Source of the DNA: Dehalococcoidia bacterium | Lineage (GTDB): Bacteria; Chloroflexota; Dehalococcoidia; Lucifugimonadales; CBDEGW01 | NCBI GenBank assembly: GCA_965237935.1 | Contig: CBDEGW010000004.1 | Coordinates: 20,545 to 84,544 of the forward strand | Length of the DNA stretch: 64,000 nt | Direction: 5' to 3' | Shown here: in pieces, positions 1 through 64,000 of the stretch | How positions within the stretch are numbered: position 1 is the stretch's first letter | Layout of the letters: every line of letters starts with the position of its first letter | Translations under genes and position numbers: made by a program | Notes under the pieces: model-generated | Databases searched by the model: none | What the model was told of the DNA's origin: nothing | The model's input: the letters and a program-made list of their open reading frames with translations, nothing else

Positions 1-1006
1 CCTCGATTGACTCCGAGCTGGGGAATCCCGTTGCGATGACTGTTATTTTGACTTCGTTCTCCATCTTCAGGTCGGTGACCATGCCGAAGATGATGTTGGC
101 CTCCGGGTCTACGGCTCGGCTGATGACCTGGGATGCGGCGTGGACCTCGGAGAGCCTCAGGTCGCTGTCGCCGGTGACGTTGAACAGTACGCCCCTGGCC
201 CCAGCGATGGACACGTCCAGTAGAGGGCTGGCCATGGCCTGCTCGGCGGCATCCACAGCTCGGTTCTCACCCACACCTCTGCCAATGGCCATCCAGGCGG
301 GGCCAGCGCCGGCCATGATTGTCTTTACGTCGGCGAAGTCCAGATTGATCTCACCGGGGGTGGTTATCAGTTCCGCTATTGCCTGAACTCCCTGCTTGAG
401 GACCTCATCGGCCAGCTTGAAAGCGTTCTCCATGGTCACGTCATGGTCGCATATGGCCAGCAGGCGGTCGTTGGGGATGACGATGAGGGTGTCCACCTTG
501 TCTTTCAGCCAATCGACACCCTTCTCCGCCGCCCGCCCACGATGGTTCCCCTCGAAGGTGAAGGGTTTTGTCACGACACCTATGGTGAGGGCGCCAGTCT
601 CCTTAGCCAGCTCCGCGACTACGGGGGCCGCTCCGGTCCCGGTCCCGCCCCCCATGCCTGCGGCGATGAACACCATGTCCGCGTCCTGTACGGACTCCCT
701 CAGGTCCTCTCTACTCTCCTCGGCCGCGTTCTTACCGGCTTCGGGGTTGCCTCCAACCCCCTGGCCTTTAGTGAGGTTTTCTCCAATTCTTATCTTGACG
801 GGGACATCGCTCCGCATCAACGCCTGAGCATCGGTGTTGATCGTGCTGTACTCTACCCCAGGAATCCTCTCACGATACATGCGTGCGACAGCGTTGGAGC
901 CGCCACCTCCCACGCCAATAACCTTGATCTTGGCCGGTGGCTTGGGGTCCACGGCTTCTCGGTAGTGGTCATTATTCTCTTCTGGAATACCATTTGTGCT
1001 TGCCAT
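1..1006 (-). CDS. ftsZ: Cell-division GTPase FtsZ, partial (C-terminal end lies beyond the window start)
   Basis: Absent from the ORF track because it has no stop inside the window. Hand translation of the minus strand from ATG at 1006-1004 (GGAGGA 7 nt upstream) reads [43 protein letters not shown]...[25 protein letters not shown]...IVIPNDRLL. It contains the tubulin/FtsZ GGGTGTG signature and follows ftsA. Confidence 0.92.
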
Positions 1007-1068
1007 TGCTCATGTCCTCCTTTAAGACGGTGCATCTTGGCTTTTTCTAGGTGGGACCCGTTGAGACC

Positions 1069-2343
1069 CTATCTCGCCAAGCCTACCCGGGCGGGAAGCC
1101 TGGACCTGATTCGCTCGAATACCCAGTTCATAAGACGCTGGTGGAAATATCCGTGCCTGCCGTTCCCGTTGCCGTTGGAATAGTAGGGCTGGCCTACGGG
1201 GTTTGCCGCGAACCAGAGAAGGATCCCCACGCTGGTGGCGTAGGAGGGGCTCTTGAGGCTATCGGGTAGCCCAGGCATGTCCTTGGGAACGCCGATTCGG
1301 ACGTGGCCCGATATGAACCTTCTAGCCATGGCATCCAGCCCTGGCAGGTTTGCCGTCCCTCCGGTAAGGACCAGCCGGGAGTCTCGAAGGCCGTTCAGGT
1401 TGGCCTGGTCCAGCTTTATCTTCACCATCTCCATAAGCTCCTGGGCCCGTTCCTTGATCAGGAGGCAGATGTCTCTTCTGGCCACGGTAATACTCTCACC
1501 TTTGCCGAAGAGAGGGAGTTCGATCTCTTCATGGACGTCGACGGACTCGGCGACCACGTGGCCGTACTTGATCTTGGCCTCCTCGGCAGCGAAGTAGGGC
1601 GTATTAAAGCTCATGGACAGGTCGTTGGTGAACTGATAGCCCCCTACAGGTATGACGGCCGTGTGGAGGATGGTCCCGCCCTGGAATACCGCCAAATCGC
1701 TGGTGCCGCCTCCAATATCGACCAGCACCACCCCCATCTCTCGCTCCTCTGTAGAGAGGACGGCCTCTCCGCTGGCCAGGGGCTCCATCACCATGCCCAT
1801 AACCTTGACGTCTGCATTCTCAACGGCCTGAACAAGGTTTTTGACGATGGAGTCTGTCCCCGTTACAAGGTGCGACTCCACCTGGAGGTTCTGGGCATGC
1901 ATTCCCACCGGGTTGCGGATGCCCACCATGCCGTCCAGAGAGTAGTATCTGGGTATTACGTGGATGACCTGTCGGTCCTGCCGTCGGGCCGACTGGTGCA
2001 GCGATCGCGTCACCCGCTCTATGTCCGTTGAAGTGATGACGGTGCTATTCCGGGTAGCCTCCACGCTTCCCCACTGGTTCTGAGACTCGATGTGGCTGCC
2101 GGTAACGCCTACATATGCCGACGATATCTTCATGCCAGCCTGGGCGGCCGCCTCCTCTACAGAGGAGCGAACCGCGTACTGGGTGCTCTCTATGTCCACC
2201 ACATTACCTTTTCGCAGGCCTTGGGATGGGGTTATCCCCACTCCTAGCACGTCTACCTTCTTGCCGCCGTTTAATTTGGCCACAATAGTGCAGACCTTGC
2301 TGGTACCCACGTCTATGGCTGTGAATATCCGTTCACTATCCAT
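1069..2343 (-). CDS. ftsA: Cell-division protein FtsA (actin-fold ATPase)
   Basis: 424-aa ORF with actin-fold phosphate motifs FTAIDVGTSKVCTIV and LVDIGGGTSDLAVF. Lies directly upstream of ftsZ on the same strand. Confidence 0.92.
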   Translation of the reverse strand: MDSERIFTAIDVGTSKVCTIVAKLNGGKKVDVLGVGITPSQGLRKGNVVDIESTQYAVRSSVEEAAAQAGMKISSAYVGVTGSHIESQNQWGSVEATRNSTVITSTDIERVTRSLHQSARRQDRQVIHVIPRYYSLDGMVGIRNPVGMHAQNLQVESHLVTGTDSIVKNLVQAVENADVKVMGMVMEPLASGEAVLSTEEREMGVVLVDIGGGTSDLAVFQGGTILHTAVIPVGGYQFTNDLSMSFNTPYFAAEEAKIKYGHVVAESVDVHEEIELPLFGKGESITVARRDICLLIKERAQELMEMVKIKLDQANLNGLRDSRLVLTGGTANLPGLDAMARRFISGHVRIGVPKDMPGLPDSLKSPSYATSVGILLWFAANPVGQPYYSNGNGNGRHGYFHQRLMNWVFERIRSRLPARVGLAR

Positions 2344-2384
2344 ATGTCCCCCTTTTGCCGGAGCTCCGGCTGAGAGTAAGTTTT

Positions 2385-2549
2385 CCTAGGCTATCTGAAG
2401 GCTGGCAGTCTGGGGTTTTGACCTGAGCTACCAGACAAAGAATATTCAATTTTTAGCCCTCTATCGGAAGCTGGAGAAGTATCCCCGGCTCGGGCCTTTT
2501 TTGACCGCTCAACCCCAGATAGCCTAGATTGGGATCGAATAGAGGGCCG
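2385..2549 (-). other. rsmH-ftsA spacer with nested long-range inverted repeats (possible structured leader or promoter region of ftsAZ)
   Basis: CTAGGCTATCT (2386-2396) is complementary to AGATAGCCTAG (2517-2527). GCCCTCTAT (2456-2464) is complementary to ATAGAGGGC (2539-2547). CTGGGG (2410-2415)/CCCCAG (2513-2518) is a competing pairing. No RNA family recognised. Confidence 0.3.
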
Positions 2550-2559
2550 ATATATCCCC

Positions 2560-3498
2560 CTATACATGCTCCGCCACCCGCATTTTGGCGCTTCTGCCCC
2601 TGGGGTTTTCACGTACCTCCTGGGGCGACGGAGTTATTACTCTCTTGGTGACTACCCGTAGGGTAGCCTTATGGTCGCAAATACACTGGGGCGTCTCTGG
2701 AGGACAGATACAGTCCTTGGCCTCTCGCCTGATCAGGTTCTTGACTAGCCGGTCTTCCAGGGAGTGATAGCTGATTATCACCAGCCTCCCCTGGTGGCCC
2801 AGGAGCCCCAGGGCCTGACCGATGCCCAACTCAAGGTTCTTCAACTCTTCGTTCACGGCCATCCGCAGCGCCTGGAAGGTCCTGGTGGCCGGATGTATCC
2901 TACCGCCGTGGCGGCCCACCGATTCTTGAACCACCGACGCCAGTTCCAGAGTGTCGCCTATGGGTCGGCGTCGAATGATGGCCCTGGCGATGCGCCTTGC
3001 CCTGGGCTCTTCACCGTAGTGAGAGATGATCATTGCTAGGGCGTCTTCGGAGTAGCCGTTGACGATGTCGTCTGCGGTAACGCGCTGCCCGGTGTCAAAT
3101 CGCATGTCCAGGGGCCCGCTGCTCTTTAGTGAGAAGCCTCTCCTGGCCTCCTCCACTTGCAGAGAGGAGAGGCCCAGGTCAAAGAGGATTCCGTTGACGG
3201 GCTTGAAGTCCAGCTCGGAGGCCACTCTGACAACCTCTGAGTAGCTGGCATTCAGCAGTCGGAAGGACCCCTTGTGGGCACTGAGCCTCTCTTGGGCCAC
3301 TTCCAGGGCCTCGCTGTCCAGGTCCAGGCCCAGGCACTGTCCGCCGGGGGCGCTGGCCTCCAAAATGGACACGGTGTGGCCCCCTTCGCCCACCGTGCAG
3401 TCGATGTACCTCCCGCCGGGTCGTACCTGGAGACCTTCAATGACCTCCCTGACCATTACGGGCTGATGATGCACTCTCACGGTTTCCAGTACCCTCAC
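2560..3498 (-). CDS. rsmH: 16S rRNA (cytosine1402-N4)-methyltransferase RsmH/MraW
   Basis: 312-aa ORF. Has HQPVMVREVIEGL...YIDCTVGEGGHT at the N-terminus, ISYHSLEDRLVK, and the C-terminal NPRGRSAKMRVAE typical of RsmH. Overlaps the mraZ stop by 4 nt. Confidence 0.92.
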   Translation of the reverse strand: MRVLETVRVHHQPVMVREVIEGLQVRPGGRYIDCTVGEGGHTVSILEASAPGGQCLGLDLDSEALEVAQERLSAHKGSFRLLNASYSEVVRVASELDFKPVNGILFDLGLSSLQVEEARRGFSLKSSGPLDMRFDTGQRVTADDIVNGYSEDALAMIISHYGEEPRARRIARAIIRRRPIGDTLELASVVQESVGRHGGRIHPATRTFQALRMAVNEELKNLELGIGQALGLLGHQGRLVIISYHSLEDRLVKNLIRREAKDCICPPETPQCICDHKATLRVVTKRVITPSPQEVRENPRGRSAKMRVAEHV

Positions 3499-3926
3499 CC
3501 TCTATCCTCCATGTTCTCCGCTATCTGCCACCCCTGCTGGTCCATAATCTGCCGCTCCTGGGCCCAGAGGTCTCTGTCCCAGATTTCCAGGTAGCTTCCC
3601 CCACCGGCCATCACCACCTCTTCACCTATCTGGGCGTACTGCCTAAGGGGGGCAGGGAGAAGGAACCTACCCTGGCGGTCCAGGTCTGAGGGAAAGGCCC
3701 CTGAGAAGTTCATCCTTCTCAGGCGTCTATTTTTGTCCTGAGTAACCGGCATGTTTGCGATGTTCTGGGCCATCCTCTCCCACTCCTGGGTAGGGTACGC
3801 CACTATGCACTTATCGTAGCCGCGGCTAAGGATGATGCCGCTCTTAAAACTGTCTCGAAACCGGACGGGCATGGAGATCCTGCCCTGAGCGTCCACCCGG
3901 TGTTCATACTCGCCATAGAACAGCAT
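3495..3926 (-). CDS. mraZ: Transcriptional regulator MraZ
   Basis: 143-aa ORF. Starts MLFYGEYEHRVDAQGRISMPVRFRD, with a second SpoVT/AbrB-like half (DRQGRFLLPAPLRQYA). First gene of the dcw cluster. Confidence 0.9.
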   Translation of the reverse strand: MLFYGEYEHRVDAQGRISMPVRFRDSFKSGIILSRGYDKCIVAYPTQEWERMAQNIANMPVTQDKNRRLRRMNFSGAFPSDLDRQGRFLLPAPLRQYAQIGEEVVMAGGGSYLEIWDRDLWAQERQIMDQQGWQIAENMEDRG

Positions 3927-4053
3927 CCTATCCTTATACCCTCCACGATGACACCTGTTTATTCCTTTTCTTTCCTAACTGGCCCAAAAACTACAGCAGT
4001 TTCCCATATAGTGCAAGAGGTTTGGTGGGCAATTTTGGTCGAATTTTCAAAAA

Positions 4054-4638
4054 ATGTTTAACACTCTAACCAATGTTTTACATCAGGAGATAACTCGCCT
4101 GTGTGATATCATGATGCAAAATCAGGTGGAGGCCCCTATTTTCAACCTGGCAGTCCTTACCATCAGCGATATGGGCGCCCGAGGAGATCGGGAGGATACC
4201 AGCGGACAAGCAATCCAAGAGATGATGTCTGCCGAGGGTTTTCAGGTGGTCCATCAGCAGGTGGTCCCTGACGAACAGGATCTCATCGCCGAGACCCTTC
4301 AGCGTTGGAGCGACTCAGCGGAGGTAGACCTGATCCTGACCACTGGCGGCACAGGCCTGGGACACCGCGACGTCACCCCGGAGGCCACGGCTTCCGTCGT
4401 CCAGCGCCCAGTGCCAGGTATCGCCGAAGCCCTCCGGATGGAGACCCTGAAGTTTACTCCCATGGCCATGCTCAGCCGCTCTGTGGCTGGGGTTCGCGGA
4501 CGCTGCCTCATCATCAATCTGCCTGGTAGCCCCAAGGGGGTCCGGGAGTGCTTGCAGGTGGTGCTACCCGTCCTTCCCCATGCCCTTGAGCTGCTAAGGG
4601 GCGAGGCCAGAGACCACCCTACGGGAGTCTCGCCTTGA
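4054..4638 (+). CDS. Molybdenum cofactor biosynthesis protein, MogA/MoaB domain
   Basis: [20 protein letters not shown]...[20 protein letters not shown]...INLPGSPKG matches the MoCF_biosynth fold. The true start may be the internal ATG at 4111 (MMQNQ...). Confidence 0.8.
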
Positions 4639-4649
4639 ACCCACCGGCA

Positions 4650-5396
4650 GTGCGATTCCACGTCCTCACCCTATTCCCTGGTATGTTCAAGGGCCCCTTG
4701 ACCGAGAGCATCCTCCAACGGGCCCAGAAGCAGGGGATCATCGAGGTCCACCTGTACGATATCCGCGAGCACGCTCACGACCGTCACCGCACCACCGACG
4801 ACTACCCCTTTGGCGGTGGGCCCGGAATGGTCATGAAGCCCGAGCCCATCTTCGAGGCCGTTGAGGATGTGACCAGCAAGATAAAGGAACGCAGTGGCCA
4901 GGAGGCCGCGGCTCCTCCCGTGATCCTTCTTTCGCCCCAGGGCAGGAGCTTCACCCAGGCTATTGCCTCCGACTTGTCTATTAAAGGAGAAATCATCCTC
5001 ATCTGCGGCCACTACGAAGGGGTGGACCACCGGGTGGTGGAGCACCTTTGCACCGACGAGATCAGTATCGGCGACTACATTCTTACGGGTGGAGAGCTGC
5101 CGGCGATGGTGCTTATAGACGCCGTGGCCCGCCTGGTCCCCGGAGTCCTGGGCTCCATCGAGGCGGCCCTGGGCGACTCCTTTACCTCGGGCCTCCTTCA
5201 GTACCACCAGTACACCAGGCCTGAGCATTTCAGGGATATGGTCGTGCCCCCGGTGCTCCTGTCGGGAAATCACGCCCAGGTGGAGCGATGGCGCAGAGAG
5301 CAGGCCCTGAAAAAGACCCTGCAGCGCAGGCCGGACCTCCTGGGTGGTGACAGCCTCTCGGCTGAGGATCGCCGTCTCCTGGAGAAGCTGCGCTAA
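4650..5396 (+). CDS. trmD: tRNA (guanine37-N1)-methyltransferase TrmD
   Basis: From the in-frame GTG at 4650 the protein starts [17 protein letters not shown], the canonical TrmD N-terminus, followed by [15 protein letters not shown] and [12 protein letters not shown]. The track ORF begins 15 nt earlier at TTG 4635. Confidence 0.9.
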
Positions 5397-5531
5397 AGGC
5401 CCTTGAAACCTTTGTCATGCTAAGGACTGACGTGTTGGGGCTCAGCATCTGTGCCTGGGCGCCAGTAAGCCCTTTCGCCTCAATGAATCGAGTTCAGAGT
5501 GACAATAAGAATGTACCGTAGAAGCCACCTC

Positions 5532-5561
5532 TTGTTGGTAACCCTAAAGCTGTAGTAGAAT
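5532..5561 (+). promoter_or_regulatory. Possible sigma70-type promoter for rplS
   Basis: TTGTTG (5532-5537), 18-nt spacer, TAGAAT (5556-5561), about 45 nt upstream of the rplS start. Sequence match only. Confidence 0.3.
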
Positions 5562-5606
5562 AGCTACGCCCTGACCATTAGATAAATCTATAGGAATGCG
5601 CAAGAC

Positions 5607-5960
5607 ATGGATGCCCATCACCTGATTCACACCGAACCCAACCCGAAAATACAGGATTTCGGCCCTGGAGACACCGTCAAGGTTAACGTCGTGGTCCGTG
5701 AAGGGGCCAGGGTCCGTAGCCAGATGTTCCAGGGGACAGTTATACGCAAGCGTGGAGGAAAGGGCGCCGGCGCCACCTTTACGGTGCGTAGGGTCGCCTC
5801 GGGCATAGGCGTGGAGCGTACTTTTCCCCTGTACTCGCCCGGCGTGGAATCAGTGGAGGTGGTCCGCAGCGGCGCTGTACGCCGCGCTCGCCTCTACTAC
5901 CTCCGGGGCCTCTCGGGGCGCGCTGCTCGAATTCGCGAGAAGAGGCGACCCCCTAAGTAA
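5607..5960 (+). CDS. rplS: 50S ribosomal protein L19
   Basis: [61 protein letters not shown] is the L19 core. Downstream of trmD, as in the conserved trmD-rplS arrangement. Confidence 0.93.
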
Positions 5961-5984
5961 CTTCGCCGCAGGCCTGGGAGGGGC

Positions 5985-8444
5985 ATGAGATTCGCCGAGG
6001 TGGCCGTGGATGCCCCGGCAGGGCACAACCGTACCTTCAGCTACTCCATCCCCTCCTCCATGAGCCTATCTCCCGGTCAGGCCGTCCGAGTGCCCTTTGG
6101 CCCCAGACTCCTTCAGGGTATTGTCTTTGAGCTGACTCCCCTGCCTCAGGTGTCCGATACCCGCGACGTTGAGGGCATCCTGGAAGGCCAACCTCCTCTC
6201 AGTGCTACTCAACTTCAGCTAGCAAGGTGGATGAGCGACCATTACATGGCGCCCCTCTTTGAATGCGCTGCTGCCCTCCTCCCTCCAGGTGCGAGGACCC
6301 GTGCCAGAGCATACCTGTCCCTCATCGAGGAGACGCCTCCAGAGGTGGGACGCCTTACGCCCCCTCAAACTCAGGTGGTCCGGTATCTTGGCCAGAAGGG
6401 GAAGGTCTGGGAGGAGACACTGCTAAAGGCCCTGGGGACCCCGGCCAAGGCGGCCGTTGCCGGGCTTACCAATCGGAACCTCATCGCCCGCACCTGGGAG
6501 TGGGATAAGCCCCGAGTGGCGGCGAAATACGAAGCATGCCTTCGCCTGGCGGCAACCCTCTATAAGGTGGAGGAAGCTGAACAAGCCCTCTCCCTAAGAG
6601 CGCCCCGCCAAGCAGCCTTGCTGAGGCGTCTGGCCGAGGCTGACTCCGCTCTTCCGCTACCTGATTTGAGAAGGGAGTTTGGCGGAGCGGTGGTCAAGGC
6701 GTTGCAGGAGAAAGGTCTTGTCGCGGTTGAGATGGCGCGAGTAACCAGGGACCCGCTGGCGGGAAAGGTCTTTGCTGGGGGGCCCGTTCCTCGCCTCACT
6801 TCTGCCCAGCAGCGGGCCGCGACGGAGGTGGCGGCATCCTTCATAGGCGCTACATCAGGGCCAAAGGTATTCCTTTTGCAGGGAGTCACCGGCAGCGGCA
6901 AGACGGAGGTGTACCTGGATGCCGTGAGGGGGTGCCTTGATGTCGGAAAGCGAGCCATTGTTCTGGTCCCGGAGATAAGCCTGACCTCCCAGACCATCCA
7001 GCGATTCGGCGCCAGGTTTCCCGGGCGCGTAGCCGTCCTCCATAGTCGCCTCCCTCTGGGGGAGCAGTTCGACCAGTGGTGGGGCATCTTCCACGGCGAC
7101 TACGATGTGGTGGTGGGCTCCCGCAGCGCAATCTTCGCCCCACAGCCGGACCTGGGCCTCATCGTCATCGACGAGGAGCATGAGTGGACCTATAAGCAGC
7201 AGGACCAGTCGCCCCGCTACCATGCCAGGGATGTGGCTTTGAAGCTGGCGGAGCTTACCGGGGCCACCGTGGTCATGGGAAGTGCTACCCCGGACGTGGC
7301 CACTTATCATAAGGCGAAGACGGGCGCCTACCGGCTGCTGGAACTGCCGGAGCGCATCCATGTCAGCTCGCCGGTTGATGGTCGGCAGGAAGCAGTTGAG
7401 GCCCCCTCTAAAGGAGGCCTTGCCACGGTGGAGATCGTGGACATGCGCCGGGAGCTGACGGAGGGCAACAGGAGCATCCTGAGCCGCTCTCTGCACAAAG
7501 CTTTGGCCTCTACCCTGGATGCGGGGAAGCAGGCCATCCTCTTTCTGAACCGCAGAGGCTCCGCCTCCTTCGTCCAGTGCCGGGTCTGCGGCCTTAGCCT
7601 TCGATGCCGCCGCTGCGACGTGCCCTTCACCTATCACGGCGTGGAGGGCTACCTCATATGCCACCACTGCAATCAGAGAAGACGCCTGCCTGAGCTGTGC
7701 CCGCAGTGCCGTCGTGGACGCCTCCGGTACTTTGGCGCGGGCACTCAGACCGTGGCGGAGGAGGTTGCCCGGCTCTTCCCGGGAATTAGCCTTCTGCGAT
7801 GGGACCGGGATACCGCCAGGACTCCCTTGGCTCACGAGCAGCTTCTGGAGGGTTTCCAGGGGGGAGAGGCCCAGGTAATGGTGGGTACCCAGATGATAGC
7901 CAAGGGCCTGGACATCCCAGGCGTGACCCTGGTAGGCGCCGTCTCCGCCGACATGGGCCTCAACATACCCGACTTTCGCTCCGGCGAGAGGGCCTTCCAG
8001 GTGCTGTGCCAGGTGGCGGGAAGGGCGGGCCGCGGGCCTTCGGAGGGAAAGGCCATCATCCAGACCTTTCAGCCCGATCATTACGCAGTGGTGGCCGCCG
8101 CGGCCCAGGACTACGCGGCCTTTCACGCCAAAGAGGTTGACCTCCGCCGAGAGTACGGTAATCCCCCCTTCAGCCGGCTGGTTCGCCTGCTGTACAGGCA
8201 TACCAACAGCGCCCTCTGTGGGCGGGAGGCCCAGGGTTTCGCTGGACGGCTGCGTCAGGAGCGGGATGCTTGGGGCCTGAGCGACGTAGAGGTCATCGGG
8301 CCGGCGCCGGCCTTTCCGCCCAGAGTACGAGGCCTGTACAGGTGGCACCTGGTGCTCAGAGGCCGTGACCCCACCTACCTTCTGGGGAAACTGCCAGTGC
8401 CTCCCGGCTGGGAGGTTGACGTGGACCCGGTGTCCCTGACTTAA
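5985..8444 (+). CDS. priA: Primosomal replication-restart helicase PriA
   Basis: 819-aa ORF. Walker A LLQGVTGSGKTEVY, DEEH box (VIDEEHEW), and the Cys-rich zinc insert CRVCGLSLRCRRCDVPFTYH...CHHCNQRRRLPELCPQC. Confidence 0.92.
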   Translation: MRFAEVAVDAPAGHNRTFSYSIPSSMSLSPGQAVRVPFGPRLLQGIVFELTPLPQVSDTRDVEGILEGQPPLSATQLQLARWMSDHYMAPLFECAAALLPPGARTRARAYLSLIEETPPEVGRLTPPQTQVVRYLGQKGKVWEETLLKALGTPAKAAVAGLTNRNLIARTWEWDKPRVAAKYEACLRLAATLYKVEEAEQALSLRAPRQAALLRRLAEADSALPLPDLRREFGGAVVKALQEKGLVAVEMARVTRDPLAGKVFAGGPVPRLTSAQQRAATEVAASFIGATSGPKVFLLQGVTGSGKTEVYLDAVRGCLDVGKRAIVLVPEISLTSQTIQRFGARFPGRVAVLHSRLPLGEQFDQWWGIFHGDYDVVVGSRSAIFAPQPDLGLIVIDEEHEWTYKQQDQSPRYHARDVALKLAELTGATVVMGSATPDVATYHKAKTGAYRLLELPERIHVSSPVDGRQEAVEAPSKGGLATVEIVDMRRELTEGNRSILSRSLHKALASTLDAGKQAILFLNRRGSASFVQCRVCGLSLRCRRCDVPFTYHGVEGYLICHHCNQRRRLPELCPQCRRGRLRYFGAGTQTVAEEVARLFPGISLLRWDRDTARTPLAHEQLLEGFQGGEAQVMVGTQMIAKGLDIPGVTLVGAVSADMGLNIPDFRSGERAFQVLCQVAGRAGRGPSEGKAIIQTFQPDHYAVVAAAAQDYAAFHAKEVDLRREYGNPPFSRLVRLLYRHTNSALCGREAQGFAGRLRQERDAWGLSDVEVIGPAPAFPPRVRGLYRWHLVLRGRDPTYLLGKLPVPPGWEVDVDPVSLT

Positions 8445-8457
8445 ATGAGGGTACGCC

Positions 8458-8595
8458 GGCTTTGCACAAAAACTCAGGAGAGTGTAGAGAACCTAGGTTC
8501 TCTGCCAGGGAGTCTGAGGGGTGCCCCCTCAGGAATTAGACATATTGGGTGGGTGGGAAAGAAAACGTCCGCAGTTGGACTTATTGTGCAAAGCT
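8458..8595. repeat. MITE-like repeat copy 1 (TTTGCACAAAAA...TTGTGCAAAG terminal inverted repeats)
   Basis: Ends GCTTTGCACAAAAAC (8459-) and TTGTGCAAAGC (-8594) are inverted repeats. Internal hairpins are GAGAACC-TA-GGTTCTC and CTGAGGGG-TG-CCCCTCAG. It is flanked by a 9-bp direct repeat GGGTACGCC (8449-8457 and 8596-8604). A homologous copy lies at 10375-10499. Confidence 0.6.
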
Positions 8596-8667
8596 GGGTA
8601 CGCCCTAGCTGGAGCCGTTTAGGCCTATTGCCCCGATTCATCGGAGCTCGGGGTGACGGCGCCCCAC

Positions 8668-8697
8668 TTGGCCCAGGAGCGTCGCCTCTGCTATAAT
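8668..8697 (+). promoter_or_regulatory. Possible sigma70-type promoter of the coxM/coxS-like operon
   Basis: TTGGCC (8668-8673), 18-nt spacer, TATAAT (8692-8697). GGAGG at 8716-8720 precedes the GTG at 8727. Confidence 0.4.
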
Positions 8698-8726
8698 GCT
8701 GCCGATTCTTGTACTGGAGGTTCTGC

Positions 8727-9596
8727 GTGCCTCGTTTTGAATATTCAGCTCCCAAAACCCTTGATGAGGCTCTATCCGTGCTTTCCACGTCCGATGGCGA
8801 AGTCAGGGCCCTGGCAGGGGGTACGGACCTCATCGACCAGGTTAGAGTGGGGCGTAGGCAGCCAACCATCGTGATGAACATCAAGGACATCCCGGAGATG
8901 CAGCGGCTAGAGTACGCCAGCGACGGCCTTCATATAGGCGCCGGGGTCTCCTGCACAGATGTCTACAACTTCGGCCCCGTCCAGGAGCACTACAAGTCGC
9001 TGAACGAAGCCGCCCGTCTTATAGGATCCATCCAGATCCAGAACAGGGCCGCCATCGGTGGGAACGTCTGCAACGCCGCGCCCTCGGCGGACACCATCCC
9101 GACCCTTCTGATCCACGATGCGAAGGCAGTTATCAACGGGCCCAGAGGCCGCCGGGAGATGTCGCTGCTGGAGTTTTTCCGCGGCCCTGGCCAGACTGCC
9201 CTGGAGCGAGATGAGGTCTTACAGGAGTTGGTGATTCCCCAACCCCCCGCCAACAGCGTCAGCCACTACCTCCGCTTTATCCCCCGCAACGAGATGGATA
9301 TCGCCGTGGCGGGAGTTGGCAGCTTCCTTCAACTGGACCCCTCCACCAAACGGTGCCAGCAGGCCCGCATTGCGCTGGCCTCCGTAGCGCCCACCCCCGT
9401 CAGGGCCACCGACGCCGAGGCTGTGTTAGATGGCCAGGTGCTCAACGAGGCACTGATTCGGGAGGCCGGCGAGAAGGCGGTGAACCACGCCAACCCCATC
9501 ACCGACGTCCGGGGCTCTATTGAGTACCGCAAGGAGCTGGTGAAGGTCCTGACGCGACGCACCCTGGCCATGTGCCTGGAATCTCTTGGCGCGTAG
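8727..9596 (+). CDS. Molybdenum hydroxylase (CO/xanthine dehydrogenase family) FAD-binding medium subunit, CoxM/CutM-like
   Basis: PRFEYSAPKTLDEALSVL...ALAGGTDLIDQVRVG...AIGGNVCNAAPSAD, plus the C-terminal CO_deh_flav_C-like TDVRGSIEYRKEL. Start set at GTG 8727, which has a 6-nt spaced GGAGG. The track ORF starts at 8709. Confidence 0.85.
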   Translation: MPRFEYSAPKTLDEALSVLSTSDGEVRALAGGTDLIDQVRVGRRQPTIVMNIKDIPEMQRLEYASDGLHIGAGVSCTDVYNFGPVQEHYKSLNEAARLIGSIQIQNRAAIGGNVCNAAPSADTIPTLLIHDAKAVINGPRGRREMSLLEFFRGPGQTALERDEVLQELVIPQPPANSVSHYLRFIPRNEMDIAVAGVGSFLQLDPSTKRCQQARIALASVAPTPVRATDAEAVLDGQVLNEALIREAGEKAVNHANPITDVRGSIEYRKELVKVLTRRTLAMCLESLGA

Positions 9597-9708
9597 ATGG
9601 TTTTGTAGGGTGTAGTGGCCTTTATCTGATAGCTTTACGAGCTAACAGAAACGCTAAAATATATTCATATCCAATAGAGCCACCTAGACGAATCAGCATA
9701 TTTGGAGG

Positions 9709-10188
9709 TTGAAGCCAGTGCCAAAGCTACCCATCACCATCACGGTCAACGGCGATTCCCAGGAGATTCTGGTGCAGCCCTGGCAGACCCTCCTCTCGGC
9801 CCTTAGAGACGAGCTGAACCTCACGGGCACCAAAGAGGGCTGCAGCAACGGCAACTGCGGCGCCTGCACTGTCCTCCTGAACGGTCGCACGGCCGACTCC
9901 TGCGTGGTGCTGGCCGCCGAGGCCGACGGCGCCGAGGTCAGAACCGTCGAGGGCCTGGCCCACGACAGCAAGCTGGACCCGGTCCAGCAGGCCTTCATCA
10001 GTTACGGTGCCCTCCAGTGCGGCTTCTGCACTCCCGGCTTCCTCATGTCGGCCAGGTACCTGCTGGACCACAACCCCAAGCCCAGCGAGTTCGAGATACG
10101 CCTGGCCATCGCCGGAAACCTGTGCCGGTGCACCGGCTACGACAAGATCGTGCGGGCTATTCAGGCCGTCGCCCAGGGCGAGTTCTGA
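9709..10188 (+). CDS. Molybdenum hydroxylase [2Fe-2S] small subunit, CoxS/CutS-like
   Basis: Both cluster motifs are present: CSNGNCGACTVLLNG and QCGFCTPGFLMSA...CRCTGYDKI. An alternative GTG start lies at 9718. Confidence 0.9.
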   Translation: MKPVPKLPITITVNGDSQEILVQPWQTLLSALRDELNLTGTKEGCSNGNCGACTVLLNGRTADSCVVLAAEADGAEVRTVEGLAHDSKLDPVQQAFISYGALQCGFCTPGFLMSARYLLDHNPKPSEFEIRLAIAGNLCRCTGYDKIVRAIQAVAQGEF

Positions 10189-10374
10189 TTGCGGCAAGAT
10201 ACTTCCCTCTCCCATCGAGGGAGAGGGTCAGGATGAGAGTGAAATAGAGGGGCTTCCCATAGGAAGCCCCTCTCAGTTCGTGCCCTTGACGGTTCCTTTG
10301 AGCAATCTGTTGACCGTTGGCCAATCCCCAAGTATCCGTTACTCGTACCAGTCGTGCTAGTTTAGTCCGATTGA

Positions 10375-10499
10375 GCTTTGCACAAAAACCCTAGGAGGGT
10401 ACAGGGAACCCCTTGTCGGGGGTTCAGGGGGTGTCCTCCTTTGGATAAAACCTCTGGGCGGGTGGGTGGGAAAGAAGCGTTGGACTTTTAGTGCAAGGC
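10375..10499. repeat. MITE-like repeat copy 2
   Basis: GCTTTGCACAAAAAC...GGGTGGGTGGGAAAGAA...TTGGACTTTTAGTGCAAGGC, same orientation as copy 1. The first internal hairpin is kept but with a different sequence (GAACCCC-TTGTC-GGGGTTC). No clear target duplication. Confidence 0.55.
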
Positions 10500-10517
10500 C
10501 CCCTTGATGGGAGAGGG

Positions 10518-11249
10518 TTAGGGCGAGGGAACCCTCTTCCCGCTTACCGCCTTCATAAACCCATCCCGCGAAGGGCATCCCCACGCCAGGACGCAGCTCT
10601 GGCACTGTGGGCGTTGGGCCTTGCACACCCGCCTCCCGTGAGTGATAAGGTAGACGTGGAAGGCGAAGACCTCACCCGGCTTCACCATGGCCTCCAAAAT
10701 GTCGTGGGCGGCGTCGGCGGAGACCTTGGGGCCGATAAGCCCCAGCCTCTTGGACACCCGGTGGATGTGAGTGTCCACGGGCATGGCGGGCATGCCCAGG
10801 GCGAAGCACAGGATTATCGCAGCCGTCTTCGGCCCCACGCCCGGCAGCCTGGTCAGCCAGGCCTTGGCCTCCGCCAGGGGCATCTCTCTAAGAAAGTCCA
10901 GCTCCAGGGAGCCCTGCTCCTTTAGGACCTGCTGGAGGACGGCCTTGATGCGAGGCGCCTTGACCCTGGCCAAGCCACCCATCCAGACGGCCTCGGCGAT
11001 GCGCTCCACGTCCGCCTCGGCCACCGCCTCCAGGGAGCCGAAGGTGTCCATCAGGTTCTGGAAGGCCCGCTCCGAGTTGATGTCGGAGGTGTGCTGAGAG
11101 AGGACCGTCGATACCAGCTCCGAGGCGGGGTCCAGCCGGGGCTCCCACTGGATGGGCCCGTACTCCTTGCCCAGCAATGAGAGGACATCCCCCGCAGTCA
11201 CCTGAAGCTGCTTTGCGGTGGCTCGACGCGACGTCGTGGACTTAGCCAT
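10518..11249 (-). CDS. nth: Endonuclease III-like HhH-GPD base-excision DNA glycosylase
   Basis: HhH motif LPGVGPKTAAIILCF, catalytic-region VDTHIHRVSKRLG, and the C-terminal 4Fe-4S loop CKAQRPQCQSCVLAWGC. Confidence 0.8.
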   Translation of the reverse strand: MAKSTTSRRATAKQLQVTAGDVLSLLGKEYGPIQWEPRLDPASELVSTVLSQHTSDINSERAFQNLMDTFGSLEAVAEADVERIAEAVWMGGLARVKAPRIKAVLQQVLKEQGSLELDFLREMPLAEAKAWLTRLPGVGPKTAAIILCFALGMPAMPVDTHIHRVSKRLGLIGPKVSADAAHDILEAMVKPGEVFAFHVYLITHGRRVCKAQRPQCQSCVLAWGCPSRDGFMKAVSGKRVPSP

Positions 11250-11448
11250 CCAGGTGCCTCTCCTTTAATAATGCTAGATAAATTCCCTGGAGCATTAGCT
11301 TGACCCGATTATGTCAGATAGGATAATATACCAGCAAGTGAAATTCTGAACATTTCATGGCTTGGAAGGGGGAAGTCCCCCTTCGTTTTTTGACTGATGG
11401 GGTGTGCGGGCAGATGAGGCGGCACTCCCCTGGAGACTGAGGAGCGCG

Positions 11449-11877
11449 ATGACGGTTGATCAGGCAGAGAAGGTCCTCTCTGTTACCGAGAAGGCGGCAT
11501 CCAAGATCATACAGTACGCCCAAGAGATAGGCATGGAGGAGTTCGGACTCCGCATGTCTGTGAAGCCCGCCGGATGCTTTGGCCTCCTTTATGACATAAC
11601 CCTGGAGTCGAAGCCCCGCCCCAAAGACATAATCGTTGAGAATGACGGCTTCAACATCTTCGTGACCAAGAGAAGCTTATCCTACCTCAACGGCACCACC
11701 CTGGATATCTCCGTGCTGCCCCTGGGCAATACCTCCTGTGCGGCCCGGTGGCGGGGCAAGCATGCCATGGACCCCAGGAGCCTGAACGAGAAGGGGTTTG
11801 TCTATAGGAACCCCAACGTTCGCATTACCGGCGGCTGCAGCGCCTGTTTCTCCGTAGTCAGCAATCCCGGTGCCTGA
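11449..11877 (+). CDS. HesB/IscA-like iron-sulfur cluster insertion protein with an internal insertion
   Basis: SVTEKAASKIIQYA...LRMSVKPAGCFGLLYD...FVYRNPNVRITGGCSACFS keeps the three IscA cysteines. About 25 extra residues (VLPLGNTSCAARWRGKHAMDPRSLNE) precede the C-terminal motif. Start set at ATG 11449, preceded by GAGGAG. Confidence 0.6.
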   Translation: MTVDQAEKVLSVTEKAASKIIQYAQEIGMEEFGLRMSVKPAGCFGLLYDITLESKPRPKDIIVENDGFNIFVTKRSLSYLNGTTLDISVLPLGNTSCAARWRGKHAMDPRSLNEKGFVYRNPNVRITGGCSACFSVVSNPGA

Positions 11878-12054
11878 TGCACACCTCGAACTCTCCGGCA
11901 AAGGCGCTCCCCAAGCATTCCCTATTCGGAGAAATCCCAAAACTGACCTAAATTGGCCTTACGTCTTGTAGTCCTGAAGGGTGTTCTGGTAAATTACCGC
12001 TCGAAGGGACTCTAGCAGACCTTAATACATACCCCGTATATAAAGGAGAGAGAC

Positions 12055-12672
12055 ATGTTCTACGAGCTACGTACCTACAACATGAAGCCTGGATCTGTTG
12101 GCAAATGGGAGGCCAACTTCGCCGAGGCTCTCCCCAGCCGGCTGAAGCACTCTAGCCTGGGAGCCTTCTGGCACACCGAGATCGGTCCCCTTAATCAGGT
12201 GATTCACGTGTGGCCCTGGGATAGCCTGGACGAGCGGACCCAGGCCCGCGCTGCAGCCCTCAAGGACCCCGATTGGCCCCCAAAGGGAAGGGAGCTTATC
12301 CTCTCTCAGGAAGCGGAGATCGTGATTCCCTCCCCCTTTATGACGCCTCTGGGCGAAAGGGTACTGGGCCCCGTATACGAGATGCGCGTCTACACCGTTC
12401 AGACCGGCGGCATGCCTGAGATGCTGGAGAGGTGGGCCGAGGGAATTCCCCACCGCGAGAAGTACTCCCCCTTGGCAGCCTCCTGGTATACCGATCTGGG
12501 TGGGTTGAACAAGTTCTACCATATATGGGCCTACAAGAGCTTCGAGGAGCGAACCCGGGTACGTACCGAGATTTTCAAAGACCCCAACTGGCCACCCAAG
12601 GTCACGCCAGGTCTGGTGGTGAAGCAGGAGAACAAGATCATGGTGCCCGCAGCCTTCTCCCCTATGCAATAA
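12055..12672 (+). CDS. NIPSNAP family protein (two NIPSNAP repeats)
   Basis: MFYELRTYNMKPG...VIHVWPWDSLDERT and a second half VYEMRVYTVQTGG...FYHIWAYKSFEERT. Confidence 0.8.
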   Translation: MFYELRTYNMKPGSVGKWEANFAEALPSRLKHSSLGAFWHTEIGPLNQVIHVWPWDSLDERTQARAAALKDPDWPPKGRELILSQEAEIVIPSPFMTPLGERVLGPVYEMRVYTVQTGGMPEMLERWAEGIPHREKYSPLAASWYTDLGGLNKFYHIWAYKSFEERTRVRTEIFKDPNWPPKVTPGLVVKQENKIMVPAAFSPMQ

Positions 12673-12735
12673 AGCTCATCCAGGGCAGGCCTTAATTAGA
12701 AGGAAAGTCCTTGAGAGACTCATTCGGAGGTTTCC

Positions 12736-13443
12736 ATGTCGTTGGACAGTCGCGAGTTCGAGAAAGAGATACGGCAGATGGTTCAGCGCAAGCACAGCAA
12801 GGACCATCCCCTCATAGGCCAGATAGAGAGTGGGGAGTTGAACTTGGATCAGTTGAAGAAGTTCGTCCGCCAGTTCTACCTCCTCTTCCCCAAACCCTTT
12901 CCCAAGCCCATCGCCGCTATGCTGGGTCGCTGCCCGGACGACCCGGACCTGGAGCGGATGTGGATAGAGAACGTTATGGAGGAGTCCACCGGCCAGGTCA
13001 CAGGGACCGATGGCCATAAGGACCTCTACCTCCACTTCGCCTCTACCTTCGGCCTCTCCCGGGAGGAGATGGACAAAGAGGAACCTCTGCCGGAGACCCA
13101 AGCCTTTCTCAACTGGAGGGAGCTCCTCATCTATCAGCGGGGCTGGCTGGAGCTTTTCGCCTGCCAGGGCTACGCCTTTGAGGGGACGGCCGGCGAGCGG
13201 ATGACCCGTATAGTGAACGGCCTGGTGAACCACTACGGCTACGATAGAGAGTCCCATGACCTGCGATACTGGACCATACACATGAGCGTGGACGAGGAGC
13301 ATATGAAGGTAGGGCCCCTGGCCGTGGAGCGCTACGCCACCACCGAGGACCTGCAGGAGAAGGTGCGCAATGCCGTCCAGTACTCCCTGGACATGTTCTG
13401 GCTTTTTGAAGACGGCGTCCAGAGGGCCATTGGGGCTGCATAG
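12736..13443 (+). CDS. Haem-oxygenase-like fold protein (TenA/PqqC-like iron-containing redox enzyme family)
   Basis: 235-aa helical protein with the family pattern HPLIGQIESGELNLDQLKKFVRQFY...ENVMEE...H.DLYLHFA...GYAFEG...YWTIHMSVDEEH. Assignment from motif pattern only. Confidence 0.6.
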   Translation: MSLDSREFEKEIRQMVQRKHSKDHPLIGQIESGELNLDQLKKFVRQFYLLFPKPFPKPIAAMLGRCPDDPDLERMWIENVMEESTGQVTGTDGHKDLYLHFASTFGLSREEMDKEEPLPETQAFLNWRELLIYQRGWLELFACQGYAFEGTAGERMTRIVNGLVNHYGYDRESHDLRYWTIHMSVDEEHMKVGPLAVERYATTEDLQEKVRNAVQYSLDMFWLFEDGVQRAIGAA

Positions 13444-13466
13444 GGTAGCCCCTCCTGCGCCTCGTT

Positions 13467-14384
13467 TCAGGATACGCGAGAGATGCGGTTGTCCACCAGG
13501 TCCTCGAAGTTGGCATCTGGGGATATAAGTCCCCAACTCAGCATCCAGCGGAGGGTCCTCTCGAACTCCTCTGCTGGATATGGCTGTGGCTCAACATAAC
13601 GCAGCCGTGAAAGCCTGAAGTCATCCGGGCTCAGGGAGCCCAGCTCCGGCGGAATGTCGTCGATGAGATAGTGCAGGTACTTCCTCTTGTCGGCGTTTAT
13701 CAGTTGGACGGCCCGGGCTATAGCCCTGTTAATGGCCTGGAAGGTATCGGCATCTATGCTCTCGGCGGCGATGTCAGAGCCTATGTAGTGGGCCTCCATA
13801 ATCAGGCTACAGCCCTTCTTCTCGGCCAGGGCTATCCAGGGCTCCATGAGAGAGGCGGCGGCTACTTCTCCATTGAGCATGGCCTGGTACCGCAGACGCG
13901 GGTCTCCCAGATGCACCACCTTGATCTCATCCCGCTCCAGGAATCCCTCTAGCATCTGGAGGGTAATGTAGTGGGAGCCGGCGTGAAAATTGACTCCCAC
14001 CGGCTGGTTCCTGAGGTCCTGAGGGTGTGTGATGGCCGACCCGGGTCCCACGAAAATGGCCTGGGTCCCTATTGCCGGCCTCATGCCGATGATCTGGCCC
14101 CCAACACCGCTGTCCTGGGCGCGCCGTATCTGGCCCCACTCGCAGGCCCGGTACAGGTCCACCAACTTCTCCTCGAAGACGCCGTGCACCAGGAAGGAGT
14201 CCACCTGATTGGGATCGTCTATAGCCTGGGGTTGATTAGCCTCGCCCGGCAGCGAACCCCTTCCCTGGGCCCGCACAAACTCCACCTCCAGTCCCTCCTG
14301 GGCGAAGAGGCCTTCGTCCCGGGCCACCAGCCAGGGAAGGCTGAAAACGATGGTGCTGATCTCGCTGGTTATCTTCTTAGGCAT
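13467..14384 (-). CDS. NMT1/THI5-like (SsuA/NitT-type) periplasmic-binding-fold protein with no obvious signal peptide
   Basis: STIVFSLPWLVARDEGLFAQEGLEVEFV...GVNFHAGSHYITLQMLE matches the NMT1/THI5-like substrate-binding fold. The N-terminus is not hydrophobic. Confidence 0.6.
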   Translation of the reverse strand: MPKKITSEISTIVFSLPWLVARDEGLFAQEGLEVEFVRAQGRGSLPGEANQPQAIDDPNQVDSFLVHGVFEEKLVDLYRACEWGQIRRAQDSGVGGQIIGMRPAIGTQAIFVGPGSAITHPQDLRNQPVGVNFHAGSHYITLQMLEGFLERDEIKVVHLGDPRLRYQAMLNGEVAAASLMEPWIALAEKKGCSLIMEAHYIGSDIAAESIDADTFQAINRAIARAVQLINADKRKYLHYLIDDIPPELGSLSPDDFRLSRLRYVEPQPYPAEEFERTLRWMLSWGLISPDANFEDLVDNRISRVS

Positions 14385-14501
14385 AGCCTGAGTCTCCTTG
14401 CTTTTTCGTCCACGTTTGAGAGGTGGTTTAAGGAAGTATACGGTTGGGCTTTTGTGAAGGTCAATTCATTGATTGGTGTCAGCCTACGGATATCGGGCCA
14501 C

Positions 14502-15833
14502 CTATGGCACGCCTTCCACAAAGTCCATGCCGATGTGCCCCTCCGCCTCCAGCCTTGCGTACTCCTCCTCCGGTAGGCCCAGCAGCTCCTTGTAGACATA
14601 CTCGTTGTGCTCCCCCAGACGACACGGCGGCAGTCGGAGCCGGTTGGGGGTCTTGGACATCTTCCAGAAAGGGCCGTGATGTAGCTGAGTCCCCGTTTCG
14701 GCGTGCTCCAGGGGCTGGAAGAAGTCCCTGGCTTTGAGGTGTGGGTCCTCCAGCAGCTCCTTCTGGTCCAGTAGAGGCGCCGCGGCGACGCCGTGGGCTT
14801 GCAGGAGATGGAAGGCTTCGAGGTGGTCCTGCTCGCTGGTCCAGGATGAGATAATAGATTCCATCTCGTCCTGGTGCTTCCAGCGGGACAGGGAGTCGGC
14901 GAAACGGGAGTCCTGGGCCAGCTCTGGAAGGCCCATGACCTGGCATAGGCCCTGCCACTCCTCGTCGCTGGCCACCGCAATATTAAGCCACCTGTCTTCG
15001 CCTCGACAGGGGTAGCAGCCGTGGGGCGCCATGGCGTGGTCCCGGTTCCCCAGGGTCTCCTGTGCACGGCCGTTGATGTTGTAGTCCATAATGGAATCGG
15101 CCAGCAGGGGCACGAAGTTCTCTGCCAGGTTCAGCTCGATAAGCTGCCCCTTGCCGGTTCGCTTGCGATACCAGATGGCCGCCAGAACAGCGAAGGCTGC
15201 CCCCGCGCCGGCGGTGGCGTCAGGGGCCACGGTGTCGCCCCGCTCCGATGGATCGGAGTCGGTGTAGCCCCGGAGCCAGGTGTGGCCCGTGACCCCGTCC
15301 ACATGCAGCCCAAGGCTGCGGTAGTTCTTGTAGGGCCCATCCAGGCCGAAGGCCGGCATCCGGATCATGATTATCTGTGGGTTCATCTCCCTCACCTTAT
15401 CGTAGGTGAGGCCCAGTTTTTCAATGGTCTCGGGGACGTTGTTCTCGATGAACACGTCGGAGTTGCGTATCAGCCGGGCAAAAATCTCCTTTCCCTCGGG
15501 CCGGCGCAGGTCGACGGTCATGCTCAGCTTGTTGCGGCAGACGCAGTTGGTGTTGGCGTAGCGATTCCAGGGGCGTTCTCCTGGGTCCCAGTTTGGGTAG
15601 GCCTGGACATACATCCCCCGATTCTGAAGGACCAGCTCCTTAGAAGGATGCGCCATCTGCCCACGGGTGCTGGGCTGCATCACCTGAATGGACTCCACGC
15701 GTATGACCTCGGCGCCCCAGTCGCCCAGGATCAGCGAAGCGTAGGGGCCGGCATAAATCACCGTCAGCTCCAGGATGCGTATCCCTTCCAAAGGCAATGG
15801 GCTCATGTTGTTACCTTTCCACACGCCGGCCAT
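14502..15833 (-). CDS. Family III CoA-transferase (CaiB/BaiF)
   Basis: PLEGIRILELTVIYAGPYASLILGDWGAEVIRVES N-terminal signature of family III CoA-transferases. 443 aa. Confidence 0.88.
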   Translation of the reverse strand: MAGVWKGNNMSPLPLEGIRILELTVIYAGPYASLILGDWGAEVIRVESIQVMQPSTRGQMAHPSKELVLQNRGMYVQAYPNWDPGERPWNRYANTNCVCRNKLSMTVDLRRPEGKEIFARLIRNSDVFIENNVPETIEKLGLTYDKVREMNPQIIMIRMPAFGLDGPYKNYRSLGLHVDGVTGHTWLRGYTDSDPSERGDTVAPDATAGAGAAFAVLAAIWYRKRTGKGQLIELNLAENFVPLLADSIMDYNINGRAQETLGNRDHAMAPHGCYPCRGEDRWLNIAVASDEEWQGLCQVMGLPELAQDSRFADSLSRWKHQDEMESIISSWTSEQDHLEAFHLLQAHGVAAAPLLDQKELLEDPHLKARDFFQPLEHAETGTQLHHGPFWKMSKTPNRLRLPPCRLGEHNEYVYKELLGLPEEEYARLEAEGHIGMDFVEGVP

Positions 15834-15848
15834 AAACGTCTACCGTTG

Positions 15849-17090
15849 TCAGACCACACCCCCCTGGCGGAGCCGCACCAGGTAGTCTCGCTCATATCCC
15901 AGCATATCGCAGTAGACCTCCTCGTTGTGCTGGCCCAGCAGTGGGGCTGGGCGCCGCACAAGCCAGGGGGTCTCCGACATGATGAAGGGACGTCCCGGGT
16001 AGGTGAAGGTGCCTGCCGCCGGGTGCTCGATCTCCGTCCACATCCCGCGGGAGGCGAAGTGGGCGTCCTCCATAAGGTCTCTGGAGGTGAAGACGGGGCC
16101 TGACATCAGGCGCGCCCCCTGGGCCTGAGTCCAGACCTCTTTCATAGTGCGGTCCATGAGCCAGGGAAGCAGAATCTCATAGTTGAAGGCCTCTATGTTC
16201 TCTGCCTTGGAGCGCTCCACCAGGGAGGAGAAGCGTGGGTCCTCCAACAGCTCGGGCATGCCCAGCATCCGGGGGACCGACGGGAACCATCTGCCCCCTC
16301 CCGTGAGCTGAATGTACCCGTCCGCGCATGGAAAGATGCCGGAGGCGATGGCAAACCCCAGAGGGCGCCTGCCAAAGACGTCCCCGGTGTACTGATGCGC
16401 CAGGGTCATGGCCGTGCGACGGTCCTGGCTGGCAGCCTGGGTCTCATACATCGACAGGTCCACGTGCTCTCCACTGCCTCGGGCCTCCCGGGCGAAGAGG
16501 GCAACCATTGTGGCCGTGGCCGCCACCACCCCTGCATGACGGAGCGCCACCTTTTCTGCGTACTTGGTGGGCTCGCGTTCAGGGTTCCCCTGGGCGTGCA
16601 TGGCGCCCCCCATGCCGTGGACGATGATTTCGCCCCCCTTCATATCCTTGTAGGGCCCCGTCTGCCCGAAGGGGGTTATCGAGACCATTATCACCATTGG
16701 GTTTATCTCCGACAGGGCCTCGTAGGAGAGCCCCAGAGAGGCCATGGTGCCCGGCGAGAAATCCTCCACCACCAGGTCGGCCCAGGGGACCAGGTCCCTA
16801 ATGATCCTCTGGCCTGTTAGGGAATTGAGGTTGAGGGTTACGCCCCGCTTGTTGGTGTTGAGATGCAGAAAAACGCCGCTCTTCTCTGGATGGGGCAGGT
16901 CTCCTGGAAAGGGCCCCGCTCTGCGGGCGACGTCACCCTCCAGAGGCTCCACCTTGATGGTCTCGGTTCCGTAGTCGGACAGGAGCTTGGTGCAGTTGGG
17001 CCCCGTAAGGCCGCCGCTCAGGTCCAGGACCTTAAGTCCGGACAGGGCTTGCGGGGGCATGGCTTGCTCTACTGTAGCGTCGGCGTGCAT
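15849..17090 (-). CDS. Family III CoA-transferase (CaiB/BaiF), second paralog
   Basis: LSGLKVLDLSGGLTGPNCTKLLSDYGTETIKVEP signature. 413 aa. Lies 15 nt upstream of the first paralog, and its start overlaps the stop of the upstream amidotransferase-like gene by 1 nt. Confidence 0.88.
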   Translation of the reverse strand: MHADATVEQAMPPQALSGLKVLDLSGGLTGPNCTKLLSDYGTETIKVEPLEGDVARRAGPFPGDLPHPEKSGVFLHLNTNKRGVTLNLNSLTGQRIIRDLVPWADLVVEDFSPGTMASLGLSYEALSEINPMVIMVSITPFGQTGPYKDMKGGEIIVHGMGGAMHAQGNPEREPTKYAEKVALRHAGVVAATATMVALFAREARGSGEHVDLSMYETQAASQDRRTAMTLAHQYTGDVFGRRPLGFAIASGIFPCADGYIQLTGGGRWFPSVPRMLGMPELLEDPRFSSLVERSKAENIEAFNYEILLPWLMDRTMKEVWTQAQGARLMSGPVFTSRDLMEDAHFASRGMWTEIEHPAAGTFTYPGRPFIMSETPWLVRRPAPLLGQHNEEVYCDMLGYERDYLVRLRQGGVV

Positions 17091-17809
17091 CAGCCCTTCT
17101 TGCTCATACCCCTTGCGGCCTGCTCCACCAGGCCCAGGAACAGGTTCTGGAACTGTCTAGGCACCTCGTCCGCTATCTCCGGGTGGCACTGCACGCCAAT
17201 CACCCAGCGGTGGCCGGGGCTCTCCAACCCCTCGATAAGGCCGTCGTCCAGGGAGTAGGCCGAGGCCATCAGCGCCCGAGACTTCTGGGGCTCCCGCAGC
17301 CCCTGGTGGTGGCGACTGTTGACCTGCACGAAACCACCCGAACCCAGGATGGCGGCAAGTTTGCTCCCCGGCGAGATGTAGATGCGATGGCGCACCGATT
17401 CATTCCGGCCGTTCTTCTCCTCCCCTTTGTGACCTGAGAGGTCCTGGATAAGCTTCCCTCCCAGGGCAACGTTTAGAGCCTGCATCCCCCGGCAGATTCC
17501 CAGCACGGGCAGGTCTCGGCTTAGGGCCGCCTTGATCAGGGAAAGCTCAAGGTCATCTAGCTGGCGATTGATCTCCAGATTGGCGTCGGGTCTGGGGGCG
17601 TCTCCGTAGACCGCCGGGTCTATGTCGGGCCCTCCCGGAAGCATCAACCCATCAATGCCGTTAAGGATCTCATCGGTCGGACGTGTCTCGTCGGGAGGCA
17701 GCATCAAGGGGCTTCCTCCGGCCTTCGCCACGGCCTCGCTGTACTCCTCTGGGTCGTAGGAGGCGGATGAGGTAATGCCTATGATGGGCTTACTGCTCAA
17801 TGTGCACAC
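17090..17809 (-). CDS. Gamma-glutamyl hydrolase / class-I glutamine amidotransferase-like protein (peptidase C26, PuuD-like)
   Basis: KPIIGITS...LMLPGGPDIDPAVYG...LPVLGICRGMQALNVALGG (nucleophile Cys)...GVQCHPE (His). Confidence 0.85.
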   Translation of the reverse strand: MCTLSSKPIIGITSSASYDPEEYSEAVAKAGGSPLMLPPDETRPTDEILNGIDGLMLPGGPDIDPAVYGDAPRPDANLEINRQLDDLELSLIKAALSRDLPVLGICRGMQALNVALGGKLIQDLSGHKGEEKNGRNESVRHRIYISPGSKLAAILGSGGFVQVNSRHHQGLREPQKSRALMASAYSLDDGLIEGLESPGHRWVIGVQCHPEIADEVPRQFQNLFLGLVEQAARGMSKKG

Positions 17810-17973
17810 TGCCTGGGGGAATCTAGGTTCAATTCGAGGTGGGCTGCTCAGCGGGCCTATAGTATCATAAAGCTAGTGGAGGACAAAGGCCCTTCTCCTT
17901 GACAGTATCGTCCGCTGCTATTATCGTGAAGCTGCCGGAAGTCGCTGAAAGAGCTGGATAAGGAGCGCTGAGT

Positions 17974-18162
17974 ATGAGAAAAAGACGTGGAGGAGGCGAA
18001 CTCCTGATAGTCGCCATTGGAATCATCGCTTTTGGTATATTTCTTCTATCACCTATAGCCACATTAATTGGCTTCATCTCCCTGGTAATCGGTGGGGTCC
18101 TAGCCGCCTTTGCTATATTCAATATGTTCTCTGGGGGCGGCAGGAGGTCCAGCTATGATTGA
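17974..18162 (+). CDS. Small two-TM membrane protein upstream of pspA
   Basis: 62 aa. MRKRRGGGELLIVAIGIIAFGIFLLSPIATLIGFISLVIGGVLAAFAIF has two hydrophobic spans. Same strand as pspA and 42 nt upstream of it. Confidence 0.5.
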   Translation: MRKRRGGGELLIVAIGIIAFGIFLLSPIATLIGFISLVIGGVLAAFAIFNMFSGGGRRSSYD

Positions 18163-18204
18163 GATACGCAACGCCACAAATAAACGCTGATAGGGAGGGG
18201 AACA

Positions 18205-18939
18205 GTGGGAATCCTGTCACGGATGTCTACCATAGTTAAGTCCAAGATGAACCGCCTGCTGGACTCGGCGGAGGACCCCAGAGAGACTCTGGACTACTCC
18301 TATGAGAAGCAGATAGAGATGCTCCGAAATATGAAGCGGGGCGTTATAGAGGTGGTAACCTCCAGACGCCGGCTGGAGATTCAAGGAGAGAAGATAAAGC
18401 AGAACGTCTCCACTTTGGAGGAGCAGGCCCGCCATGCCCTGGAGGCGGGGCGAGAGGACCTGGCCCGGTTGGCCCTGCAGCGGAAGCAGACCGCTTTGAT
18501 AGAGATGGATGGCCTTGACGCCCAGATCACCGACCTGGAGCGGGAACAGGAGAAACTGACTATATCTGAGCAGCGCCTCCAGTCCAAGGTGGAGGCCTTC
18601 CGGACCAAGAAGGAGGTCATAAAGGCCCAGTACACGGCGGCCCAGGCTCAGGTGCGCATCGGTGAGGCCCTCTCCGGATTATCCGAGGAGATGGGCGACA
18701 TCGGCATGGCCATCGAGCGGGCCGAGAGTAAGACGGAGCGGATGCGCGCCAAGGCCGGCGCCATAGACGAGCTGGCCACCGCCGGGGTGCTGGAGGACTT
18801 CACGGGTAGAGAGGACGACATCGGTAAGGAGTTGGCCAAGATCTCCGCGGCCCAGAACGTGGAGGGGGAGCTGGCAGCTCTGAAGGGCCAGCTTTCCTCC
18901 GGTGGAGAGAAGAAGGCACTACCGGGAGGCTCCTCATGA
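18205..18939 (+). CDS. pspA: PspA/IM30 (Vipp1) family membrane-stress protein
   Basis: MGILSRMSTIVKSKMNRLLDSAEDPRETLDYSYEKQIEMLRNMKRGV followed by a long coiled coil. Confidence 0.88.
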   Translation: MGILSRMSTIVKSKMNRLLDSAEDPRETLDYSYEKQIEMLRNMKRGVIEVVTSRRRLEIQGEKIKQNVSTLEEQARHALEAGREDLARLALQRKQTALIEMDGLDAQITDLEREQEKLTISEQRLQSKVEAFRTKKEVIKAQYTAAQAQVRIGEALSGLSEEMGDIGMAIERAESKTERMRAKAGAIDELATAGVLEDFTGREDDIGKELAKISAAQNVEGELAALKGQLSSGGEKKALPGGSS

Positions 18940-19214
18940 TAGTGCGAATAATGGGCGAGGGCCAGTTCCGCATCGGCGGCGTCCTCCTGGACGAGCTCAA
19001 CGACCTGGACAACAAGGTGGTGGAGGCCGTGGAAAACGATGATGTCCAGGGGTACAAGCAGAGCTTCGACCAGATGCTGGACCTGGTGCGGAAGAAGAGC
19101 ATCCCCCTCTTTGTGGATGAGCTGGTAGAGTCGGACCTGATACTGCCCTCGGAGGACACCACCTTCGAGGAGGCCCAGGCCCTCTTCACCGGCGAGGGCC
19201 TTATCTCAGGGTAG
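18936..19214 (+). CDS. Small acidic PspA-associated protein
   Basis: 92 aa. ATGA start/stop overlap with pspA. Reads MIVRIMGEGQFRIGGVLLDELNDLDNKVVEAV. From memory this resembles the family described as PspA-associated (PspAA). Not verified. Confidence 0.5.
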   Translation: MIVRIMGEGQFRIGGVLLDELNDLDNKVVEAVENDDVQGYKQSFDQMLDLVRKKSIPLFVDELVESDLILPSEDTTFEEAQALFTGEGLISG

Positions 19215-19269
19215 GATCACCCCTGGTTCGGAACCTGCGCGAGAGGCCATTACAAAGAGGGAGGACTAA

Positions 19270-19665
19270 ATGGAGCGTCGTGTAATAAATCCCTGGACGT
19301 GGCAGGACCAGTTCGGCTTTGTTCAGGCCAACGAGTTGAAGGGTGTGCAGCGGGTATTGCTATGTTCTGGCCAGACATCCGTCGACGACGATGGCAACCC
19401 GATTAACGTAGGGGACATGGTGGGACAGGTGAACAGAGCCCTGGACAACCTGGAAACTGTCCTAGGGCAGGCTGGCTTAAAGCTATCTGACGTAATGCGC
19501 ATTAACATCTACACTACGGACGTAGACGCCTTCATCGAGGCCGCATCACAGTTCATGCCCCGGTTGGGCGAGGCTAATTGTCGGTTTGCTTCCACGCTCT
19601 TGGGGGTGGCCCGACTAGCCTTCCCTGAGCTCCTGGTGGAGCTAGAAGCGACGGCAGCACAGTAG
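19270..19665 (+). CDS. RidA/YjgF/L-PSP family protein
   Basis: LLCSGQTSVDDDGN...GDMVGQVNRALDNLETVLGQAGLKLSDVMRINIYTTD pattern of the YjgF/RidA fold. Confidence 0.82.
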   Translation: MERRVINPWTWQDQFGFVQANELKGVQRVLLCSGQTSVDDDGNPINVGDMVGQVNRALDNLETVLGQAGLKLSDVMRINIYTTDVDAFIEAASQFMPRLGEANCRFASTLLGVARLAFPELLVELEATAAQ

Positions 19666-19884
19666 TCGGTAATTCATCCTCTTTCCCCGCGGGGAAAAGG
19701 GATATCCATGAGGGCCTAGCGCCAGATGCGGGGTTCTATGATGTATAGGAAGCCGCACGCTGGAGGCTGGTCCGAAGCCTGCCTGGGGAGCCAAGTTGCT
19801 GCTATTTCGTGGTTAACAACTCATCACATCTTCTCCTTGGGTGGACGAGAGTTAACCAGCTAAAAGTTTGTAGGAACGATAGTC

Positions 19885-20703
19885 ATGCAAGTCCGCACAT
19901 ACGGCACCTCGGGGCCTTTCGTGGTCGTCCTGCATGGCGGCCCAGGCGCTCCGGGGTACATGGCGCCTGTGGCCCAGGCGCTTGCGGATACTTTTCGGGT
20001 CCTCGAACCCATGCAACGAGGCAGCGGAGGTGAGCCCTTGACCGTTGCACGGCACGTTGATGACCTTCATAAGTTGGTGGAAGAACAATGTGAGGGCATA
20101 CGGCCAGCCTTGGTGGGGCACTCCTGGGGTGCGATGCTTGCGCTCGCTTACGCTGCGGCCCACCCTGGACGTTTGATCGCGGCCGCCCTGATTGGCTGCG
20201 GTACTTTTGATCGAGCAGCACGCGATCGAATGAAATCGATCCAAGAAGAGCGCACTGATGAGAACTTGCGGCGATGCTTTGAACACCTGCCAGAAGAGTT
20301 TCCCGATATCAATGATCAGTTGCGCATCCGAGGCAAGCTGATCCAGCAACTGGATTCGTGCGAGCTCATTCCCACCGACGAGGAGGTCGAGGAGGTCGAT
20401 GCTCGGGCGAACCAGGAGACCTGGCAGGACATGTTGCGGCAACAGGAAGAAGGGGTTTATCCTGCTGCTTTCGCGGCGGTCCATGAGCCCGTGATCATGT
20501 TGCACGGTGACTACGATTCCCATCCCGGCCGTATGATCCGAGTAAGTCTAGAGCCACATCTTCCTCACCTGGAGTACCGTGAGTGGAAACGCTGTGGGCA
20601 CTACCCGTGGCTCGAAAAGGCCGTCCACGACGAGTTCTTTGCCGTCTTGCATGAATGGCTTGCCAGGCAATTCACCAAGGGTACACGCGCGGCCGCCCTA
20701 TGA
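19885..20703 (+). CDS. Alpha/beta hydrolase
   Basis: VVVLHGGPGAPG oxyanion region and nucleophile elbow LVGHSWGAMLALAYA. Confidence 0.8.
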   Translation: MQVRTYGTSGPFVVVLHGGPGAPGYMAPVAQALADTFRVLEPMQRGSGGEPLTVARHVDDLHKLVEEQCEGIRPALVGHSWGAMLALAYAAAHPGRLIAAALIGCGTFDRAARDRMKSIQEERTDENLRRCFEHLPEEFPDINDQLRIRGKLIQQLDSCELIPTDEEVEEVDARANQETWQDMLRQQEEGVYPAAFAAVHEPVIMLHGDYDSHPGRMIRVSLEPHLPHLEYREWKRCGHYPWLEKAVHDEFFAVLHEWLARQFTKGTRAAAL

Positions 20704-20875
20704 TGAGCCCCGCTTACGTTAGCCGGAGTGGTAAATGTCACTAAAGTTCACAATTACCCTGCGTGGGGAGCCACTTACCAGTTAGTCGTAGCGGTTCATC
20801 TCAGGTCCTGGCATCAACCAGCCAGGTGGGAGCCATGACGCAACCAGCTCGAAAGAACCCCAAGGCCCTCAGTCC

Positions 20876-21619
20876 ATGAAGCAGAACCGGATGTACGACG
20901 AGTTCGCCCACCTGTGGCCGCTCCTGAGCGCTCCCGAGGATTACGCCGACGAAGCGCGGTATTGGCGTGAGGCCCTGCGAGAGAACCTTGGCCCCGGACG
21001 GCACCACGTGTTGGAGCTGGGCGTGGGTGGCGGCAACAACTTGTCGCACCTGACGGGGGAATTTGATGCCACCGCGGTGGATACCTCCCAGCAGATGCTC
21101 GCCAACTCCAGGAGGCTGAACCCCTCGGTCGAGCACCTCCTCGGCGATATGAGGTCAGTTCGCCTGGACCGCAAGTTCAGCGGCGTGCTGATACATGACG
21201 CCATCGCCTACATGACTACCGAGGCCGATTTGCGGGCGGTGTTTCTGACGGCCAGGGAGCACTTGAATCCGGGTGGCGTGATCGTGACGGCGCCCGACTT
21301 TTACTCTGAGACCTTCCGTGGTCCATACGTCTTTCACAAGACTGCGAAAGATAAAGAGGTCGAGCTGACCTACGTTGAGTACGCCTACGACCCTGATCCT
21401 TCGGACACCACCATCGAGTCCATCTTCGTCTACTTTATCAATGAGGGTGGTGAGTTCAAGGTCGAGCTGGACCGTCACGTGACCGGGCTCTTCCCGATGG
21501 ACACGTGGGAACGGCTGCTCCGGGAGGTCGGCTTCAACGTCAGCAAGAAGGCGTACCCCGTCATCGAAGAGCCGCGCTCTCCCTTCCTGTGGGTTGGGGT
21601 CCTGGCTGGTTCCAGCTAG
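20876..21619 (+). CDS. Class I SAM-dependent methyltransferase
   Basis: Motif I VLELGVGGGNNLSHL, followed by VLIHDAIAYM. Confidence 0.8.
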   Translation: MKQNRMYDEFAHLWPLLSAPEDYADEARYWREALRENLGPGRHHVLELGVGGGNNLSHLTGEFDATAVDTSQQMLANSRRLNPSVEHLLGDMRSVRLDRKFSGVLIHDAIAYMTTEADLRAVFLTAREHLNPGGVIVTAPDFYSETFRGPYVFHKTAKDKEVELTYVEYAYDPDPSDTTIESIFVYFINEGGEFKVELDRHVTGLFPMDTWERLLREVGFNVSKKAYPVIEEPRSPFLWVGVLAGSS

Positions 21620-21638
21620 GCGAAGAGGTTCAGGCCCG

Positions 21639-22205
21639 CTAGAAGGGTATCCCCCACAGAGCGTACCACTGCTCCAGCTCCCGCTCTATGGGCAGCTCCT
21701 TCTCCATGGCGGTACGAAGGCGCAGCTCCGCGGCGTAGTCTCTCTGCTGTCCTGACTCCGGTACAAAGGGGTAGAACTTGCCCCGCTTGTAGTTATAGAT
21801 CCAGTAGACCTCTTTGCCGCCCTCTTTGAACTCGAAGACGGCCGCCAGCAGCTGAGGGCCGAAACCGTGGTCGACTATGGTCTCCCCCATGGTGTGAATC
21901 AGTGAGACCAGGTCCTCGAACTGGGGGTCGTCCAGGATAATCCAGCGGTATCCGTAGTTATCGTCTCGGATGTGGTAGTCGGTGTCCGTGGACTTGGCGC
22001 TTATGCGCATTAGCTCCCTAAGCTCCGAGTCCAGGTTGCTGAAGAAGGAGGACTCCACGGGCCGGAAGGAGAGGCCGGCCTTTCCCGAAGACTCAACTCC
22101 GAAGCGAGTGCTGAGGGTGATATAGGCGGTAACTATGGAGAAGAGACCTTCCCTATGGGACTTGATGGCCTTTGCGCGGCCAAAGAGGGCATCCAGCAGG
22201 CCCAC
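21639..22205 (-). CDS. Conserved hypothetical protein, translationally linked to htpX
   Basis: 188 aa. Start lies 3 nt after the htpX stop. No motif recognised (MGLLDALFGRAKAIKSHREGLFSIVTAYITL...WYALWGIPF). Confidence 0.55.
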   Translation of the reverse strand: MGLLDALFGRAKAIKSHREGLFSIVTAYITLSTRFGVESSGKAGLSFRPVESSFFSNLDSELRELMRISAKSTDTDYHIRDDNYGYRWIILDDPQFEDLVSLIHTMGETIVDHGFGPQLLAAVFEFKEGGKEVYWIYNYKRGKFYPFVPESGQQRDYAAELRLRTAMEKELPIERELEQWYALWGIPF

Positions 22206-22208
22206 TGA

Positions 22209-23135
22209 CTAGCGTCCCCCTTCCATCTGGCGTTGCATCTGCCGCAGCCGCTCGATGCGCTTCTCCACAGAGGGATGGGAGGAGAAGAGGCTTGCCATTT
22301 TGTTGCCCTTAAGGGCGGGAACGATGAAGAAGGCGTTGGCGTGCTCCACCCGCCGGAGATCCTTCTCCGGGATGCGCCCAACCTCGCCGTTGATCTTCAT
22401 CAGGGCGGAGGCCAACTGGGAGGGGGCGCCGGTAAGAGTGGCTGATCCACGGTCCGCAGCCAGCTCCCGATAGCGGGTCAGGGCCATGATGAGTAGCTGG
22501 CTGACGAAGTAGACTACTATCGTGCCCACATACACCAGCATCATCACGGCCATGGCCTGTCCGCCTCCATGACGGCGTCCGCCGTAGCCTCCACCGAAGC
22601 CGCCGAAGAGGCTCATCCAGAACATCATCTGCATCAGGTAGCCTGAAGCAATGACGATAAGGCTGGCCAAGGTGATCACCATAACATCCCGGTGCTTGAT
22701 GTGGGAAAGCTCGTGGGCCAGCACCGCCTCCAGCTCCCGGTCGTCCAGGCGTGACATGAGGCCCCTGGTGACAGCCACCACGGAGTTCTTCTGATTGCGG
22801 CCCGTGGCAAAGGCGTTGGGAACGTGGGTCTCCATCATCGCTACCTTTGGCTTGGGAAGGTCCGCCGCGGCTGACAGGCGCTCAATCATGGCGTGAATCT
22901 TGGGCTCCTCCTGGGGCGTCACAATCTTTGCGCCGGTGGTCATGAGGACCAGGCGGTGCGACATGAAGAATTGGAAGATCCCCATTATGAAGCCCATAAC
23001 CAAAATGACGATGAAGTTAATCCCTGCCGAAAACAGCAGCCCGAAAAAGGCCACGTACACTAGGGCCAGCAGGAGCATTGTAAAGCCCATGCGAAAGGTT
23101 AGGCCCCTATCTCTTCCTATTCCTCTTGTCCTCAT
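22209..23135 (-). CDS. htpX: Zinc metalloprotease HtpX (peptidase M48)
   Basis: HELSHIKHRD zinc motif, four hydrophobic spans, and the C-terminal FSSHPSVEKRIERL. Confidence 0.9.
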   Translation of the reverse strand: MRTRGIGRDRGLTFRMGFTMLLLALVYVAFFGLLFSAGINFIVILVMGFIMGIFQFFMSHRLVLMTTGAKIVTPQEEPKIHAMIERLSAAADLPKPKVAMMETHVPNAFATGRNQKNSVVAVTRGLMSRLDDRELEAVLAHELSHIKHRDVMVITLASLIVIASGYLMQMMFWMSLFGGFGGGYGGRRHGGGQAMAVMMLVYVGTIVVYFVSQLLIMALTRYRELAADRGSATLTGAPSQLASALMKINGEVGRIPEKDLRRVEHANAFFIVPALKGNKMASLFSSHPSVEKRIERLRQMQRQMEGGR

Positions 23136-23197
23136 GTCCTATCTCCTGGAGAAACCCCGCTTTTGGAAATAATATCGGAAAGGGGTACGACTGTCCA

Positions 23198-23974
23198 TTA
23201 CCCTATCAGACGCCTTCGCATGAGAAACATCGAGGCGAGGATGAAGGGCGTGGCCATGGCCGCCAGCAGCGCAACGTCCCCCAGCAGGGCCAAGCGCACA
23301 TCTCCTTGCACCAGGCCACGCATAAGGTGGGCCGCGGGGGTGAGGGGCAGGACCCAGGCGGCGCGCTGCACGGCATCTGGAAGCTCGTCCAGGGGGAAGA
23401 AGGTCCCGCAGAAGAAGAACATGGGCGCGGCGAACACGGTGAAGTAGTTGTTCAGGAAGCCCATGGAGGGCGCCACGGCGGTCATTGTCATGGCGATGGA
23501 GGCGAACATCAGTCCAACCAGAAAGGCCGCTGGCAGGACCAGGACCGCCAGGGGCGAAGCCACCAGCCCGAAGGCGGCGGCTACTGTGAGGACCGCACTG
23601 GCGGTCAGGACCGAGCGGCTGGCCCCCCAGATGATCTCGCCCAGGGTCACGTCCCCCACGCTGAGGGGAGTGACGATGATGCTGTCATAGATCCTGTGGG
23701 TCTGCATACGCAGATAGGCGCCGTAGGTGCATTCGAAGGCGGCGTGGAACATGGCGTAGCTGGCGATGATGCCCGGGGCCACGAACTCCGCGTAACTGAG
23801 GTCGCCCACGATGTCCACGTAGGTGCCCAGGCCGTAGCCGACCACCGTAAGGATGAGCACCGGCTCAACAATGATGCCGCTCAGCTCGGTGGCCCACTGG
23901 TGGGTAAAGGCGTCCCGGTTGCGCTGCCATACCCGGATGGCTCTAAATGAGGGGGCCGCGATTAAGGCGTTCAC
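23198..23974 (-). CDS. ABC-2 type transporter permease (no ATPase partner nearby)
   Basis: 258 aa with six hydrophobic spans. RAIRVWQRNRDAFTHQWATELSGIIVEPVL start typical of NodJ/DrrB-like ABC-2 permeases. Confidence 0.78.
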   Translation of the reverse strand: MNALIAAPSFRAIRVWQRNRDAFTHQWATELSGIIVEPVLILTVVGYGLGTYVDIVGDLSYAEFVAPGIIASYAMFHAAFECTYGAYLRMQTHRIYDSIIVTPLSVGDVTLGEIIWGASRSVLTASAVLTVAAAFGLVASPLAVLVLPAAFLVGLMFASIAMTMTAVAPSMGFLNNYFTVFAAPMFFFCGTFFPLDELPDAVQRAAWVLPLTPAAHLMRGLVQGDVRLALLGDVALLAAMATPFILASMFLMRRRLIG

Positions 23975-24011
23975 TATTTCAGCAAGTCTGGTTGTTGCAT
24001 GGAGGGTTGGA

Positions 24012-25214
24012 CTACAGCAGCAGGCCTACTGGGTTCTCCAGAAGCTGTTTGATCTCCCGTAGGAACTGGGCCCCCTGGGCGCCGTCGGCGACGCGGTGGT
24101 CCACTGATAGGGTCGCCGTCATCATCTGGGCCACCACTACCTGATCGTCCCGGACCACGGGCTGCTTCTTGACGGTGCCGGTGGCCAGGACCGCGCTCTG
24201 AGGCGGGTGGATGATGGCCACGAAGCTGTCCACGTCAAAGGACCCCAGGTTGCTGATGCTGAAAGTAGCCGCAGTGTACTCATCGGGACGAAGGACGCCC
24301 CGCTGGGCCCGCTCCGCCAGGTCCCGGCTGGCCTGGGCGATTTCAGCCAGGGACTTGCTCCCGCAGTCCAGGATGGCGGGCACCATGAGTCCCTCCTCCA
24401 TGGCTATGGCGATGCCTATGTTGATGGCAGAATTGACCTTCAGGCTGTCCTCCTGGAAGAAGGAGTTGAAGGCGGGGTGCTTCTGAAGGGCTATGGTGCA
24501 CGCCTTAATGATGAAATCGTTGACCGTGACGCGGACGCCCTGCTCCTCCAGGGTCTGGTTTAGCCCCTGCCTGATGGACATGGCTTGAGTCATGTCGACG
24601 TCGGCGGCGACGTAGAAGTGGGGGATCTCCCGTTTGGCGTGGGAGGTGAGCCTAGCGATGGCCTGGCGCATGCGTGTGAGTGGGACCGTTTCGGCGACCT
24701 GCTCTGCGGCGGGTGCCTGGGCCGGCGCCGCAGCGACGGGCGGCACCTCAAAGGCCAGCACGTCCTCCTTGGTTATCCTTCCACCGGGGCCGGTACCCTG
24801 CAACAGGCTAAGGTCTATGCCCTTCTCCTGGGCCAGGCGCCGGGCCACGGGAGAAGCTGGGGCGGCTGCCCTGGCCGGCTCGGGCTGGGCCCTCTCTGGT
24901 GGCGCGGCCACAGGCGGGGTGGCGGGAGCTGCCGTGGGGGCCTCGGTGGCCACTGGAGCGGGCTTTTCCGCCATGACCTCTGGGAGTGGCTCGTCGGCGC
25001 CGGCGATAAGGCCTATGACCGTTCCAACGGGCACGGTGTTCCCTTCGGCTACCAGGATCTTACGGAGGATCCCCGAGCCGAGGGCCTCCATTTCCACCAC
25101 GGCCTTGTCCGTCTCGATCTCCGCGATGTTCTCGCCCCGCTTGACCTCGTCTCCCTCCTGCCTCAACCACCTCACCACGGTGCCCTCTCGCATGTCGTAG
25201 CCCATCTGGGGCAT
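24012..25214 (-). CDS. 2-oxoacid dehydrogenase E2 (dihydrolipoamide acyltransferase)
   Basis: Lipoyl domain MPQMGYDMREGTVVRWL...IAEIETDKAVVEMEA, Ala/Pro linker, E3/E1-binding domain SPVARRLAQEKGIDL, and catalytic SVDHRVADGAQGAQF. The track ORF extension to 25466 overlaps E1-beta and is rejected. Alternative starts are GTG 25220 or CTG 25232, the latter 6 nt after AGGAGG. Confidence 0.88.
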   Translation of the reverse strand: MPQMGYDMREGTVVRWLRQEGDEVKRGENIAEIETDKAVVEMEALGSGILRKILVAEGNTVPVGTVIGLIAGADEPLPEVMAEKPAPVATEAPTAAPATPPVAAPPERAQPEPARAAAPASPVARRLAQEKGIDLSLLQGTGPGGRITKEDVLAFEVPPVAAAPAQAPAAEQVAETVPLTRMRQAIARLTSHAKREIPHFYVAADVDMTQAMSIRQGLNQTLEEQGVRVTVNDFIIKACTIALQKHPAFNSFFQEDSLKVNSAINIGIAIAMEEGLMVPAILDCGSKSLAEIAQASRDLAERAQRGVLRPDEYTAATFSISNLGSFDVDSFVAIIHPPQSAVLATGTVKKQPVVRDDQVVVAQMMTATLSVDHRVADGAQGAQFLREIKQLLENPVGLLL

Positions 25215-25252
25215 AACCACTTCGATAGCCAGGGCGTACCTCCTAGCAAGTC

Positions 25253-26230
25253 CTAAAGGCCAACTACCTCTTTCAGGGCCCGTATAATCTTCTGCTCGTC
25301 GGGGATGGCGCTCCTCTCCAGATTGCTGGCGTAGGGCATGGGGACATCCTCGCCGCCTACCCGCGCTACGGGGGCGTCCAGGCGATCGAAGCTCCTCTCC
25401 TGAATGGAGCTGGCTATCTCGGCCCCGAAACCTCCCGTCCTCCAGGCCTCCTCTACCACCAGGCACCGACTGGTCTTGGCCACAGACTGTACCAAGGTGT
25501 CTATATCGAAGGGTCGCAGCGTTCGAAGGTCAATCACCTCGGCGTCGATACCTGAATCCTCCAGCTCCTGGGCGGCCTTGAGGGCCACGTGGACCATTCG
25601 GCCGTAGGCTACGATGGTAACGTCGGCGCCCTCCCTCTTCACGTCGGCCTGTCCGAAGGGAATGGTGTACCACTCGTCGGGCACCTCGCCTCTGAGTCCG
25701 TACAGGAGAGCGTGTTCCGCGTATATGATGGGGTTGTTGTCTTCAAAGGCGCTCCGCAGGAGGCCCAGGGCATCATAGGGGGTTGCGGGCACAGCCACCT
25801 TCAGCCCCGGCACAGAGGCGTACCACCCCTCCAGGCTCTGGGAGTGGGTGGCCGCCAGCTGGGCTCCCCCTCCTGTGACTGTGCGGATGATGAGGGGTAC
25901 GTTGATCTGGCCTCCCGACATGTAGTGCACCTTGGCAATGTGATTCACGATCTGGTCCATGGCCAGGAGGCTGAAGTTGATGGTCATCAGCTCCACCACC
26001 GGCTTCAGCCCGCCCATGGCCGCGCCGGCTCCAGCTCCGACGAACACCGATTCCGATATGGGCGTGTCCTTGATGCGTTCGGGGCCATAATGCCCCAGGA
26101 AGCCCTTGGTTACGGCGTATGCCCCGCCATAGGCCCCTATGTCCTCCCCCATGATGAACACCCGGGGGTCATTGTCCAGGGCCTCCCTTAAACCCATAGT
26201 AATGGCCTCTCGTATCGTCATCCCGGCCAA
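25253..26230 (-). CDS. 2-oxoacid (pyruvate/branched-chain) dehydrogenase E1 beta subunit
   Basis: MTIREAITMGLREALDNDPRVFIMGEDIGAYGGAYAVTKGF is the transketolase-like pyrimidine-binding domain start. 325 aa. Confidence 0.9.
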   Translation of the reverse strand: MAGMTIREAITMGLREALDNDPRVFIMGEDIGAYGGAYAVTKGFLGHYGPERIKDTPISESVFVGAGAGAAMGGLKPVVELMTINFSLLAMDQIVNHIAKVHYMSGGQINVPLIIRTVTGGGAQLAATHSQSLEGWYASVPGLKVAVPATPYDALGLLRSAFEDNNPIIYAEHALLYGLRGEVPDEWYTIPFGQADVKREGADVTIVAYGRMVHVALKAAQELEDSGIDAEVIDLRTLRPFDIDTLVQSVAKTSRCLVVEEAWRTGGFGAEIASSIQERSFDRLDAPVARVGGEDVPMPYASNLERSAIPDEQKIIRALKEVVGL

Positions 26231-26272
26231 GATGCAGCCTCCTAATTAATTGTGACGAAGGGTCTCGCGAAC

Positions 26273-26470
26273 TTAATGGGCATCGGACCTCTCCGACTGA
26301 GGGTGGAAGGTGATGGCGGGCTCGTACCCCGCGAGGGCCAGATCATCCAGCGAGTCCAGATCCTCCCTTATGGCCTGGACCCTGGCGGCGACCCGCTCCA
26401 GGCGGTCCTCCTCTATCTCAAGGCCCGCCATTTTCGCCAGCAGCCGTATCTCCTCGTTGGAGAGTTTCAA
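26273..26470 (-). CDS. Short GatC-like protein
   Basis: 65 aa. MKLSNEEIRLLAKMAGLEIEEDRLERVAARVQAIREDLDSLDDL follows the GatC N-terminal pattern but is shorter than canonical GatC. Confidence 0.5.
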   Translation of the reverse strand: MKLSNEEIRLLAKMAGLEIEEDRLERVAARVQAIREDLDSLDDLALAGYEPAITFHPQSERSDAH

Positions 26471-26552
26471 GGTGTGCCCCCAGGTAAAGCGCCTATTTCG
26501 ATGATAGCATACTCCATCTTCGGGCGGTCTATAATCCCTATGGCAAAGAAAT

Positions 26553-26585
26553 GGGGGAAACCTCCTTACACAGAAGGTTTCCCCC
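26553..26585 (-). terminator. Rho-independent-type terminator after the Ig-repeat surface protein gene
   Basis: GGGGGAAACCT...AGGTTTCCCCC, an 11-bp perfect stem around an 11-nt loop. On the minus strand it is followed by ATTTCTTT. Lies about 70 nt downstream of the stop at 26654. Confidence 0.55.
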
Positions 26586-26653
26586 TCACGGCATCGAATG
26601 TAGCTAGCTCTCTAGCCTTCTTATAGACTGGGCAGCTTCCCAGGCTACGCCAA

Positions 26654-28222
26654 TTATTTTTTGCCCCTGCCCGGAGGTTCCTTATCCTTGCCCGGCGGTT
26701 CCTTATCCTTATCAGGCGGGCCCGTATCATTATCAGGCGGGCCCGTATCTTTGTCCTTGGGTGGCCCTTTACCTTTGTCCTCGTTAGCCTTGCCCCGCGC
26801 TTTCTCTGCGTTGCCGCGGGCCTCTGGAGGCGCATTGTTGACCGTATTCTCTAGCCTTGCCAGCAGCCTATCCTCACGCTTCTGCTGAAGCTCCGCCACC
26901 CTATCGGCGCGTTTGGCGTCTCGCTCTACCGCCGCAGCCTGGAGGCGTGCCAAACGCTCTGCAATCTTTTGAGTGCGCAGGGTATCTAGAACCTTGCCAT
27001 TGCAGATTAGCAGTGTGACGTCATCTCCCTCCACGGGAGGCGGCTCGCCTTCAGGAGGTGGCTCTTCAACGTCCAGGTCCTGAATGTTGCCGTTCTCCTC
27101 CAGGAGCTTGACTTTGCTCTTCCCCTTGGCCTGTACCACCCCCAGTAGCTGATTGCACTGCGGTTGCCCTGGAATAACTACGATGCGGCGGGCCGTAGCC
27201 GTCCGGAAGGCGGGATCGGGCGGCTCGCCGTTCTCAAGGGGCGCGCCATTCTCAGGGGGCTCACCGTTCTCAGGTGGCTCTTCACTCTCGGGCTTCTCCA
27301 GACTCACGGCAACCCTGCCACCGACTTCAATGGCCTCCGGGCCGACGTCCTTTTCCGGGGGAGCGTCTATGCGAGTCTCCGGGCCATAGTAGACGGTAAC
27401 GTTCCCGAATTTGGTCGACACTTCCATTTCGCCGTCACCAACGTAGACTACTGATCCGGAGATGCCCCTTCTGACGAGTTGTCCCGGTGGAAGGCCATCC
27501 CGCGGTGGCTCGTCCACTGTCACCGATACCTGGGTGGCGTTGGTGGTGTTTAGAGCGCTGTCGGTGGCCCGCGCATCCACGGTGTGGGGGCCGTCATCCA
27601 CTTGAGTGGTGTCCCAAGAGGTCTCGTATAGACCGCTGGTTTCGTTGTAGGTCATGGCTATGGGGGTGGCGAAGGCGGCATCGTCGATGGACATCTCCAC
27701 TGTCAGGGTCCCCGCAGCGTCCTCGTCATCGGTGGCGTCCACCTCCACCGTTACCGTGCCTGATACTATGCTGCCCTCTGTGGGGCTCACGATAGAGACG
27801 GTGGGCGGCTCGTCCACGTTGTCCACTGTCACCGATACCTGGGTGGCGTTGGTGGTGTTTAGAGCGCTGTCGGTGGCCCGCGCATCCACGGTGTGGGGGC
27901 CGTCATCCACTTGAGTGGTGTCCCAAGAGGTCTCGTATAGACCGCTGGTTTCGTTGTAGGTCATGGCTATGGGGGTGGCGAAGGCGGCATCGTCGATAGA
28001 CATCTCCACTGTCAGGGTCCCCGCCGCGTCCTCGTTATCGGTGGCGTCCACCTCCACCGTCACCGTGCCTGATACTATGCTGCCTTCTGTGGGGCTCACG
28101 ATAGAGACGGTGGGCGGCTCATCGGTCTCGGGCGGGTCCTGAGCGAGTACGAGGGATCCCGTTGTCGTGAGTAAAAAGAGGGAAAGCGGGACCAGTATTC
28201 TTAAAATGTTTTTACCAACCAT
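26654..28222 (-). CDS. Secreted surface protein with two near-identical Ig-like repeats and Pro/Lys/Asp-rich tail
   Basis: Signal peptide MVGKNILRILVPLSLFLLTTTGSLVLAQD, two 103-aa units (EPPTVSIVSPTEGSIVSGTVTVEVDATD...), a PENGEPPENGAPLENGEPP tract, a coiled-coil segment and a GPPKDKDTGPPDNDTGPPDKDKEPPGKDKEPPG tail. Confidence 0.75.
   Translation of the reverse strand: MVGKNILRILVPLSLFLLTTTGSLVLAQDPPETDEPPTVSIVSPTEGSIVSGTVTVEVDATDNEDAAGTLTVEMSIDDAAFATPIAMTYNETSGLYETSWDTTQVDDGPHTVDARATDSALNTTNATQVSVTVDNVDEPPTVSIVSPTEGSIVSGTVTVEVDATDDEDAAGTLTVEMSIDDAAFATPIAMTYNETSGLYETSWDTTQVDDGPHTVDARATDSALNTTNATQVSVTVDEPPRDGLPPGQLVRRGISGSVVYVGDGEMEVSTKFGNVTVYYGPETRIDAPPEKDVGPEAIEVGGRVAVSLEKPESEEPPENGEPPENGAPLENGEPPDPAFRTATARRIVVIPGQPQCNQLLGVVQAKGKSKVKLLEENGNIQDLDVEEPPPEGEPPPVEGDDVTLLICNGKVLDTLRTQKIAERLARLQAAAVERDAKRADRVAELQQKREDRLLARLENTVNNAPPEARGNAEKARGKANEDKGKGPPKDKDTGPPDNDTGPPDKDKEPPGKDKEPPGRGKK
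27503..28120. repeat. Tandem direct duplication (2 x about 309 bp) inside the surface protein gene
   Basis: 27512-27811 and 27821-28120 align with 5 mismatches counted by eye over about 300 nt. The period is 309 nt (103 codons). Confidence 0.85.
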
Positions 28223-28235
28223 ACCCCTGTCCTCC

Positions 28236-28709
28236 CTATGGCTCGTAGATGACTGTTAGGATCGCGAATTTCTCTTCGCCTGTCTCAGTGCTTGCCAGGA
28301 CTTCGATAATGTTAGTTCCCACCTGCATCTGGATGGTAGCCCGAAACCTGCCGTCCTCATCTACCTCTACAAAGGCGTCGCCGACACTGACAGCAGCGTC
28401 AAGTCGAGTTCTCCCCACCACATCAATGGTAGGGTTGGAGTAGTAAGGCACCACTTCCTCGGGGGCCTCGATATACAGGAAGAAGGCGCCGGTGGGGTCG
28501 GGCGTTGCCGTTGGTGCGAGTGTGGGTGCCGAAGTAGCCGTAGGGCTGATGACCGGTGCTTTGGTAGCCTCGGGCGCGGATGTTGCGGTAGGTTCTCCTC
28601 CCTCTCCACACGCCGATAGCAGGATACTTATCCCAAGCAAGAGTTGAAGACCAAGGAATAGTGCCGATTTTCTGTTCACAGGTTGCTCGCCGACATTACA
28701 AGAATGCAC
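28236..28709 (-). CDS. Lipoprotein with Thr/Pro linker and Ig-like C-terminal domain
   Basis: Lipobox ILLSAC, linker PTATSAPEATKAPVISPTATSAPTLAPTATP, then a beta-rich domain (IDVVGRTRLDAAVSVGDAFVEVDEDGRFRATIQ). The start may be a downstream GTG. Confidence 0.6.
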   Translation of the reverse strand: MHSCNVGEQPVNRKSALFLGLQLLLGISILLSACGEGGEPTATSAPEATKAPVISPTATSAPTLAPTATPDPTGAFFLYIEAPEEVVPYYSNPTIDVVGRTRLDAAVSVGDAFVEVDEDGRFRATIQMQVGTNIIEVLASTETGEEKFAILTVIYEP

Positions 28710-28954
28710 TAGGTGTCGTCACAGGATGATGCCTCATATCTTTTATATCGCAGAGGGGACAGAAAAGATACGGGCGCCCAGCGGGTGACTAGGAGAAAAT
28801 CAGCACTACAGCTACGGCAACCCGATGAAGCTTATGACGCGCACGCTATACCACGACAGCGCGGAGGACCAGAGATGGCACGAGCCTTAGCAAGGCCTCC
28901 CGCAGGTCAATGGCGATGAGGGGTAAAGTGCTTGAACCGACGACTGCTTAGCTC

Positions 28955-29059
28955 CTAGTCCTCCTTCTGTTGGTCTTCAATTGCTTTGATGGCGAGTTCC
29001 CACGCTTTCTTGTAATGATCAACGGCCTTGTATGTTGGTTCTGGTGTGTGACAATCACT
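28955..29059 (-). pseudogene. Probable detached C-terminal end of the YVTN surface-protein gene (left of the IS110 insertion)
   Basis: Minus-strand frame reads SDCHTPEPTYKAVDHYKKAWELAIKAIEDQQKED-stop. It has the same helical Lys/Glu/Ala-rich character and the same absolute codon phase as the gene body at 30200-32098. A TGA lies immediately upstream, at the presumed IS boundary. Confidence 0.4.
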
Positions 29060-30199
<1,140 letters not shown>

Positions 30200-30212
<13 letters not shown>

Positions 30213-32098
30213 GGTTTCCCAGCCCCCCTCGCCTCCTCGGCCTTGGCGATCTCCTTCTCCACCTTGTTCCGTATTTTAGGGCTTAACGCTCCGGCTGCCT
30301 CAGCATCCTCTATGGCGATAAGCGCCAACAACTCGTCGATATCCACTAGCAGATCGATAGCCTCCTGGGCGGCTGCCAGCCCCTCGGCGCTGAGAGTTTC
30401 TTCCTCGTCCTGGCCGGCTTTCTTAATCGCTTTTAAAAGCTCTTTGATAGCTTTGGCTTCCTCCTTAAAGACCTTGTCGCCACGATCGGGGTCTGGATGG
30501 AAGCCGTCAATCCACAGTTCGGGCTCACGGGCCTTTTGAAGTCTGTTGATAGCTTTTTCTATGCTCTTGGACTCGGCTTCGTACGGTTCGATTAGACTCT
30601 GTACTCGTGCCTTGAGTTCTCGTGGGCTAGCCTCTATTTCCTCTCCTGGTTCTAACTGGACTGCAATGTCCCCGATTTCGACGACGATCGCAGTTTTGCC
30701 AATGTTCTCAATAATGAACTGGCCGTCCTCGGTTTCCGTTACCTTGGCAGTCCCCCCACTGGGCACCGTAACACTTACCTGATCGCTGACAGGGACCTCG
30801 ACGGGGCCCACGAGCACCTCCACCGTCAACGACCCGCAGGTCACCACCACCGAATCACCATCAGTGAGTAGAACTGGAAGGTTACAAGCGTCGAAAGCTG
30901 CGGTGCCTGATCCCCCACCGGCTGCTTCGAGCAGCAGGCCGTCGGGATTAGTTGCATCCTCTACAGACACAAGCAGATCGTCTATAGAGACTATGGATCC
31001 GAAGCTGGTCCCACCCAGGTGCTGGTCCGTGAAGTTATTGGAGAAAACCGCGCTCTGGTCCACAAAACTGGCGTTTACAAATAGGCCATCCACGCCATCT
31101 TTGATCCCGTCGCCATCGCTGTCTGTGCTGATGCTACCGATAACTGAGAGGACGCCGGTACCTATATTTGCGACGTAAACGCGATCGGTGTCGGGGTTCA
31201 CTCCGACGTCAATCGCCCCAGTAGATGGAGCCAAGGGAACCTCGGCAACCACGGTATCAGTCCCACCGTCGATGATCGAGACGCTGCTGCTGCTATTGTT
31301 TGCTACGTACACAAAACCTGTGGAGGTGTTCACAGCAACGCCAACTGGCCCATTCCCCACCGGCACGGTCGCGATGACGCTGTTGGCGACTGCATCGATT
31401 ACAGAGACATTGTCGCTTGTAAAGTTGGAGACATAGACGCGCCCGACGCCAGGATTCACAGCTACTCCGGCTGGCCCGGTCCCAACTGGCACGGTCGCAA
31501 TCACGGTGTTGCTCAACCCGTCAATGACTGAGACCGTGTCGCTGGAGTTGTTCGCTACGTAGACCCGCCCTGTAGACGCGTTCGCTGCAACGTCGCTCGG
31601 CCCGAGGCCTACAGGGATCGTGGCGACAACGGCACCGGAGATCGCGTTGATTACAGAGACGTTATCGCTTAAGAAATTTGCTGCATAGACGCGATCGGCG
31701 CCAGGGTTTACGCCAACGTCGAAGGTCCCGTCCCCGACAGGGATCGTAGAAAGGACGGTGTTAGACCCTCCATCGATGACAAAGACGCTATCGCCAGAGA
31801 AATCGGCTACGTATATCCGGTTTGGCGTCGGGTCGACATCAACCCCAACCGGTACGCCTCCCGATGGTATGTTGGTGACGAGAGTGTCTGTGGTGGCATC
31901 AACCACCGAGACGGTGCCGCCTCCAAGGTTCGCCACATATACCAGGCCGGTCGAAGCGTTGACTCCAACGCCTCTGGCCCCGCTGCCTGTGGGGATCGTG
32001 GCTACTACTGTCGGGTCAACGTGCGCTCCCTGGGCGCCAGGGATACCCACAAAGAGAGCCCCTACGAGCAACACCAGAACCAACGCGCTTACACGCAT
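30200..32098 (-). pseudogene. YVTN-family beta-propeller repeat surface protein, 3' end interrupted by IS110 and Shine-Dalgarno displaced by IS3
   Basis: Signal peptide MRVSALVLVLLVGALFVGIPGAQG, then at least seven repeats of the V(Y)VAN..S.TVSVID type, a DSDGDGIKDGVDG motif and a helical tail. The 944-aa track ORF continues in frame into the antisense of the IS110 transposase, which is read-through not native sequence. Confidence 0.75.
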
Positions 32099-32123
32099 GT
32101 AGGAACTAAGGTGGACCCCATTA

Positions 32124-33059
32124 TTAAGACAGCACGAGGGCTAAATTAAGAGAGTCTCCCACCCCTGCGCTAGGTTTCACCAAGCCCGATGGCAGCCCTG
32201 CTTCTTCAGCTGCTGCTCCCCTTTCTTCCTGGCCATGTTGGTACACCTCTGCTGGGGTCCGGTAGCCCAAAGCCTGGTGAGGCCTCTGCCGGTTGTAGAA
32301 CTCCAGGTAGGCATTGATCCCAGTTCGGGCCTCGGCGACGGTCTGGTAAGCTTTCAGATACACCTCCTCGTACTTGATGCTCCGCCACAGCCGCTCCACG
32401 AAGATGTTGTCCAGGTACCTACCCTTACCATCCATGCTGACCTGGACCCTCTGCTCCTGCAACGTCTGGGTAAAGGCCTCACTGGTGAACTGACTCCCTT
32501 GGTCGGTGTTGAATATCTCCGGTCGTCCCTTACCCAGGGCTTCCTCCAACGCCGCCACGCAGAAGCTGGTGTCCATGGTGTTGGAGAGCTTCCAGGCCAG
32601 CACGTGCCGGCTGTGCCAGTCCATGATGGCCACCAGGTACAGGAAGCCCTTCGCCATGGGGATGTAGGTGATGTCCGCGGCCCAGACCTGGTCGACCCGA
32701 TTAACCTCCACTCCCTTCAGCAGATAGGGAAAGATCCGGTGTCCCGGCGCTGGTTTGCTGGTGTTGGGACGCCGGTAGATCGCTTCCAGACCCATCAACC
32801 GCATCAGCCTTCGAACCCTTTTTCGGCTCACCAGATAGCCCTGTTGCAGCAGCCAGGCCTTCATCTTCCTGGAGCCGTAGAAGGGGGTCTTCAAATACTG
32901 ACGGTCCATCAGGGCCATCAACTCCAGGTCTTCTGCCCTGGTCGGTACCGGCCGGTAGTACACCGAGGCCCGGCTGACGTCCAGCAGGATACATTGACGC
33001 ACCAAAGACAGCTGCTGGTGGTCTCGGTCTATCATGGCTCGCCGTATGCTGCGACTCAT
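32124..33059 (-). CDS. IS3-family transposase OrfB (rve integrase core, DDE)
   Basis: [27 protein letters not shown]...[12 protein letters not shown]...[16 protein letters not shown]...[19 protein letters not shown]. Confidence 0.92.
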
Positions 33060-33355
33060 AGACCGGACCTTTCCGACAAAAAATCGCGTTCCACCTTCAG
33101 CTGGCCGATGTGCCGGTAGAGGTGGTTAATCTGAGCTTCCTTGGCTTTCTCCTGGGATTTCTGATTGGTGGCAAATAGCTCCGGGGCTCCTTCCACCAGG
33201 GCCCTTTTCCAGGCGTGAATCTGACTGGGATGGACCTCAAATCGGCTGGCCAGCTGGGCGATGGTCTCTTCCCCCGCAAGGGCGGCCAGGGCCACCTTGG
33301 CCTTGAACGCCGGACTGTGCTTATTCCTCGTCTGCTTCATGTCCTGCTCCTCCAC
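33056..33355 (-). CDS. IS3-family transposase OrfA (HTH)
   Basis: [46 protein letters not shown] overlap with orfB. Confidence 0.9.
33077..33084 (-). other. Candidate -1 programmed frameshift site of IS3 orfAB
   Basis: The minus strand reads A-TTT-TTT-G (six T, plus-strand A run 33078-33083) about 20 nt before the orfA stop. This is the usual position of the IS3 slippery heptamer. Confidence 0.5.
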
Positions 33356-33438
33356 GTCGGTTAGTTGCCGGTTATTTTAGGAGCTGGACTCTCTCTTAGC
33401 CAGTTGTCTAGTTTTTGGGTACCACCTCAAACCTCACA

Positions 33439-33888
33439 GTGGAAGATTCCGTACTCGGTAGCCCTTTCCTTTTCTGTTTATCGAGGGAGCCTGCAACGAG
33501 AAGCGACTGGGAAAGACTGCGAGCTGCGCTGCTGGAGAGATACGACACCTGGACCGTAACGGAAGACGTGGCCAGTCTGAACTTTGAGATCGAGTGCGGC
33601 ATCAAGCGATGGATGGGGCTGAACGAGATAACGGAGCACAGGCTTGAGCAGAAGAGAGGTTGGGTGGCATACTCATACGATACAGCCCCGCCAAGCGACG
33701 CGATACGCGAAATAGCGCAAATCACAAGATGGTTCCGGAAGAGAAGGAAATACGGAGATCAGGAAGAGTACAGACTCGCATGGAACCTGCAGAGTCCACA
33801 ATGGGAGAGCCTTCCCGACTCACTAGAAATCGAGCTAACAAAGACCGGGCTAGGTCTATTCAAACCATGGGAGCCGCCCAAGGACTAG
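33439..33888 (+). CDS. Hypothetical protein (5' end uncertain; the track ORF start lies inside the IS3 end)
   Basis: The track ORF 33415-33888 begins within the IS3 terminal repeat. The first possible native start is GTG 33439. No motif recognised. Visibly more AT-rich than the surroundings. Confidence 0.35.
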   Translation: MEDSVLGSPFLFCLSREPATRSDWERLRAALLERYDTWTVTEDVASLNFEIECGIKRWMGLNEITEHRLEQKRGWVAYSYDTAPPSDAIREIAQITRWFRKRRKYGDQEEYRLAWNLQSPQWESLPDSLEIELTKTGLGLFKPWEPPKD

Positions 33889-33943
33889 TAGGCTTCAGTG
33901 TCCAAGTCCGGCTGTTCTCATCGGCGACCCTTGCCCTCACAGA

Positions 33944-34041
33944 GCCCCCAGCCACACTTCGAAAACGGTTCTGTCTACCGTCAAAATAGGCCCACCAACG
34001 TATACGGTAGACAGAACCGTTTTCGAATTGTGGCTGGGGGC
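33944..34041. repeat. Palindromic member of the TTCGAA..CTGYCTACSGTCAA..TAGG repeat family (copy S1)
   Basis: Two 38-nt arms (33944-33981 and 34004-34041) are complementary with a single mismatch, around a 22-nt loop CAAAATAGGCCCACCAACGTAT. Confidence 0.8.
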
Positions 34042-34330
34042 CCTATGATCCCTGGTACCGTGATCCCCTGGTAGTTCGAGCCTCTTCAGGTGGCACCCCG
34101 AGGTTAGCAGAGAGGGAACACGCCGACGGTCGGTCTCCGATATTGCTAGGAATAGCATCTCGTACTTGGGATGGCTCCATGCAACACATTCAGACCGCAA
34201 GCTATCGAATAATGATTCCTCACTCAGTTTTCGCCATGCTCGACAGGGACATCATGCCAAGGTTCTTGTGAGAGATACCGTGCAAGATCACAATAAGAGG
34301 GCACAGTACACCATCTTTGCCGGTGTCATG

Positions 34331-34426
34331 GTGCCAAGGGCGGAGGACTTTCCCCAGCGGCTGGAGCGACCGAAGGAGAAGAACGGTCTGTCTTGGTGGG
34401 AGTTCGCCCAGCATCTCGGTGTTACG
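34331..34426 (+). pseudogene. Truncated copy of the small HTH gene family found at 58598-59189
   Basis: AEDFPQRLERPKEKNGLSWWEFAQHLGVT aligns with PRDFGKRLVRFKEAADVTWDELADLLGV and GDFAKALERFQEASGLTWAEIARRLGT. Similarity stops where the IS1380 fragment begins. Confidence 0.45.
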
Positions 34427-34439
34427 GGCTCAAAGCAGG

Positions 34440-35030
34440 CTAGCCAGGTGCCAGCCGAAGCCGGCTGATCCGTTCTAGTATCCCGGTCAGCATTTCCCTG
34501 GTTACCAACACCTCGGCAAGTTGAAACACTAGCCTCCTGGCATGACGTACCAACCGTCCTCCGGTTTTGATCAGCCTGGTCTGAAGACTGGTCAGCGACC
34601 AGTGCATCATATCCTCCGGCAACACCAGCCTTCCCAGGAAGTTGCCCAGGTTGTAAGCCAGGACGAACAGCCATAGCCTCACCTGGTTGGCCACGAACTT
34701 ATGGCAGGAAAGCCGGGTCCAGTTCAGGGCGCACTTGCCTTCCTTGATCCACTGCTCCGCCGTGCCACGGCCATTGTAGAAGCGGACTATGCCTTTGGGT
34801 GGATATCTCAGGTTGGTCACGATGAAACCAACCCTGGGGAACAGCTCCCCCTGGTGCCACTCCACCTTGGCCACCACTCGCCTGGGTAAGTGCCAACTCT
34901 GGGCCTGGTAGGCAAAGTCGTGATAGGAGACGATAGGCTCCCGGGACGGCCATTCATGAGGACGCTCCAGCAAAGGCTGGATCTGCTCTTGAATCACCTG
35001 ATTGGCGGGAAGCCGGATGGCGTACGTCAT
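34440..35030 (-). pseudogene. IS1380-family transposase, C-terminal fragment only
   Basis: The 196 aa are collinear with, and highly similar to, the C-terminal half of the full-length copy at 37571-38902 (YAIRLPAN...VAKVEWHQGELFPRVGFIV...RFYNGRGTAEQWIKEGK...RLRLAPG). The N-terminal about 250 aa are missing. Confidence 0.88.
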
Positions 35031-35132
35031 CTTTTCTTGTTCCAGAGCGGATAAACTGGTTCAAAAGGGCCAGCCGTAGGCGCTAGAACGAGGAATTTAT
35101 GGCAATTAAAAACAATTTTTGTGCAAAGCCGT

Positions 35133-35576
35133 TTACTTTTCCTGTTCCGGACCGTGATCTTCCGCCCAGTTGCCTTTTCTGCGGTTCATGATGATGAGGA
35201 CCACCGCGAGCGCCAGGAGCAGAAACCCCACCAGTGGGGTTCCAGTAAACAGGAGGCCGAGCCATTGCCACCATACGGGGTGTTCGCTGTGCTCGTCGAC
35301 GAAGATGCCCGGCGAAACTATAGTGCGCAACACCAGAGGGGCGAGATGCGTAATGAGCAAGAACGCCGCCACAGCAAGCATCCAGTGTCGGGGCTTCCAA
35401 CTGACGAACGGCCCCTTGCCCTTGTGTCTGTTGCCCCAGTTGGCACCGAAGGAGCCGCCACAAGCCATGCCCAGGATGAGGCCGATGGGAACGGCTATCG
35501 AGAAATGTAGCATGATCCCAACAACCCCGCCCAACACCAAGCCGATGAGCCCGCCTAGAATCGCTCCGTGGGTCAT
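35133..35576 (-). CDS. Hypothetical membrane protein
   Basis: 147 aa with four hydrophobic spans (Gly-rich GGLIGLVLGGVVGIML...). No motif recognised. Confidence 0.5.
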   Translation of the reverse strand: MTHGAILGGLIGLVLGGVVGIMLHFSIAVPIGLILGMACGGSFGANWGNRHKGKGPFVSWKPRHWMLAVAAFLLITHLAPLVLRTIVSPGIFVDEHSEHPVWWQWLGLLFTGTPLVGFLLLALAVVLIIMNRRKGNWAEDHGPEQEK

Positions 35577-35762
35577 AGCAACCTCCCGATGGCTAGCGGC
35601 ACCGTGTTGACCGGGATTCCCCAGATCAAACCAACTTTCCTGGGTATAGCTCCTTCTGGGATACCGTCAAATATAATCCCGCATTCCAAGGGCATCAAAT
35701 GCGGCCTGATTCGCTCAAATTCCCCGTTTTCATATAGCAACCACCGTCCTGCCAAGCCTTAA

Positions 35763-37470
35763 CCCAAATCCACCGAGGGGATGACTATGCAGCAGCGGAA
35801 CTGGCGATAGGGGCAAGGGAGGGCGATGGTCCGGGCACGATTTGGGGTAGAGGGGGGCCGGTGTCTGTCTTCAGTTGCCGCGGGGAGACTTTGTGACCGT
35901 CTGCGAATGTTGGTCAGGGCGAGATAGCGGGGAGAGGGCGCAGCAAGAGGCACTCGCAGACCGGACTGGCGCGAGTTCGCGGGGACGTTCGGTTGGCCGG
36001 ATGGCGGCCGGTTGCCGCGGCCGTCAGGCAGGGAGTGGCAGGGCGCGCAATCGGGCCAGGGCACGATCGAACTGGGCTTCCCAAGGCCAGCGCTGTGGCA
36101 GATGCAGTGTGAGGCGGCGCGCCGAGCGGGTGAGCCGTCCGGCCAGGGAGAAGAACCGCCGCCGGAGGGTCTTGGTGGTCACCACCTGCTCGCCCAGACC
36201 GATGCGCGCTGTCCAGCGGGCGAGGTTGTGGGCCATCACCTGTACCGCCAGCCAGGCGGCGTTGGCGGCGAAGCGGCCCGAGGGGAGATGGTTCAACCCC
36301 ACACCGTGCTTGAGGTCTCGGATGGCATTCTCGATCTCGGCGTGGCGGCGATGGTCGGCCTCCAGTTCGAGCATCTCCCCGTCCCGGTCGGTGATGAAGC
36401 CGTGATAGCTGTAGGAGGCGAAGAGGGCCAGCTGGGAACCGGGCGTGGGCTTCACACGCCGGACGATGAGCCGCACCGGTGCGGCGTCAGGTTCACTCTG
36501 GAAGGGAGTGCAGGTGGTCTCGGCCACATCGGCGGCGCCGTCCATCCAGTAGGGAATGGGAGTCCAGGCATCCTCTGGTATCGCCTCGATGAGATTGCGC
36601 AGGCTCTTGTGCTGGCGGATGGTGATGGAGAAGCGGACATCCATCTTGCGGCAGACGGATACCACGCCATGAGTGTAGAACCCGCTGTCGGCCCGTAGCG
36701 TGAGTCGTCCGTTGGCCCCGGCGTAGCGCACCCGTCCCACCGTCTCCCGCAGGAAGTGGGCGGCGCCGCGGGCGGTGTTGGCCCGGCCCTCGCGCAGCCG
36801 GGACATCAGCACGTCGCCGGTGCCGGCGGCGATGGCCAGCAGCGGGTGGTAGCCCCGCTTGCCGGTATAGCCGTGGTGGCGGGCGCCCTCCTTGGCCAGT
36901 CCGTAGGTCTCGCAGATGGTGGAATCGAGGTCGATGGTGAACGGCGCGTCGCCGGGTCCGGCCCCAGCGGCCCAGGCCCGGGCCAGCAGCTCCCGGCTCA
37001 CCCGGTCCAGCTGGCGGACGTGGCCCCACCGGAAGCTGCGCAGGAAGGTCCCCAGGGTGGATGGCGCCTTGACCGTGCCGCCCAGGGTGCAGGCCATCCC
37101 CCCGGTGCGCAACACATCGGCGTCGTCGATGCAGTCGCCGCCGGCCATGGCTGAGGCCACCAGGGTCATCAGCTTGTCTCCGGTGTTGGCCCGCCCCGGC
37201 GCGCCGCCCAGGTCAAGGTGATGGTCAACGAGTTCCCGCAGGCCCAGATGCCGGGCGAGGGTGGCCGGCAGGAGCAGACCGGCATTGGCCACCAGGCGGT
37301 GATCGTCAAAGACGATACGGATACGGTCGGGGTGGTTGCGTGGTAGCATCTATTGGGTGCTCCTTCTCTGGGACTGTTTTGCTGTTACAAAACCATTATC
37401 CCAGATTCAGAGGAGCACCCTCTGGCCACTTCAGGATGCTAACCAAACGCCCTCCCTCGGTGGATTCGGG
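35763..37470 (-). mobile_element. IS1380-family insertion sequence, complete (about 1.7 kb)
   Basis: 17-nt terminal inverted repeats CCCAAATCCACCGAGGG (35763-35779) and CCCTCGGTGGATTCGGG (37454-37470), 16/17 complementary. They enclose the 441-aa transposase. Confidence 0.75.
36024..37349 (-). CDS. IS1380-family transposase (DDE group 1)
   Basis: VFDDHRLVANAGLLLPATLARHLGL...DSTICETYG...GYHPLLA...RADSGFY... pattern of IS1380 transposases. 441 aa. Confidence 0.88.
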   Translation of the reverse strand: MLPRNHPDRIRIVFDDHRLVANAGLLLPATLARHLGLRELVDHHLDLGGAPGRANTGDKLMTLVASAMAGGDCIDDADVLRTGGMACTLGGTVKAPSTLGTFLRSFRWGHVRQLDRVSRELLARAWAAGAGPGDAPFTIDLDSTICETYGLAKEGARHHGYTGKRGYHPLLAIAAGTGDVLMSRLREGRANTARGAAHFLRETVGRVRYAGANGRLTLRADSGFYTHGVVSVCRKMDVRFSITIRQHKSLRNLIEAIPEDAWTPIPYWMDGAADVAETTCTPFQSEPDAAPVRLIVRRVKPTPGSQLALFASYSYHGFITDRDGEMLELEADHRRHAEIENAIRDLKHGVGLNHLPSGRFAANAAWLAVQVMAHNLARWTARIGLGEQVVTTKTLRRRFFSLAGRLTRSARRLTLHLPQRWPWEAQFDRALARLRALPLPA

Positions 37471-37555
37471 CTAAAATCCCCAAACCGCTGGTCTACGCCC
37501 AAGTCTCCCCCTTGGGAACCTCTTTTGCGACCCCGTAACCGTAACCAATCCCGAT

Positions 37556-38921
37556 GCTCCTGAGGTGGCACTAGCCAGGAGCCAGCCGAAGCCGGCCAAT
37601 TCGTTCCAGTATCCCACATAGCATTTCCCGGCTCACTAGCACTTCAGCAAGCTGAAACACCAGCCTTCTGGCATGGCGCACCAACCGTCCTACGGTCTTG
37701 ATCATCCTGGTCTGAAGACTGGTCAGCGACCAGTGCTTCATCGACTCCGGCAACACCAGCCTTCTCAAGAAGTTACCCAAGTTATAGGCCATGATGAACA
37801 GCCCCAGCCTGACCTGATTGGCCACGAACTTGTGGCAGGACAACCTCGTCCAGTTCAGGGCGTACTTTCCCTCTTTTATCCATTGCTCCGCCGTGCCTCG
37901 GCCGTTGTAGAAGCGGACTATCCCTATAGTTGGATAACTGAGGTTGGCAACTATGAAGCCCACTCTGGGAAACAGTTCTCCCTGGTGCCACTCCACCTTG
38001 GCCACCACCCTTCGGGATACATTCCAGCTCTGGGCCTGGTAAGTGAAACCGTGATACGAGACGATGGGCTTTGGGGAAGGCCCCTCAGTAGGCCGTGTCA
38101 GCAGGTGCGCTATCTTCCTCTGTAGCACTTCGTTTGCTGGCAGCCTGATGGCGTAGTCGATCTGTCTGGTCTCCAGATACTCGTATATCTCCGGCTTGGC
38201 GAAGGCGGCATCAGCGCGAAACAGCAGCCTGACTGCTGCTGTAAAATAACGCTCCACCACCGGATCGAGGACTTCTTGCCAATCATCGGCACTGTGGACG
38301 TTGCCTGACCGTAGCTTCGCTCCTTCACAATCCCCGAACTGGTTGAACAGAAAGAGAGGATGATAGCAGACGCATTCGAAGTGGCCGTTATAGGCTGCGC
38401 CCTCCTGCTGACCGTGTACTGGACTCTCCGAACTATCCATATCCAGGATAACTCGCTGGTGTAGGGTGTGGGCCATCGCCCGTTCCACCCAACGGGTATT
38501 CATTCGTGCCAGCGCCTGCCGGTTGTCCTCTTGGGTCAGGAACTCCGTCTCGAACCGGCCCATCTCGCTGGTGCTGACTCCCTTCCGCTCCGAGCCTTGC
38601 CATCCCACGATCACTCGCATGGCTGGGTCTTGGGAAAGGCGCACTGCGTCATTGGTATCGTCGTAGCCAGCTAGGCGGCTGTAGATCGACTGTCTTAGCA
38701 GCGGAACCAGGTGGTGGAGGATATTGCGTCCGGTACGGCTTTCCTGGAGGTAGTCCCCAGCGATTTCGGTAAGGCCCAAGGCATCATCAAACTCTCGAAA
38801 AGCAAGAAGACCGGCGTCGGTGGTGATGGTGGCACCGTGAAATGCCAGGCGGACTTTGGGGTTGAACTGGAGCCGGAGAGAGGCCTTTTCGCCGTCACCC
38901 ATGGGGTGCCTCCAGGAGGCT
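37556..38921 (-). mobile_element. Second IS1380-family element (boundaries tentative)
   Basis: Left end inferred from where similarity to the truncated copy at 34430 begins (GCTCCTGAGGTGGCAC). The right end GTGCCTCCAGGAGGC (38906-38920) is an imperfect inverted match and contains the transposase Shine-Dalgarno. Confidence 0.4.
37571..38902 (-). CDS. IS1380-family transposase (different subgroup from 36024-37349)
   Basis: 443 aa. ITTDAGLLAFREFDDALGL...DMDSSESPVHG...YHPLFLFN...RADAAFA...RFYNGRGTAEQWIKEGK. Confidence 0.88.
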   Translation of the reverse strand: MGDGEKASLRLQFNPKVRLAFHGATITTDAGLLAFREFDDALGLTEIAGDYLQESRTGRNILHHLVPLLRQSIYSRLAGYDDTNDAVRLSQDPAMRVIVGWQGSERKGVSTSEMGRFETEFLTQEDNRQALARMNTRWVERAMAHTLHQRVILDMDSSESPVHGQQEGAAYNGHFECVCYHPLFLFNQFGDCEGAKLRSGNVHSADDWQEVLDPVVERYFTAAVRLLFRADAAFAKPEIYEYLETRQIDYAIRLPANEVLQRKIAHLLTRPTEGPSPKPIVSYHGFTYQAQSWNVSRRVVAKVEWHQGELFPRVGFIVANLSYPTIGIVRFYNGRGTAEQWIKEGKYALNWTRLSCHKFVANQVRLGLFIMAYNLGNFLRRLVLPESMKHWSLTSLQTRMIKTVGRLVRHARRLVFQLAEVLVSREMLCGILERIGRLRLAPG

Positions 38922-39010
38922 TACGCTACCTATATAAAACTCGCCAAGCTATGGGGTAATTATAGCCATACCGACGGCCAACGTCTCACAAATGGACAAT
39001 GGTTTAAAGA

Positions 39011-39700
39011 ATGCCGACGATTTACTCAGAGGGATATTCAGCCATATGGGAAATGTGGGCTGAACTGACCCACGCTCCCCGCTACAACATCGCCCCCACG
39101 CAGATGGCACTCGCCGTGACCAACGGCAGCGAAAGGCGCGGCTCCTACATGCGCTGGGGCCTGATACCTTCCTGGGCCAAGAGCGCATCGGTGGGCAGCC
39201 GGATGATAAACGCCCGCGCTGAGATGGTCGCCGAGAGACCCAGCTTCCGAACTGCGTTGCAGAGACGACGGTGCCTGGTCCTCGCCGATGGGTTCTACGA
39301 GTGGAAGGGGAAAGGCTCCGGCAAGAGACCCATGCGGATCGTGATGGCGTCGGGCGAGCCCTTCGCCTTCGCTGGGCTGTGGGACGCGTGGCGGGATCCG
39401 AAGGGCGAGGTTCTCCGCTCCTGTACCATCATCACCACGTCGGCCAACGAGCTGCTCAGTCCCATCCACGACCGGATGCCGGTCATCCTGCCAAGGGAGT
39501 TGGAGTCCCTGTGGCTGGACCATGATATCCGGGACTACGCCGCCCTTGGTGGAATCCTGACACCTTACATCACCGACGAGATGGAGGCATACGAAGTCTC
39601 CTCCCTGGTCAACAGCCCCGCCAACAACGGACCAGAAATGGTCGTTCCTGTAGGGCAGGTCAGGCCGTGCGACGGCCCTGCTCTGATGATACCGTTATGA
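39011..39700 (+). pseudogene. SRAP/YedK-family (SOS-response-associated peptidase) gene with frameshifted N-terminus, so the catalytic Cys2 is lost from the ORF
   Basis: The body is clearly SRAP (PRYNIAPTQ...MRWGLIPSWAK...INARAEMVAERPSFR...CLVLADGFYEW...FAFAGLWD...CTIITT...IHDRMPVIL). The predicted N-terminus is MPTIYSEG, whereas the overlapping frame reads E-CRRFTQRDIQ (39009-), the canonical MCGRF-type start without its ATG. Confidence 0.65.
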
Positions 39701-39710
39701 GGGAGATTTC

Positions 39711-40151
39711 GTGACGTTGGCTCTCACCAAAGGCCACCCCGTGGTGACGGCTGGACTGGCCGCTATCACAGGCGCGGGTGTCGAATTGGGCTTCACGGTG
39801 CTTGATAGCATCACGAGCACCTGGCTTCTCATCCTTGCCACGGCAATCCCGCTAGCAGTGTCGTCCCCCTTCGTTGCAGGTTGGTTGTCGCCAGAGCTAA
39901 AGCATGCCTGGTTCTTCCCGGTCGGCGTACTGGCGAGCCTCTCCATCGCGACGGCCATCTATGGGAACCTCTCTCTAGATTCCCACCCCGTCGCGTTCGT
40001 CTTCGCCCTCACCCTGATCTATGGCGGAGCGGCATCCTTGGCATTCTGTGTGGGCTGGATAGCGAGGCAGTACCTCCGCCGGTTACGAGGACACAGGTTA
40101 CCCGTGAGCCACCTTGCCGTTGCGTCGTTGTGGCTGCTTGCTGCTCGATAG
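39711..40151 (+). CDS. Hypothetical membrane protein
   Basis: 146 aa with four hydrophobic spans. GTG start. No motif recognised. Confidence 0.45.
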   Translation: MTLALTKGHPVVTAGLAAITGAGVELGFTVLDSITSTWLLILATAIPLAVSSPFVAGWLSPELKHAWFFPVGVLASLSIATAIYGNLSLDSHPVAFVFALTLIYGGAASLAFCVGWIARQYLRRLRGHRLPVSHLAVASLWLLAAR

Positions 40152-40476
40152 CCCAAGTGCGCTCTTCATCGCCATACCGCTTGGTTCATCGCCTCCACCA
40201 CACGCCCCGTACTGGTCCGCCAACCTGGCGCCGATTGGATTGATAGGGGTCGCTGCGGGGTCTGCGATCATCTGGAGCGACCGTAACAGGGGGCGTTGGG
40301 GTTTTCTGGGGCTGGGACTGTCCTTGCTGTACCTGGGGGCATCCCTTGCTCCGCCGGTATTCCTGACAACTGCGCACTGGTATGGGCCTGTCGCGCTGGT
40401 CCTTGTAGGGCTTGCGGTATGGAACGTTCTCAGATGGAGGCAAGGCGACGAAAGAGCAGCGTTGGGTGATTCGTAG
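40114..40476 (+). CDS. Hypothetical membrane protein (start uncertain)
   Basis: 120 aa with three hydrophobic spans. Overlaps the previous ORF by 38 nt. Confidence 0.4.
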   Translation: MPLRRCGCLLLDSPSALFIAIPLGSSPPPHAPYWSANLAPIGLIGVAAGSAIIWSDRNRGRWGFLGLGLSLLYLGASLAPPVFLTTAHWYGPVALVLVGLAVWNVLRWRQGDERAALGDS

Positions 40477-40479
40477 TCG

Positions 40480-40923
40480 ATGACAGTATTACTGTGGCTT
40501 CTCGCAATGATCCCGCCTGCCGCGTTATTCCTGATCGCAGGAATCTGGGAGGTCAGGATGAAGTACGGTGGTGTGCGTCACGTGTTCGGCGAGGCAGCGG
40601 ATCCCGTCAAGCCGGAAGGACCGATATGTATGCTCTGTTCCCCAGGAAGGTTGCCAGCTAAGTCCGGTCATCACCTGAGCCGACACCACCAGATCACTTC
40701 CGTGAGGGAACGCTTTATTGATTTGAAGCGTACTATCAAGTATGGGCTCAAGCGAACAATCCAGGATCGTTGGCATCGCGCGGGCTTCGTTGCTATCGGG
40801 GAACTTTTGCTTGAGCCGATACGTCCTATTCAATGTAGGACCACTCCCACGCAATGGGTGAGCGGTGCGTCAGGGCAGAGGACTTTCCTGCTGCGACTCA
40901 ATTTTCTCAGAGGAATAGGATGA
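40480..40923 (+). CDS. Hypothetical protein with one N-terminal TM span
   Basis: 147 aa. MTVLLWLLAMIPPAALFLIAGIW, then a basic soluble part. No motif recognised. Confidence 0.35.
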   Translation: MTVLLWLLAMIPPAALFLIAGIWEVRMKYGGVRHVFGEAADPVKPEGPICMLCSPGRLPAKSGHHLSRHHQITSVRERFIDLKRTIKYGLKRTIQDRWHRAGFVAIGELLLEPIRPIQCRTTPTQWVSGASGQRTFLLRLNFLRGIG

Positions 40924-41040
40924 TTATTCGATGAGGCTTCAAGGCAGGGAACAGGAATGAAACGGGGGCTCCGAGTCTGGACGCGTACTTGCCTTCTTTG
41001 ATCCACCCGCACGATCATAGGAGGACTGGTAGTTCTCCTA

Positions 41041-42621
41041 ATGGTGGCCGTGGCAGGATGTGCCGACGCTGAGCCTAAATCTACGGGAGTGCCCCGCGTT
41101 CCCACATCAGCACAAGTCGCGACTCCTTCGCCTTCACTTACTGCACCTCCGTCGCCGATGCCTGTCGACGCTACGGACGTAGAGGTCGTCTACGCGTCCC
41201 GTGAGCGCCAATCCCCATTTCTGTTCCCGGGGGACTACGACCCCCTATGGGGAGACCTGGACGCCGATGTACCGATAATCGAAGAGTTGCTCAACTCTAT
41301 AGTGATGGGCACGCCTGTGGACCTCAAGGCAGGCACCGGAGCGTCGAAGCGCGAAATAGTGACGATAAAAACGGGATGGGGAGGGGAAGAGGTAGAAATT
41401 GAGGCATTTGATGGAAGAACCTGGCTTTCGGACCGCAGCATGGCAATTAACATCGCGTTTCGGGACAGGACGATCTGGTCTGTCCGGCCAGTGATAGGAT
41501 GCGATGTCATATCAGAAGGACGAGTTACCAATTGCCTGGCTGTGCCGGACCATTGGGAGCTGCTCCACCGCAACGGGGTGGTCGTGTCGACGGCGCTGAC
41601 GGAGTGGTTCGAGCGCGTCGAAGAATACATGCCCAGTGTCGAACACTACGGCGTGCCCGACCAGATACGCCTGGGTGAGCCGTTCGCCATCTCCGGGGCG
41701 GGCTATCACGAAGGCGATAGAGTCGAACTGAGCATTGAGTTCATAGATCAGAGTAAGCTGCCTCTCGGCGAGGTGCCGCTGGACCATGGCGCCTTCCGTT
41801 GGAACGGGGAGTTCCCGAAGACGGCCCCCACTGGCTACGCCATCGTTTCCATGCGGGTCTTCGAGGGCGCGGAAGAGGTGGGGGGCTTGACCGTGTCAAC
41901 CACCGTCACAGGATCGACTGCCGCGGGTGCCACGACTCCATCACCCACGCCGGCACAGGCGGAATACAGCGCGGCCGATCTGGCTAGATGGTATGAGCGC
42001 TTAGTAGATGTCACCTGGAGGGTCCCAGGCATTGCGTGGACCGACCTAAACGAAGCTAGGAACCGCATTGAAATAGGCATATACCCACTGCGCGGGGCTC
42101 GTGAGGAATGGGAGGCTGCCCTGGCGACACTGGATGTCCCACGAGAAGCCATTGTCATCGAGGTTGGATGTGAGGGCATACACCCATGGCCTCTTGATCT
42201 CGGGGAACCTCCGGACGAGGCGTTCCTCAGAGCCGTCGACTATTCGCTGGAGGTTGTGCCCCAGGCCCCTTACGGAGAGACGGTGCGAATGAAGCTGACG
42301 TTGCGGAACGTCAGTGATGGGACGGTGAACTTAGTGCTCGGTGGCAGACCTCCCTATGACTTCGAGGTCTCGACGCCTGACGGAGAGCAGGTATGGAATT
42401 GGGAGTGCGGCAAGATTATCGACCAACCGCTGGATGGCAAAACTCTGGAACCCGGTGAGGAGCTGGAGTTCGTTGGCGAATGGGAGCAGGTGGACAACCG
42501 GGGAGAACCCGTCCCACCTGGGGTCTACTTGGTGCGTGGTGGATTGAATTTGGATCCGCCCAACGCGGGGCCGCCTGGCGTGGTTATTACGACGGCCGAG
42601 AAGGTGGAAGTGCTCAAGTGA
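41041..42621 (+). CDS. Lipoprotein with C-terminal BsuPI-like (intracellular proteinase inhibitor fold) domain; upstream signal-peptide codons interrupted by an in-frame TGA
   Basis: Lipobox VAVAGC. The C-terminal VRMKLTLRNVSDGTVNLVLGGRPPYDFEVSTPDGEQVWNWECGKIIDQPLDGKTLEPGEELEFVGEW...PVPPGVYLV follows the BsuPI pattern. An ATG at 40957 is in frame (MKRGLRVWTRTCLL-TGA-STRTIIGGLVVLLMVAVAGC). Confidence 0.65.
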   Translation: MVAVAGCADAEPKSTGVPRVPTSAQVATPSPSLTAPPSPMPVDATDVEVVYASRERQSPFLFPGDYDPLWGDLDADVPIIEELLNSIVMGTPVDLKAGTGASKREIVTIKTGWGGEEVEIEAFDGRTWLSDRSMAINIAFRDRTIWSVRPVIGCDVISEGRVTNCLAVPDHWELLHRNGVVVSTALTEWFERVEEYMPSVEHYGVPDQIRLGEPFAISGAGYHEGDRVELSIEFIDQSKLPLGEVPLDHGAFRWNGEFPKTAPTGYAIVSMRVFEGAEEVGGLTVSTTVTGSTAAGATTPSPTPAQAEYSAADLARWYERLVDVTWRVPGIAWTDLNEARNRIEIGIYPLRGAREEWEAALATLDVPREAIVIEVGCEGIHPWPLDLGEPPDEAFLRAVDYSLEVVPQAPYGETVRMKLTLRNVSDGTVNLVLGGRPPYDFEVSTPDGEQVWNWECGKIIDQPLDGKTLEPGEELEFVGEWEQVDNRGEPVPPGVYLVRGGLNLDPPNAGPPGVVITTAEKVEVLK

Positions 42622-44447
42622 GATACGCCGCTCTTATCGGAGCGCTGGTCATTGGTCTGCTCTTTGTAGCCGCCTGCAGAGGCGTGGAATCGACCCCCAC
42701 CGCTACAACGACTCAGGATTTGCCAGGTCCCGGCGCCCAGGTCCAGCAGGTGCCCCCACCTACGGCCACTCCATCTCCAAAGTTCCCGGGCTCGATCACA
42801 CCGGCGCCAGCCTCCGAGAGCTTCAGGCTGGACCTGGGCGGTGGCGTAGTGGTGGCCTTCGTGGAGGGATTGTCGCCGAAGTTCTCAGGCAAGGTCGCCT
42901 ACGTGACCCACGTTCCCACCGGGTCCCAGTTGGTGTTGGACCCCGAGGGGGAAATCATCGACCGACACGATGGGAGAGACGACGGACCCGACCGCCTGGA
43001 CGCCGTGCTGGCGGATCAGGCCACCGTGGATCGAATCGTGGAGGGTCTCCAGGGCGATGATGACCTGCGGCCCCGCGAGACGCTCGCCGAGTGGGCGAAC
43101 TCCGTCCAGTTCGGCGGCATCACCTACCTGGCCAAAGGCAGTTTGGGTGGACCCATCATCACCGAGGGAGAGCGTGCCCTAACTATTGAAGACCTGGGCT
43201 CTGAGATATACCGGGTCGCCTTCAGGATCGAAGGTTACAGCGGCTACTCTCATCAGGACGGCGATGCCACCTACCTGAACCCTGGAACACCAATCCACGC
43301 CGTCAAGGGCTACTCGCCGGAGTTCCGACTCGCTGCATTGGAGGACGGTACGCCTAGGTTGTTCGAGGCCGACACACATCCCGAGGCGGAGAGTGGCGAG
43401 GCCTTGCTGGACATTCGAGGCAAGGTCACGTCCATCGACGTCCTCAGCACCAAGAACTCGATTAAGGTGCTCGGCACGAAAGTGGAAAATGGGGAAGATG
43501 TGGTCCTCGGCAAGATAGAGGAAGAACGCGCCGTCAAGCGCTTCGTCGAATTAGTGCTTGAGTCGCCGATAGACCAGGGGCGTCGCGACCATGAGGGGCC
43601 GCGCTATTTTCTCTACTTTAGGCTCGCCGACGGCACGTCCGTCGTGCGGGCCTTCTGGCTGGAGTCGGGTGAGATCTCGCGGGGAATCATGACAGACCCT
43701 GCCGCGACCCTCTCTGTATGGCGCGCACTGGGCGAGGACAACCGGCCATTAGCGACCAACGGCGGGCCGAGAATCTCCGAACGGTTGGCCGCTCGGTTGG
43801 GCCTGGCATACCTGAGCTTCGCCGTCCCCGAGATCGATGTTACCGGCAAGCCCCACTCGCCGGTTGTCCGGCTGATGCGCAGGAGCGAGTTCGAGGCCAT
43901 GAGAGGGTCGGCGCCAGCGATGCCCTCAGACCCATTGGTCTGGGTGGTCGAAGCCCAGGGTTCGTGGCGCACCGGTGGCATCACACCCGAGGAAGCGAGG
44001 CAGGACCTATCCGTCGGGCTGGTGGTGTTTGATGCCGACACAGGGGCGGACTATGGCGGGAGCCACGGGAACACGTCACTATTGGGAACGGACGCCCCAC
44101 TCATTACACTTACATCAACGCCAACACCCGCGCCAATGCCCACGCGGGAGCGGGATCGCCATGAGGAACCACCACAGGGACCGGGCGTGGAAATTGGGAC
44201 AGGCTACCCATACACGTTATACGTCCACTGCGGTATTCGCGACGCTCGTTTCGATGGGCGACTCTGGATGGCCGATCCCATGCTGAGCGACGGTAGCGGC
44301 AATCCGCCGCTGGATTGGGCTGCTGCCGATAGTCGCGGCAAAATGAAGCTAGTGAGAGATGACCTGGCGGTATTCACGGCCGAAAGCGGCCGAATTATCG
44401 AGTTCAAACCATGGCCATTGGATGTCGAATGGAGGCCATGCTTCTAG
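42619..44447 (+). CDS. Lipoprotein, function unknown
   Basis: The GTG at 42619 overlaps the previous stop (GTGA). Signal and lipobox (M)RYAALIGALVIGLLFVAAC, then a Thr/Pro linker. The track ORF start at 42480 is rejected. Confidence 0.62.
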
Positions 44448-44467
44448 TGCATCGTGGAAATAGGATC

Positions 44468-45721
44468 ATGTCACCCCTGATCCCCAGCATCCTTGGGTTA
44501 GCGGTGCTTGTACTGGCCGCCTGCTCCACCGCCGCGCCATTGGCTACGCCAACTGCTCCAAGCGAGGTGGGATGGGGAGATGGGACGGGGACAGTATTGC
44601 CGAGCGGGACCCTTCAGTTGTTTCCAAGTGCCCAGCCGTCCCCAGATTGGACGTTGGTGGAGGCGCCGGGCTGGGCCTATGTGCCTGGCTTCTCGCTGCG
44701 CCTGCCGCTTGGCTGGGAGCTGAACGAGCTTCAAGGCATCGACTCCTACGTGGGGGAGGTGGTTGGCGACAACGTACGACTCGAGTTTGACTACGGCGCC
44801 CACTCGTGGACCTTGGACCCGGCCGAGGATCCGGAGCGCGTGTATGCAGTGGCCTATGAGGGCATCGGAGGCGTTGAAGCGAAGCTGGTCATCCCCACGG
44901 GCGACTCCGGCGGGTACACCGGCATCTATTTCGAGAACTTGGGAGGCCAGTCGTTCAATCTTTTGGGGCAAGACCTGACGCCAGAGCAACAGCAGACGGC
45001 CTTCGCCATATTCAGGAGCATTCGCAGTCTCGGCCAATCAGGCTCCACTAAGGACCCTGATGAAGTAACGCTCGAAGGGCCGGGTGTTATCAGACACGAT
45101 TGGGATCACGCTCCCCTCATCAATGGTGTTCGTAATATCATTCAGGGGACTCGTGTGGACGGCGTGTGTGTTTACACATACAGGATGTTTAGGGGTCCCA
45201 ACGATCCACCCAAGATTCGAAGGACGCTGGCCTCCAACCCAGATACGTGTGAAGAGCTTGTCGAAGAAGGGACATTGGCTTACCCAGCAGGCAACGAACC
45301 GGAAGATGCAGCTATGGAATCAGTTACCGCCATACCCAGAGACCAGGCTACGTCTCTTGGAGTGGAGTTGGTAGCTATTGATAGCCATTGGGACAACAAC
45401 GGCATTGCTCTATGGTGGGAAGGTATTGACATAGAGGTTTCTCATTGGATTGTGGAGCGATCTACCGATGCAGACGGGCCGTGGGAAGTGGTAACAATTA
45501 GAACGCCTAGCGAGCTGCTGCCTGAAGATGATCCTCTCAAGTATGCGAGAGTCTGGGACTCCAAGCTACCTCCCGGCCACCACTACTATTACCGACTTTT
45601 TGCGTGCACTGATGAAGGTAGAACTGGCTACTCAAATGTGGTTGAAGCGACCGTGCCCGACTTCATGCCTGGCTTGGTACCGCCCATAAAGGAAAGAGTG
45701 AAATTGACCGCCCCCTGCTGA
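44468..45721 (+). CDS. Lipoprotein with C-terminal FN3-like domain
   Basis: MSPLIPSILGLAVLVLAACST lipobox. The C-terminal IALWWEGIDIEVSHWIVERSTDADGPWEVV...HYYYRLFACTDEGRTGYSNVVEATVP is an FN3-type pattern. Confidence 0.62.
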   Translation: MSPLIPSILGLAVLVLAACSTAAPLATPTAPSEVGWGDGTGTVLPSGTLQLFPSAQPSPDWTLVEAPGWAYVPGFSLRLPLGWELNELQGIDSYVGEVVGDNVRLEFDYGAHSWTLDPAEDPERVYAVAYEGIGGVEAKLVIPTGDSGGYTGIYFENLGGQSFNLLGQDLTPEQQQTAFAIFRSIRSLGQSGSTKDPDEVTLEGPGVIRHDWDHAPLINGVRNIIQGTRVDGVCVYTYRMFRGPNDPPKIRRTLASNPDTCEELVEEGTLAYPAGNEPEDAAMESVTAIPRDQATSLGVELVAIDSHWDNNGIALWWEGIDIEVSHWIVERSTDADGPWEVVTIRTPSELLPEDDPLKYARVWDSKLPPGHHYYYRLFACTDEGRTGYSNVVEATVPDFMPGLVPPIKERVKLTAPC

Positions 45722-45777
45722 AGAAAGCGAACTCTTCGCTACTGGCAATAGGTGGTTGCGTCTGGATGACTCACAGT

Positions 45778-45829
45778 CCCAGCCACATCTCGAAGATGGT
45801 ACTGCCTACGGTCCAATTAGGCCCACCAA
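45778..45829. repeat. Repeat family copy S2
   Basis: CCCAGCCACATCTCGAAGATGGTACTGCCTACGGTCCAATTAGGCCCACCAA aligns with the left arm plus loop of S1. Lies 57 nt after the stop of the preceding lipoprotein gene. The right arm is degenerate. Confidence 0.6.
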
Positions 45830-45946
45830 ACTACGCTATACGCCGCACTGAGGTGGGACATATCCCTCATAGCAGACTAGGGCTACACAATAAGACGACG
45901 ATAGCCATGAAGATGGAGCCCGTCACGAAGGGCTGCGTCGATACGC

Positions 45947-46564
45947 TTGCCGGAGGGCAATGACATGCGCGGAGACAGGTGGGGAATCGAAGGGCCGCCC
46001 GAAGAAGCGTACTCCCGCGTAACCAACCCGGAACGCTTCCAGCCTCTGCACGCCGCAGCGACGGAGTTGCTCGACCGGCTGGAGCGAGAGTTCGGGGTCG
46101 AGCGATTAGAGGGACACGATGCTGACGACGAACTGGGCAGGATAAGACTTGCGCGTCCTCCCATAAAACTCGTCCCGCATGATCCGCAAGCCGCGCCAAT
46201 CGTGGTGGCGTACACTGATTTTCCAGGGCTGCATTTGAGGTTCGGCTCCTGGCACACTGAACCATTCCCCGATTGTGGCTGCGACGCCTGCGACGAAACG
46301 GCCGACGGGTCGATTGAGAAAATGATCAGAATGGTGGAAGCCGTCGTCTCCGGCGGGTTCCGCGAGGCAATGCGAGTGCCTCCGCTGCTGGGGGATGGTT
46401 GGCAGGAAACAGAGTTCCGGCCTAACGATGGCCACGGCGGTCCCAGACGCTCTCGAGGCCGCGTCCCGCGCTCCCGCGCCCTCGAGATGACGGGGGGCGA
46501 ACGGCACGTGACGCTGGAGTGGAAGCCCTGGCCTCGACGCAACGCAGCCGCCGCGTCTCCCTAG
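45947..46564 (+). CDS. Hypothetical cytoplasmic protein with CGCDACDE motif
   Basis: 205 aa with no signal peptide. HTEPFPDCGCDACDETADGSIEKMIRMVEAV. I vaguely associate this motif with a DUF family. Not verified. Confidence 0.5.
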   Translation: MPEGNDMRGDRWGIEGPPEEAYSRVTNPERFQPLHAAATELLDRLEREFGVERLEGHDADDELGRIRLARPPIKLVPHDPQAAPIVVAYTDFPGLHLRFGSWHTEPFPDCGCDACDETADGSIEKMIRMVEAVVSGGFREAMRVPPLLGDGWQETEFRPNDGHGGPRRSRGRVPRSRALEMTGGERHVTLEWKPWPRRNAAAASP

Positions 46565-46667
46565 CGCTACTGAGGATGGTCGACTCTCCATAGCAGGCTC
46601 GTGCCGTGTTGAATTTGGAATCGCCGGAGAAGCTCGTAACCGAGGTCCAGAAGGTGGAGGTGGTCCA

Positions 46668-48455
46668 GTGAGATGCATCGTCCTCATTGGGCCGCTGGCC
46701 ATTCTCCTGTTCCTCGTGGCTGCCTGCTCCAATGGGACGCCATCGGCTCCTGATGCACCGCCGCCTTCGGAAGAGGCCACGCCAACGGTCGCGCCGACCT
46801 CGACGGTCATCTCAGGTCCACTAGGTCCACAGCGGACTCCGCCATCATTACTCAGTGCCCCCGTGAACGCCTGCATCTACCACGCACCGGAGCCAACCCC
46901 GACCCCTACTCCTACCACGGACCTGACGACGCCGACGGCCACACCGTTCTCAAACACTACTCCCATCCCCTACCCAACAGAAATCCCTTCGGCGGAAGTT
47001 GTGGCCTACCCCGATCTGCCGCCACCCGCACTGCCAGCGTCCGTCGAGGCCTGGCGGGACGCCGTGGTGCGCGTGAGCGTCGAGCGGGCGAGCGGCCGCC
47101 CTCGGGTCCAGCAGGGGCTAGTCGTTTCCGATGGCGCTGTGCTCACCGTGCTTGACCCCATGGAGGAAATCGCTTCGTTGTCGGTGACGGTATCCGGTCG
47201 TGGCGTCTTCACCGCTGAGCTTGAGCGCTTCGACGTCCGCACCGGCGCGGCGCTGCTTAGCGTGGGTGCGGAAGGCCTCGCCCTGGCACCTGGGGGGCGC
47301 CGGACCGTAGCGCCTGGGGAGCCAGTATTGCTCCTGAGCCGTGACGGGGACGGCGGCGAGCTCGTAGTAAAAGAGACCTACGCCAGCCCGAGTCTCAACG
47401 CGCCGGACCATCTCGTCGCACTGCACGGGGACTACACACCCTCCCTCCAATGGGGCACCGTGGTGGTGGCAGGCGATGGCATACCCGTCGGTCTTGCAAG
47501 CCACACGCGGACATTTTACGGCCCGTCGATCGTTCTTGGCGGGCCTAGCATTGAGTACCTGCCAGCAGTGCTACTGGACTCCGCGATCCGGCTTCTGGAA
47601 CGCGTCCCGTCAGATGCCGACATCACCCCCGCCGCAGTCGCCTACTACGGGCCGGACGTAACCAGGAACGTGGACGGACCGGTGACCCGCGAGCTCTTGG
47701 CGGACCCGGTGCAACAGGCGCTTACGGACCTGGGAGAATCGGTTCCACTGGAAAATCTTAGCAGGCTGCCGAGCTCCCTGCGCCCGCCCGAGTTGGGCAC
47801 GATACTGGAGTTGCTCTACGCCACGCCCCAGGAACTGCGCGGGCCGAACGGGGAACTGCTGGGCAGTGCGCGGTACATCGCGCTCTGGTGGGACAGGGAG
47901 GGCGGTTCGCCTGACCTTGTCCTCTGCGGCACGGAAGACGGGAATCACCTGGGAGCCGCCTTTGCCACCCATGGCCTGGACTCGTTCGAGGCGCTCATGG
48001 AGGGAGTGCCCTCCAGTTCGCCGCACTCGATGGTAGCCGCTGCGCCTCTCCTCGCGCCGGAGTATGGCTACTCCGTCGATAACTACCAGTACCCCTACGA
48101 GTGGGAACTGAAGACCAACAAATCAGTATACGTCGAGGACGAACTGGTGGTCCTGACCTTCACGGTCACCAACACCAGCAATTGGCCGGTCACCCTGGAC
48201 TACGTGCCGCCGAGAGTGACCATCCGCAGCGATCAGGATAGCCGATATGTGGCTGTCTTGCCTTACGGCTACGGGCACCGCGTCCTGCAACCCCGCGAGA
48301 CCGCCTCCTTCACCATGACCTGGGACCAGGTGCACTTCGGGGGCGGTCGGGCAACTCCAGGACGCTACTTTGCGAAGGTACATCTGGCCAACCTCTCGGA
48401 CCGATGGGGGCTGCTGAGTGCGGGGCCGATTGCCGATCCGCTGGTCTTGGAGTAG
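46668..48455 (+). CDS. Lipoprotein; central region resembles a trypsin-fold domain without a recognisable catalytic triad; C-terminal BsuPI-like domain
   Basis: (M)RCIVLIGPLAILLFLVAAC lipobox and a Pro/Thr linker. GLVVSDGAVLTVLDP...VRTGAALLSV...GEPVLLLS...WGTVVVAGDGIPVGLAS has HtrA-like spacing, but I see no TNxHV or GNSGG equivalents. The C-terminal LVVLTFTVTNTSNWPVTLDY...LQPRETASFTMTWDQ...PGRYFAKV is BsuPI-like. Confidence 0.55.
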   Translation: MRCIVLIGPLAILLFLVAACSNGTPSAPDAPPPSEEATPTVAPTSTVISGPLGPQRTPPSLLSAPVNACIYHAPEPTPTPTPTTDLTTPTATPFSNTTPIPYPTEIPSAEVVAYPDLPPPALPASVEAWRDAVVRVSVERASGRPRVQQGLVVSDGAVLTVLDPMEEIASLSVTVSGRGVFTAELERFDVRTGAALLSVGAEGLALAPGGRRTVAPGEPVLLLSRDGDGGELVVKETYASPSLNAPDHLVALHGDYTPSLQWGTVVVAGDGIPVGLASHTRTFYGPSIVLGGPSIEYLPAVLLDSAIRLLERVPSDADITPAAVAYYGPDVTRNVDGPVTRELLADPVQQALTDLGESVPLENLSRLPSSLRPPELGTILELLYATPQELRGPNGELLGSARYIALWWDREGGSPDLVLCGTEDGNHLGAAFATHGLDSFEALMEGVPSSSPHSMVAAAPLLAPEYGYSVDNYQYPYEWELKTNKSVYVEDELVVLTFTVTNTSNWPVTLDYVPPRVTIRSDQDSRYVAVLPYGYGHRVLQPRETASFTMTWDQVHFGGGRATPGRYFAKVHLANLSDRWGLLSAGPIADPLVLE

Positions 48456-48571
48456 ACGCGGTGACACGATCTATAGCCAACGTCCTTGGGCCTGGACCTC
48501 CCGACGTGCGATTGAACCGGAGGGACTAGCCTCTGATACTAGTGACAGGGTAAGGCAAGACGAGGTGGCAT

Positions 48572-49279
48572 TTGAAACGTGGGTTACGACTAAATATTTC
48601 TGGCCTGTGGTTAGCGGCTCTATTGATCTGCATCGCAGCCTGCTCAGGCCAGAGCTTGAGTCCTCCAGAGAGACTGAGTATTGGTGAGTACGGAAGTGGA
48701 ACTCACTCCCGTCTGGAGTGGCACAGTTCGAACCACGGCTCCGTATCGTTCGAGCTGGAGTGGAGATTTGGCGACGTACCCCATTGGGTACCCCTCTCCA
48801 CCACCTCCCCGGAGGCGACTGTCTATCATGGCTCGCCCTATCTCGTTGAATGGAACACCGCTACCTATTGCTACCGAGGGCGTGCAGTTCTCGGCGACGC
48901 GAAATCTGAATGGTCGGATGAGGTCTGTGACGGGATGTATGCCGGGGAGCCCCATCCCCCTCCCTTATGGCCAGGATCTCCGTTCGACGTTGTCGCTGAA
49001 GCGATGGAAGAGGGGGTCAGGTTCACCTGGGCAGTTCAGGACCTTCGCGAATACGGTCAACCTCAATCCCAGGTACTGCGACGAGAATCAACCTCGGGCA
49101 AGTACACTGTCATTAGTGAGCTGCCTTTTGCGACCTTCAAGTCCTATGACCATGACCGTCGTTATGGAACCTTCGAGTTCATTGACTCTGAGGGCAGCCG
49201 AGAGTACTGCTATCGAATCGCCACGAGCCTTGAGGACCGCGGCGGCAGGAGCATCAGCGGCGACGTATGTCTACCCTAA
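48572..49279 (+). CDS. Lipoprotein with two FN3-like domains
   Basis: MKRGLRLNISGLWLAALLICIAACSG shares the MKRGLR start with the interrupted signal peptide at 40957. Two beta-sandwich-like halves each end in a Y/C-rich strand (YCYRGRAV, YCYRIATS). Confidence 0.58.
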   Translation: MKRGLRLNISGLWLAALLICIAACSGQSLSPPERLSIGEYGSGTHSRLEWHSSNHGSVSFELEWRFGDVPHWVPLSTTSPEATVYHGSPYLVEWNTATYCYRGRAVLGDAKSEWSDEVCDGMYAGEPHPPPLWPGSPFDVVAEAMEEGVRFTWAVQDLREYGQPQSQVLRRESTSGKYTVISELPFATFKSYDHDRRYGTFEFIDSEGSREYCYRIATSLEDRGGRSISGDVCLP

Positions 49280-49471
49280 GTTATGGTGGGGAACCTGCCG
49301 AGCAATCTATGGCAGGATTCCACTTCCCTTATCGCTTTCAACGAACGGGAGGCCCATTCCGAATGTGGGACTATCGGTCAGAGTAATCGAAGGACATGCC
49401 GACGAATGAGCACAGGACTCGCCCCGTAACCCACCTCGTGAGAGCGTTTGACCCTCTCGTGGTTACGGGGC

Positions 49472-49537
49472 TTGGTTCAACACTCAATTTTTCCACATAG
49501 TGCCCAGGACTATCGGCCTCCTGCTCCAGATGCCGTC
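49472..49537 (+). pseudogene. Remnant of an IS3/rve-type integrase C-terminus
   Basis: LVQHSIFPHSAQDYRPPAPDAV resembles the ...[15 protein letters not shown] end of rve integrases (compare OrfB at 32124-33059). No intact ORF surrounds it. Confidence 0.35.
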
Positions 49538-49632
49538 CTGGCCGCTTCTTCTGCCCAAGGGCTATCAATGCCTCATAACCTATGGTACGACTATTGGGGA
49601 CAGGTCAAAGTGACGGACCGACTGGCTTGTAG

Positions 49633-50355
49633 ATGAGTGAATTGAAGAATCAGAAGCGCGGGACTCGAGCGGCGGTGATTGGTAGCGCAGCCGGCCTCAT
49701 TCCCGCTATCTCGCTAGCCTTCTACTGGTTCTTGTCACAGGAACCCAATGTCGCCGCTCAACGTGTGGGATATGTAGCGTGGGCTCTACTTCTGCTCTCG
49801 CCGTATGTGCTGGCGCTCGTTGCCTCTAGGGTGCGAGAACCTGGTGTACGCGGTGGACTGCTTCTTGGTGTGGGTCTACTATCGTTAGTCGGGAGCTTCT
49901 CGACTTTCTCATTGATCGCTTTCATTTTTCTGCCTGCGACATTCGCTATTTGGTTCGCCGCTGTCAGAAGTCTGACTGTCGCGAGGCACCCGTTGGCGAC
50001 TGTGGCACCTGCCACTGTTGCAGGGCTGTTGATCGCTGCGATTATGGGATTCGGCTTCTTCTCCCTGTTGTGGATGCAGAGCCAGGACTCGGAGGTTCGC
50101 TGTTGGGTGCTGACTCAAGGCCCCGACGGACACTCCACGTGGGAGTCACGCCCCAATGTTGGAGAACAAGGGACGATTAGCGTTGGACCCCTAACGGGTG
50201 GCGAACGGTCAACATGCATCAGCGGCATCATCACTAATTCCGAGGCCGCGATGAGCATAGGTGCGGTTGCCATAGCTATTCTGGGTATGGTGATAGTATC
50301 GATGTGGTCAGGACGTGTAGGGCGGCCCATCTACGGGGACTCCCGGCGGCATTAG
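49633..50355 (+). CDS. Hypothetical polytopic membrane protein
   Basis: 240 aa with about six hydrophobic spans. No motif recognised. Confidence 0.55.
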   Translation: MSELKNQKRGTRAAVIGSAAGLIPAISLAFYWFLSQEPNVAAQRVGYVAWALLLLSPYVLALVASRVREPGVRGGLLLGVGLLSLVGSFSTFSLIAFIFLPATFAIWFAAVRSLTVARHPLATVAPATVAGLLIAAIMGFGFFSLLWMQSQDSEVRCWVLTQGPDGHSTWESRPNVGEQGTISVGPLTGGERSTCISGIITNSEAAMSIGAVAIAILGMVIVSMWSGRVGRPIYGDSRRH

Positions 50356-50419
50356 CAATTTCGCTCCGGGTGATCACAGGCGTTTCTTCGACTGCGTACC
50401 TCCGCAATTTGAACGCCGA

Positions 50420-50453
50420 TTCGAAACCGGCGCTGCCTACCGTCAAGCTAGAG
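50420..50453. repeat. Repeat family copy S3a
   Basis: ATTCGAAACCGGCGCTGCCTACCGTCAAGCTAGAG aligns with CTTCGAAAACGGTTCTGTCTACCGTCAAAATAGG of S1. Confidence 0.5.
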
Positions 50454-50535
50454 TCGACCATGTCCTTGTCAACCTGCCCTGTTTGAACTGATTGTGGCAT
50501 TCTTCCCATCGGGATACGATTCAGAGGGCAAGAAG

Positions 50536-50575
50536 CAACTCGAAGATGGTTCTGTCTACCGTCAACTTAGGCCCA
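50536..50575. repeat. Repeat family copy S3b
   Basis: CAACTCGAAGATGGTTCTGTCTACCGTCAACTTAGGCCCA. A weak inverted arm (GACCATCTCAAAGAG) follows. Confidence 0.55.
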
Positions 50576-50664
50576 GGGAACGACCATCTCAAAGAGAGTT
50601 CGATGTGAGGCAACCCCGGGCCCAAGATACCTGAAGATAGACAGTACGGAAAGGAGTTGTCATA

Positions 50665-51477
50665 GTGTCGACGCTCTTCCTTGAGGCTTTCGGACAGCTG
50701 TCCCCGGGCCCGAACCTGATTGATTCAGAGGAGGAGGACCTCTACAGCGTTTTCAGAGCGCGTGCTGAATTGATGGGATGGACCACCACGTCTGCTGGCC
50801 GCCAGTTGCTATGGGGGATGAACGAGGCGGAGCTGACCGCCGGGAGCGATGCGTCACGGATCGGATTTGTGCAGGTCGGGCTGCAGGTAGGTGAACTTGA
50901 GCGAATCGAGGTCCCGCCCCCGCCGAGTCCAGGTTTCCACTACGCCACGCTTGGGGTACGTCAGCGCCCCCTCGAACCGGCTATGGTGCTGCCGGCGTTG
51001 GTCCAGTGCTTCCATGACGCGCTCCTCCGCTTTGGGACAATCGAGTTGTCCGGGCTCCAGGTGACGGCATACGGCCTGGACCTCGGCGCACGGTCCCCTG
51101 CCGACCATCTCGTCTCCGGGCTCAACTGGTTCAACCTTACCCCGGAGGGGAGAGCGGATGCGTTCATCGCCTTCGACCAGGAGTTGCTCGGGGGACATAC
51201 AGAAGCGGAGTTGGTTGCCAGCCTCCGGCGGCGGAACACCGGCTCGTTCGAGTTCGGGCCGGTAGCAGCCGGGCCTGAGCAGCACGCGATACAAACGTCG
51301 ATCGATGAGCGGATCCACTCCTTCTCTCCCGCGCGCTCGGGCCTTGGTGTGCGGGTTACGCTGCCGGAGTGGACAGCGAGCGCCGTGGGGTGGGTTCTCG
51401 CAATCGTCATCGACAGAGCGCGCGCCATCGCGCCGGACGTCCGCAACTTCGCAGTTCGAGTGACGAGGGTTCGATGA
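50665..51477 (+). CDS. Hypothetical protein
   Basis: 270 aa. GTG start preceded by GGAAAGGAG. No motif recognised. Confidence 0.5.
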   Translation: MSTLFLEAFGQLSPGPNLIDSEEEDLYSVFRARAELMGWTTTSAGRQLLWGMNEAELTAGSDASRIGFVQVGLQVGELERIEVPPPPSPGFHYATLGVRQRPLEPAMVLPALVQCFHDALLRFGTIELSGLQVTAYGLDLGARSPADHLVSGLNWFNLTPEGRADAFIAFDQELLGGHTEAELVASLRRRNTGSFEFGPVAAGPEQHAIQTSIDERIHSFSPARSGLGVRVTLPEWTASAVGWVLAIVIDRARAIAPDVRNFAVRVTRVR

Positions 51478-51753
51478 CGGCACGCTCACCCGTTCGCACG
51501 ACCCGACCGATCAGGTACTCGCTGCTCTGGTACTCCCTTGCTGTATCGACGAAGTTGACGCCCATGGTTGAAAGAGCCTCCGACCTCAGGACCGGAGGCT
51601 CTCAGCGCCTGCGTGGCATTGCCTGGCTGAACCCTAAATCGAAATCTCCCAGCGAAAAGTTCGCAGTACGGTACACTCTGGCCCACCAGACTTGACAAAA
51701 TCAAGAGCATTCATTCGGCGGACTCAATAGACACGGAAAGCTTAAGTACTCGT

Positions 51754-51788
51754 GGGCGCTCGGTTTGGGTCCATTCAAGCCAGGTCAG
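51754..51788 (+). repeat. Direct repeat X1 (candidate att-type junction)
   Basis: GGGCGCTCGGTTTGGGTCCATTCAAGCCAGGTCAG. The 23-nt core is identical to X2 at 54606-54628. Confidence 0.55.
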
Positions 51789-51850
51789 ATTGTTACACAG
51801 TAGCGTGCCCAACAACGGCCTGCTGGAGAGGGTGGGGCCGTTGGGAACGG

Positions 51851-52183
51851 ATGTCTATCGAGACCAGTAGAGCCATTGATCATATTGAGGCCGACTTTCT
51901 TTACGACGCCACTAAGACGACAGTGGCTCTGTTCTACTTGCTAGAGGGCATGGAGATTGCCTCTCACGTGTACGTATCAGGCCCAGAAGAGAAAAGTAGG
52001 CCACAACTGACCGTGGAGGGTCCACATCTGACCTTCCTGAAGACGTTCCCCGCTGTTTCAACAACGGGACTGGAAATGTTGGGACCGAGTGGAGAGGCTG
52101 TCCAATTGGCCTTTAAGGGCTGGGTAGCGGATATCTACGACAAGTCAACCTACTGGGGCTGGTCGTGCAGCCGTGGCCGCTGA
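51851..52183 (+). CDS. Hypothetical ORF abutting the ImmA-like fragment
   Basis: MSIETSRAIDHIEADFLYDATKTT... from ATG 51851. Its 3' end overlaps the ImmA-like fragment in another frame. Possibly a recombination chimera rather than a real gene. Confidence 0.35.
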   Translation: MSIETSRAIDHIEADFLYDATKTTVALFYLLEGMEIASHVYVSGPEEKSRPQLTVEGPHLTFLKTFPAVSTTGLEMLGPSGEAVQLAFKGWVADIYDKSTYWGWSCSRGR

Positions 52184-52395
52184 AGGTCCAGGAAGAGATG
52201 CAGATGGGCCACTTCATCAGCGTGGCCGAGCGGCTCGACCCCCGCTGCCGGCGCTGGGTGATAGCCCACGCCATAGGGCACAGGCTGCTGCACCCCGGCA
52301 ACCACCTGTGGATACGCGATCACACGAGCCTCGGCGGCCTGTTCGAGCGGGAGGCCGAGGACTTCGCCCGCGCCCTTCTAATGAGGATGGAGTGA
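52165..52395 (+). pseudogene. Decayed partial copy of the ImmA/IrrE-like gene at 59918-60346
   Basis: About 90 percent nucleotide identity by eye from 52153 to 52374 with 60005-60226. Lacks the first 28 or so codons and has an in-frame 99-nt deletion relative to the full copy (60233-60331, between two ATG micro-repeats). No ATG start. Confidence 0.65.
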
Positions 52396-52487
52396 ACGCA
52401 TGCGGCAAATATTGGTGCTATTCCCCGTACGGATTGCGGTGAAACCTTGCACCTTGCGGTGGTTAAGGGTTATAATATCCGCGTATT

Positions 52488-53609
52488 ATGCGGAGCATAT
52501 ACATCCACGAGCAACCCGGATGGCCCCATCTTCGTTGGCAACAGAGGGGAATGGTGGACCAACTCGCTACGGTCAGGCACCGGCAAGGCCGGCTCCTGGG
52601 CCGCATGGAGGCTCTTGGCTTCGACCTTCGCCAGGAGGCTGTCCTCGATACTCTGACCGAGGACGTGGTTACGAGCAGCGCGATCGAAGGCGAGATACTC
52701 GACACGGCTCAAGTCCGCTCCTCGATCGCCCGTCGTCTTGGCATGGATATCGCTGGACTGAGTTACGTCGACCGCGGTGTAGATGGCATCGTCGAGTTGA
52801 TGTTGGACGCAACGGAGCATTACGCCCAGCCCCTTACTCAGGAGCGCCTATTCGCTTGGCACACTGCCCTGTTCCCTACAGGAAGGAGCGACTTGAGACG
52901 AATCACGGTGGGTGGCTGGCGCGAAGACAGCTCCGGCCCCATGCAGGTCGTCTCAGGCCCCATTGGCCGGGAGCGGGTGCATTTCGAGGCTCCGGCAGCA
53001 ACGAGGCTCGACCAAGAGGTACAAACCTTCCTGGAGTGGTTCAACGCACCTGCCGATACCGACGAGGTGCTCAAGGCTGGGCTGGCTCACCTCTGGTTTG
53101 TTACCGTCCACCCATTCGAAGACGGTAACGGCCGCATTGCCAGGGCCATCGCGGACATGGCCTTGGCCCGCTCCGAGGGTAGCCCTCGACGCTTCTACAG
53201 CATGTCGTCTCAGATCCGGCGCGAGATGGCTGACTACTACACCATCCTGGAGCGGACTCAGAAGGGGACAACGGATGTCTCCGAGTGGATGGGCTGGTTC
53301 GTATCCTGCTTGGGCCGTGCCATAGAGGGCGCCGAGACTACTCTCATGGCGGTGCTCGAAAAGGCGCGCTTCTGGGAAGAAATTGCGAGTCTTCCGATCA
53401 ACGAGCGCCAGCGTGTCGTCATCAACCACCTTCTGGATGGCCTTGAAGGCAAACTCACGACGTCTAGATGGGCGAGGATGACGAAATGCTCTCAGGATAC
53501 CGCCCTTCGCGACATCACGGACCTCATGGGGCGTGGGATACTCGTGCGGAATCCGGAAGGGGGGCGAAGCACCAGCTACGCTCTGGTCAGGACACCTGGC
53601 ACTAGCTGA
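52488..53609 (+). CDS. Fic family protein (AMPylase-type, with N-terminal inhibitory motif and C-terminal wHTH-like domain)
   Basis: Active-site motif [16 protein letters not shown] (HxFx[D/E]GNGRxxR). The upstream [12 protein letters not shown] matches the [S/T]xxxE[G/N] auto-inhibition motif. 373 aa. Confidence 0.88.
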
Positions 53610-53634
53610 AAACCTTCACATGGGAGTGAGCATT

Positions 53635-54444
53635 ATGCCCAGACCTACTAAAACCCGTGCTAGAGAGCGCCTTCAAAGAGTTCTGGATGCGATAGCTGAT
53701 CTGAAACAGCTACAGAGAGGATCACCAGAGTTCGATAAGTGGCACAGAGACACTAAAGTGGCGATTGCCAACACTTTTGAGGAATCGCCTTCCAAGGCTA
53801 AAGATTTTGAAGACATCAGGTATCATCTGTCGGCGTTTGTTGTGGATAGAACACCTGAGTCTGAATTTCAAGAAGCGTACGTCAGAGGTTTGAACTCTGC
53901 TGCTGCCATCCTACAGTCCATGATTGATGAGATTGAAGAGTACTGGGAGGATGATAGTCAGGAGCCGAAGTGTTCTAAGGGTCCAGAAAGACCCCATCGG
54001 ATCAACACGAACCAGGTATTCGTTATTCACGGCAGCGATCATGGAACCAGGGATACAGTCACTAGATTCCTTGAGAATTTGGGCCTCGAAGCGGTGATAC
54101 TGCAGGAGCAGCCTGATCAAGGCCGCACAGTAATCGAGAAGTTTGAGCAGTGCGCTCAAGGTGATTTCGCAGTAGCCTTATTTACGCCGGACGACATAGG
54201 CGGACCTAGTGATGATGACCTACAACCCCGTGCAAGGCAGAATGTAATCTTCGAGTTCGGATACTTTATCGGAAAGTTCGGCCGAGACAGGGTTCGCGCC
54301 TTGGTGAAAGGAAACCCTGAGATACTCTCTGACTACTCTGGCGTTCTCTACATCCCGCTAGATGACCTCGGCAGTTGGAAAATAGCCCTTGTCAGAGAAA
54401 TGAAGGACGCGGGCTTCAAGATAGACGCGAATCTTGCCTTTTGA
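53635..54444 (+). CDS. TIR-like domain protein (Cap12/PycTIR-type predicted nucleotide-binding TIR-like fold) with uncharacterised N-terminal helical domain
   Basis: The C-terminal [47 protein letters not shown]...[10 protein letters not shown]...[27 protein letters not shown]...SDYSGVLY is the family pattern as I remember it (Pfam PF10137, from memory). Start set at ATG 53635, 8 nt after GGGAG. The gene is visibly more AT-rich than its neighbours. Confidence 0.8.
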
Positions 54445-54499
54445 AGAAGCGTCTCAACACTATGCGGTATCTCTTACGACGCCATGGGGGTCCATCCAT

Positions 54500-54525
54500 G
54501 ATGTTACGGCTAAGGCCCACCAAGG
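54500..54525. repeat. Repeat family copy S4 (partial)
   Basis: GATGTTACGGCTAAGGCCCACCAAGG shares the TACGG.(C)TAAGGCCCACCAA core with S1 and S2. Confidence 0.35.
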
Positions 54526-54595
54526 AGAATTGAATGGAATGTCACAATGAACTTCGGGTACGAGCGGGAAAAGTCCTCGATCAGTTGAATGTCAA

Positions 54596-54630
54596 GGGCG
54601 GTCGATTTGGGTCCATTCAAGCCAGGTCGG
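54596..54630 (+). repeat. Direct repeat X2 (candidate att-type junction next to the serine recombinase)
   Basis: GGGCGGTCGATTTGGGTCCATTCAAGCCAGGTCGG. 32/35 identical to X1. Lies 156 nt beyond the recombinase stop codon. Confidence 0.55.
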
Positions 54631-54786
54631 TAAAGCGGACTCGCAAATGGGTGTGTCACGTCGTTCCCGCGTACCCGCACGTATCAGCAGGCCCGATGAA
54701 CGGTTCGATTCTTCTCAGGTGGGCTAACTTTTACGGAAGATACCACCGAGCCGTTCAGCGGTATCTCTTGGGCTCTTTTCCCGGAA

Positions 54787-56391
54787 TCAAGCTGTCGTCG
54801 GGCATGGGGACGGTGATTCCTCTTTCTCAAACGACGTGAGGTTTTCAGTAGGGATGCCAAGGGTGATGCTGACGTTGTTGTCGCGGTCAATGAGGACCTG
54901 ATCGACGAGCAACCGCAGGACATCCCGGCGCTTCTCTTGGGGCAGGTCGTCCAGACCGTGGCCGAACCTCCCGGCCCATTCAATCAGGTTCTCCATGAGC
55001 AGGCGCTTCTCAGACGCCATCGACTCCCTGGCGCGGAGGTCGTTCAGCGCGGCGCGCGCGGCCTCCAGTCGCTCGGTGATGAACCGCCGCTGCTGGTCGA
55101 GCTGGTCCTCGGTGATCTTACCCGACACGTACAGTCGGATGGCCCTCTCCTCCTCTACCTGGACCTTTTGGAGGTCGCGCTCCGCGCTGGCGATCCGGTC
55201 GGCCAGACCGCTGTCATCGTGGGCGTCGAGGGACTCGATGCCAGCCACTATGAGCTCGGGGTTCTGGACCATCTCCTTGACCTGGTTCCACACCAGCTCT
55301 TCCAGCTGTTCGGCCCTGATCATCGCGGGCATCCGGCAATCCATGTGCTCCCTGAGCATCCCGTAGCAGTGGTAGTGCCGCTGAGGGGTGACCCTGGCCT
55401 GCTTGCGGACCTTGCCCTTCCGTCTGAAGTAGGTGTGCGTGGAGGAGCGGCAGGCGAACATCAACCCGCACTCGGCGCAGCTGACGAGGTGCTGGAGCAG
55501 ATAGAATATCTTGGTGTTGCGCTTGGACCGTACCGTCCGCTGTTTCTTGATGGCCTGCGCGCGGTCCCAGGTCTCCTCCTCCACCAGGGGCGGAAACGGC
55601 ACCTCTATCCACTTATCTTCCGGCTGCGGGTAGATTCTCTCTCCGGCCTCCATCACGACCCAGCGGGCCTTGCCGTAGTGCCAGGCGCCCTTGTAGACCT
55701 CCCTGCCGAGAATGGCGCTGATGTATGCCTTGTGCCACCGGGACCCGGGATTTCTCAATGGGGCGTCGTCGCTGGTCATCCGTTCGCAGATTGGCGTCCC
55801 GGCCAAACCCTCGTGAACGTACATGTGGAAGATGCGCCGAACGACCTCGGCCTCCGGCTCGCATATCTCCGGCTTGCCGTCGTCTCCGGTCCGATACCCG
55901 TAGGGGGGCGCTCCGGCGGGCATCCGGCCCTGCTTGGCCGAGCCGCGCTTGCCCATGGTGGACCGCTCCCGGAAGTTGTCCAGCTCTATCTTGCCGATGG
56001 CGGCCATGAGGCCGAAGGTCTTCATGTCGATGGCGTCCATGACGGCTTCCAGCTGTATCTGATGAGCCTCGACGACCTCCATGAGGGCGGCGGCGGGGTA
56101 CATGCCCCTGCTGAGGCGGTCGGACTTCCAGCAGACGATGGTGTCGAAGCGTTCCCGCTTGGCATCGGCCAGCATCCTCTGGAACTCCGGGCGCTTCTTG
56201 GACCAGCCCCGGCCCACCTCCTGGTATCGGGCCGTGATGGTCAAGCCCTTGCGCTCGCAGTAGGCTTCCATCTCGCCTGTCTGCTCGGATATGGAGGTCT
56301 TGTCGTCCTCGGCCTGGCTCTTGTCCGAAACGCGGGCGTAGATGGCCGCCCTCTTGCCGGTTACTCGCTCCCTTGCCCTGGTTCTCGCCAT
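54787..56391 (-). CDS. Large serine recombinase (resolvase N-domain + recombinase domain + zinc ribbon + coiled coil)
   Basis: AAIYARVSDKSQ (nucleophile Ser)...FDTIVCWKSDRLSRG, then YGYR...recombinase domain, a Cys cluster VSCAECGLMFACR...HYHCYG and a long coiled coil. Start set at ATG 56391, 6 nt after GGAGG. The track extension to 56538 is rejected. Confidence 0.9.
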   Translation of the reverse strand: MARTRARERVTGKRAAIYARVSDKSQAEDDKTSISEQTGEMEAYCERKGLTITARYQEVGRGWSKKRPEFQRMLADAKRERFDTIVCWKSDRLSRGMYPAAALMEVVEAHQIQLEAVMDAIDMKTFGLMAAIGKIELDNFRERSTMGKRGSAKQGRMPAGAPPYGYRTGDDGKPEICEPEAEVVRRIFHMYVHEGLAGTPICERMTSDDAPLRNPGSRWHKAYISAILGREVYKGAWHYGKARWVVMEAGERIYPQPEDKWIEVPFPPLVEEETWDRAQAIKKQRTVRSKRNTKIFYLLQHLVSCAECGLMFACRSSTHTYFRRKGKVRKQARVTPQRHYHCYGMLREHMDCRMPAMIRAEQLEELVWNQVKEMVQNPELIVAGIESLDAHDDSGLADRIASAERDLQKVQVEEERAIRLYVSGKITEDQLDQQRRFITERLEAARAALNDLRARESMASEKRLLMENLIEWAGRFGHGLDDLPQEKRRDVLRLLVDQVLIDRDNNVSITLGIPTENLTSFEKEESPSPCPTTA

Positions 56392-56699
56392 GATTGCCTC
56401 CTCTCCGTCTAACCCTCTGAAACTAAGAAGACCCGCCTCCTGTCGGGAGCGGGTCTGCGAGTAGTACAATACCACTGCATCACCTGTCTCTTTCAGGTGG
56501 CGCCACGGCCCGGGGTGTTTGCTGCATCGCCGGGCCAACTTTCTGTCCCCATGATACCCCTATTGGCCGGTCCGCGTCAAAGGTCTTGTTGACAGCCTCC
56601 GCCGCTTCGTGGTAGCGCTCTGACACCACCCCTATCGATTCGACGGTAGGGTCGAGACCGCCCACTGTGGCGGTCTCTGTCTTTGTAAGGGAGTAGGGA

Positions 56700-57330
56700 T
56701 TGATCACCAACGTTTACATCGACGGCTTCAATCTCTCCTACCGCGCCCTGAAGGACACCCCGTTCAGGTGGCTCGACCTGCGGAGGCTGGCCGAGACGCT
56801 CTTCCCTGAAGACGCCGTCAACAGGGTCAGCTACTTCACGGCCCGGCTCGACGCGCGTCCCGGCAACCCGGGGCAGGCTCAGCGGCAGCTCATATATCTG
56901 AGAGCCCTGGCGACCGTGCCGGGCTTCGACGCCTACTACGGGGTCTTCCGCTCCGGCGTCAAGCGGCGCCCGCTGGCCGAGCCGGTGGCGGGGGCTGCCG
57001 ACACACGTCCTGGTCAGGGACTTGGAGGAGAAGGGGTCTGACGTGAACCTCGCCACCCGTCTGTTGGTGGACGGGTTCAACGGGGAGTACGAGCAGGCGG
57101 TCGTCGTGTCGAACGACGCGGACTTCGCCGGTGCGATGCGGTACGTGCGAGACGACCTTGGGCTTCGCGTCACGCTGGTCAACCCGGACCCCAGGAACAG
57201 CAGTCCCAGGGAATTGACCGACGCCGCGACCTACGTCAAGCGTCTGTGGAAGAGCCACCTGAGACGGAGCCAGCTTCCCGACACGCTGATGGACGGGGTA
57301 GGCGTCATCGGCAAGCCCGCCGGGTGGTGA
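56700..57330 (+). pseudogene. NYN-domain (LabA/DUF88-like PIN-fold) gene, frameshifted
   Basis: ORF 56700-57041 (VYIDGFNLSYRALKD...VSYFTARLD) and ORF 57022-57330 (EEKGSDVNLATRLL...VVVSNDADF) are the N- and C-halves of one NYN protein in different frames. The switch lies at or near the G5 run at 56990-56994. Confidence 0.7.
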
Positions 57331-57450
57331 CGCTCCCGCCGTCGTTCTTCCGGGCTCCTCAGACGCCACAGTGTCCCTCGCACTCATTGCCGAAGCCGTC
57401 TCTCTGCCCGTCCGGTCCCATCTCCGCCTCGTCGAGACTGACCGCCTCGG

Positions 57451-58111
57451 CTAGGGGCATCCGCAGCATGTGAGATAGGGCGTCTTGTCCAGGGCCAGAC
57501 CCCGATTGGAGTCCCGCAGGTTGGCGTCGATCTGCACCGCCTCGGCGAACAGGTCCGGCCACCTGCGCTTCGTCTCCACCCAACGCTGGCGTGACTGGAA
57601 GGGGCAGGCGACGCAGGTGGAGCGTTCCAGGGGCCTGTCGTAGCGTGCGGCCCACCAGTCGATACAGTCCTGCCTGGACATCGCCGCCTCGATGAGCGGG
57701 TAGCGGTTGGTTATCCACCTGTCGCGTGATGTCTTCATGCGTATGGCCTCGTCGGTGGAGATGCCGAGCCAAAGCTCGACGGTCACGCCTGACGGGACTC
57801 GCTGCCTCGGTTTGAGTCCGAGCAAGTCGCGTATCTTCTTGCGGATGGGTCTTATCTTGTAGTTGTCGGTGCACTGGCGCCTGCCGATGCCGTCTCCCTC
57901 TCCGTCGCGTCCCTTGAGGTAGACGGGGATGTCGACGTAGTTTTGGGAGCCTGAGTGGTTGGTGAGGGCCTTCACGTCCTCCCTGAGGCTTCGCCCGTTG
58001 TCCACGACGTGCAGGGGAAACCCGAGCTGCCCAGCCAGCCATTCCAGGTGGGTGTAGATAGTGGACGCCTCCTCCCAAACTGATGACGGTCAGGGACGGT
58101 TCGGGCCGCAT
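57451..58111 (-). pseudogene. Phage/ICE-type PAPS-reductase-like gene with internal deletion and frameshift
   Basis: The N-terminal MRPEPSLTVISLGGGV (P-loop-like SxGxG start) reads, after GGC GTC CA, straight into the frame encoding STIYTHLEWLAGQLGFPLHVVDNGRSL...LGISTDEAIR...YPLIEAAMSRQDCIDWW...CVACPFQS. The about 40 residues normally between them are missing. Confidence 0.6.
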
Positions 58112-58398
58112 CAGGCTTCCTCCCCGGCATCGTCTTCAATGGGCGGGGCGTCGGAGAGCGAGCCCTTCTCCGAAGCGGCCAGTCGCTCCTCCGCGGCGTG
58201 TTCAAGCAGGATGGTAAAGAGGCGACGCAGGCGGTCCTGGGAGTCGGGAGCGGGTTTGCAGTTGATCGCCACAACGCGCAGCTCGCCGGGGGCTCTGTCG
58301 CCGATCTTCGATTGTGCCCGGCTCATGGATTCTTTCAAGACGATGCTCTCGTCGCATTCGCCTGCTCTCGACCCGGCAGAGGCCGGTCGGACACGCAA
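58111..58398 (-). CDS. Hypothetical small protein
   Basis: 95-aa ORF (the start may be the internal ATG at 58326). ATGA overlap with the downstream pseudogene. No motif recognised. Confidence 0.4.
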   Translation of the reverse strand: MRVRPASAGSRAGECDESIVLKESMSRAQSKIGDRAPGELRVVAINCKPAPDSQDRLRRLFTILLEHAAEERLAASEKGSLSDAPPIEDDAGEEA

Positions 58399-58597
58399 AG
58401 CGAACGCTGGTGCTGCAACCAGTGTGGTAGCTGGGGGAGCGGAGCGTTATCCCTTGGAAGGGATTACGTGCGTGTAGTCCCCTGGGAGGGACTTCATCCA
58501 TGTAATCCCCTTGAGGGTCTGGGGCCGACGCCGGGCGGCGACGAGGGCGCGTCAGGCAGCGGCCAGGAAGAAGGGAGAAGACGGCGGGAGCGTCGTC

Positions 58598-58861
58598 CTA
58601 GCGGCCGCGCACCCTCACCCTGGGGAGCAGGTGTCCCAGGCCCATGCCGTCGGCGAGGTCCTGGAGGGCGATCAGGTGGTGCATGTTGGGCTGGACGCCC
58701 TGCCGCCACCGCCACAGGTTGACGACGCTGGTGCCGAGGCGGCGGGCTATTTCGGCCCAGGTCAGCCCGGAAGCCTCTTGGAACCTTTCAAGGGCCTTGG
58801 CGAAGTCGCCGGTCAGAACATAGGTGGTTCTCTTGGTGCGTCTGACGCGCTTGCGGGGCAT
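58598..58861 (-). CDS. Small HTH protein, paralog B
   Basis: Starts at ATG 58861, 9 nt after AGGAGG. MPRKRVRRTKRTTYVLTGDFAKALERFQEASGLTWAEIARRLGTSVVNLWRW. The longer track ORF (to 59122) overlaps paralog A and is rejected. Confidence 0.55.
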   Translation of the reverse strand: MPRKRVRRTKRTTYVLTGDFAKALERFQEASGLTWAEIARRLGTSVVNLWRWRQGVQPNMHHLIALQDLADGMGLGHLLPRVRVRGR

Positions 58862-58865
58862 GTGG

Positions 58866-59189
58866 TCAGTCCTCCTTGAGGGGGTCCAGGAAGTCGTCTC
58901 CCATGAGGATGTCGAGACCGCCCGGTACCCAGGGCGCGAGACGCACCAGGGAGTGGTAGGCCCCTCCGGACGGCTCGGTCCCGTTCGCCCACCGGATGAG
59001 CTGCTTGGGCTCCACCCCCAGCAGATCGGCCAACTCGTCCCAGGTGACGTCGGCGGCCTCCTTGAAGCGGACGAGCCGTTTCCCGAAGTCGCGGGGAAGC
59101 TCGCCGTCTCCTTTGGGCACAAGACGGCCGTCTATGACGGGGTCCCCCGCATAGATGGACAGGCGAGGGGAGCTAGGCGTCGTCGTCAT
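58866..59189 (-). CDS. Small HTH protein, paralog A
   Basis: MTTTPSS...ELPRDFGKRLVRFKEAADVTWDELADLLGVEPKQLIRW. Its start overlaps the end of the upstream XRE gene. Confidence 0.55.
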   Translation of the reverse strand: MTTTPSSPRLSIYAGDPVIDGRLVPKGDGELPRDFGKRLVRFKEAADVTWDELADLLGVEPKQLIRWANGTEPSGGAYHSLVRLAPWVPGGLDILMGDDFLDPLKED

Positions 59190-59406
59190 GGCGCAGCTCG
59201 AACAGTTCATCGAAATCATCGATCCCCAGGACCGTTTGCATCCGCCGTTGGATGCGTCCCGAGGGGGCGCGCCCCTCGTTGATGAGCGTGGACAGGTAGC
59301 CTCGGCTGATGCCCGTCTCGCGGGCCAGCCAGTTCTGGGAGCGGCCGAGCAGTCCCAGCCGATCCCAAAGGGCTCTGGTCTTGAGCAGTACGACGGTGCG
59401 TCTCAT
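59173..59406 (-). CDS. XRE-family HTH regulator (Cro-like position)
   Basis: 77 aa. LLGRSQNWLARETGISRGYLSTLINEGRAPS is an HTH_3 pattern. First gene of the leftward operon. Confidence 0.75.
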   Translation of the reverse strand: MRRTVVLLKTRALWDRLGLLGRSQNWLARETGISRGYLSTLINEGRAPSGRIQRRMQTVLGIDDFDELFELRHDDDA

Positions 59407-59430
59407 GGCGGTCGTTGGAGTCCTCCTGTA

Positions 59431-59515
59431 CTCTAAGTGTTACTTATAGTATAGTGTAATCACAGAGCAGATGGCATGTCAAGAACTAATGTGCTATTCT
59501 CTAAGCTGTGATTAT
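59431..59515. promoter_or_regulatory. Divergent promoter/operator region between the two XRE genes
   Basis: An AT-rich island in GC-rich DNA. Inverted repeat TAATCACAG (59457-59465) / CTGTGATTA (59506-59514). Direct repeat CTCTAAG(T/C)TGT at 59431 and 59499. Has TATAGTATAGT -10-like sequences. Confidence 0.45.
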
Positions 59516-59552
59516 CCCATCGCATGAGCGCTGAACAGGAGCGTCCAAATCC

Positions 59553-59921
59553 ATGACCGAAGACCGGGGCTATAGGTGGAAGAGCATCGGCGCCCGCATC
59601 AAGGAGGCGAGGCTCAAGGCCGGACTTACCCAGAAGCGGGTGAGCGAGCTGGCGGGGGTCAGCCCCCACGCCGTCTGGTCCTGGGAGGCGGGCAAGATGA
59701 AGCCCACCCCGGAGCATCTGCTGGAGCTGGCCTACCAGTGCGAGACGAGCACCGACTGGCTGCTGGGACGGGACGTGGTGGAGGCGGAGATACTGAAGGA
59801 GGCGGACGTCTCCTTCCGCAATGCCATCGAGGGCTTGCCGATGGAGGACCTGGAGTCGATCATGGAGTTCATCCGCTTCGTGCGGGGGCAGCGACGGAGG
59901 AGGGACCGGGCTGAGAGATGA
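59553..59921 (+). CDS. XRE-family HTH regulator (CI-like position)
   Basis: IGARIKEARLKAGLTQKRVSELAGVSPHAVWSWEAGKMKPTPEHLLELA HTH_3 pattern. 4-nt overlap with the ImmA-like gene. Confidence 0.82.
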   Translation: MTEDRGYRWKSIGARIKEARLKAGLTQKRVSELAGVSPHAVWSWEAGKMKPTPEHLLELAYQCETSTDWLLGRDVVEAEILKEADVSFRNAIEGLPMEDLESIMEFIRFVRGQRRRRDRAER

Positions 59922-60346
59922 AGCGGGCGCAGCGGAAGGCGGAGCAACTGCGGCGGAAGCTGGGGCTGTCCGGCCGGGTGGACGCCGAGGCGGTGGCCGA
60001 CATCCTGGGGTTGGAGGTGGTGCCGTGGCCGATGGAGGTCCAGCAGGAGATGCAGATGGGCCGATTCATCGGCGTGGCCGAGCGCCTGGACCCTCGCTGG
60101 CGGCGCTGGGTGATAGCCCACGCCATAGGGCACCGGCTCCTGCACAGCGGCAACCACCTGTGGATACGCGATCACACGAGCCTCGGCAGCCTGTACGAGC
60201 GGGAGGCCGAGGACTTCGCCCGCGCCCTGCTGATGGACGTGGACGAGGCTATGGAAGAGGGCCTGAGCGAGCTGTGGGAGGTGGCGGAGCACTTCGGGGT
60301 GCCGGAGGAGGAGGTCGTTCTTCAGGCGCCCATGAGGATGGAGTGA
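59918..60346 (+). CDS. ImmA/IrrE-like (M78 fold) protein with HAIGH in place of HExxH
   Basis: 142 aa, in the classical position downstream of an XRE repressor. The region WVIAHAIGHRLLHSGNH...EREAEDFARALLM aligns with the HExxH...E...A..LL core of ImmA/IrrE, but the Glu is Ala. Confidence 0.72.
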   Translation: MKRAQRKAEQLRRKLGLSGRVDAEAVADILGLEVVPWPMEVQQEMQMGRFIGVAERLDPRWRRWVIAHAIGHRLLHSGNHLWIRDHTSLGSLYEREAEDFARALLMDVDEAMEEGLSELWEVAEHFGVPEEEVVLQAPMRME

Positions 60347-60417
60347 GCTCGTTCTCCGACGTCGACGCGGCGTCCGGCCCTATGCGGTTAGACCGGAAGG
60401 ACAAGCAGGAGGGAGCA

Positions 60418-60699
60418 ATGCTGGAAGTGCGATACCCGAATGTGGAGGTCCGGATCACGGAGGAGTACCCCTGGGGCTACGACGGGGAGGACGACGAGTT
60501 CTACAGCGTCGAGAACCCCGACGCTGCCGGCATACTGGAGCGGGTGCGCAGCGCGCTCAGGGAAGGTGGGGTCGGCGACGAGGAGATAGAGGCGTACACG
60601 ACGGAGGCCACTTCGCGTTGCTACAACCACCTGCTGCTCACGACGATGACGTGGGTGCGGACACACTGGGATGGGCCTGATTATGCGACGACGCCTTGA
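60418..60699 (+). CDS. Hypothetical small acidic protein
   Basis: 93 aa from the ATG at 60418, after GGAGGGAG. MLEVRYPNVEVRITEEYPWGYDGEDDEFYSVENPD... Only the 3' part of the 292-aa track ORF is credible. Confidence 0.45.
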   Translation: MLEVRYPNVEVRITEEYPWGYDGEDDEFYSVENPDAAGILERVRSALREGGVGDEEIEAYTTEATSRCYNHLLLTTMTWVRTHWDGPDYATTP

Positions 60700-60720
60700 G
60701 GGTCTTCTTCGTCCTGGCCC

Positions 60721-61479
60721 TCACCGCCTGACGATTCCCTGTGGGTCTCGTCGGGTCGCCTTCCTGTTGAGGGCATGGTCCAGTATGGAGAAGGCTTCGT
60801 GGATGCCGTGGGTCTCGACCCTGGGGATGGGTTCCTCCTCCTGCTTGAGGAGGGCATGGGCGATGAGGTCGGCCATCTGGAGGAGATAGTCGCCGTCGGA
60901 GCTGCGGAACGCGGGGCCTCCGATGAGGTTCTCTACAGGGATGTTCCTGGTCCTCTCGCCCTCCTCCCACGCCTCATATCGGCTGGGCACGGGGTTGAAT
61001 ATCCTCAGCCTGCGGTAGGCCCGGGTGATCATCTTCTCTTTGCCTTTGTCGAAGATGAGGAAGGCGTGTCGGCCCGCCGCCTTGACCGAGCTGTTGATGC
61101 GGTTGAGGAGCCGGTCGAGGCTGACCTTCTCGTACGCCTTCACGGCGGACTTGCGGATGCAGACGTTGATGACCTCTACGCCGCCGATGCGGATGGCGGC
61201 GTCCTCAATGCGGCGCAGCCCGTCCAGGAAGACCTCCGCCCCCTGCCGGGGCGAGAGCCGCTCGTTGGAGCCTCCGTTGCGGGCCAGCATCCCTCTTCCC
61301 GCCAGCAGGTCGCAGGCGTGAAGCTCCCGGTCCGGAGGGATGGCGTAGCGCTCCTGAAGCTCCCTTCTCCACTTGTAGATGTCGCCGAACAGGTCGTTCC
61401 ACCGCTCGGCGTCGACGCCCAGGGCGGTTCGGACGTAGCGGCGGGGTCCTTCGGACTCGTCGATGTAGTACAGACGCAT
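60721..61479 (-). CDS. DUF3800-family protein
   Basis: MRLYYIDESEG... start typical of DUF3800 (ATG 61479, GGAGG 9 nt upstream). The track ORF extension to 62064 is an Arg/Pro-rich artefact. Confidence 0.68.
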   Translation of the reverse strand: MRLYYIDESEGPRRYVRTALGVDAERWNDLFGDIYKWRRELQERYAIPPDRELHACDLLAGRGMLARNGGSNERLSPRQGAEVFLDGLRRIEDAAIRIGGVEVINVCIRKSAVKAYEKVSLDRLLNRINSSVKAAGRHAFLIFDKGKEKMITRAYRRLRIFNPVPSRYEAWEEGERTRNIPVENLIGGPAFRSSDGDYLLQMADLIAHALLKQEEEPIPRVETHGIHEAFSILDHALNRKATRRDPQGIVRR

Positions 61480-61484
61480 GGTGT

Positions 61485-62672
61485 TCATCCTCCGTCTCGA
61501 GTTCGTTCCCGAGAGGCGGGCTGGAGGGCGTAGACGGCCTCCCAGCGGCCGCCCGGGGCCAGCCAGGCCCGTCCCAGCGGCCCTTCGCGCTCCAGCAGAC
61601 CCCGGTGGGAGACAAGCAGTGGCACCTCCACATCGGACCGCGCCATCTGCTCCTGCGCCACTCGCAGAAAGTGGGTTGCGGCCAGCTCGTCGTGGAAGAC
61701 GACCAGGACGATGGGCTGTGCGCCGTGGTCGTCGGTGGGGCGGTGGGTTGAGTAGTAGCGCAGGCAGGGCGCAAGCCGTTCCGCCATCGTCGAAGGGCGC
61801 ACTGCCCGGCGCTCCCACTCCAGGAAGAAGGGCCAGGTCGCGGAGCCTCGGCGTAGGACGCCGAAGGCGTCGGGATTCACCGAGCGCAGCCCTCCGGCGT
61901 GTCGGAAGTAGCGGGAAGCCCGAAAGGGCGGCGCGAGTTGACTCAACTCCCAGCCCAGGGATCGGGACTGTTTTGCCAAGGCAGATATGAAGCTGTGGAC
62001 GGCTGCGGTGTGCTCGACGTTCCTGAGAAGCTGGCGGCTCCTCCCGCCGGGGACGTTGCGCCAAGCTTCGCGACCGTTAAGGTGTATTGGCTCGACGCTC
62101 CAACGTTTCCTGGCCGCACCCACGGAGGCGCGGTCCCTCCGGGCAAGGAGCGCCAGCCCCCGGTTGGAGAGGGCCAGGCGGCGGCCCTTCATGACGACCC
62201 GCCGGACCAGCCCAGCCTCGGTCAGGGGGGCCATGATCTCGTAGAAGCGGGCGCGCGAGACGCCCAGCAGCCCGCGCACATGCTCCGGCGCGATTCCCGG
62301 CCAGTCGTAGAGCAGGTCGAGGACGCGCTTCTCGGCGGGCTTCAGCAGGGCTGGCAGCAGCCAGTCTGAGGTCTGAGTCACCGGACTTTCCATGTCAATG
62401 TCCTCCGGGAGGCTCGCCCTCAGCGGTTCAGGTTCCGTGGGGAGGACACCCCTGGACGCCACGTAGGAGGAGAGGACGTAGCGGAGGTCTAGAGAGGCGG
62501 CGACGGAGGGCAGACGCCAGACGGGTTCCGCGGGGCCTGCCAGTACGGCGTCCCTCTCCAGGGCTAGGAGTGCGGACACCGGCGAGCCGTCGAGAAGCCT
62601 GCGGGCGTGCCTCAGCCGCACCTGGTCGGTCATGAGCATGAAGACGACTCCGGGGAGCGGTCCTTCTCTCAA
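61485..62672 (-). CDS. Replication-relaxation family protein (wHTH + Replic_Relax-like domain)
   Basis: A wHTH segment (RVLDLLYDWPGIAPEHVRGLLGVSRARFYEIMAPLTEAGLV), then PDAFGVLRRGSATWPFFLEWERRAVRPSTMAERL, the pattern I associate with plasmid/ICE replication-relaxation proteins. Start uncertain. Confidence 0.6.
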   Translation of the reverse strand: MREGPLPGVVFMLMTDQVRLRHARRLLDGSPVSALLALERDAVLAGPAEPVWRLPSVAASLDLRYVLSSYVASRGVLPTEPEPLRASLPEDIDMESPVTQTSDWLLPALLKPAEKRVLDLLYDWPGIAPEHVRGLLGVSRARFYEIMAPLTEAGLVRRVVMKGRRLALSNRGLALLARRDRASVGAARKRWSVEPIHLNGREAWRNVPGGRSRQLLRNVEHTAAVHSFISALAKQSRSLGWELSQLAPPFRASRYFRHAGGLRSVNPDAFGVLRRGSATWPFFLEWERRAVRPSTMAERLAPCLRYYSTHRPTDDHGAQPIVLVVFHDELAATHFLRVAQEQMARSDVEVPLLVSHRGLLEREGPLGRAWLAPGGRWEAVYALQPASRERTRDGG

Positions 62673-62687
62673 CCGCCAGAGCCGCTT

Positions 62688-63170
62688 CTAAAAGCCCGTC
62701 CTGTCCGACGTCAGTCCCTGCCTGACCACACCCACGATGCGTCCGCCGGGAAGCGTTATGACGGCATCGAGGGGTGCGGACCTGTACCAGCGCAGCCCCA
62801 CGGGACCGCACTCTGCGGCGATGGACGAGGCCAGCCGGTAGATGACGGCCACCCCGTCCAGTCTCTCCATGAGGATGCGACGCCGCTGGGCCGAGACGGG
62901 GTACGCACGGAGCAGCTCGTCCGGAGCGATGCCCTCTGCTTCGGCCAGCCTTCTCAGCCCAGCGACGGTGAGCCAGTAGCGCCGGGTTGCCCTCAGCAGG
63001 TCGCTGGCGTGGATGACGGACGCAGCCAGCCCCCGGCGTTCGAGTGCGGACACGGCGGCGTAGGCGGAGCGGTCGGCCGTGCCGGAGACGGCGGCCAGCT
63101 CCAGCCGGTCGAGAAAGGGCATGGAGGCCAGTCGCCGCAAGATGGGCAGGTCTGGTTCCGCGGCGCTCAC
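62688..63170 (-). CDS. wHTH protein, shorter paralog-like of the replication-relaxation N-terminal region
   Basis: 160 aa. LRRLASMPFLDRLELAAVSGTADRSAYAAVSALERRGL... 4-nt overlap with the upstream coupling-protein gene. Confidence 0.45.
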   Translation of the reverse strand: MSAAEPDLPILRRLASMPFLDRLELAAVSGTADRSAYAAVSALERRGLAASVIHASDLLRATRRYWLTVAGLRRLAEAEGIAPDELLRAYPVSAQRRRILMERLDGVAVIYRLASSIAAECGPVGLRWYRSAPLDAVITLPGGRIVGVVRQGLTSDRTGF

Positions 63171-64000
63171 GAGGACTCTCCTTCGCCGGAGTCCGGCTTG
63201 GGGTTTCGGGTGCGCGGCTTATGCTTCTTGGGCGGCTGGGGATCGTCCTGCTCCTCCGGTTTCGCCTCCTCGTTCCTGGGCTTGGGGTCACTCATGCCCT
63301 CCCGGGAGTCTCCCGCCTTCTTGCCCGACTGCACATCACTGGCGGCTATGTCCTTGGCAGCCGTGAAATAGGAGGCGGCGTCGGCGCGGATGCGAGCGGC
63401 CCGTTCAGGGTCACCTCTCTCCGGCTCCCTGACCGCCATCGAGAAGGCGTCCATCCGCTCCTTGCCCACCGTGGCCCTGACGTAGCAGTGGTGCACGGGC
63501 AGCGAGGTGATGTCGTCCTCGGTCACCCGCTCCTTGCCCAGCTCCCACACCAGCTGACGGGCGTCGTTGCCCGCCACCTGGAAGACGGCCAGGCAGCCCA
63601 CGTTGGCGAGGATGGTGTCCCGCATGGTGCGGGAGAGGTCGTCCAGCTTGGCGAGGCTCTGGGTCGCTAGCACGAACGACGCCCCGAACTTGCCAAGCTC
63701 GGACAACATGCTCTCGTAGTCCACGCCGGGCATCGACTGCATCTCGTCCACGACGACCAGCGCGCCCCTGCGCTGGTGCAACGGCAGCCATCCCTGCTCC
63801 CGTATCACCGCGTCCACCAGGTTGAGGATCGACGCCCCCACCAGGGCGGCCACGTCCCTTCCCGCCGTTCCCTGGGCGGTGGAGACCAGCAGGATGCCGC
63901 CATCCTGTATGGTCTTTCGCAGGTCGATGGTGGAGCGGCGCTGGCCGAGGATGGCCCTTGCCCGCTTGGAGGAGGCGTAGTAGTTGAGCCTCGTCTGCAC
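63167..64000 (-). CDS. Type IV secretion coupling protein (TraD/TraG/VirD4-like), C-terminal part; N-terminus beyond the window
   Basis: ALVVVDEMQSMPG (Walker B region)...GKFGASFVLATQSLAKLD...LANVGCLAVFQV pattern of T4CP/FtsK-like ATPases. Acidic/Pro-rich tail. Confidence 0.78.
   Translation of the reverse strand: MQTRLNYYASSKRARAILGQRRSTIDLRKTIQDGGILLVSTAQGTAGRDVAALVGASILNLVDAVIREQGWLPLHQRRGALVVVDEMQSMPGVDYESMLSELGKFGASFVLATQSLAKLDDLSRTMRDTILANVGCLAVFQVAGNDARQLVWELGKERVTEDDITSLPVHHCYVRATVGKERMDAFSMAVREPERGDPERAARIRADAASYFTAAKDIAASDVQSGKKAGDSREGMSDPKPRNEEAKPEEQDDPQPPKKHKPRTRNPKPDSGEGESS

Follow-up and report, generated by a model that had tools for sequence, protein, structure and literature searches.

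A probable small mosaic defence islet with Fic and TIR-like genes inside a split dispersed repeat

The block at positions 51742-54722 of the 64-kb stretch of DNA analysed here (referred to as the window) is probably a small mosaic defence islet, in which two independent genes, one for a Fic protein and one for a TIR-like protein, lie with the scrap of an old element inside a split repeat, next to an ICE that is separate from it. Because the repeats around these genes belong to an abundant dispersed family, the block would be an ordinary small defence islet and not the new two-gene system that the original prediction had seen in it.

The block is marked by two direct repeats, delimited by repeat comparison and word depth:

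51754-51788, + strand: left copy of the 35-nt direct repeat, GGGCGCTCGGTTTGGGTCCATTCAAGCCAGGTCAG
54596-54630, + strand: right copy of the 35-nt direct repeat, GGGCGGTCGATTTGGGTCCATTCAAGCCAGGTCGG

As predicted, the copies are identical at 32 of 35 positions, including a core that is identical throughout (23/23), their starts are separated by 2842 nt, and the window contains no third copy. With up to three mismatches allowed, the 23-nt core occurred twice in the 64 kb and not at all in 100 dinucleotide-preserving shuffles. The 35-nt core does not form a hairpin by itself, and the repeat and its units fold no better than shuffled sequence.

The block with both repeats recurs in two other assemblies (L003 and L004), at 98-99% identity and in an IS-rich context without recombinase or ICE, and the left copy there carries the same three differences from the right copy as in the window. 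Furthermore, a MAG (L007) holds the right-hand two thirds of the block up to the same right boundary, the right 35-nt copy being present in L003, L004 and L007. As delimited by L003 and L007, the block reaches 12 nt beyond the left copy and 92 nt beyond the right one. A further locus, L008, carries the Fic-TIR pair without the repeats, beside McrBC. The original view of a small cassette accreted beside a recombinase-bearing element consequently holds in so far as the block acts as a unit, but not in its tie to the recombinase, which the L003 and L004 copies lack.

The surroundings of the two copies could be divided into the following features:

51646-51687, + strand: copy of a REP-like dispersed repeat, ending in GGCCCACC, 3′ of the terminator hairpin of a 270-aa gene
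51688-51753, + strand: L-up, the upstream arm of the repeat unit holding the left 35-nt copy (from word depth, 7,600-15,000 in run X1)
51789-51850, + strand: L-down, conserved sequence following the left repeat and including a weak hairpin (51804-51849) (from word depth, ~600-2,000 versus 44 further in)
54631-54715, + strand: R-down, the downstream arm of the repeat unit (from word depth, 2,300-9,300)
54716-54745, − strand: remnant of a REP-like repeat (GGTGGGC...), the apparent insertion point of the ICE (from comparison with other REP copies and the flanks of the L168 and L169 recombinases)

The REP-like copy at 51646-51687 has relatives at 33964-33994 (with an inverted partner at 34004-34030), 45795-45825, 50421-50451 and 50545-50575, and is orthologous to L007 7066-7110, in inverted orientation. 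The L-down hairpin was not significant (fold z-score of –1.5), and past 51850 other L-down copies diverge, with a recognisable consensus of their own. Most public contigs covering the 35-nt core have an upstream flank of the L-up type (seen as loose ends before 54596). On the right side, homology to L003 and L007 passes R-down by ~7 nt and ends at 54722-54728, within the adjoining REP-like remnant; at the position of this remnant, L007 and most public contigs have a full REP in place of the ICE. Other repeats, along with the ends of IS and ICE elements, are densely packed in the region as a whole.

The 35-nt copies represent the conserved core of a short dispersed repeat that is very abundant and flanked by REP-like sequences. 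The repeat is a generic element of very high copy number, an outcome that the original prediction had itself named as counting against its idea. In short Logan contigs from public runs, aligned at ≥90% likeness, word depth over the core was 13,000-27,000 versus ~44-130 in the cassette interior, a ratio of 150 to 400 in at least four public runs; these are word depths of repeats collapsed over whole communities, and therefore not copy numbers per genome. Along the sequence, depth leapt to ~15,000 or more at 51640, peaked at ~20,000 over 51750-51779 in the left copy, and rose from ~78 to 13,500 exactly at 54594, at the right copy. Like REP/REPIN or MITE-type repeats, the units are short, non-coding, present in very many copies and provided with inverted REP-like ends, and they also resemble them as insertion targets, with mobile DNA in or beside units (the cassette at the core, the ICE in a REP-like copy). 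Unlike in such repeats, however, the 35-nt core is free of hairpins and no RAYT-type or other transposase is linked to it, while a duplication of 35 nt far exceeds the length of a transposase target-site duplication. Nor does the block qualify as an integron gene cassette, having neither an attC-type hairpin nor a tyrosine integrase nearby.

The arms of the two copies turned out to be complementary: the left copy has L-up but no R-down, and the right copy has R-down but no upstream arm. Moreover, an uninterrupted repeat, in which the left upstream flank runs directly into the right downstream flank (joint 51786>54632), is present in contigs from public runs. Since the arms add up to precisely one unit split at the core, they are unlike two random full copies, which speaks against two independent copies of the dispersed repeat that by chance lie 2.8 kb apart in the same orientation, unconnected to the enclosed genes. 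We regard such a coincidence as rather unlikely, even with a core this abundant in a region this dense with other repeats, IS and ICE ends, and even though L008 has the gene pair without repeats and the boundaries in L003 and L007 lie outside the repeats rather than at them. In the reading that we prefer, one dispersed repeat unit would have been split here, with its core duplicated on both sides of the 2.8-kb insert. That insertion of the cassette duplicated the repeat is plausible because the block recurs with both repeats and an uninterrupted form exists, and we infer integration to be the origin of the duplicated core. The likeliest cause of the split would be a formerly autonomous element that integrated at the core, either by means of a recombinase that has meanwhile disappeared or through recombination of one repeat copy with another.

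A more specific version of such an integration, in which the 35-nt copies are the attL and attR of a small integrative cassette, now decayed and non-autonomous, and the repeat is the multi-copy landing site of a cassette family, is possible but doubtful. It would account for the repeat-family homology, which sets in precisely with base 1 of the right copy, for the uninterrupted unit combining the left upstream and right downstream arms, and for the 60 nt after the left copy, which are multi-copy and have a shared but different continuation past 51850, as the end of a cassette family would; an ImmA remnant within the block (see below) is likewise typical of integrative elements. Yet the only integrase within or next to the cassette is the serine recombinase, whose site is a different one, and no recombinase could be assigned to the 35-nt repeat. 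Circular-junction contigs were not found either, the sole back-joint (54630>51820) carrying 30 diverged letters and resembling another repeat copy, and no second example, with different cargo bounded by split repeat copies, was recovered. Scans for the exact 23-nt core in IMG/VR and JGI metagenomes and for a 22-nt degenerate form in IMG/VR yielded zero matches. As to an empty site, the uninterrupted repeat does exist in public contigs, but such units may just be other loci of the dispersed repeat. Of the original idea that the repeats are recombination junctions, the discrete unit and the uninterrupted form remain; the repeats themselves belong to a dispersed family and are not the site of the serine recombinase.

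This recombinase belongs to the element to the right of the block:

54746-56538, − strand: left end of a T4SS-type ICE with a large serine recombinase gene (54787-56391 or 56538) (from Pfam and ICE gene content)

The recombinase has Resolvase, Recombinase and Zn_ribbon_recom domains (Pfam), and the 3′ end of its gene indeed lies 156 nt from the right repeat. This proximity, together with best NCBIfam matches to Ccr recombinases (though far below cut-offs), could suggest that the repeats are junctions made by the recombinase and the cassette a satellite at its attachment site, comparable to a pseudo-SCC. Three further recombinase loci, L167, L168 and L169 (95%, 89% and 85% identical to the window recombinase), make this extremely unlikely. 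Their homology to the window stops at 54791, 54733 and 54745, respectively, and no copy of the 35-nt repeat was found within 8 kb in any of them, with up to nine mismatches allowed; in L168 and L169, the element end instead abuts a REP-like motif at a constant position. Besides, L003 and L004 have the cassette and both repeats without any recombinase, and no third copy was present in the 18 kb of the ICE examined. Judged from these alignments, the recombinase element appears to end at about 54746, ~100 nt beyond the right repeat, and the ICE would have come separately, into a REP-like copy.

The left part of the block and its counterpart in the ICE consist of the following:

51854-52183, + strand: orphan ORF of 109-110 aa without known domain (ORF call)
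52148-52395, + strand: truncated ImmA/IrrE (Peptidase_M78) fragment, with its ORF at 52165-52395 (PF06114, E 6.7e-7)
59553-60346, + strand: intact HTH repressor and ImmA pair of the ICE, kin of the cassette fragment (Pfam HTH_3 and Peptidase_M78)

The orphan ORF had no match in Pfam, PADLOC or NCBIfam and is conserved solely in copies of the block. The ImmA/IrrE fragment is the remnant of an ICE or prophage regulatory module: its DNA at 52148-52383 is 89% identical to positions 60000-60235 in the intact ImmA gene of the ICE (59918-60346; repeat family D1), and ~98 nt more of the fragment survive in L003. Although the orphan ORF and the fragment are both present, as had been noted, they overlap in different frames, and what was described as a fusion is therefore no true in-frame one.

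Downstream of this scrap lies the first of the two intact genes:

52488-53609, + strand: predicted class II Fic AMPylase gene, intact, encoding DUF4172, Fic and C-terminal wHTH-type domains (from Pfam, PADLOC and PDB)

Its product carries the Fic active-site motif HxFx(D/E)GNGRxxR (Pfam Fic, E 5.1e-13, above the gathering score) and, N-terminal to the Fic core, the inhibitory motif (S/T)xxxE(G/N) in the form SSAIEG (residues 63-68), so that the original description of both motifs stands. SSAIEG aligns with SAIEGE of PDB entry 8CIL, and all of 30 homologs share its Glu. The protein fits the PADLOC SoFic model over its full length (E 1.3e-37), although the score against the NCBIfam SoFic equivalog (38 bits) is far under the 550-bit cut-off and SoFic PDB chains reach about E 1e-7. 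The match to 8CIL (CbFic2 of Coxiella burnetii) reaches E 2.6e-93, with Fic residues 5-366 aligned to 6-369. The dN/dS ratio against L008 is 0.16, indicating purifying selection. By sequence, the gene is accordingly assigned as a putative class II AMPylase gene related to SoFic and CbFic2.

With CbFic2, which both AMPylates and de-AMPylates and is regulated by DNA binding (PMC10628234), the protein shares the N-terminal inhibitory motif, HPFxDGNGR and a C-terminal domain of the DNA-binding type. Work on CbFic2, however, concerned its role as a secreted effector that acts on histone H3 of the host, whereas the present Fic comes from an uncultured bacterium, probably of the Dehalococcoidia, and a mobile, defence-rich context. 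SoFic of Shewanella and E. coli, for which toxicity and a mode of action by abortive infection have been reported (PMC12249575), is similar in being an autoinhibited Fic with a C-terminal domain, encoded by a stand-alone gene in variable contexts, but is distantly related in sequence.

The second gene follows on the same strand, 25 nt 3′ of the Fic gene, as predicted, and the gap between them contains a GGGAG Shine-Dalgarno-like motif:

53635-54444, + strand: TIR-like gene, intact, encoding a helical N-terminal domain and a CAP12/PycTIR-type TIR domain (from PF10137 and PDC-S35)

The protein matches PF10137 with E 1.2e-35 (122.6 bits versus a cut-off of 24.7) and the PADLOC PDC-S35 model with E 3.7e-80 (267 bits, residues 11-266 corresponding to model positions 5-260 of 264), identifying it as a PDC-S35-type protein and a candidate NADase. 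In its AlphaFold model (pLDDT 83), the best Foldseek matches were TIR domains of TIR-STING, and the helical N-terminal domain had no structural match. The putative catalytic Glu, E207 of the NVIFEFG motif, does not vary within the family and lines up with Cap12, and dN/dS ratios of 0.13-0.22 point to purifying selection. Cap12 (TIR-STING) and PycTIR are NAD+-hydrolysing TIR effectors of CBASS and Pycsar, respectively. The TIR-like protein belongs to the same TIR family (PF10137) and aligns with them in the NV(I/V)FEFG motif, but lacks a STING, SAVED or cyclic-nucleotide-binding domain and scores 31-32 bits against the NCBIfam Cap12 models (cut-off 450). The genes called in the ~10 kb to each side include neither a CD-NTase nor a pyrimidine cyclase.

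PDC-S35 members are typically embedded in restriction-modification operons, whereas the TIR gene of the window lies outside any such operon and follows a Fic gene. In 37 of 80 TIR loci, the TIR gene was preceded by a type-III-like mod gene, followed by a res gene, or placed between the two, in line with the definition of PDC systems by 'guilt by embedding' (bioRxiv 10.1101/2024.01.29.577857). No experimental support for PDC-S35 was found in the literature, and the family has candidate status. Homologs with 88% and 80% identity stand alone in other defence islands (L005 and L006), where DNA homology to the window begins 18-20 nt before the TIR start codon.

The arrangement of the two genes might in turn indicate that they form a new defence or toxin system in which both are obligate, be it one in which Fic regulates the TIR NADase by AMPylation, or a variant in which the TIR protein serves as the downstream partner of Fic. 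L008 keeps this same-strand geometry at 87% nucleotide identity. Its 25-nt spacer is identical to that of the window, and the two genes have diverged to a similar degree at synonymous sites (dS 0.41 and 0.34), indicating that the pair has been inherited as a unit for some time. Both genes are, moreover, intact and under purifying selection, one SoFic of E. coli has a functional downstream partner gene, AS1 (PMC12249575), and no paper that we found describes a Fic and TIR system. An obligate system is nevertheless highly unlikely. The predicted co-occurrence was not conserved: a Fic neighbour was found at the TIR homolog in two of 80 species-representative genomes (L007 and L008), and a TIR-family ORF beside Fic at none of 80 metagenome loci (Fic homologs of 64-79% identity, 48 of the loci having at least 900 nt of downstream sequence), where no recurrent Fic neighbour at all was seen. 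L007 has an intact Fic gene but a TIR gene without its ribosome-binding site and first five codons, and the close TIR relatives mentioned above (80-88% identity) are solitary. Fic-like sequence also reaches several times the depth of TIR-like sequence in the public runs. Furthermore, no small AS1-like gene lies downstream of Fic, AS1 having 47 aa and the TIR-like protein 269 aa.

Each protein also fits, over its full length, a catalogued single-gene PADLOC model (SoFic and PDC-S35), which together with the rarity of the pair argues against the undescribed module originally proposed. The pair is known solely from the window, L003/L004, L007 and L008, a shallow Dehalococcoidia clade, and a tree nests Fic-less TIR genes within the paired clade with a bootstrap of only 72%. 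The Fic and TIR-like genes are probably separate systems and not a two-gene system, while a lineage-specific functional link between them is conceivable.

The islet would thus combine what is left of an older integrative element, namely the orphan ORF and the truncated ImmA gene, with two independently working genes, which, given a perfect TATAAT 11 nt 5′ of the Fic start codon and the conserved 25-nt spacer, are probably co-transcribed in this lineage. By homology, Fic would be held inactive by its own N-terminal SSAIEG helix and controlled via its C-terminal DNA-binding domain. If it behaves like SoFic, AMPylation of its targets would kill the infected cell or halt its growth. The helical N-terminal domain of the TIR-like protein presumably senses infection, upon which the TIR domain may hydrolyse NAD+. 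These putative enzymatic activities and defence roles are drawn from homology with SoFic (PMC12249575), CbFic2 (PMC10628234) and the Cap12 and PycTIR NADases.

Together, these data remove a false lead, in that Fic and TIR are two catalogued single-gene systems, one validated elsewhere and the other merely a candidate, stacked on mobile-DNA scrap. They document a PDC-S35-type TIR gene, of a family usually positioned between type-III-like mod and res genes, travelling together with a CbFic2/SoFic-like Fic gene in several genomes from one uncultured lineage. We consider it unlikely that the 35-nt sequence is the attachment core of undescribed small integrative cassettes that land in a REP-flanked multi-copy repeat of these uncultured, probably Dehalococcoidia genomes; if it were, the cassette-side arm would be represented by the conserved 60 nt that follow the left copy, and defence genes such as the Fic/TIR pair would move among many equivalent sites and from genome to genome. 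Dedicated study might be worthwhile less for the two genes than for the very abundant landscape of repeats and serine recombinases in these communities, in which REP-like repeats appear as insertion sites.

The two 35-nt direct repeats that the original prediction had placed at 51754-51788 and 54596-54630 proved right in position and orientation, matching at 32/35 positions with an identical 23-nt core and starting 2842 nt apart. As had also been claimed, no third copy exists in the window: the core (up to 3 mismatches) was present only twice in the 64 kb, and it found matches in 0/100 dinucleotide-preserving shuffles. Both the gene content described between the repeats and the gap of 156 nt from the right repeat to the 3′ end of the large serine recombinase gene (minus strand) were borne out. 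Searches of the window for tRNA genes and Rfam matches returned none. The segment between the repeats comprised the following features:

51854-52183, orphan ORF without known domain
52148-52383, DNA encoding a 76-aa Peptidase_M78 (ImmA/IrrE) fragment, 89% identical to the intact ImmA gene further right (59918-60346)
52488-53609, Fic gene (373 aa, DUF4172 and Fic) with the Fic active-site motif and SSAIEG
25-nt spacer between the Fic and TIR-like genes, with a GGGAG motif inside
53635-54444, TIR-like gene (269 aa), C-terminal half a CAP12/PycTIR-type TIR domain (PF10137, E 1.2e-35)

The region of the ImmA fragment at 52135-52348 was multi-copy in public sequencing runs, with a word depth (reflecting repeats collapsed over communities, not copies per genome) of ~500-1,150 at 80% likeness vs ~55 beside it. 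In these communities, then, ImmR/ImmA modules akin to this one are common, and by implication so are related elements.

Along its full length the Fic protein matched PADLOC's SoFic model (E 1.3e-37), and it was homologous from end to end to Coxiella CbFic2 (PDB 8CIL; E 2.6e-93), a class II Fic protein in which DNA binding via the C-terminal HTH domain regulates AMPylation and de-AMPylation (PMC10628234). Since it scored 38 bits against the NCBIfam SoFic equivalog, far under the cut-off of 550, we named it SoFic-like and not SoFic; judged by these homologies, it is a member of a catalogued single-gene family (SoFic/CbFic2-like). Gene callers placed its start 21 codons later, but in the long form residue 5 already opens the DUF4172 match. 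A perfect TATAAT (52471-52476), accompanied by a weak –35 element, lies 11 nt before the Fic ATG at 52488, so that an mRNA starting from it would be nearly leaderless; its role as the Fic promoter is only a suggestion, and a sigma-70 promoter scan over 51450-54850 gave no match. About 86 nt 5′ of Fic (within 52396-52487) are kept in L008, a genome that carries the Fic/TIR pair beside McrBC.

The TIR-like protein gave a full-length match (E 3.7e-80) to PDC-S35, a single-gene phage defence candidate of PADLOC. The PDC class consists of untested candidates, proposed because their genes sit inside R-M, BREX or DISARM operons (bioRxiv 10.1101/2024.01.29.577857). Our literature search found no paper naming PDC-S35, and a survey of bacterial TIR systems mentioned no Fic partner. 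In the AlphaFold model (pLDDT 83), the N-terminal domain was helical and had no structural match, and the structures nearest to the TIR domain were the TIR domains of TIR-STING/Cap12. The likeness to Cap12 extends to the catalytic region, where the Glu of NVIFEFG, invariant across the TIR family, aligned with Cap12. Because no cyclase families occurred among the called genes ~10 kb either side and the protein scored below the cut-offs of the NCBIfam Cap12 equivalog models, the TIR-like protein is not a CBASS or Pycsar effector.

Whether these genes form an undescribed Fic/TIR module, as the original prediction proposed, was judged from the neighbours of either gene. Among 80 TIR loci from many phyla (one genome per species), an adjacent Fic gene was present in only two, namely L007 (TIR 98% identical), a Dehalococcoidia MAG that is also the nearest genome in the GTDB collection, and L008 (TIR 86%). 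Among the nearest metagenomic relatives, L003/L004 (TIR 94%) carried the same four-gene block as the window. The Fic homologs form a huge family (at least 8000 scored candidates, the best 120 being 70-93% identical); beside them, neither a TIR-family ORF (0/80 metagenome loci, 48 of them with at least 900 nt downstream) nor a recurrent neighbour of any kind (80 metagenome loci) was found, and Fic-like sequence was several times deeper than TIR-like sequence in public runs. With Fic beside TIR in 2/80 loci, no TIR-family ORF in the 80 Fic loci and each protein belonging to a single-gene family, the module claim fails, and the pair is a lineage-restricted juxtaposition, not a conserved system.

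Within this lineage, the pair is co-inherited as judged by comparison of its sequences, since the 25-nt spacer was identical in the window and L008 and the synonymous divergence of the two genes was alike (dS 0.41 and 0.34). The dN/dS values (Fic 0.16, TIR 0.13-0.22) indicated purifying selection on both genes. Two more of the nearest metagenomic relatives carried the TIR gene alone: in L005 (TIR 88%) it had an Mrr/AspBHI-type nuclease as well as a methylase-AIPR-Z1 island next to it, and in L006 (TIR 80%) its neighbour was a tyrosine integrase, the island there also containing type I R-M, HEPN/MNT and SLFN genes. DNA homology of both loci to the window started only 18-20 nt ahead of the TIR start codon and stopped ~30 nt past the stop. 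In a neighbour-joining TIR tree, the Fic-less L005 and L006 nested inside the paired clade, with L008 outside (216/300 bootstraps), a moderately supported hint that TIR genes departed from the pair and survived by themselves. In L007, a 41-nt deletion (at 5999-6001) took out the Fic-TIR spacer, the ribosome-binding site within it and TIR codons 1-5, leaving Fic intact. In L008 (6795-6927), the loss of 1 nt from a T-run, perhaps an artefact of assembly, abolished the TIR stop codon and added 43 codons.

The commonest context of the TIR family over the 80 loci was a type-III-like operon, with an N6_N4 methylase gene upstream in 31 loci, a ResIII gene downstream in 23, both flanking TIR in 17, and at least one of them in 37/80. 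PDC-S35-type TIR genes thus look like regular inserts in type-III-like R-M operons. The 17 loci with TIR between the methylase and ResIII helicase-nuclease genes came from genomes of several phyla, and their methylase gene was mostly ≤150 nt upstream of TIR:

Loci with the order methylase-TIR-ResIII (match at ~6001-6800 in each)
L014, L016, L019, L026, L029, L033, L034, L042, L043
L052, L053, L057, L059, L061, L064, L071, L085

The nature of the 35-nt repeat was addressed by aligning public-run Logan contigs to the locus, with a likeness of 90% required. In run X1, word depth (again collapsed over communities) was ~44-130 in the cassette interior, 15,000-27,000 in the left repeat region (51640-51783), 13,500-19,000 at the right repeat with a rise exactly at 54594, 2,000-9,000 over 54626-54830, and 15,000-35,000 in the N-terminal part of the recombinase gene; this pattern recurred in every run examined (X2, X3, X7, X12). 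Depth peaked at 51750-51779. The depth of the repeats relative to the interior marks the 35-nt sequence as the conserved core of a short dispersed repeat of very high abundance. The repeats are therefore a generic dispersed element, an outcome that the original prediction itself had named as refuting.

Contigs over the core mostly had an upstream arm of the left-copy type. This arm was missing from the right copy, whose downstream arm (54631-54715) is multi-copy; a different multi-copy stretch (51789-51850) came after the left copy, and beyond it other copies share a sequence of their own. Uninterrupted units, which may lie at other loci and in which contigs run from a left-type upstream arm across a single core into a right-type downstream arm, were seen in 4 X1 contigs with both copies open for placement, in individual contigs of X1, X2 and X12, and in a further comparison in two contigs of X2, with an explicit joint 51786>54632 in X12. 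Because of these joins, the window locus resembles a single repeat unit that 2.8 kb divides at the core, one core copy standing on each side. The public-run contigs yielded neither a circular junction nor a second split unit with other cargo; the 23-nt core had 0 exact matches in IMG/VR and 0 in JGI metagenomes, and the 22-nt degenerate core 0 in IMG/VR.

Other identities for the repeat were set aside: ARAGORN found no tRNA or tmRNA, Rfam gave no known RNA at gathering scores or at E≤1 over 51400-54900, and the core and its units folded no better than shuffled sequence, as opposed to a hairpin or attC-like repeat. Terminal inverted repeats of the block were likewise rejected (left flank, reverse complement, vs right end: score 19; shuffles 16.8 ± 2.1).

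The repeat unit is itself flanked by REP-like sequences, a short dispersed family with a consensus of about TCGAAGATGGTTCTGTCTACCGTCAACTTAGGCCCACC, whose word depth reached several thousand in public runs (e.g. ~6,500 at 50500-50700, collapsed over communities). Copies in the window were:

33964-33994, with an inverted partner at 34004-34030 (doublet)
45795-45825
50421-50451
50545-50575
51646-51687, forward copy flanking the repeat unit
54716-54745, inverted remnant flanking the repeat unit

One X1 contig (depth 18) joined 50566 to 51678, omitting 1,111 nt with an entire 270-aa gene (50665-51477); because both break points lie in REP-like copies, this looks like presence/absence polymorphism between repeats. 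In L007, a full REP came after the right arm, and beyond it lay, inverted, the sequence orthologous to the left flank of the window. Relative to the same chromosomal neighbour, the unit thus has opposite orientations in the two genomes, as would result from an inversion between the REPs that flank it in inverted orientation.

High depth extending into the recombinase flank prompted the alternative that the repeat and its downstream arm are the conserved end of the recombinase element. This alternative was dropped because three homologous recombinase loci lacked them: in L167, L168 and L169 (recombinases 95%, 89% and 85% identical) the 35-nt core was absent, and homology to the window reached down only to 54791, 54733 and 54745, respectively. 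In L168 and L169 the element end abutted the REP motif GTTCTGTCTACCGTCA at the position of the window's junction. These alignments point to REP-like sequences as the likely targets of the recombinase, and they speak against the 35-nt repeat, which is not its site. Elements with this recombinase ended at a constant position in REP-like sequence (…GAACGGCTC | GTTCTGTCTACC…), which suggests the dispersed REP as the attachment site of the family:

window, 54716-54790
L168, ~8812-8900
L169, ~9953-10040

The original reading of the 35-nt repeats as recombination junctions thus survives, weakened, as a possible insertion at the repeat core; the recombinase part falls, since homologous recombinase loci lack the repeat. 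The recombinase family is very abundant (90%-identity clusters of 269 and 134 members; depth of 15,000-35,000 over the N-terminal region).

The recombinase marks the left end of a conjugative element (ICE), followed to the right by an NYN-like gene, an HTH/ImmA pair, DUF3800, a Replic_Relax relaxase, a TrwB-type coupling protein, a VirB4/TraC ATPase, T4SS pilins and TrbL. The NYN-like gene (56700-57330) is split into two ORFs (56700-57041 and 57022-57330) by an in-frame stop or frameshift, for which pseudogene decay or misassembly may account. No third copy of the 35-nt repeat lay in the first 18 kb of the ICE, the part covered by the analysis. The window DNA also occurs on an ENA metagenome contig (L001/L002), where an IS110-family transposase gene (L002 1552-2514, past the window's right end) sits amid the T4SS genes, between TrbL-like and pilin genes.

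Comparison across loci delimited the block. The window and L003/L004 had the segment 51742-54722/8 in common at 98-99% identity, including both repeats with the same three copy-to-copy differences, and differed entirely outside it. L007 shared 52063-54724, with the right repeat only, and the right boundary (...CTCAGGTGG|) was identical in the window, L003 and L007, with three different sequences beyond. L008 shared only 52402-54448 (both genes and ~86 nt upstream, without repeats); an unknown gene and then McrBC come next, and the whole lies within a metabolic gene cluster. In L003 the left boundary falls at the end of an IS akin to that at window 35842-37474, which is of the DDE_Tnp_1_4 type and 80-86% identical to the L003 IS (L003 5013-8010); the L003 copy has an IS256-type element inserted in it. 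Relative to the cassette, a DDE_Tnp_1_6 IS is found 206 nt to the right in L003 and 600 nt to the left in L007.

We propose that the cassette would have arisen by insertion at the repeat core, duplicating the core. By analogy with homologs, the Fic protein would be autoinhibited until infection or DNA binding lifts the inhibition, and would then be toxic by AMPylation; the N-terminal domain of the TIR-like protein would sense a trigger, with NAD+ depletion following. The SoFic/CbFic2-like Fic gene and the PDC-S35-type TIR gene are probably co-transcribed and functionally independent. The segment can thus be described as a mosaic defence islet, in which a decayed integrative-element remnant and the Fic and TIR genes have the split halves of one dispersed-repeat unit on either side, and which adjoins, but lies outside, an ICE whose serine recombinase seems to target REP-like sequences.
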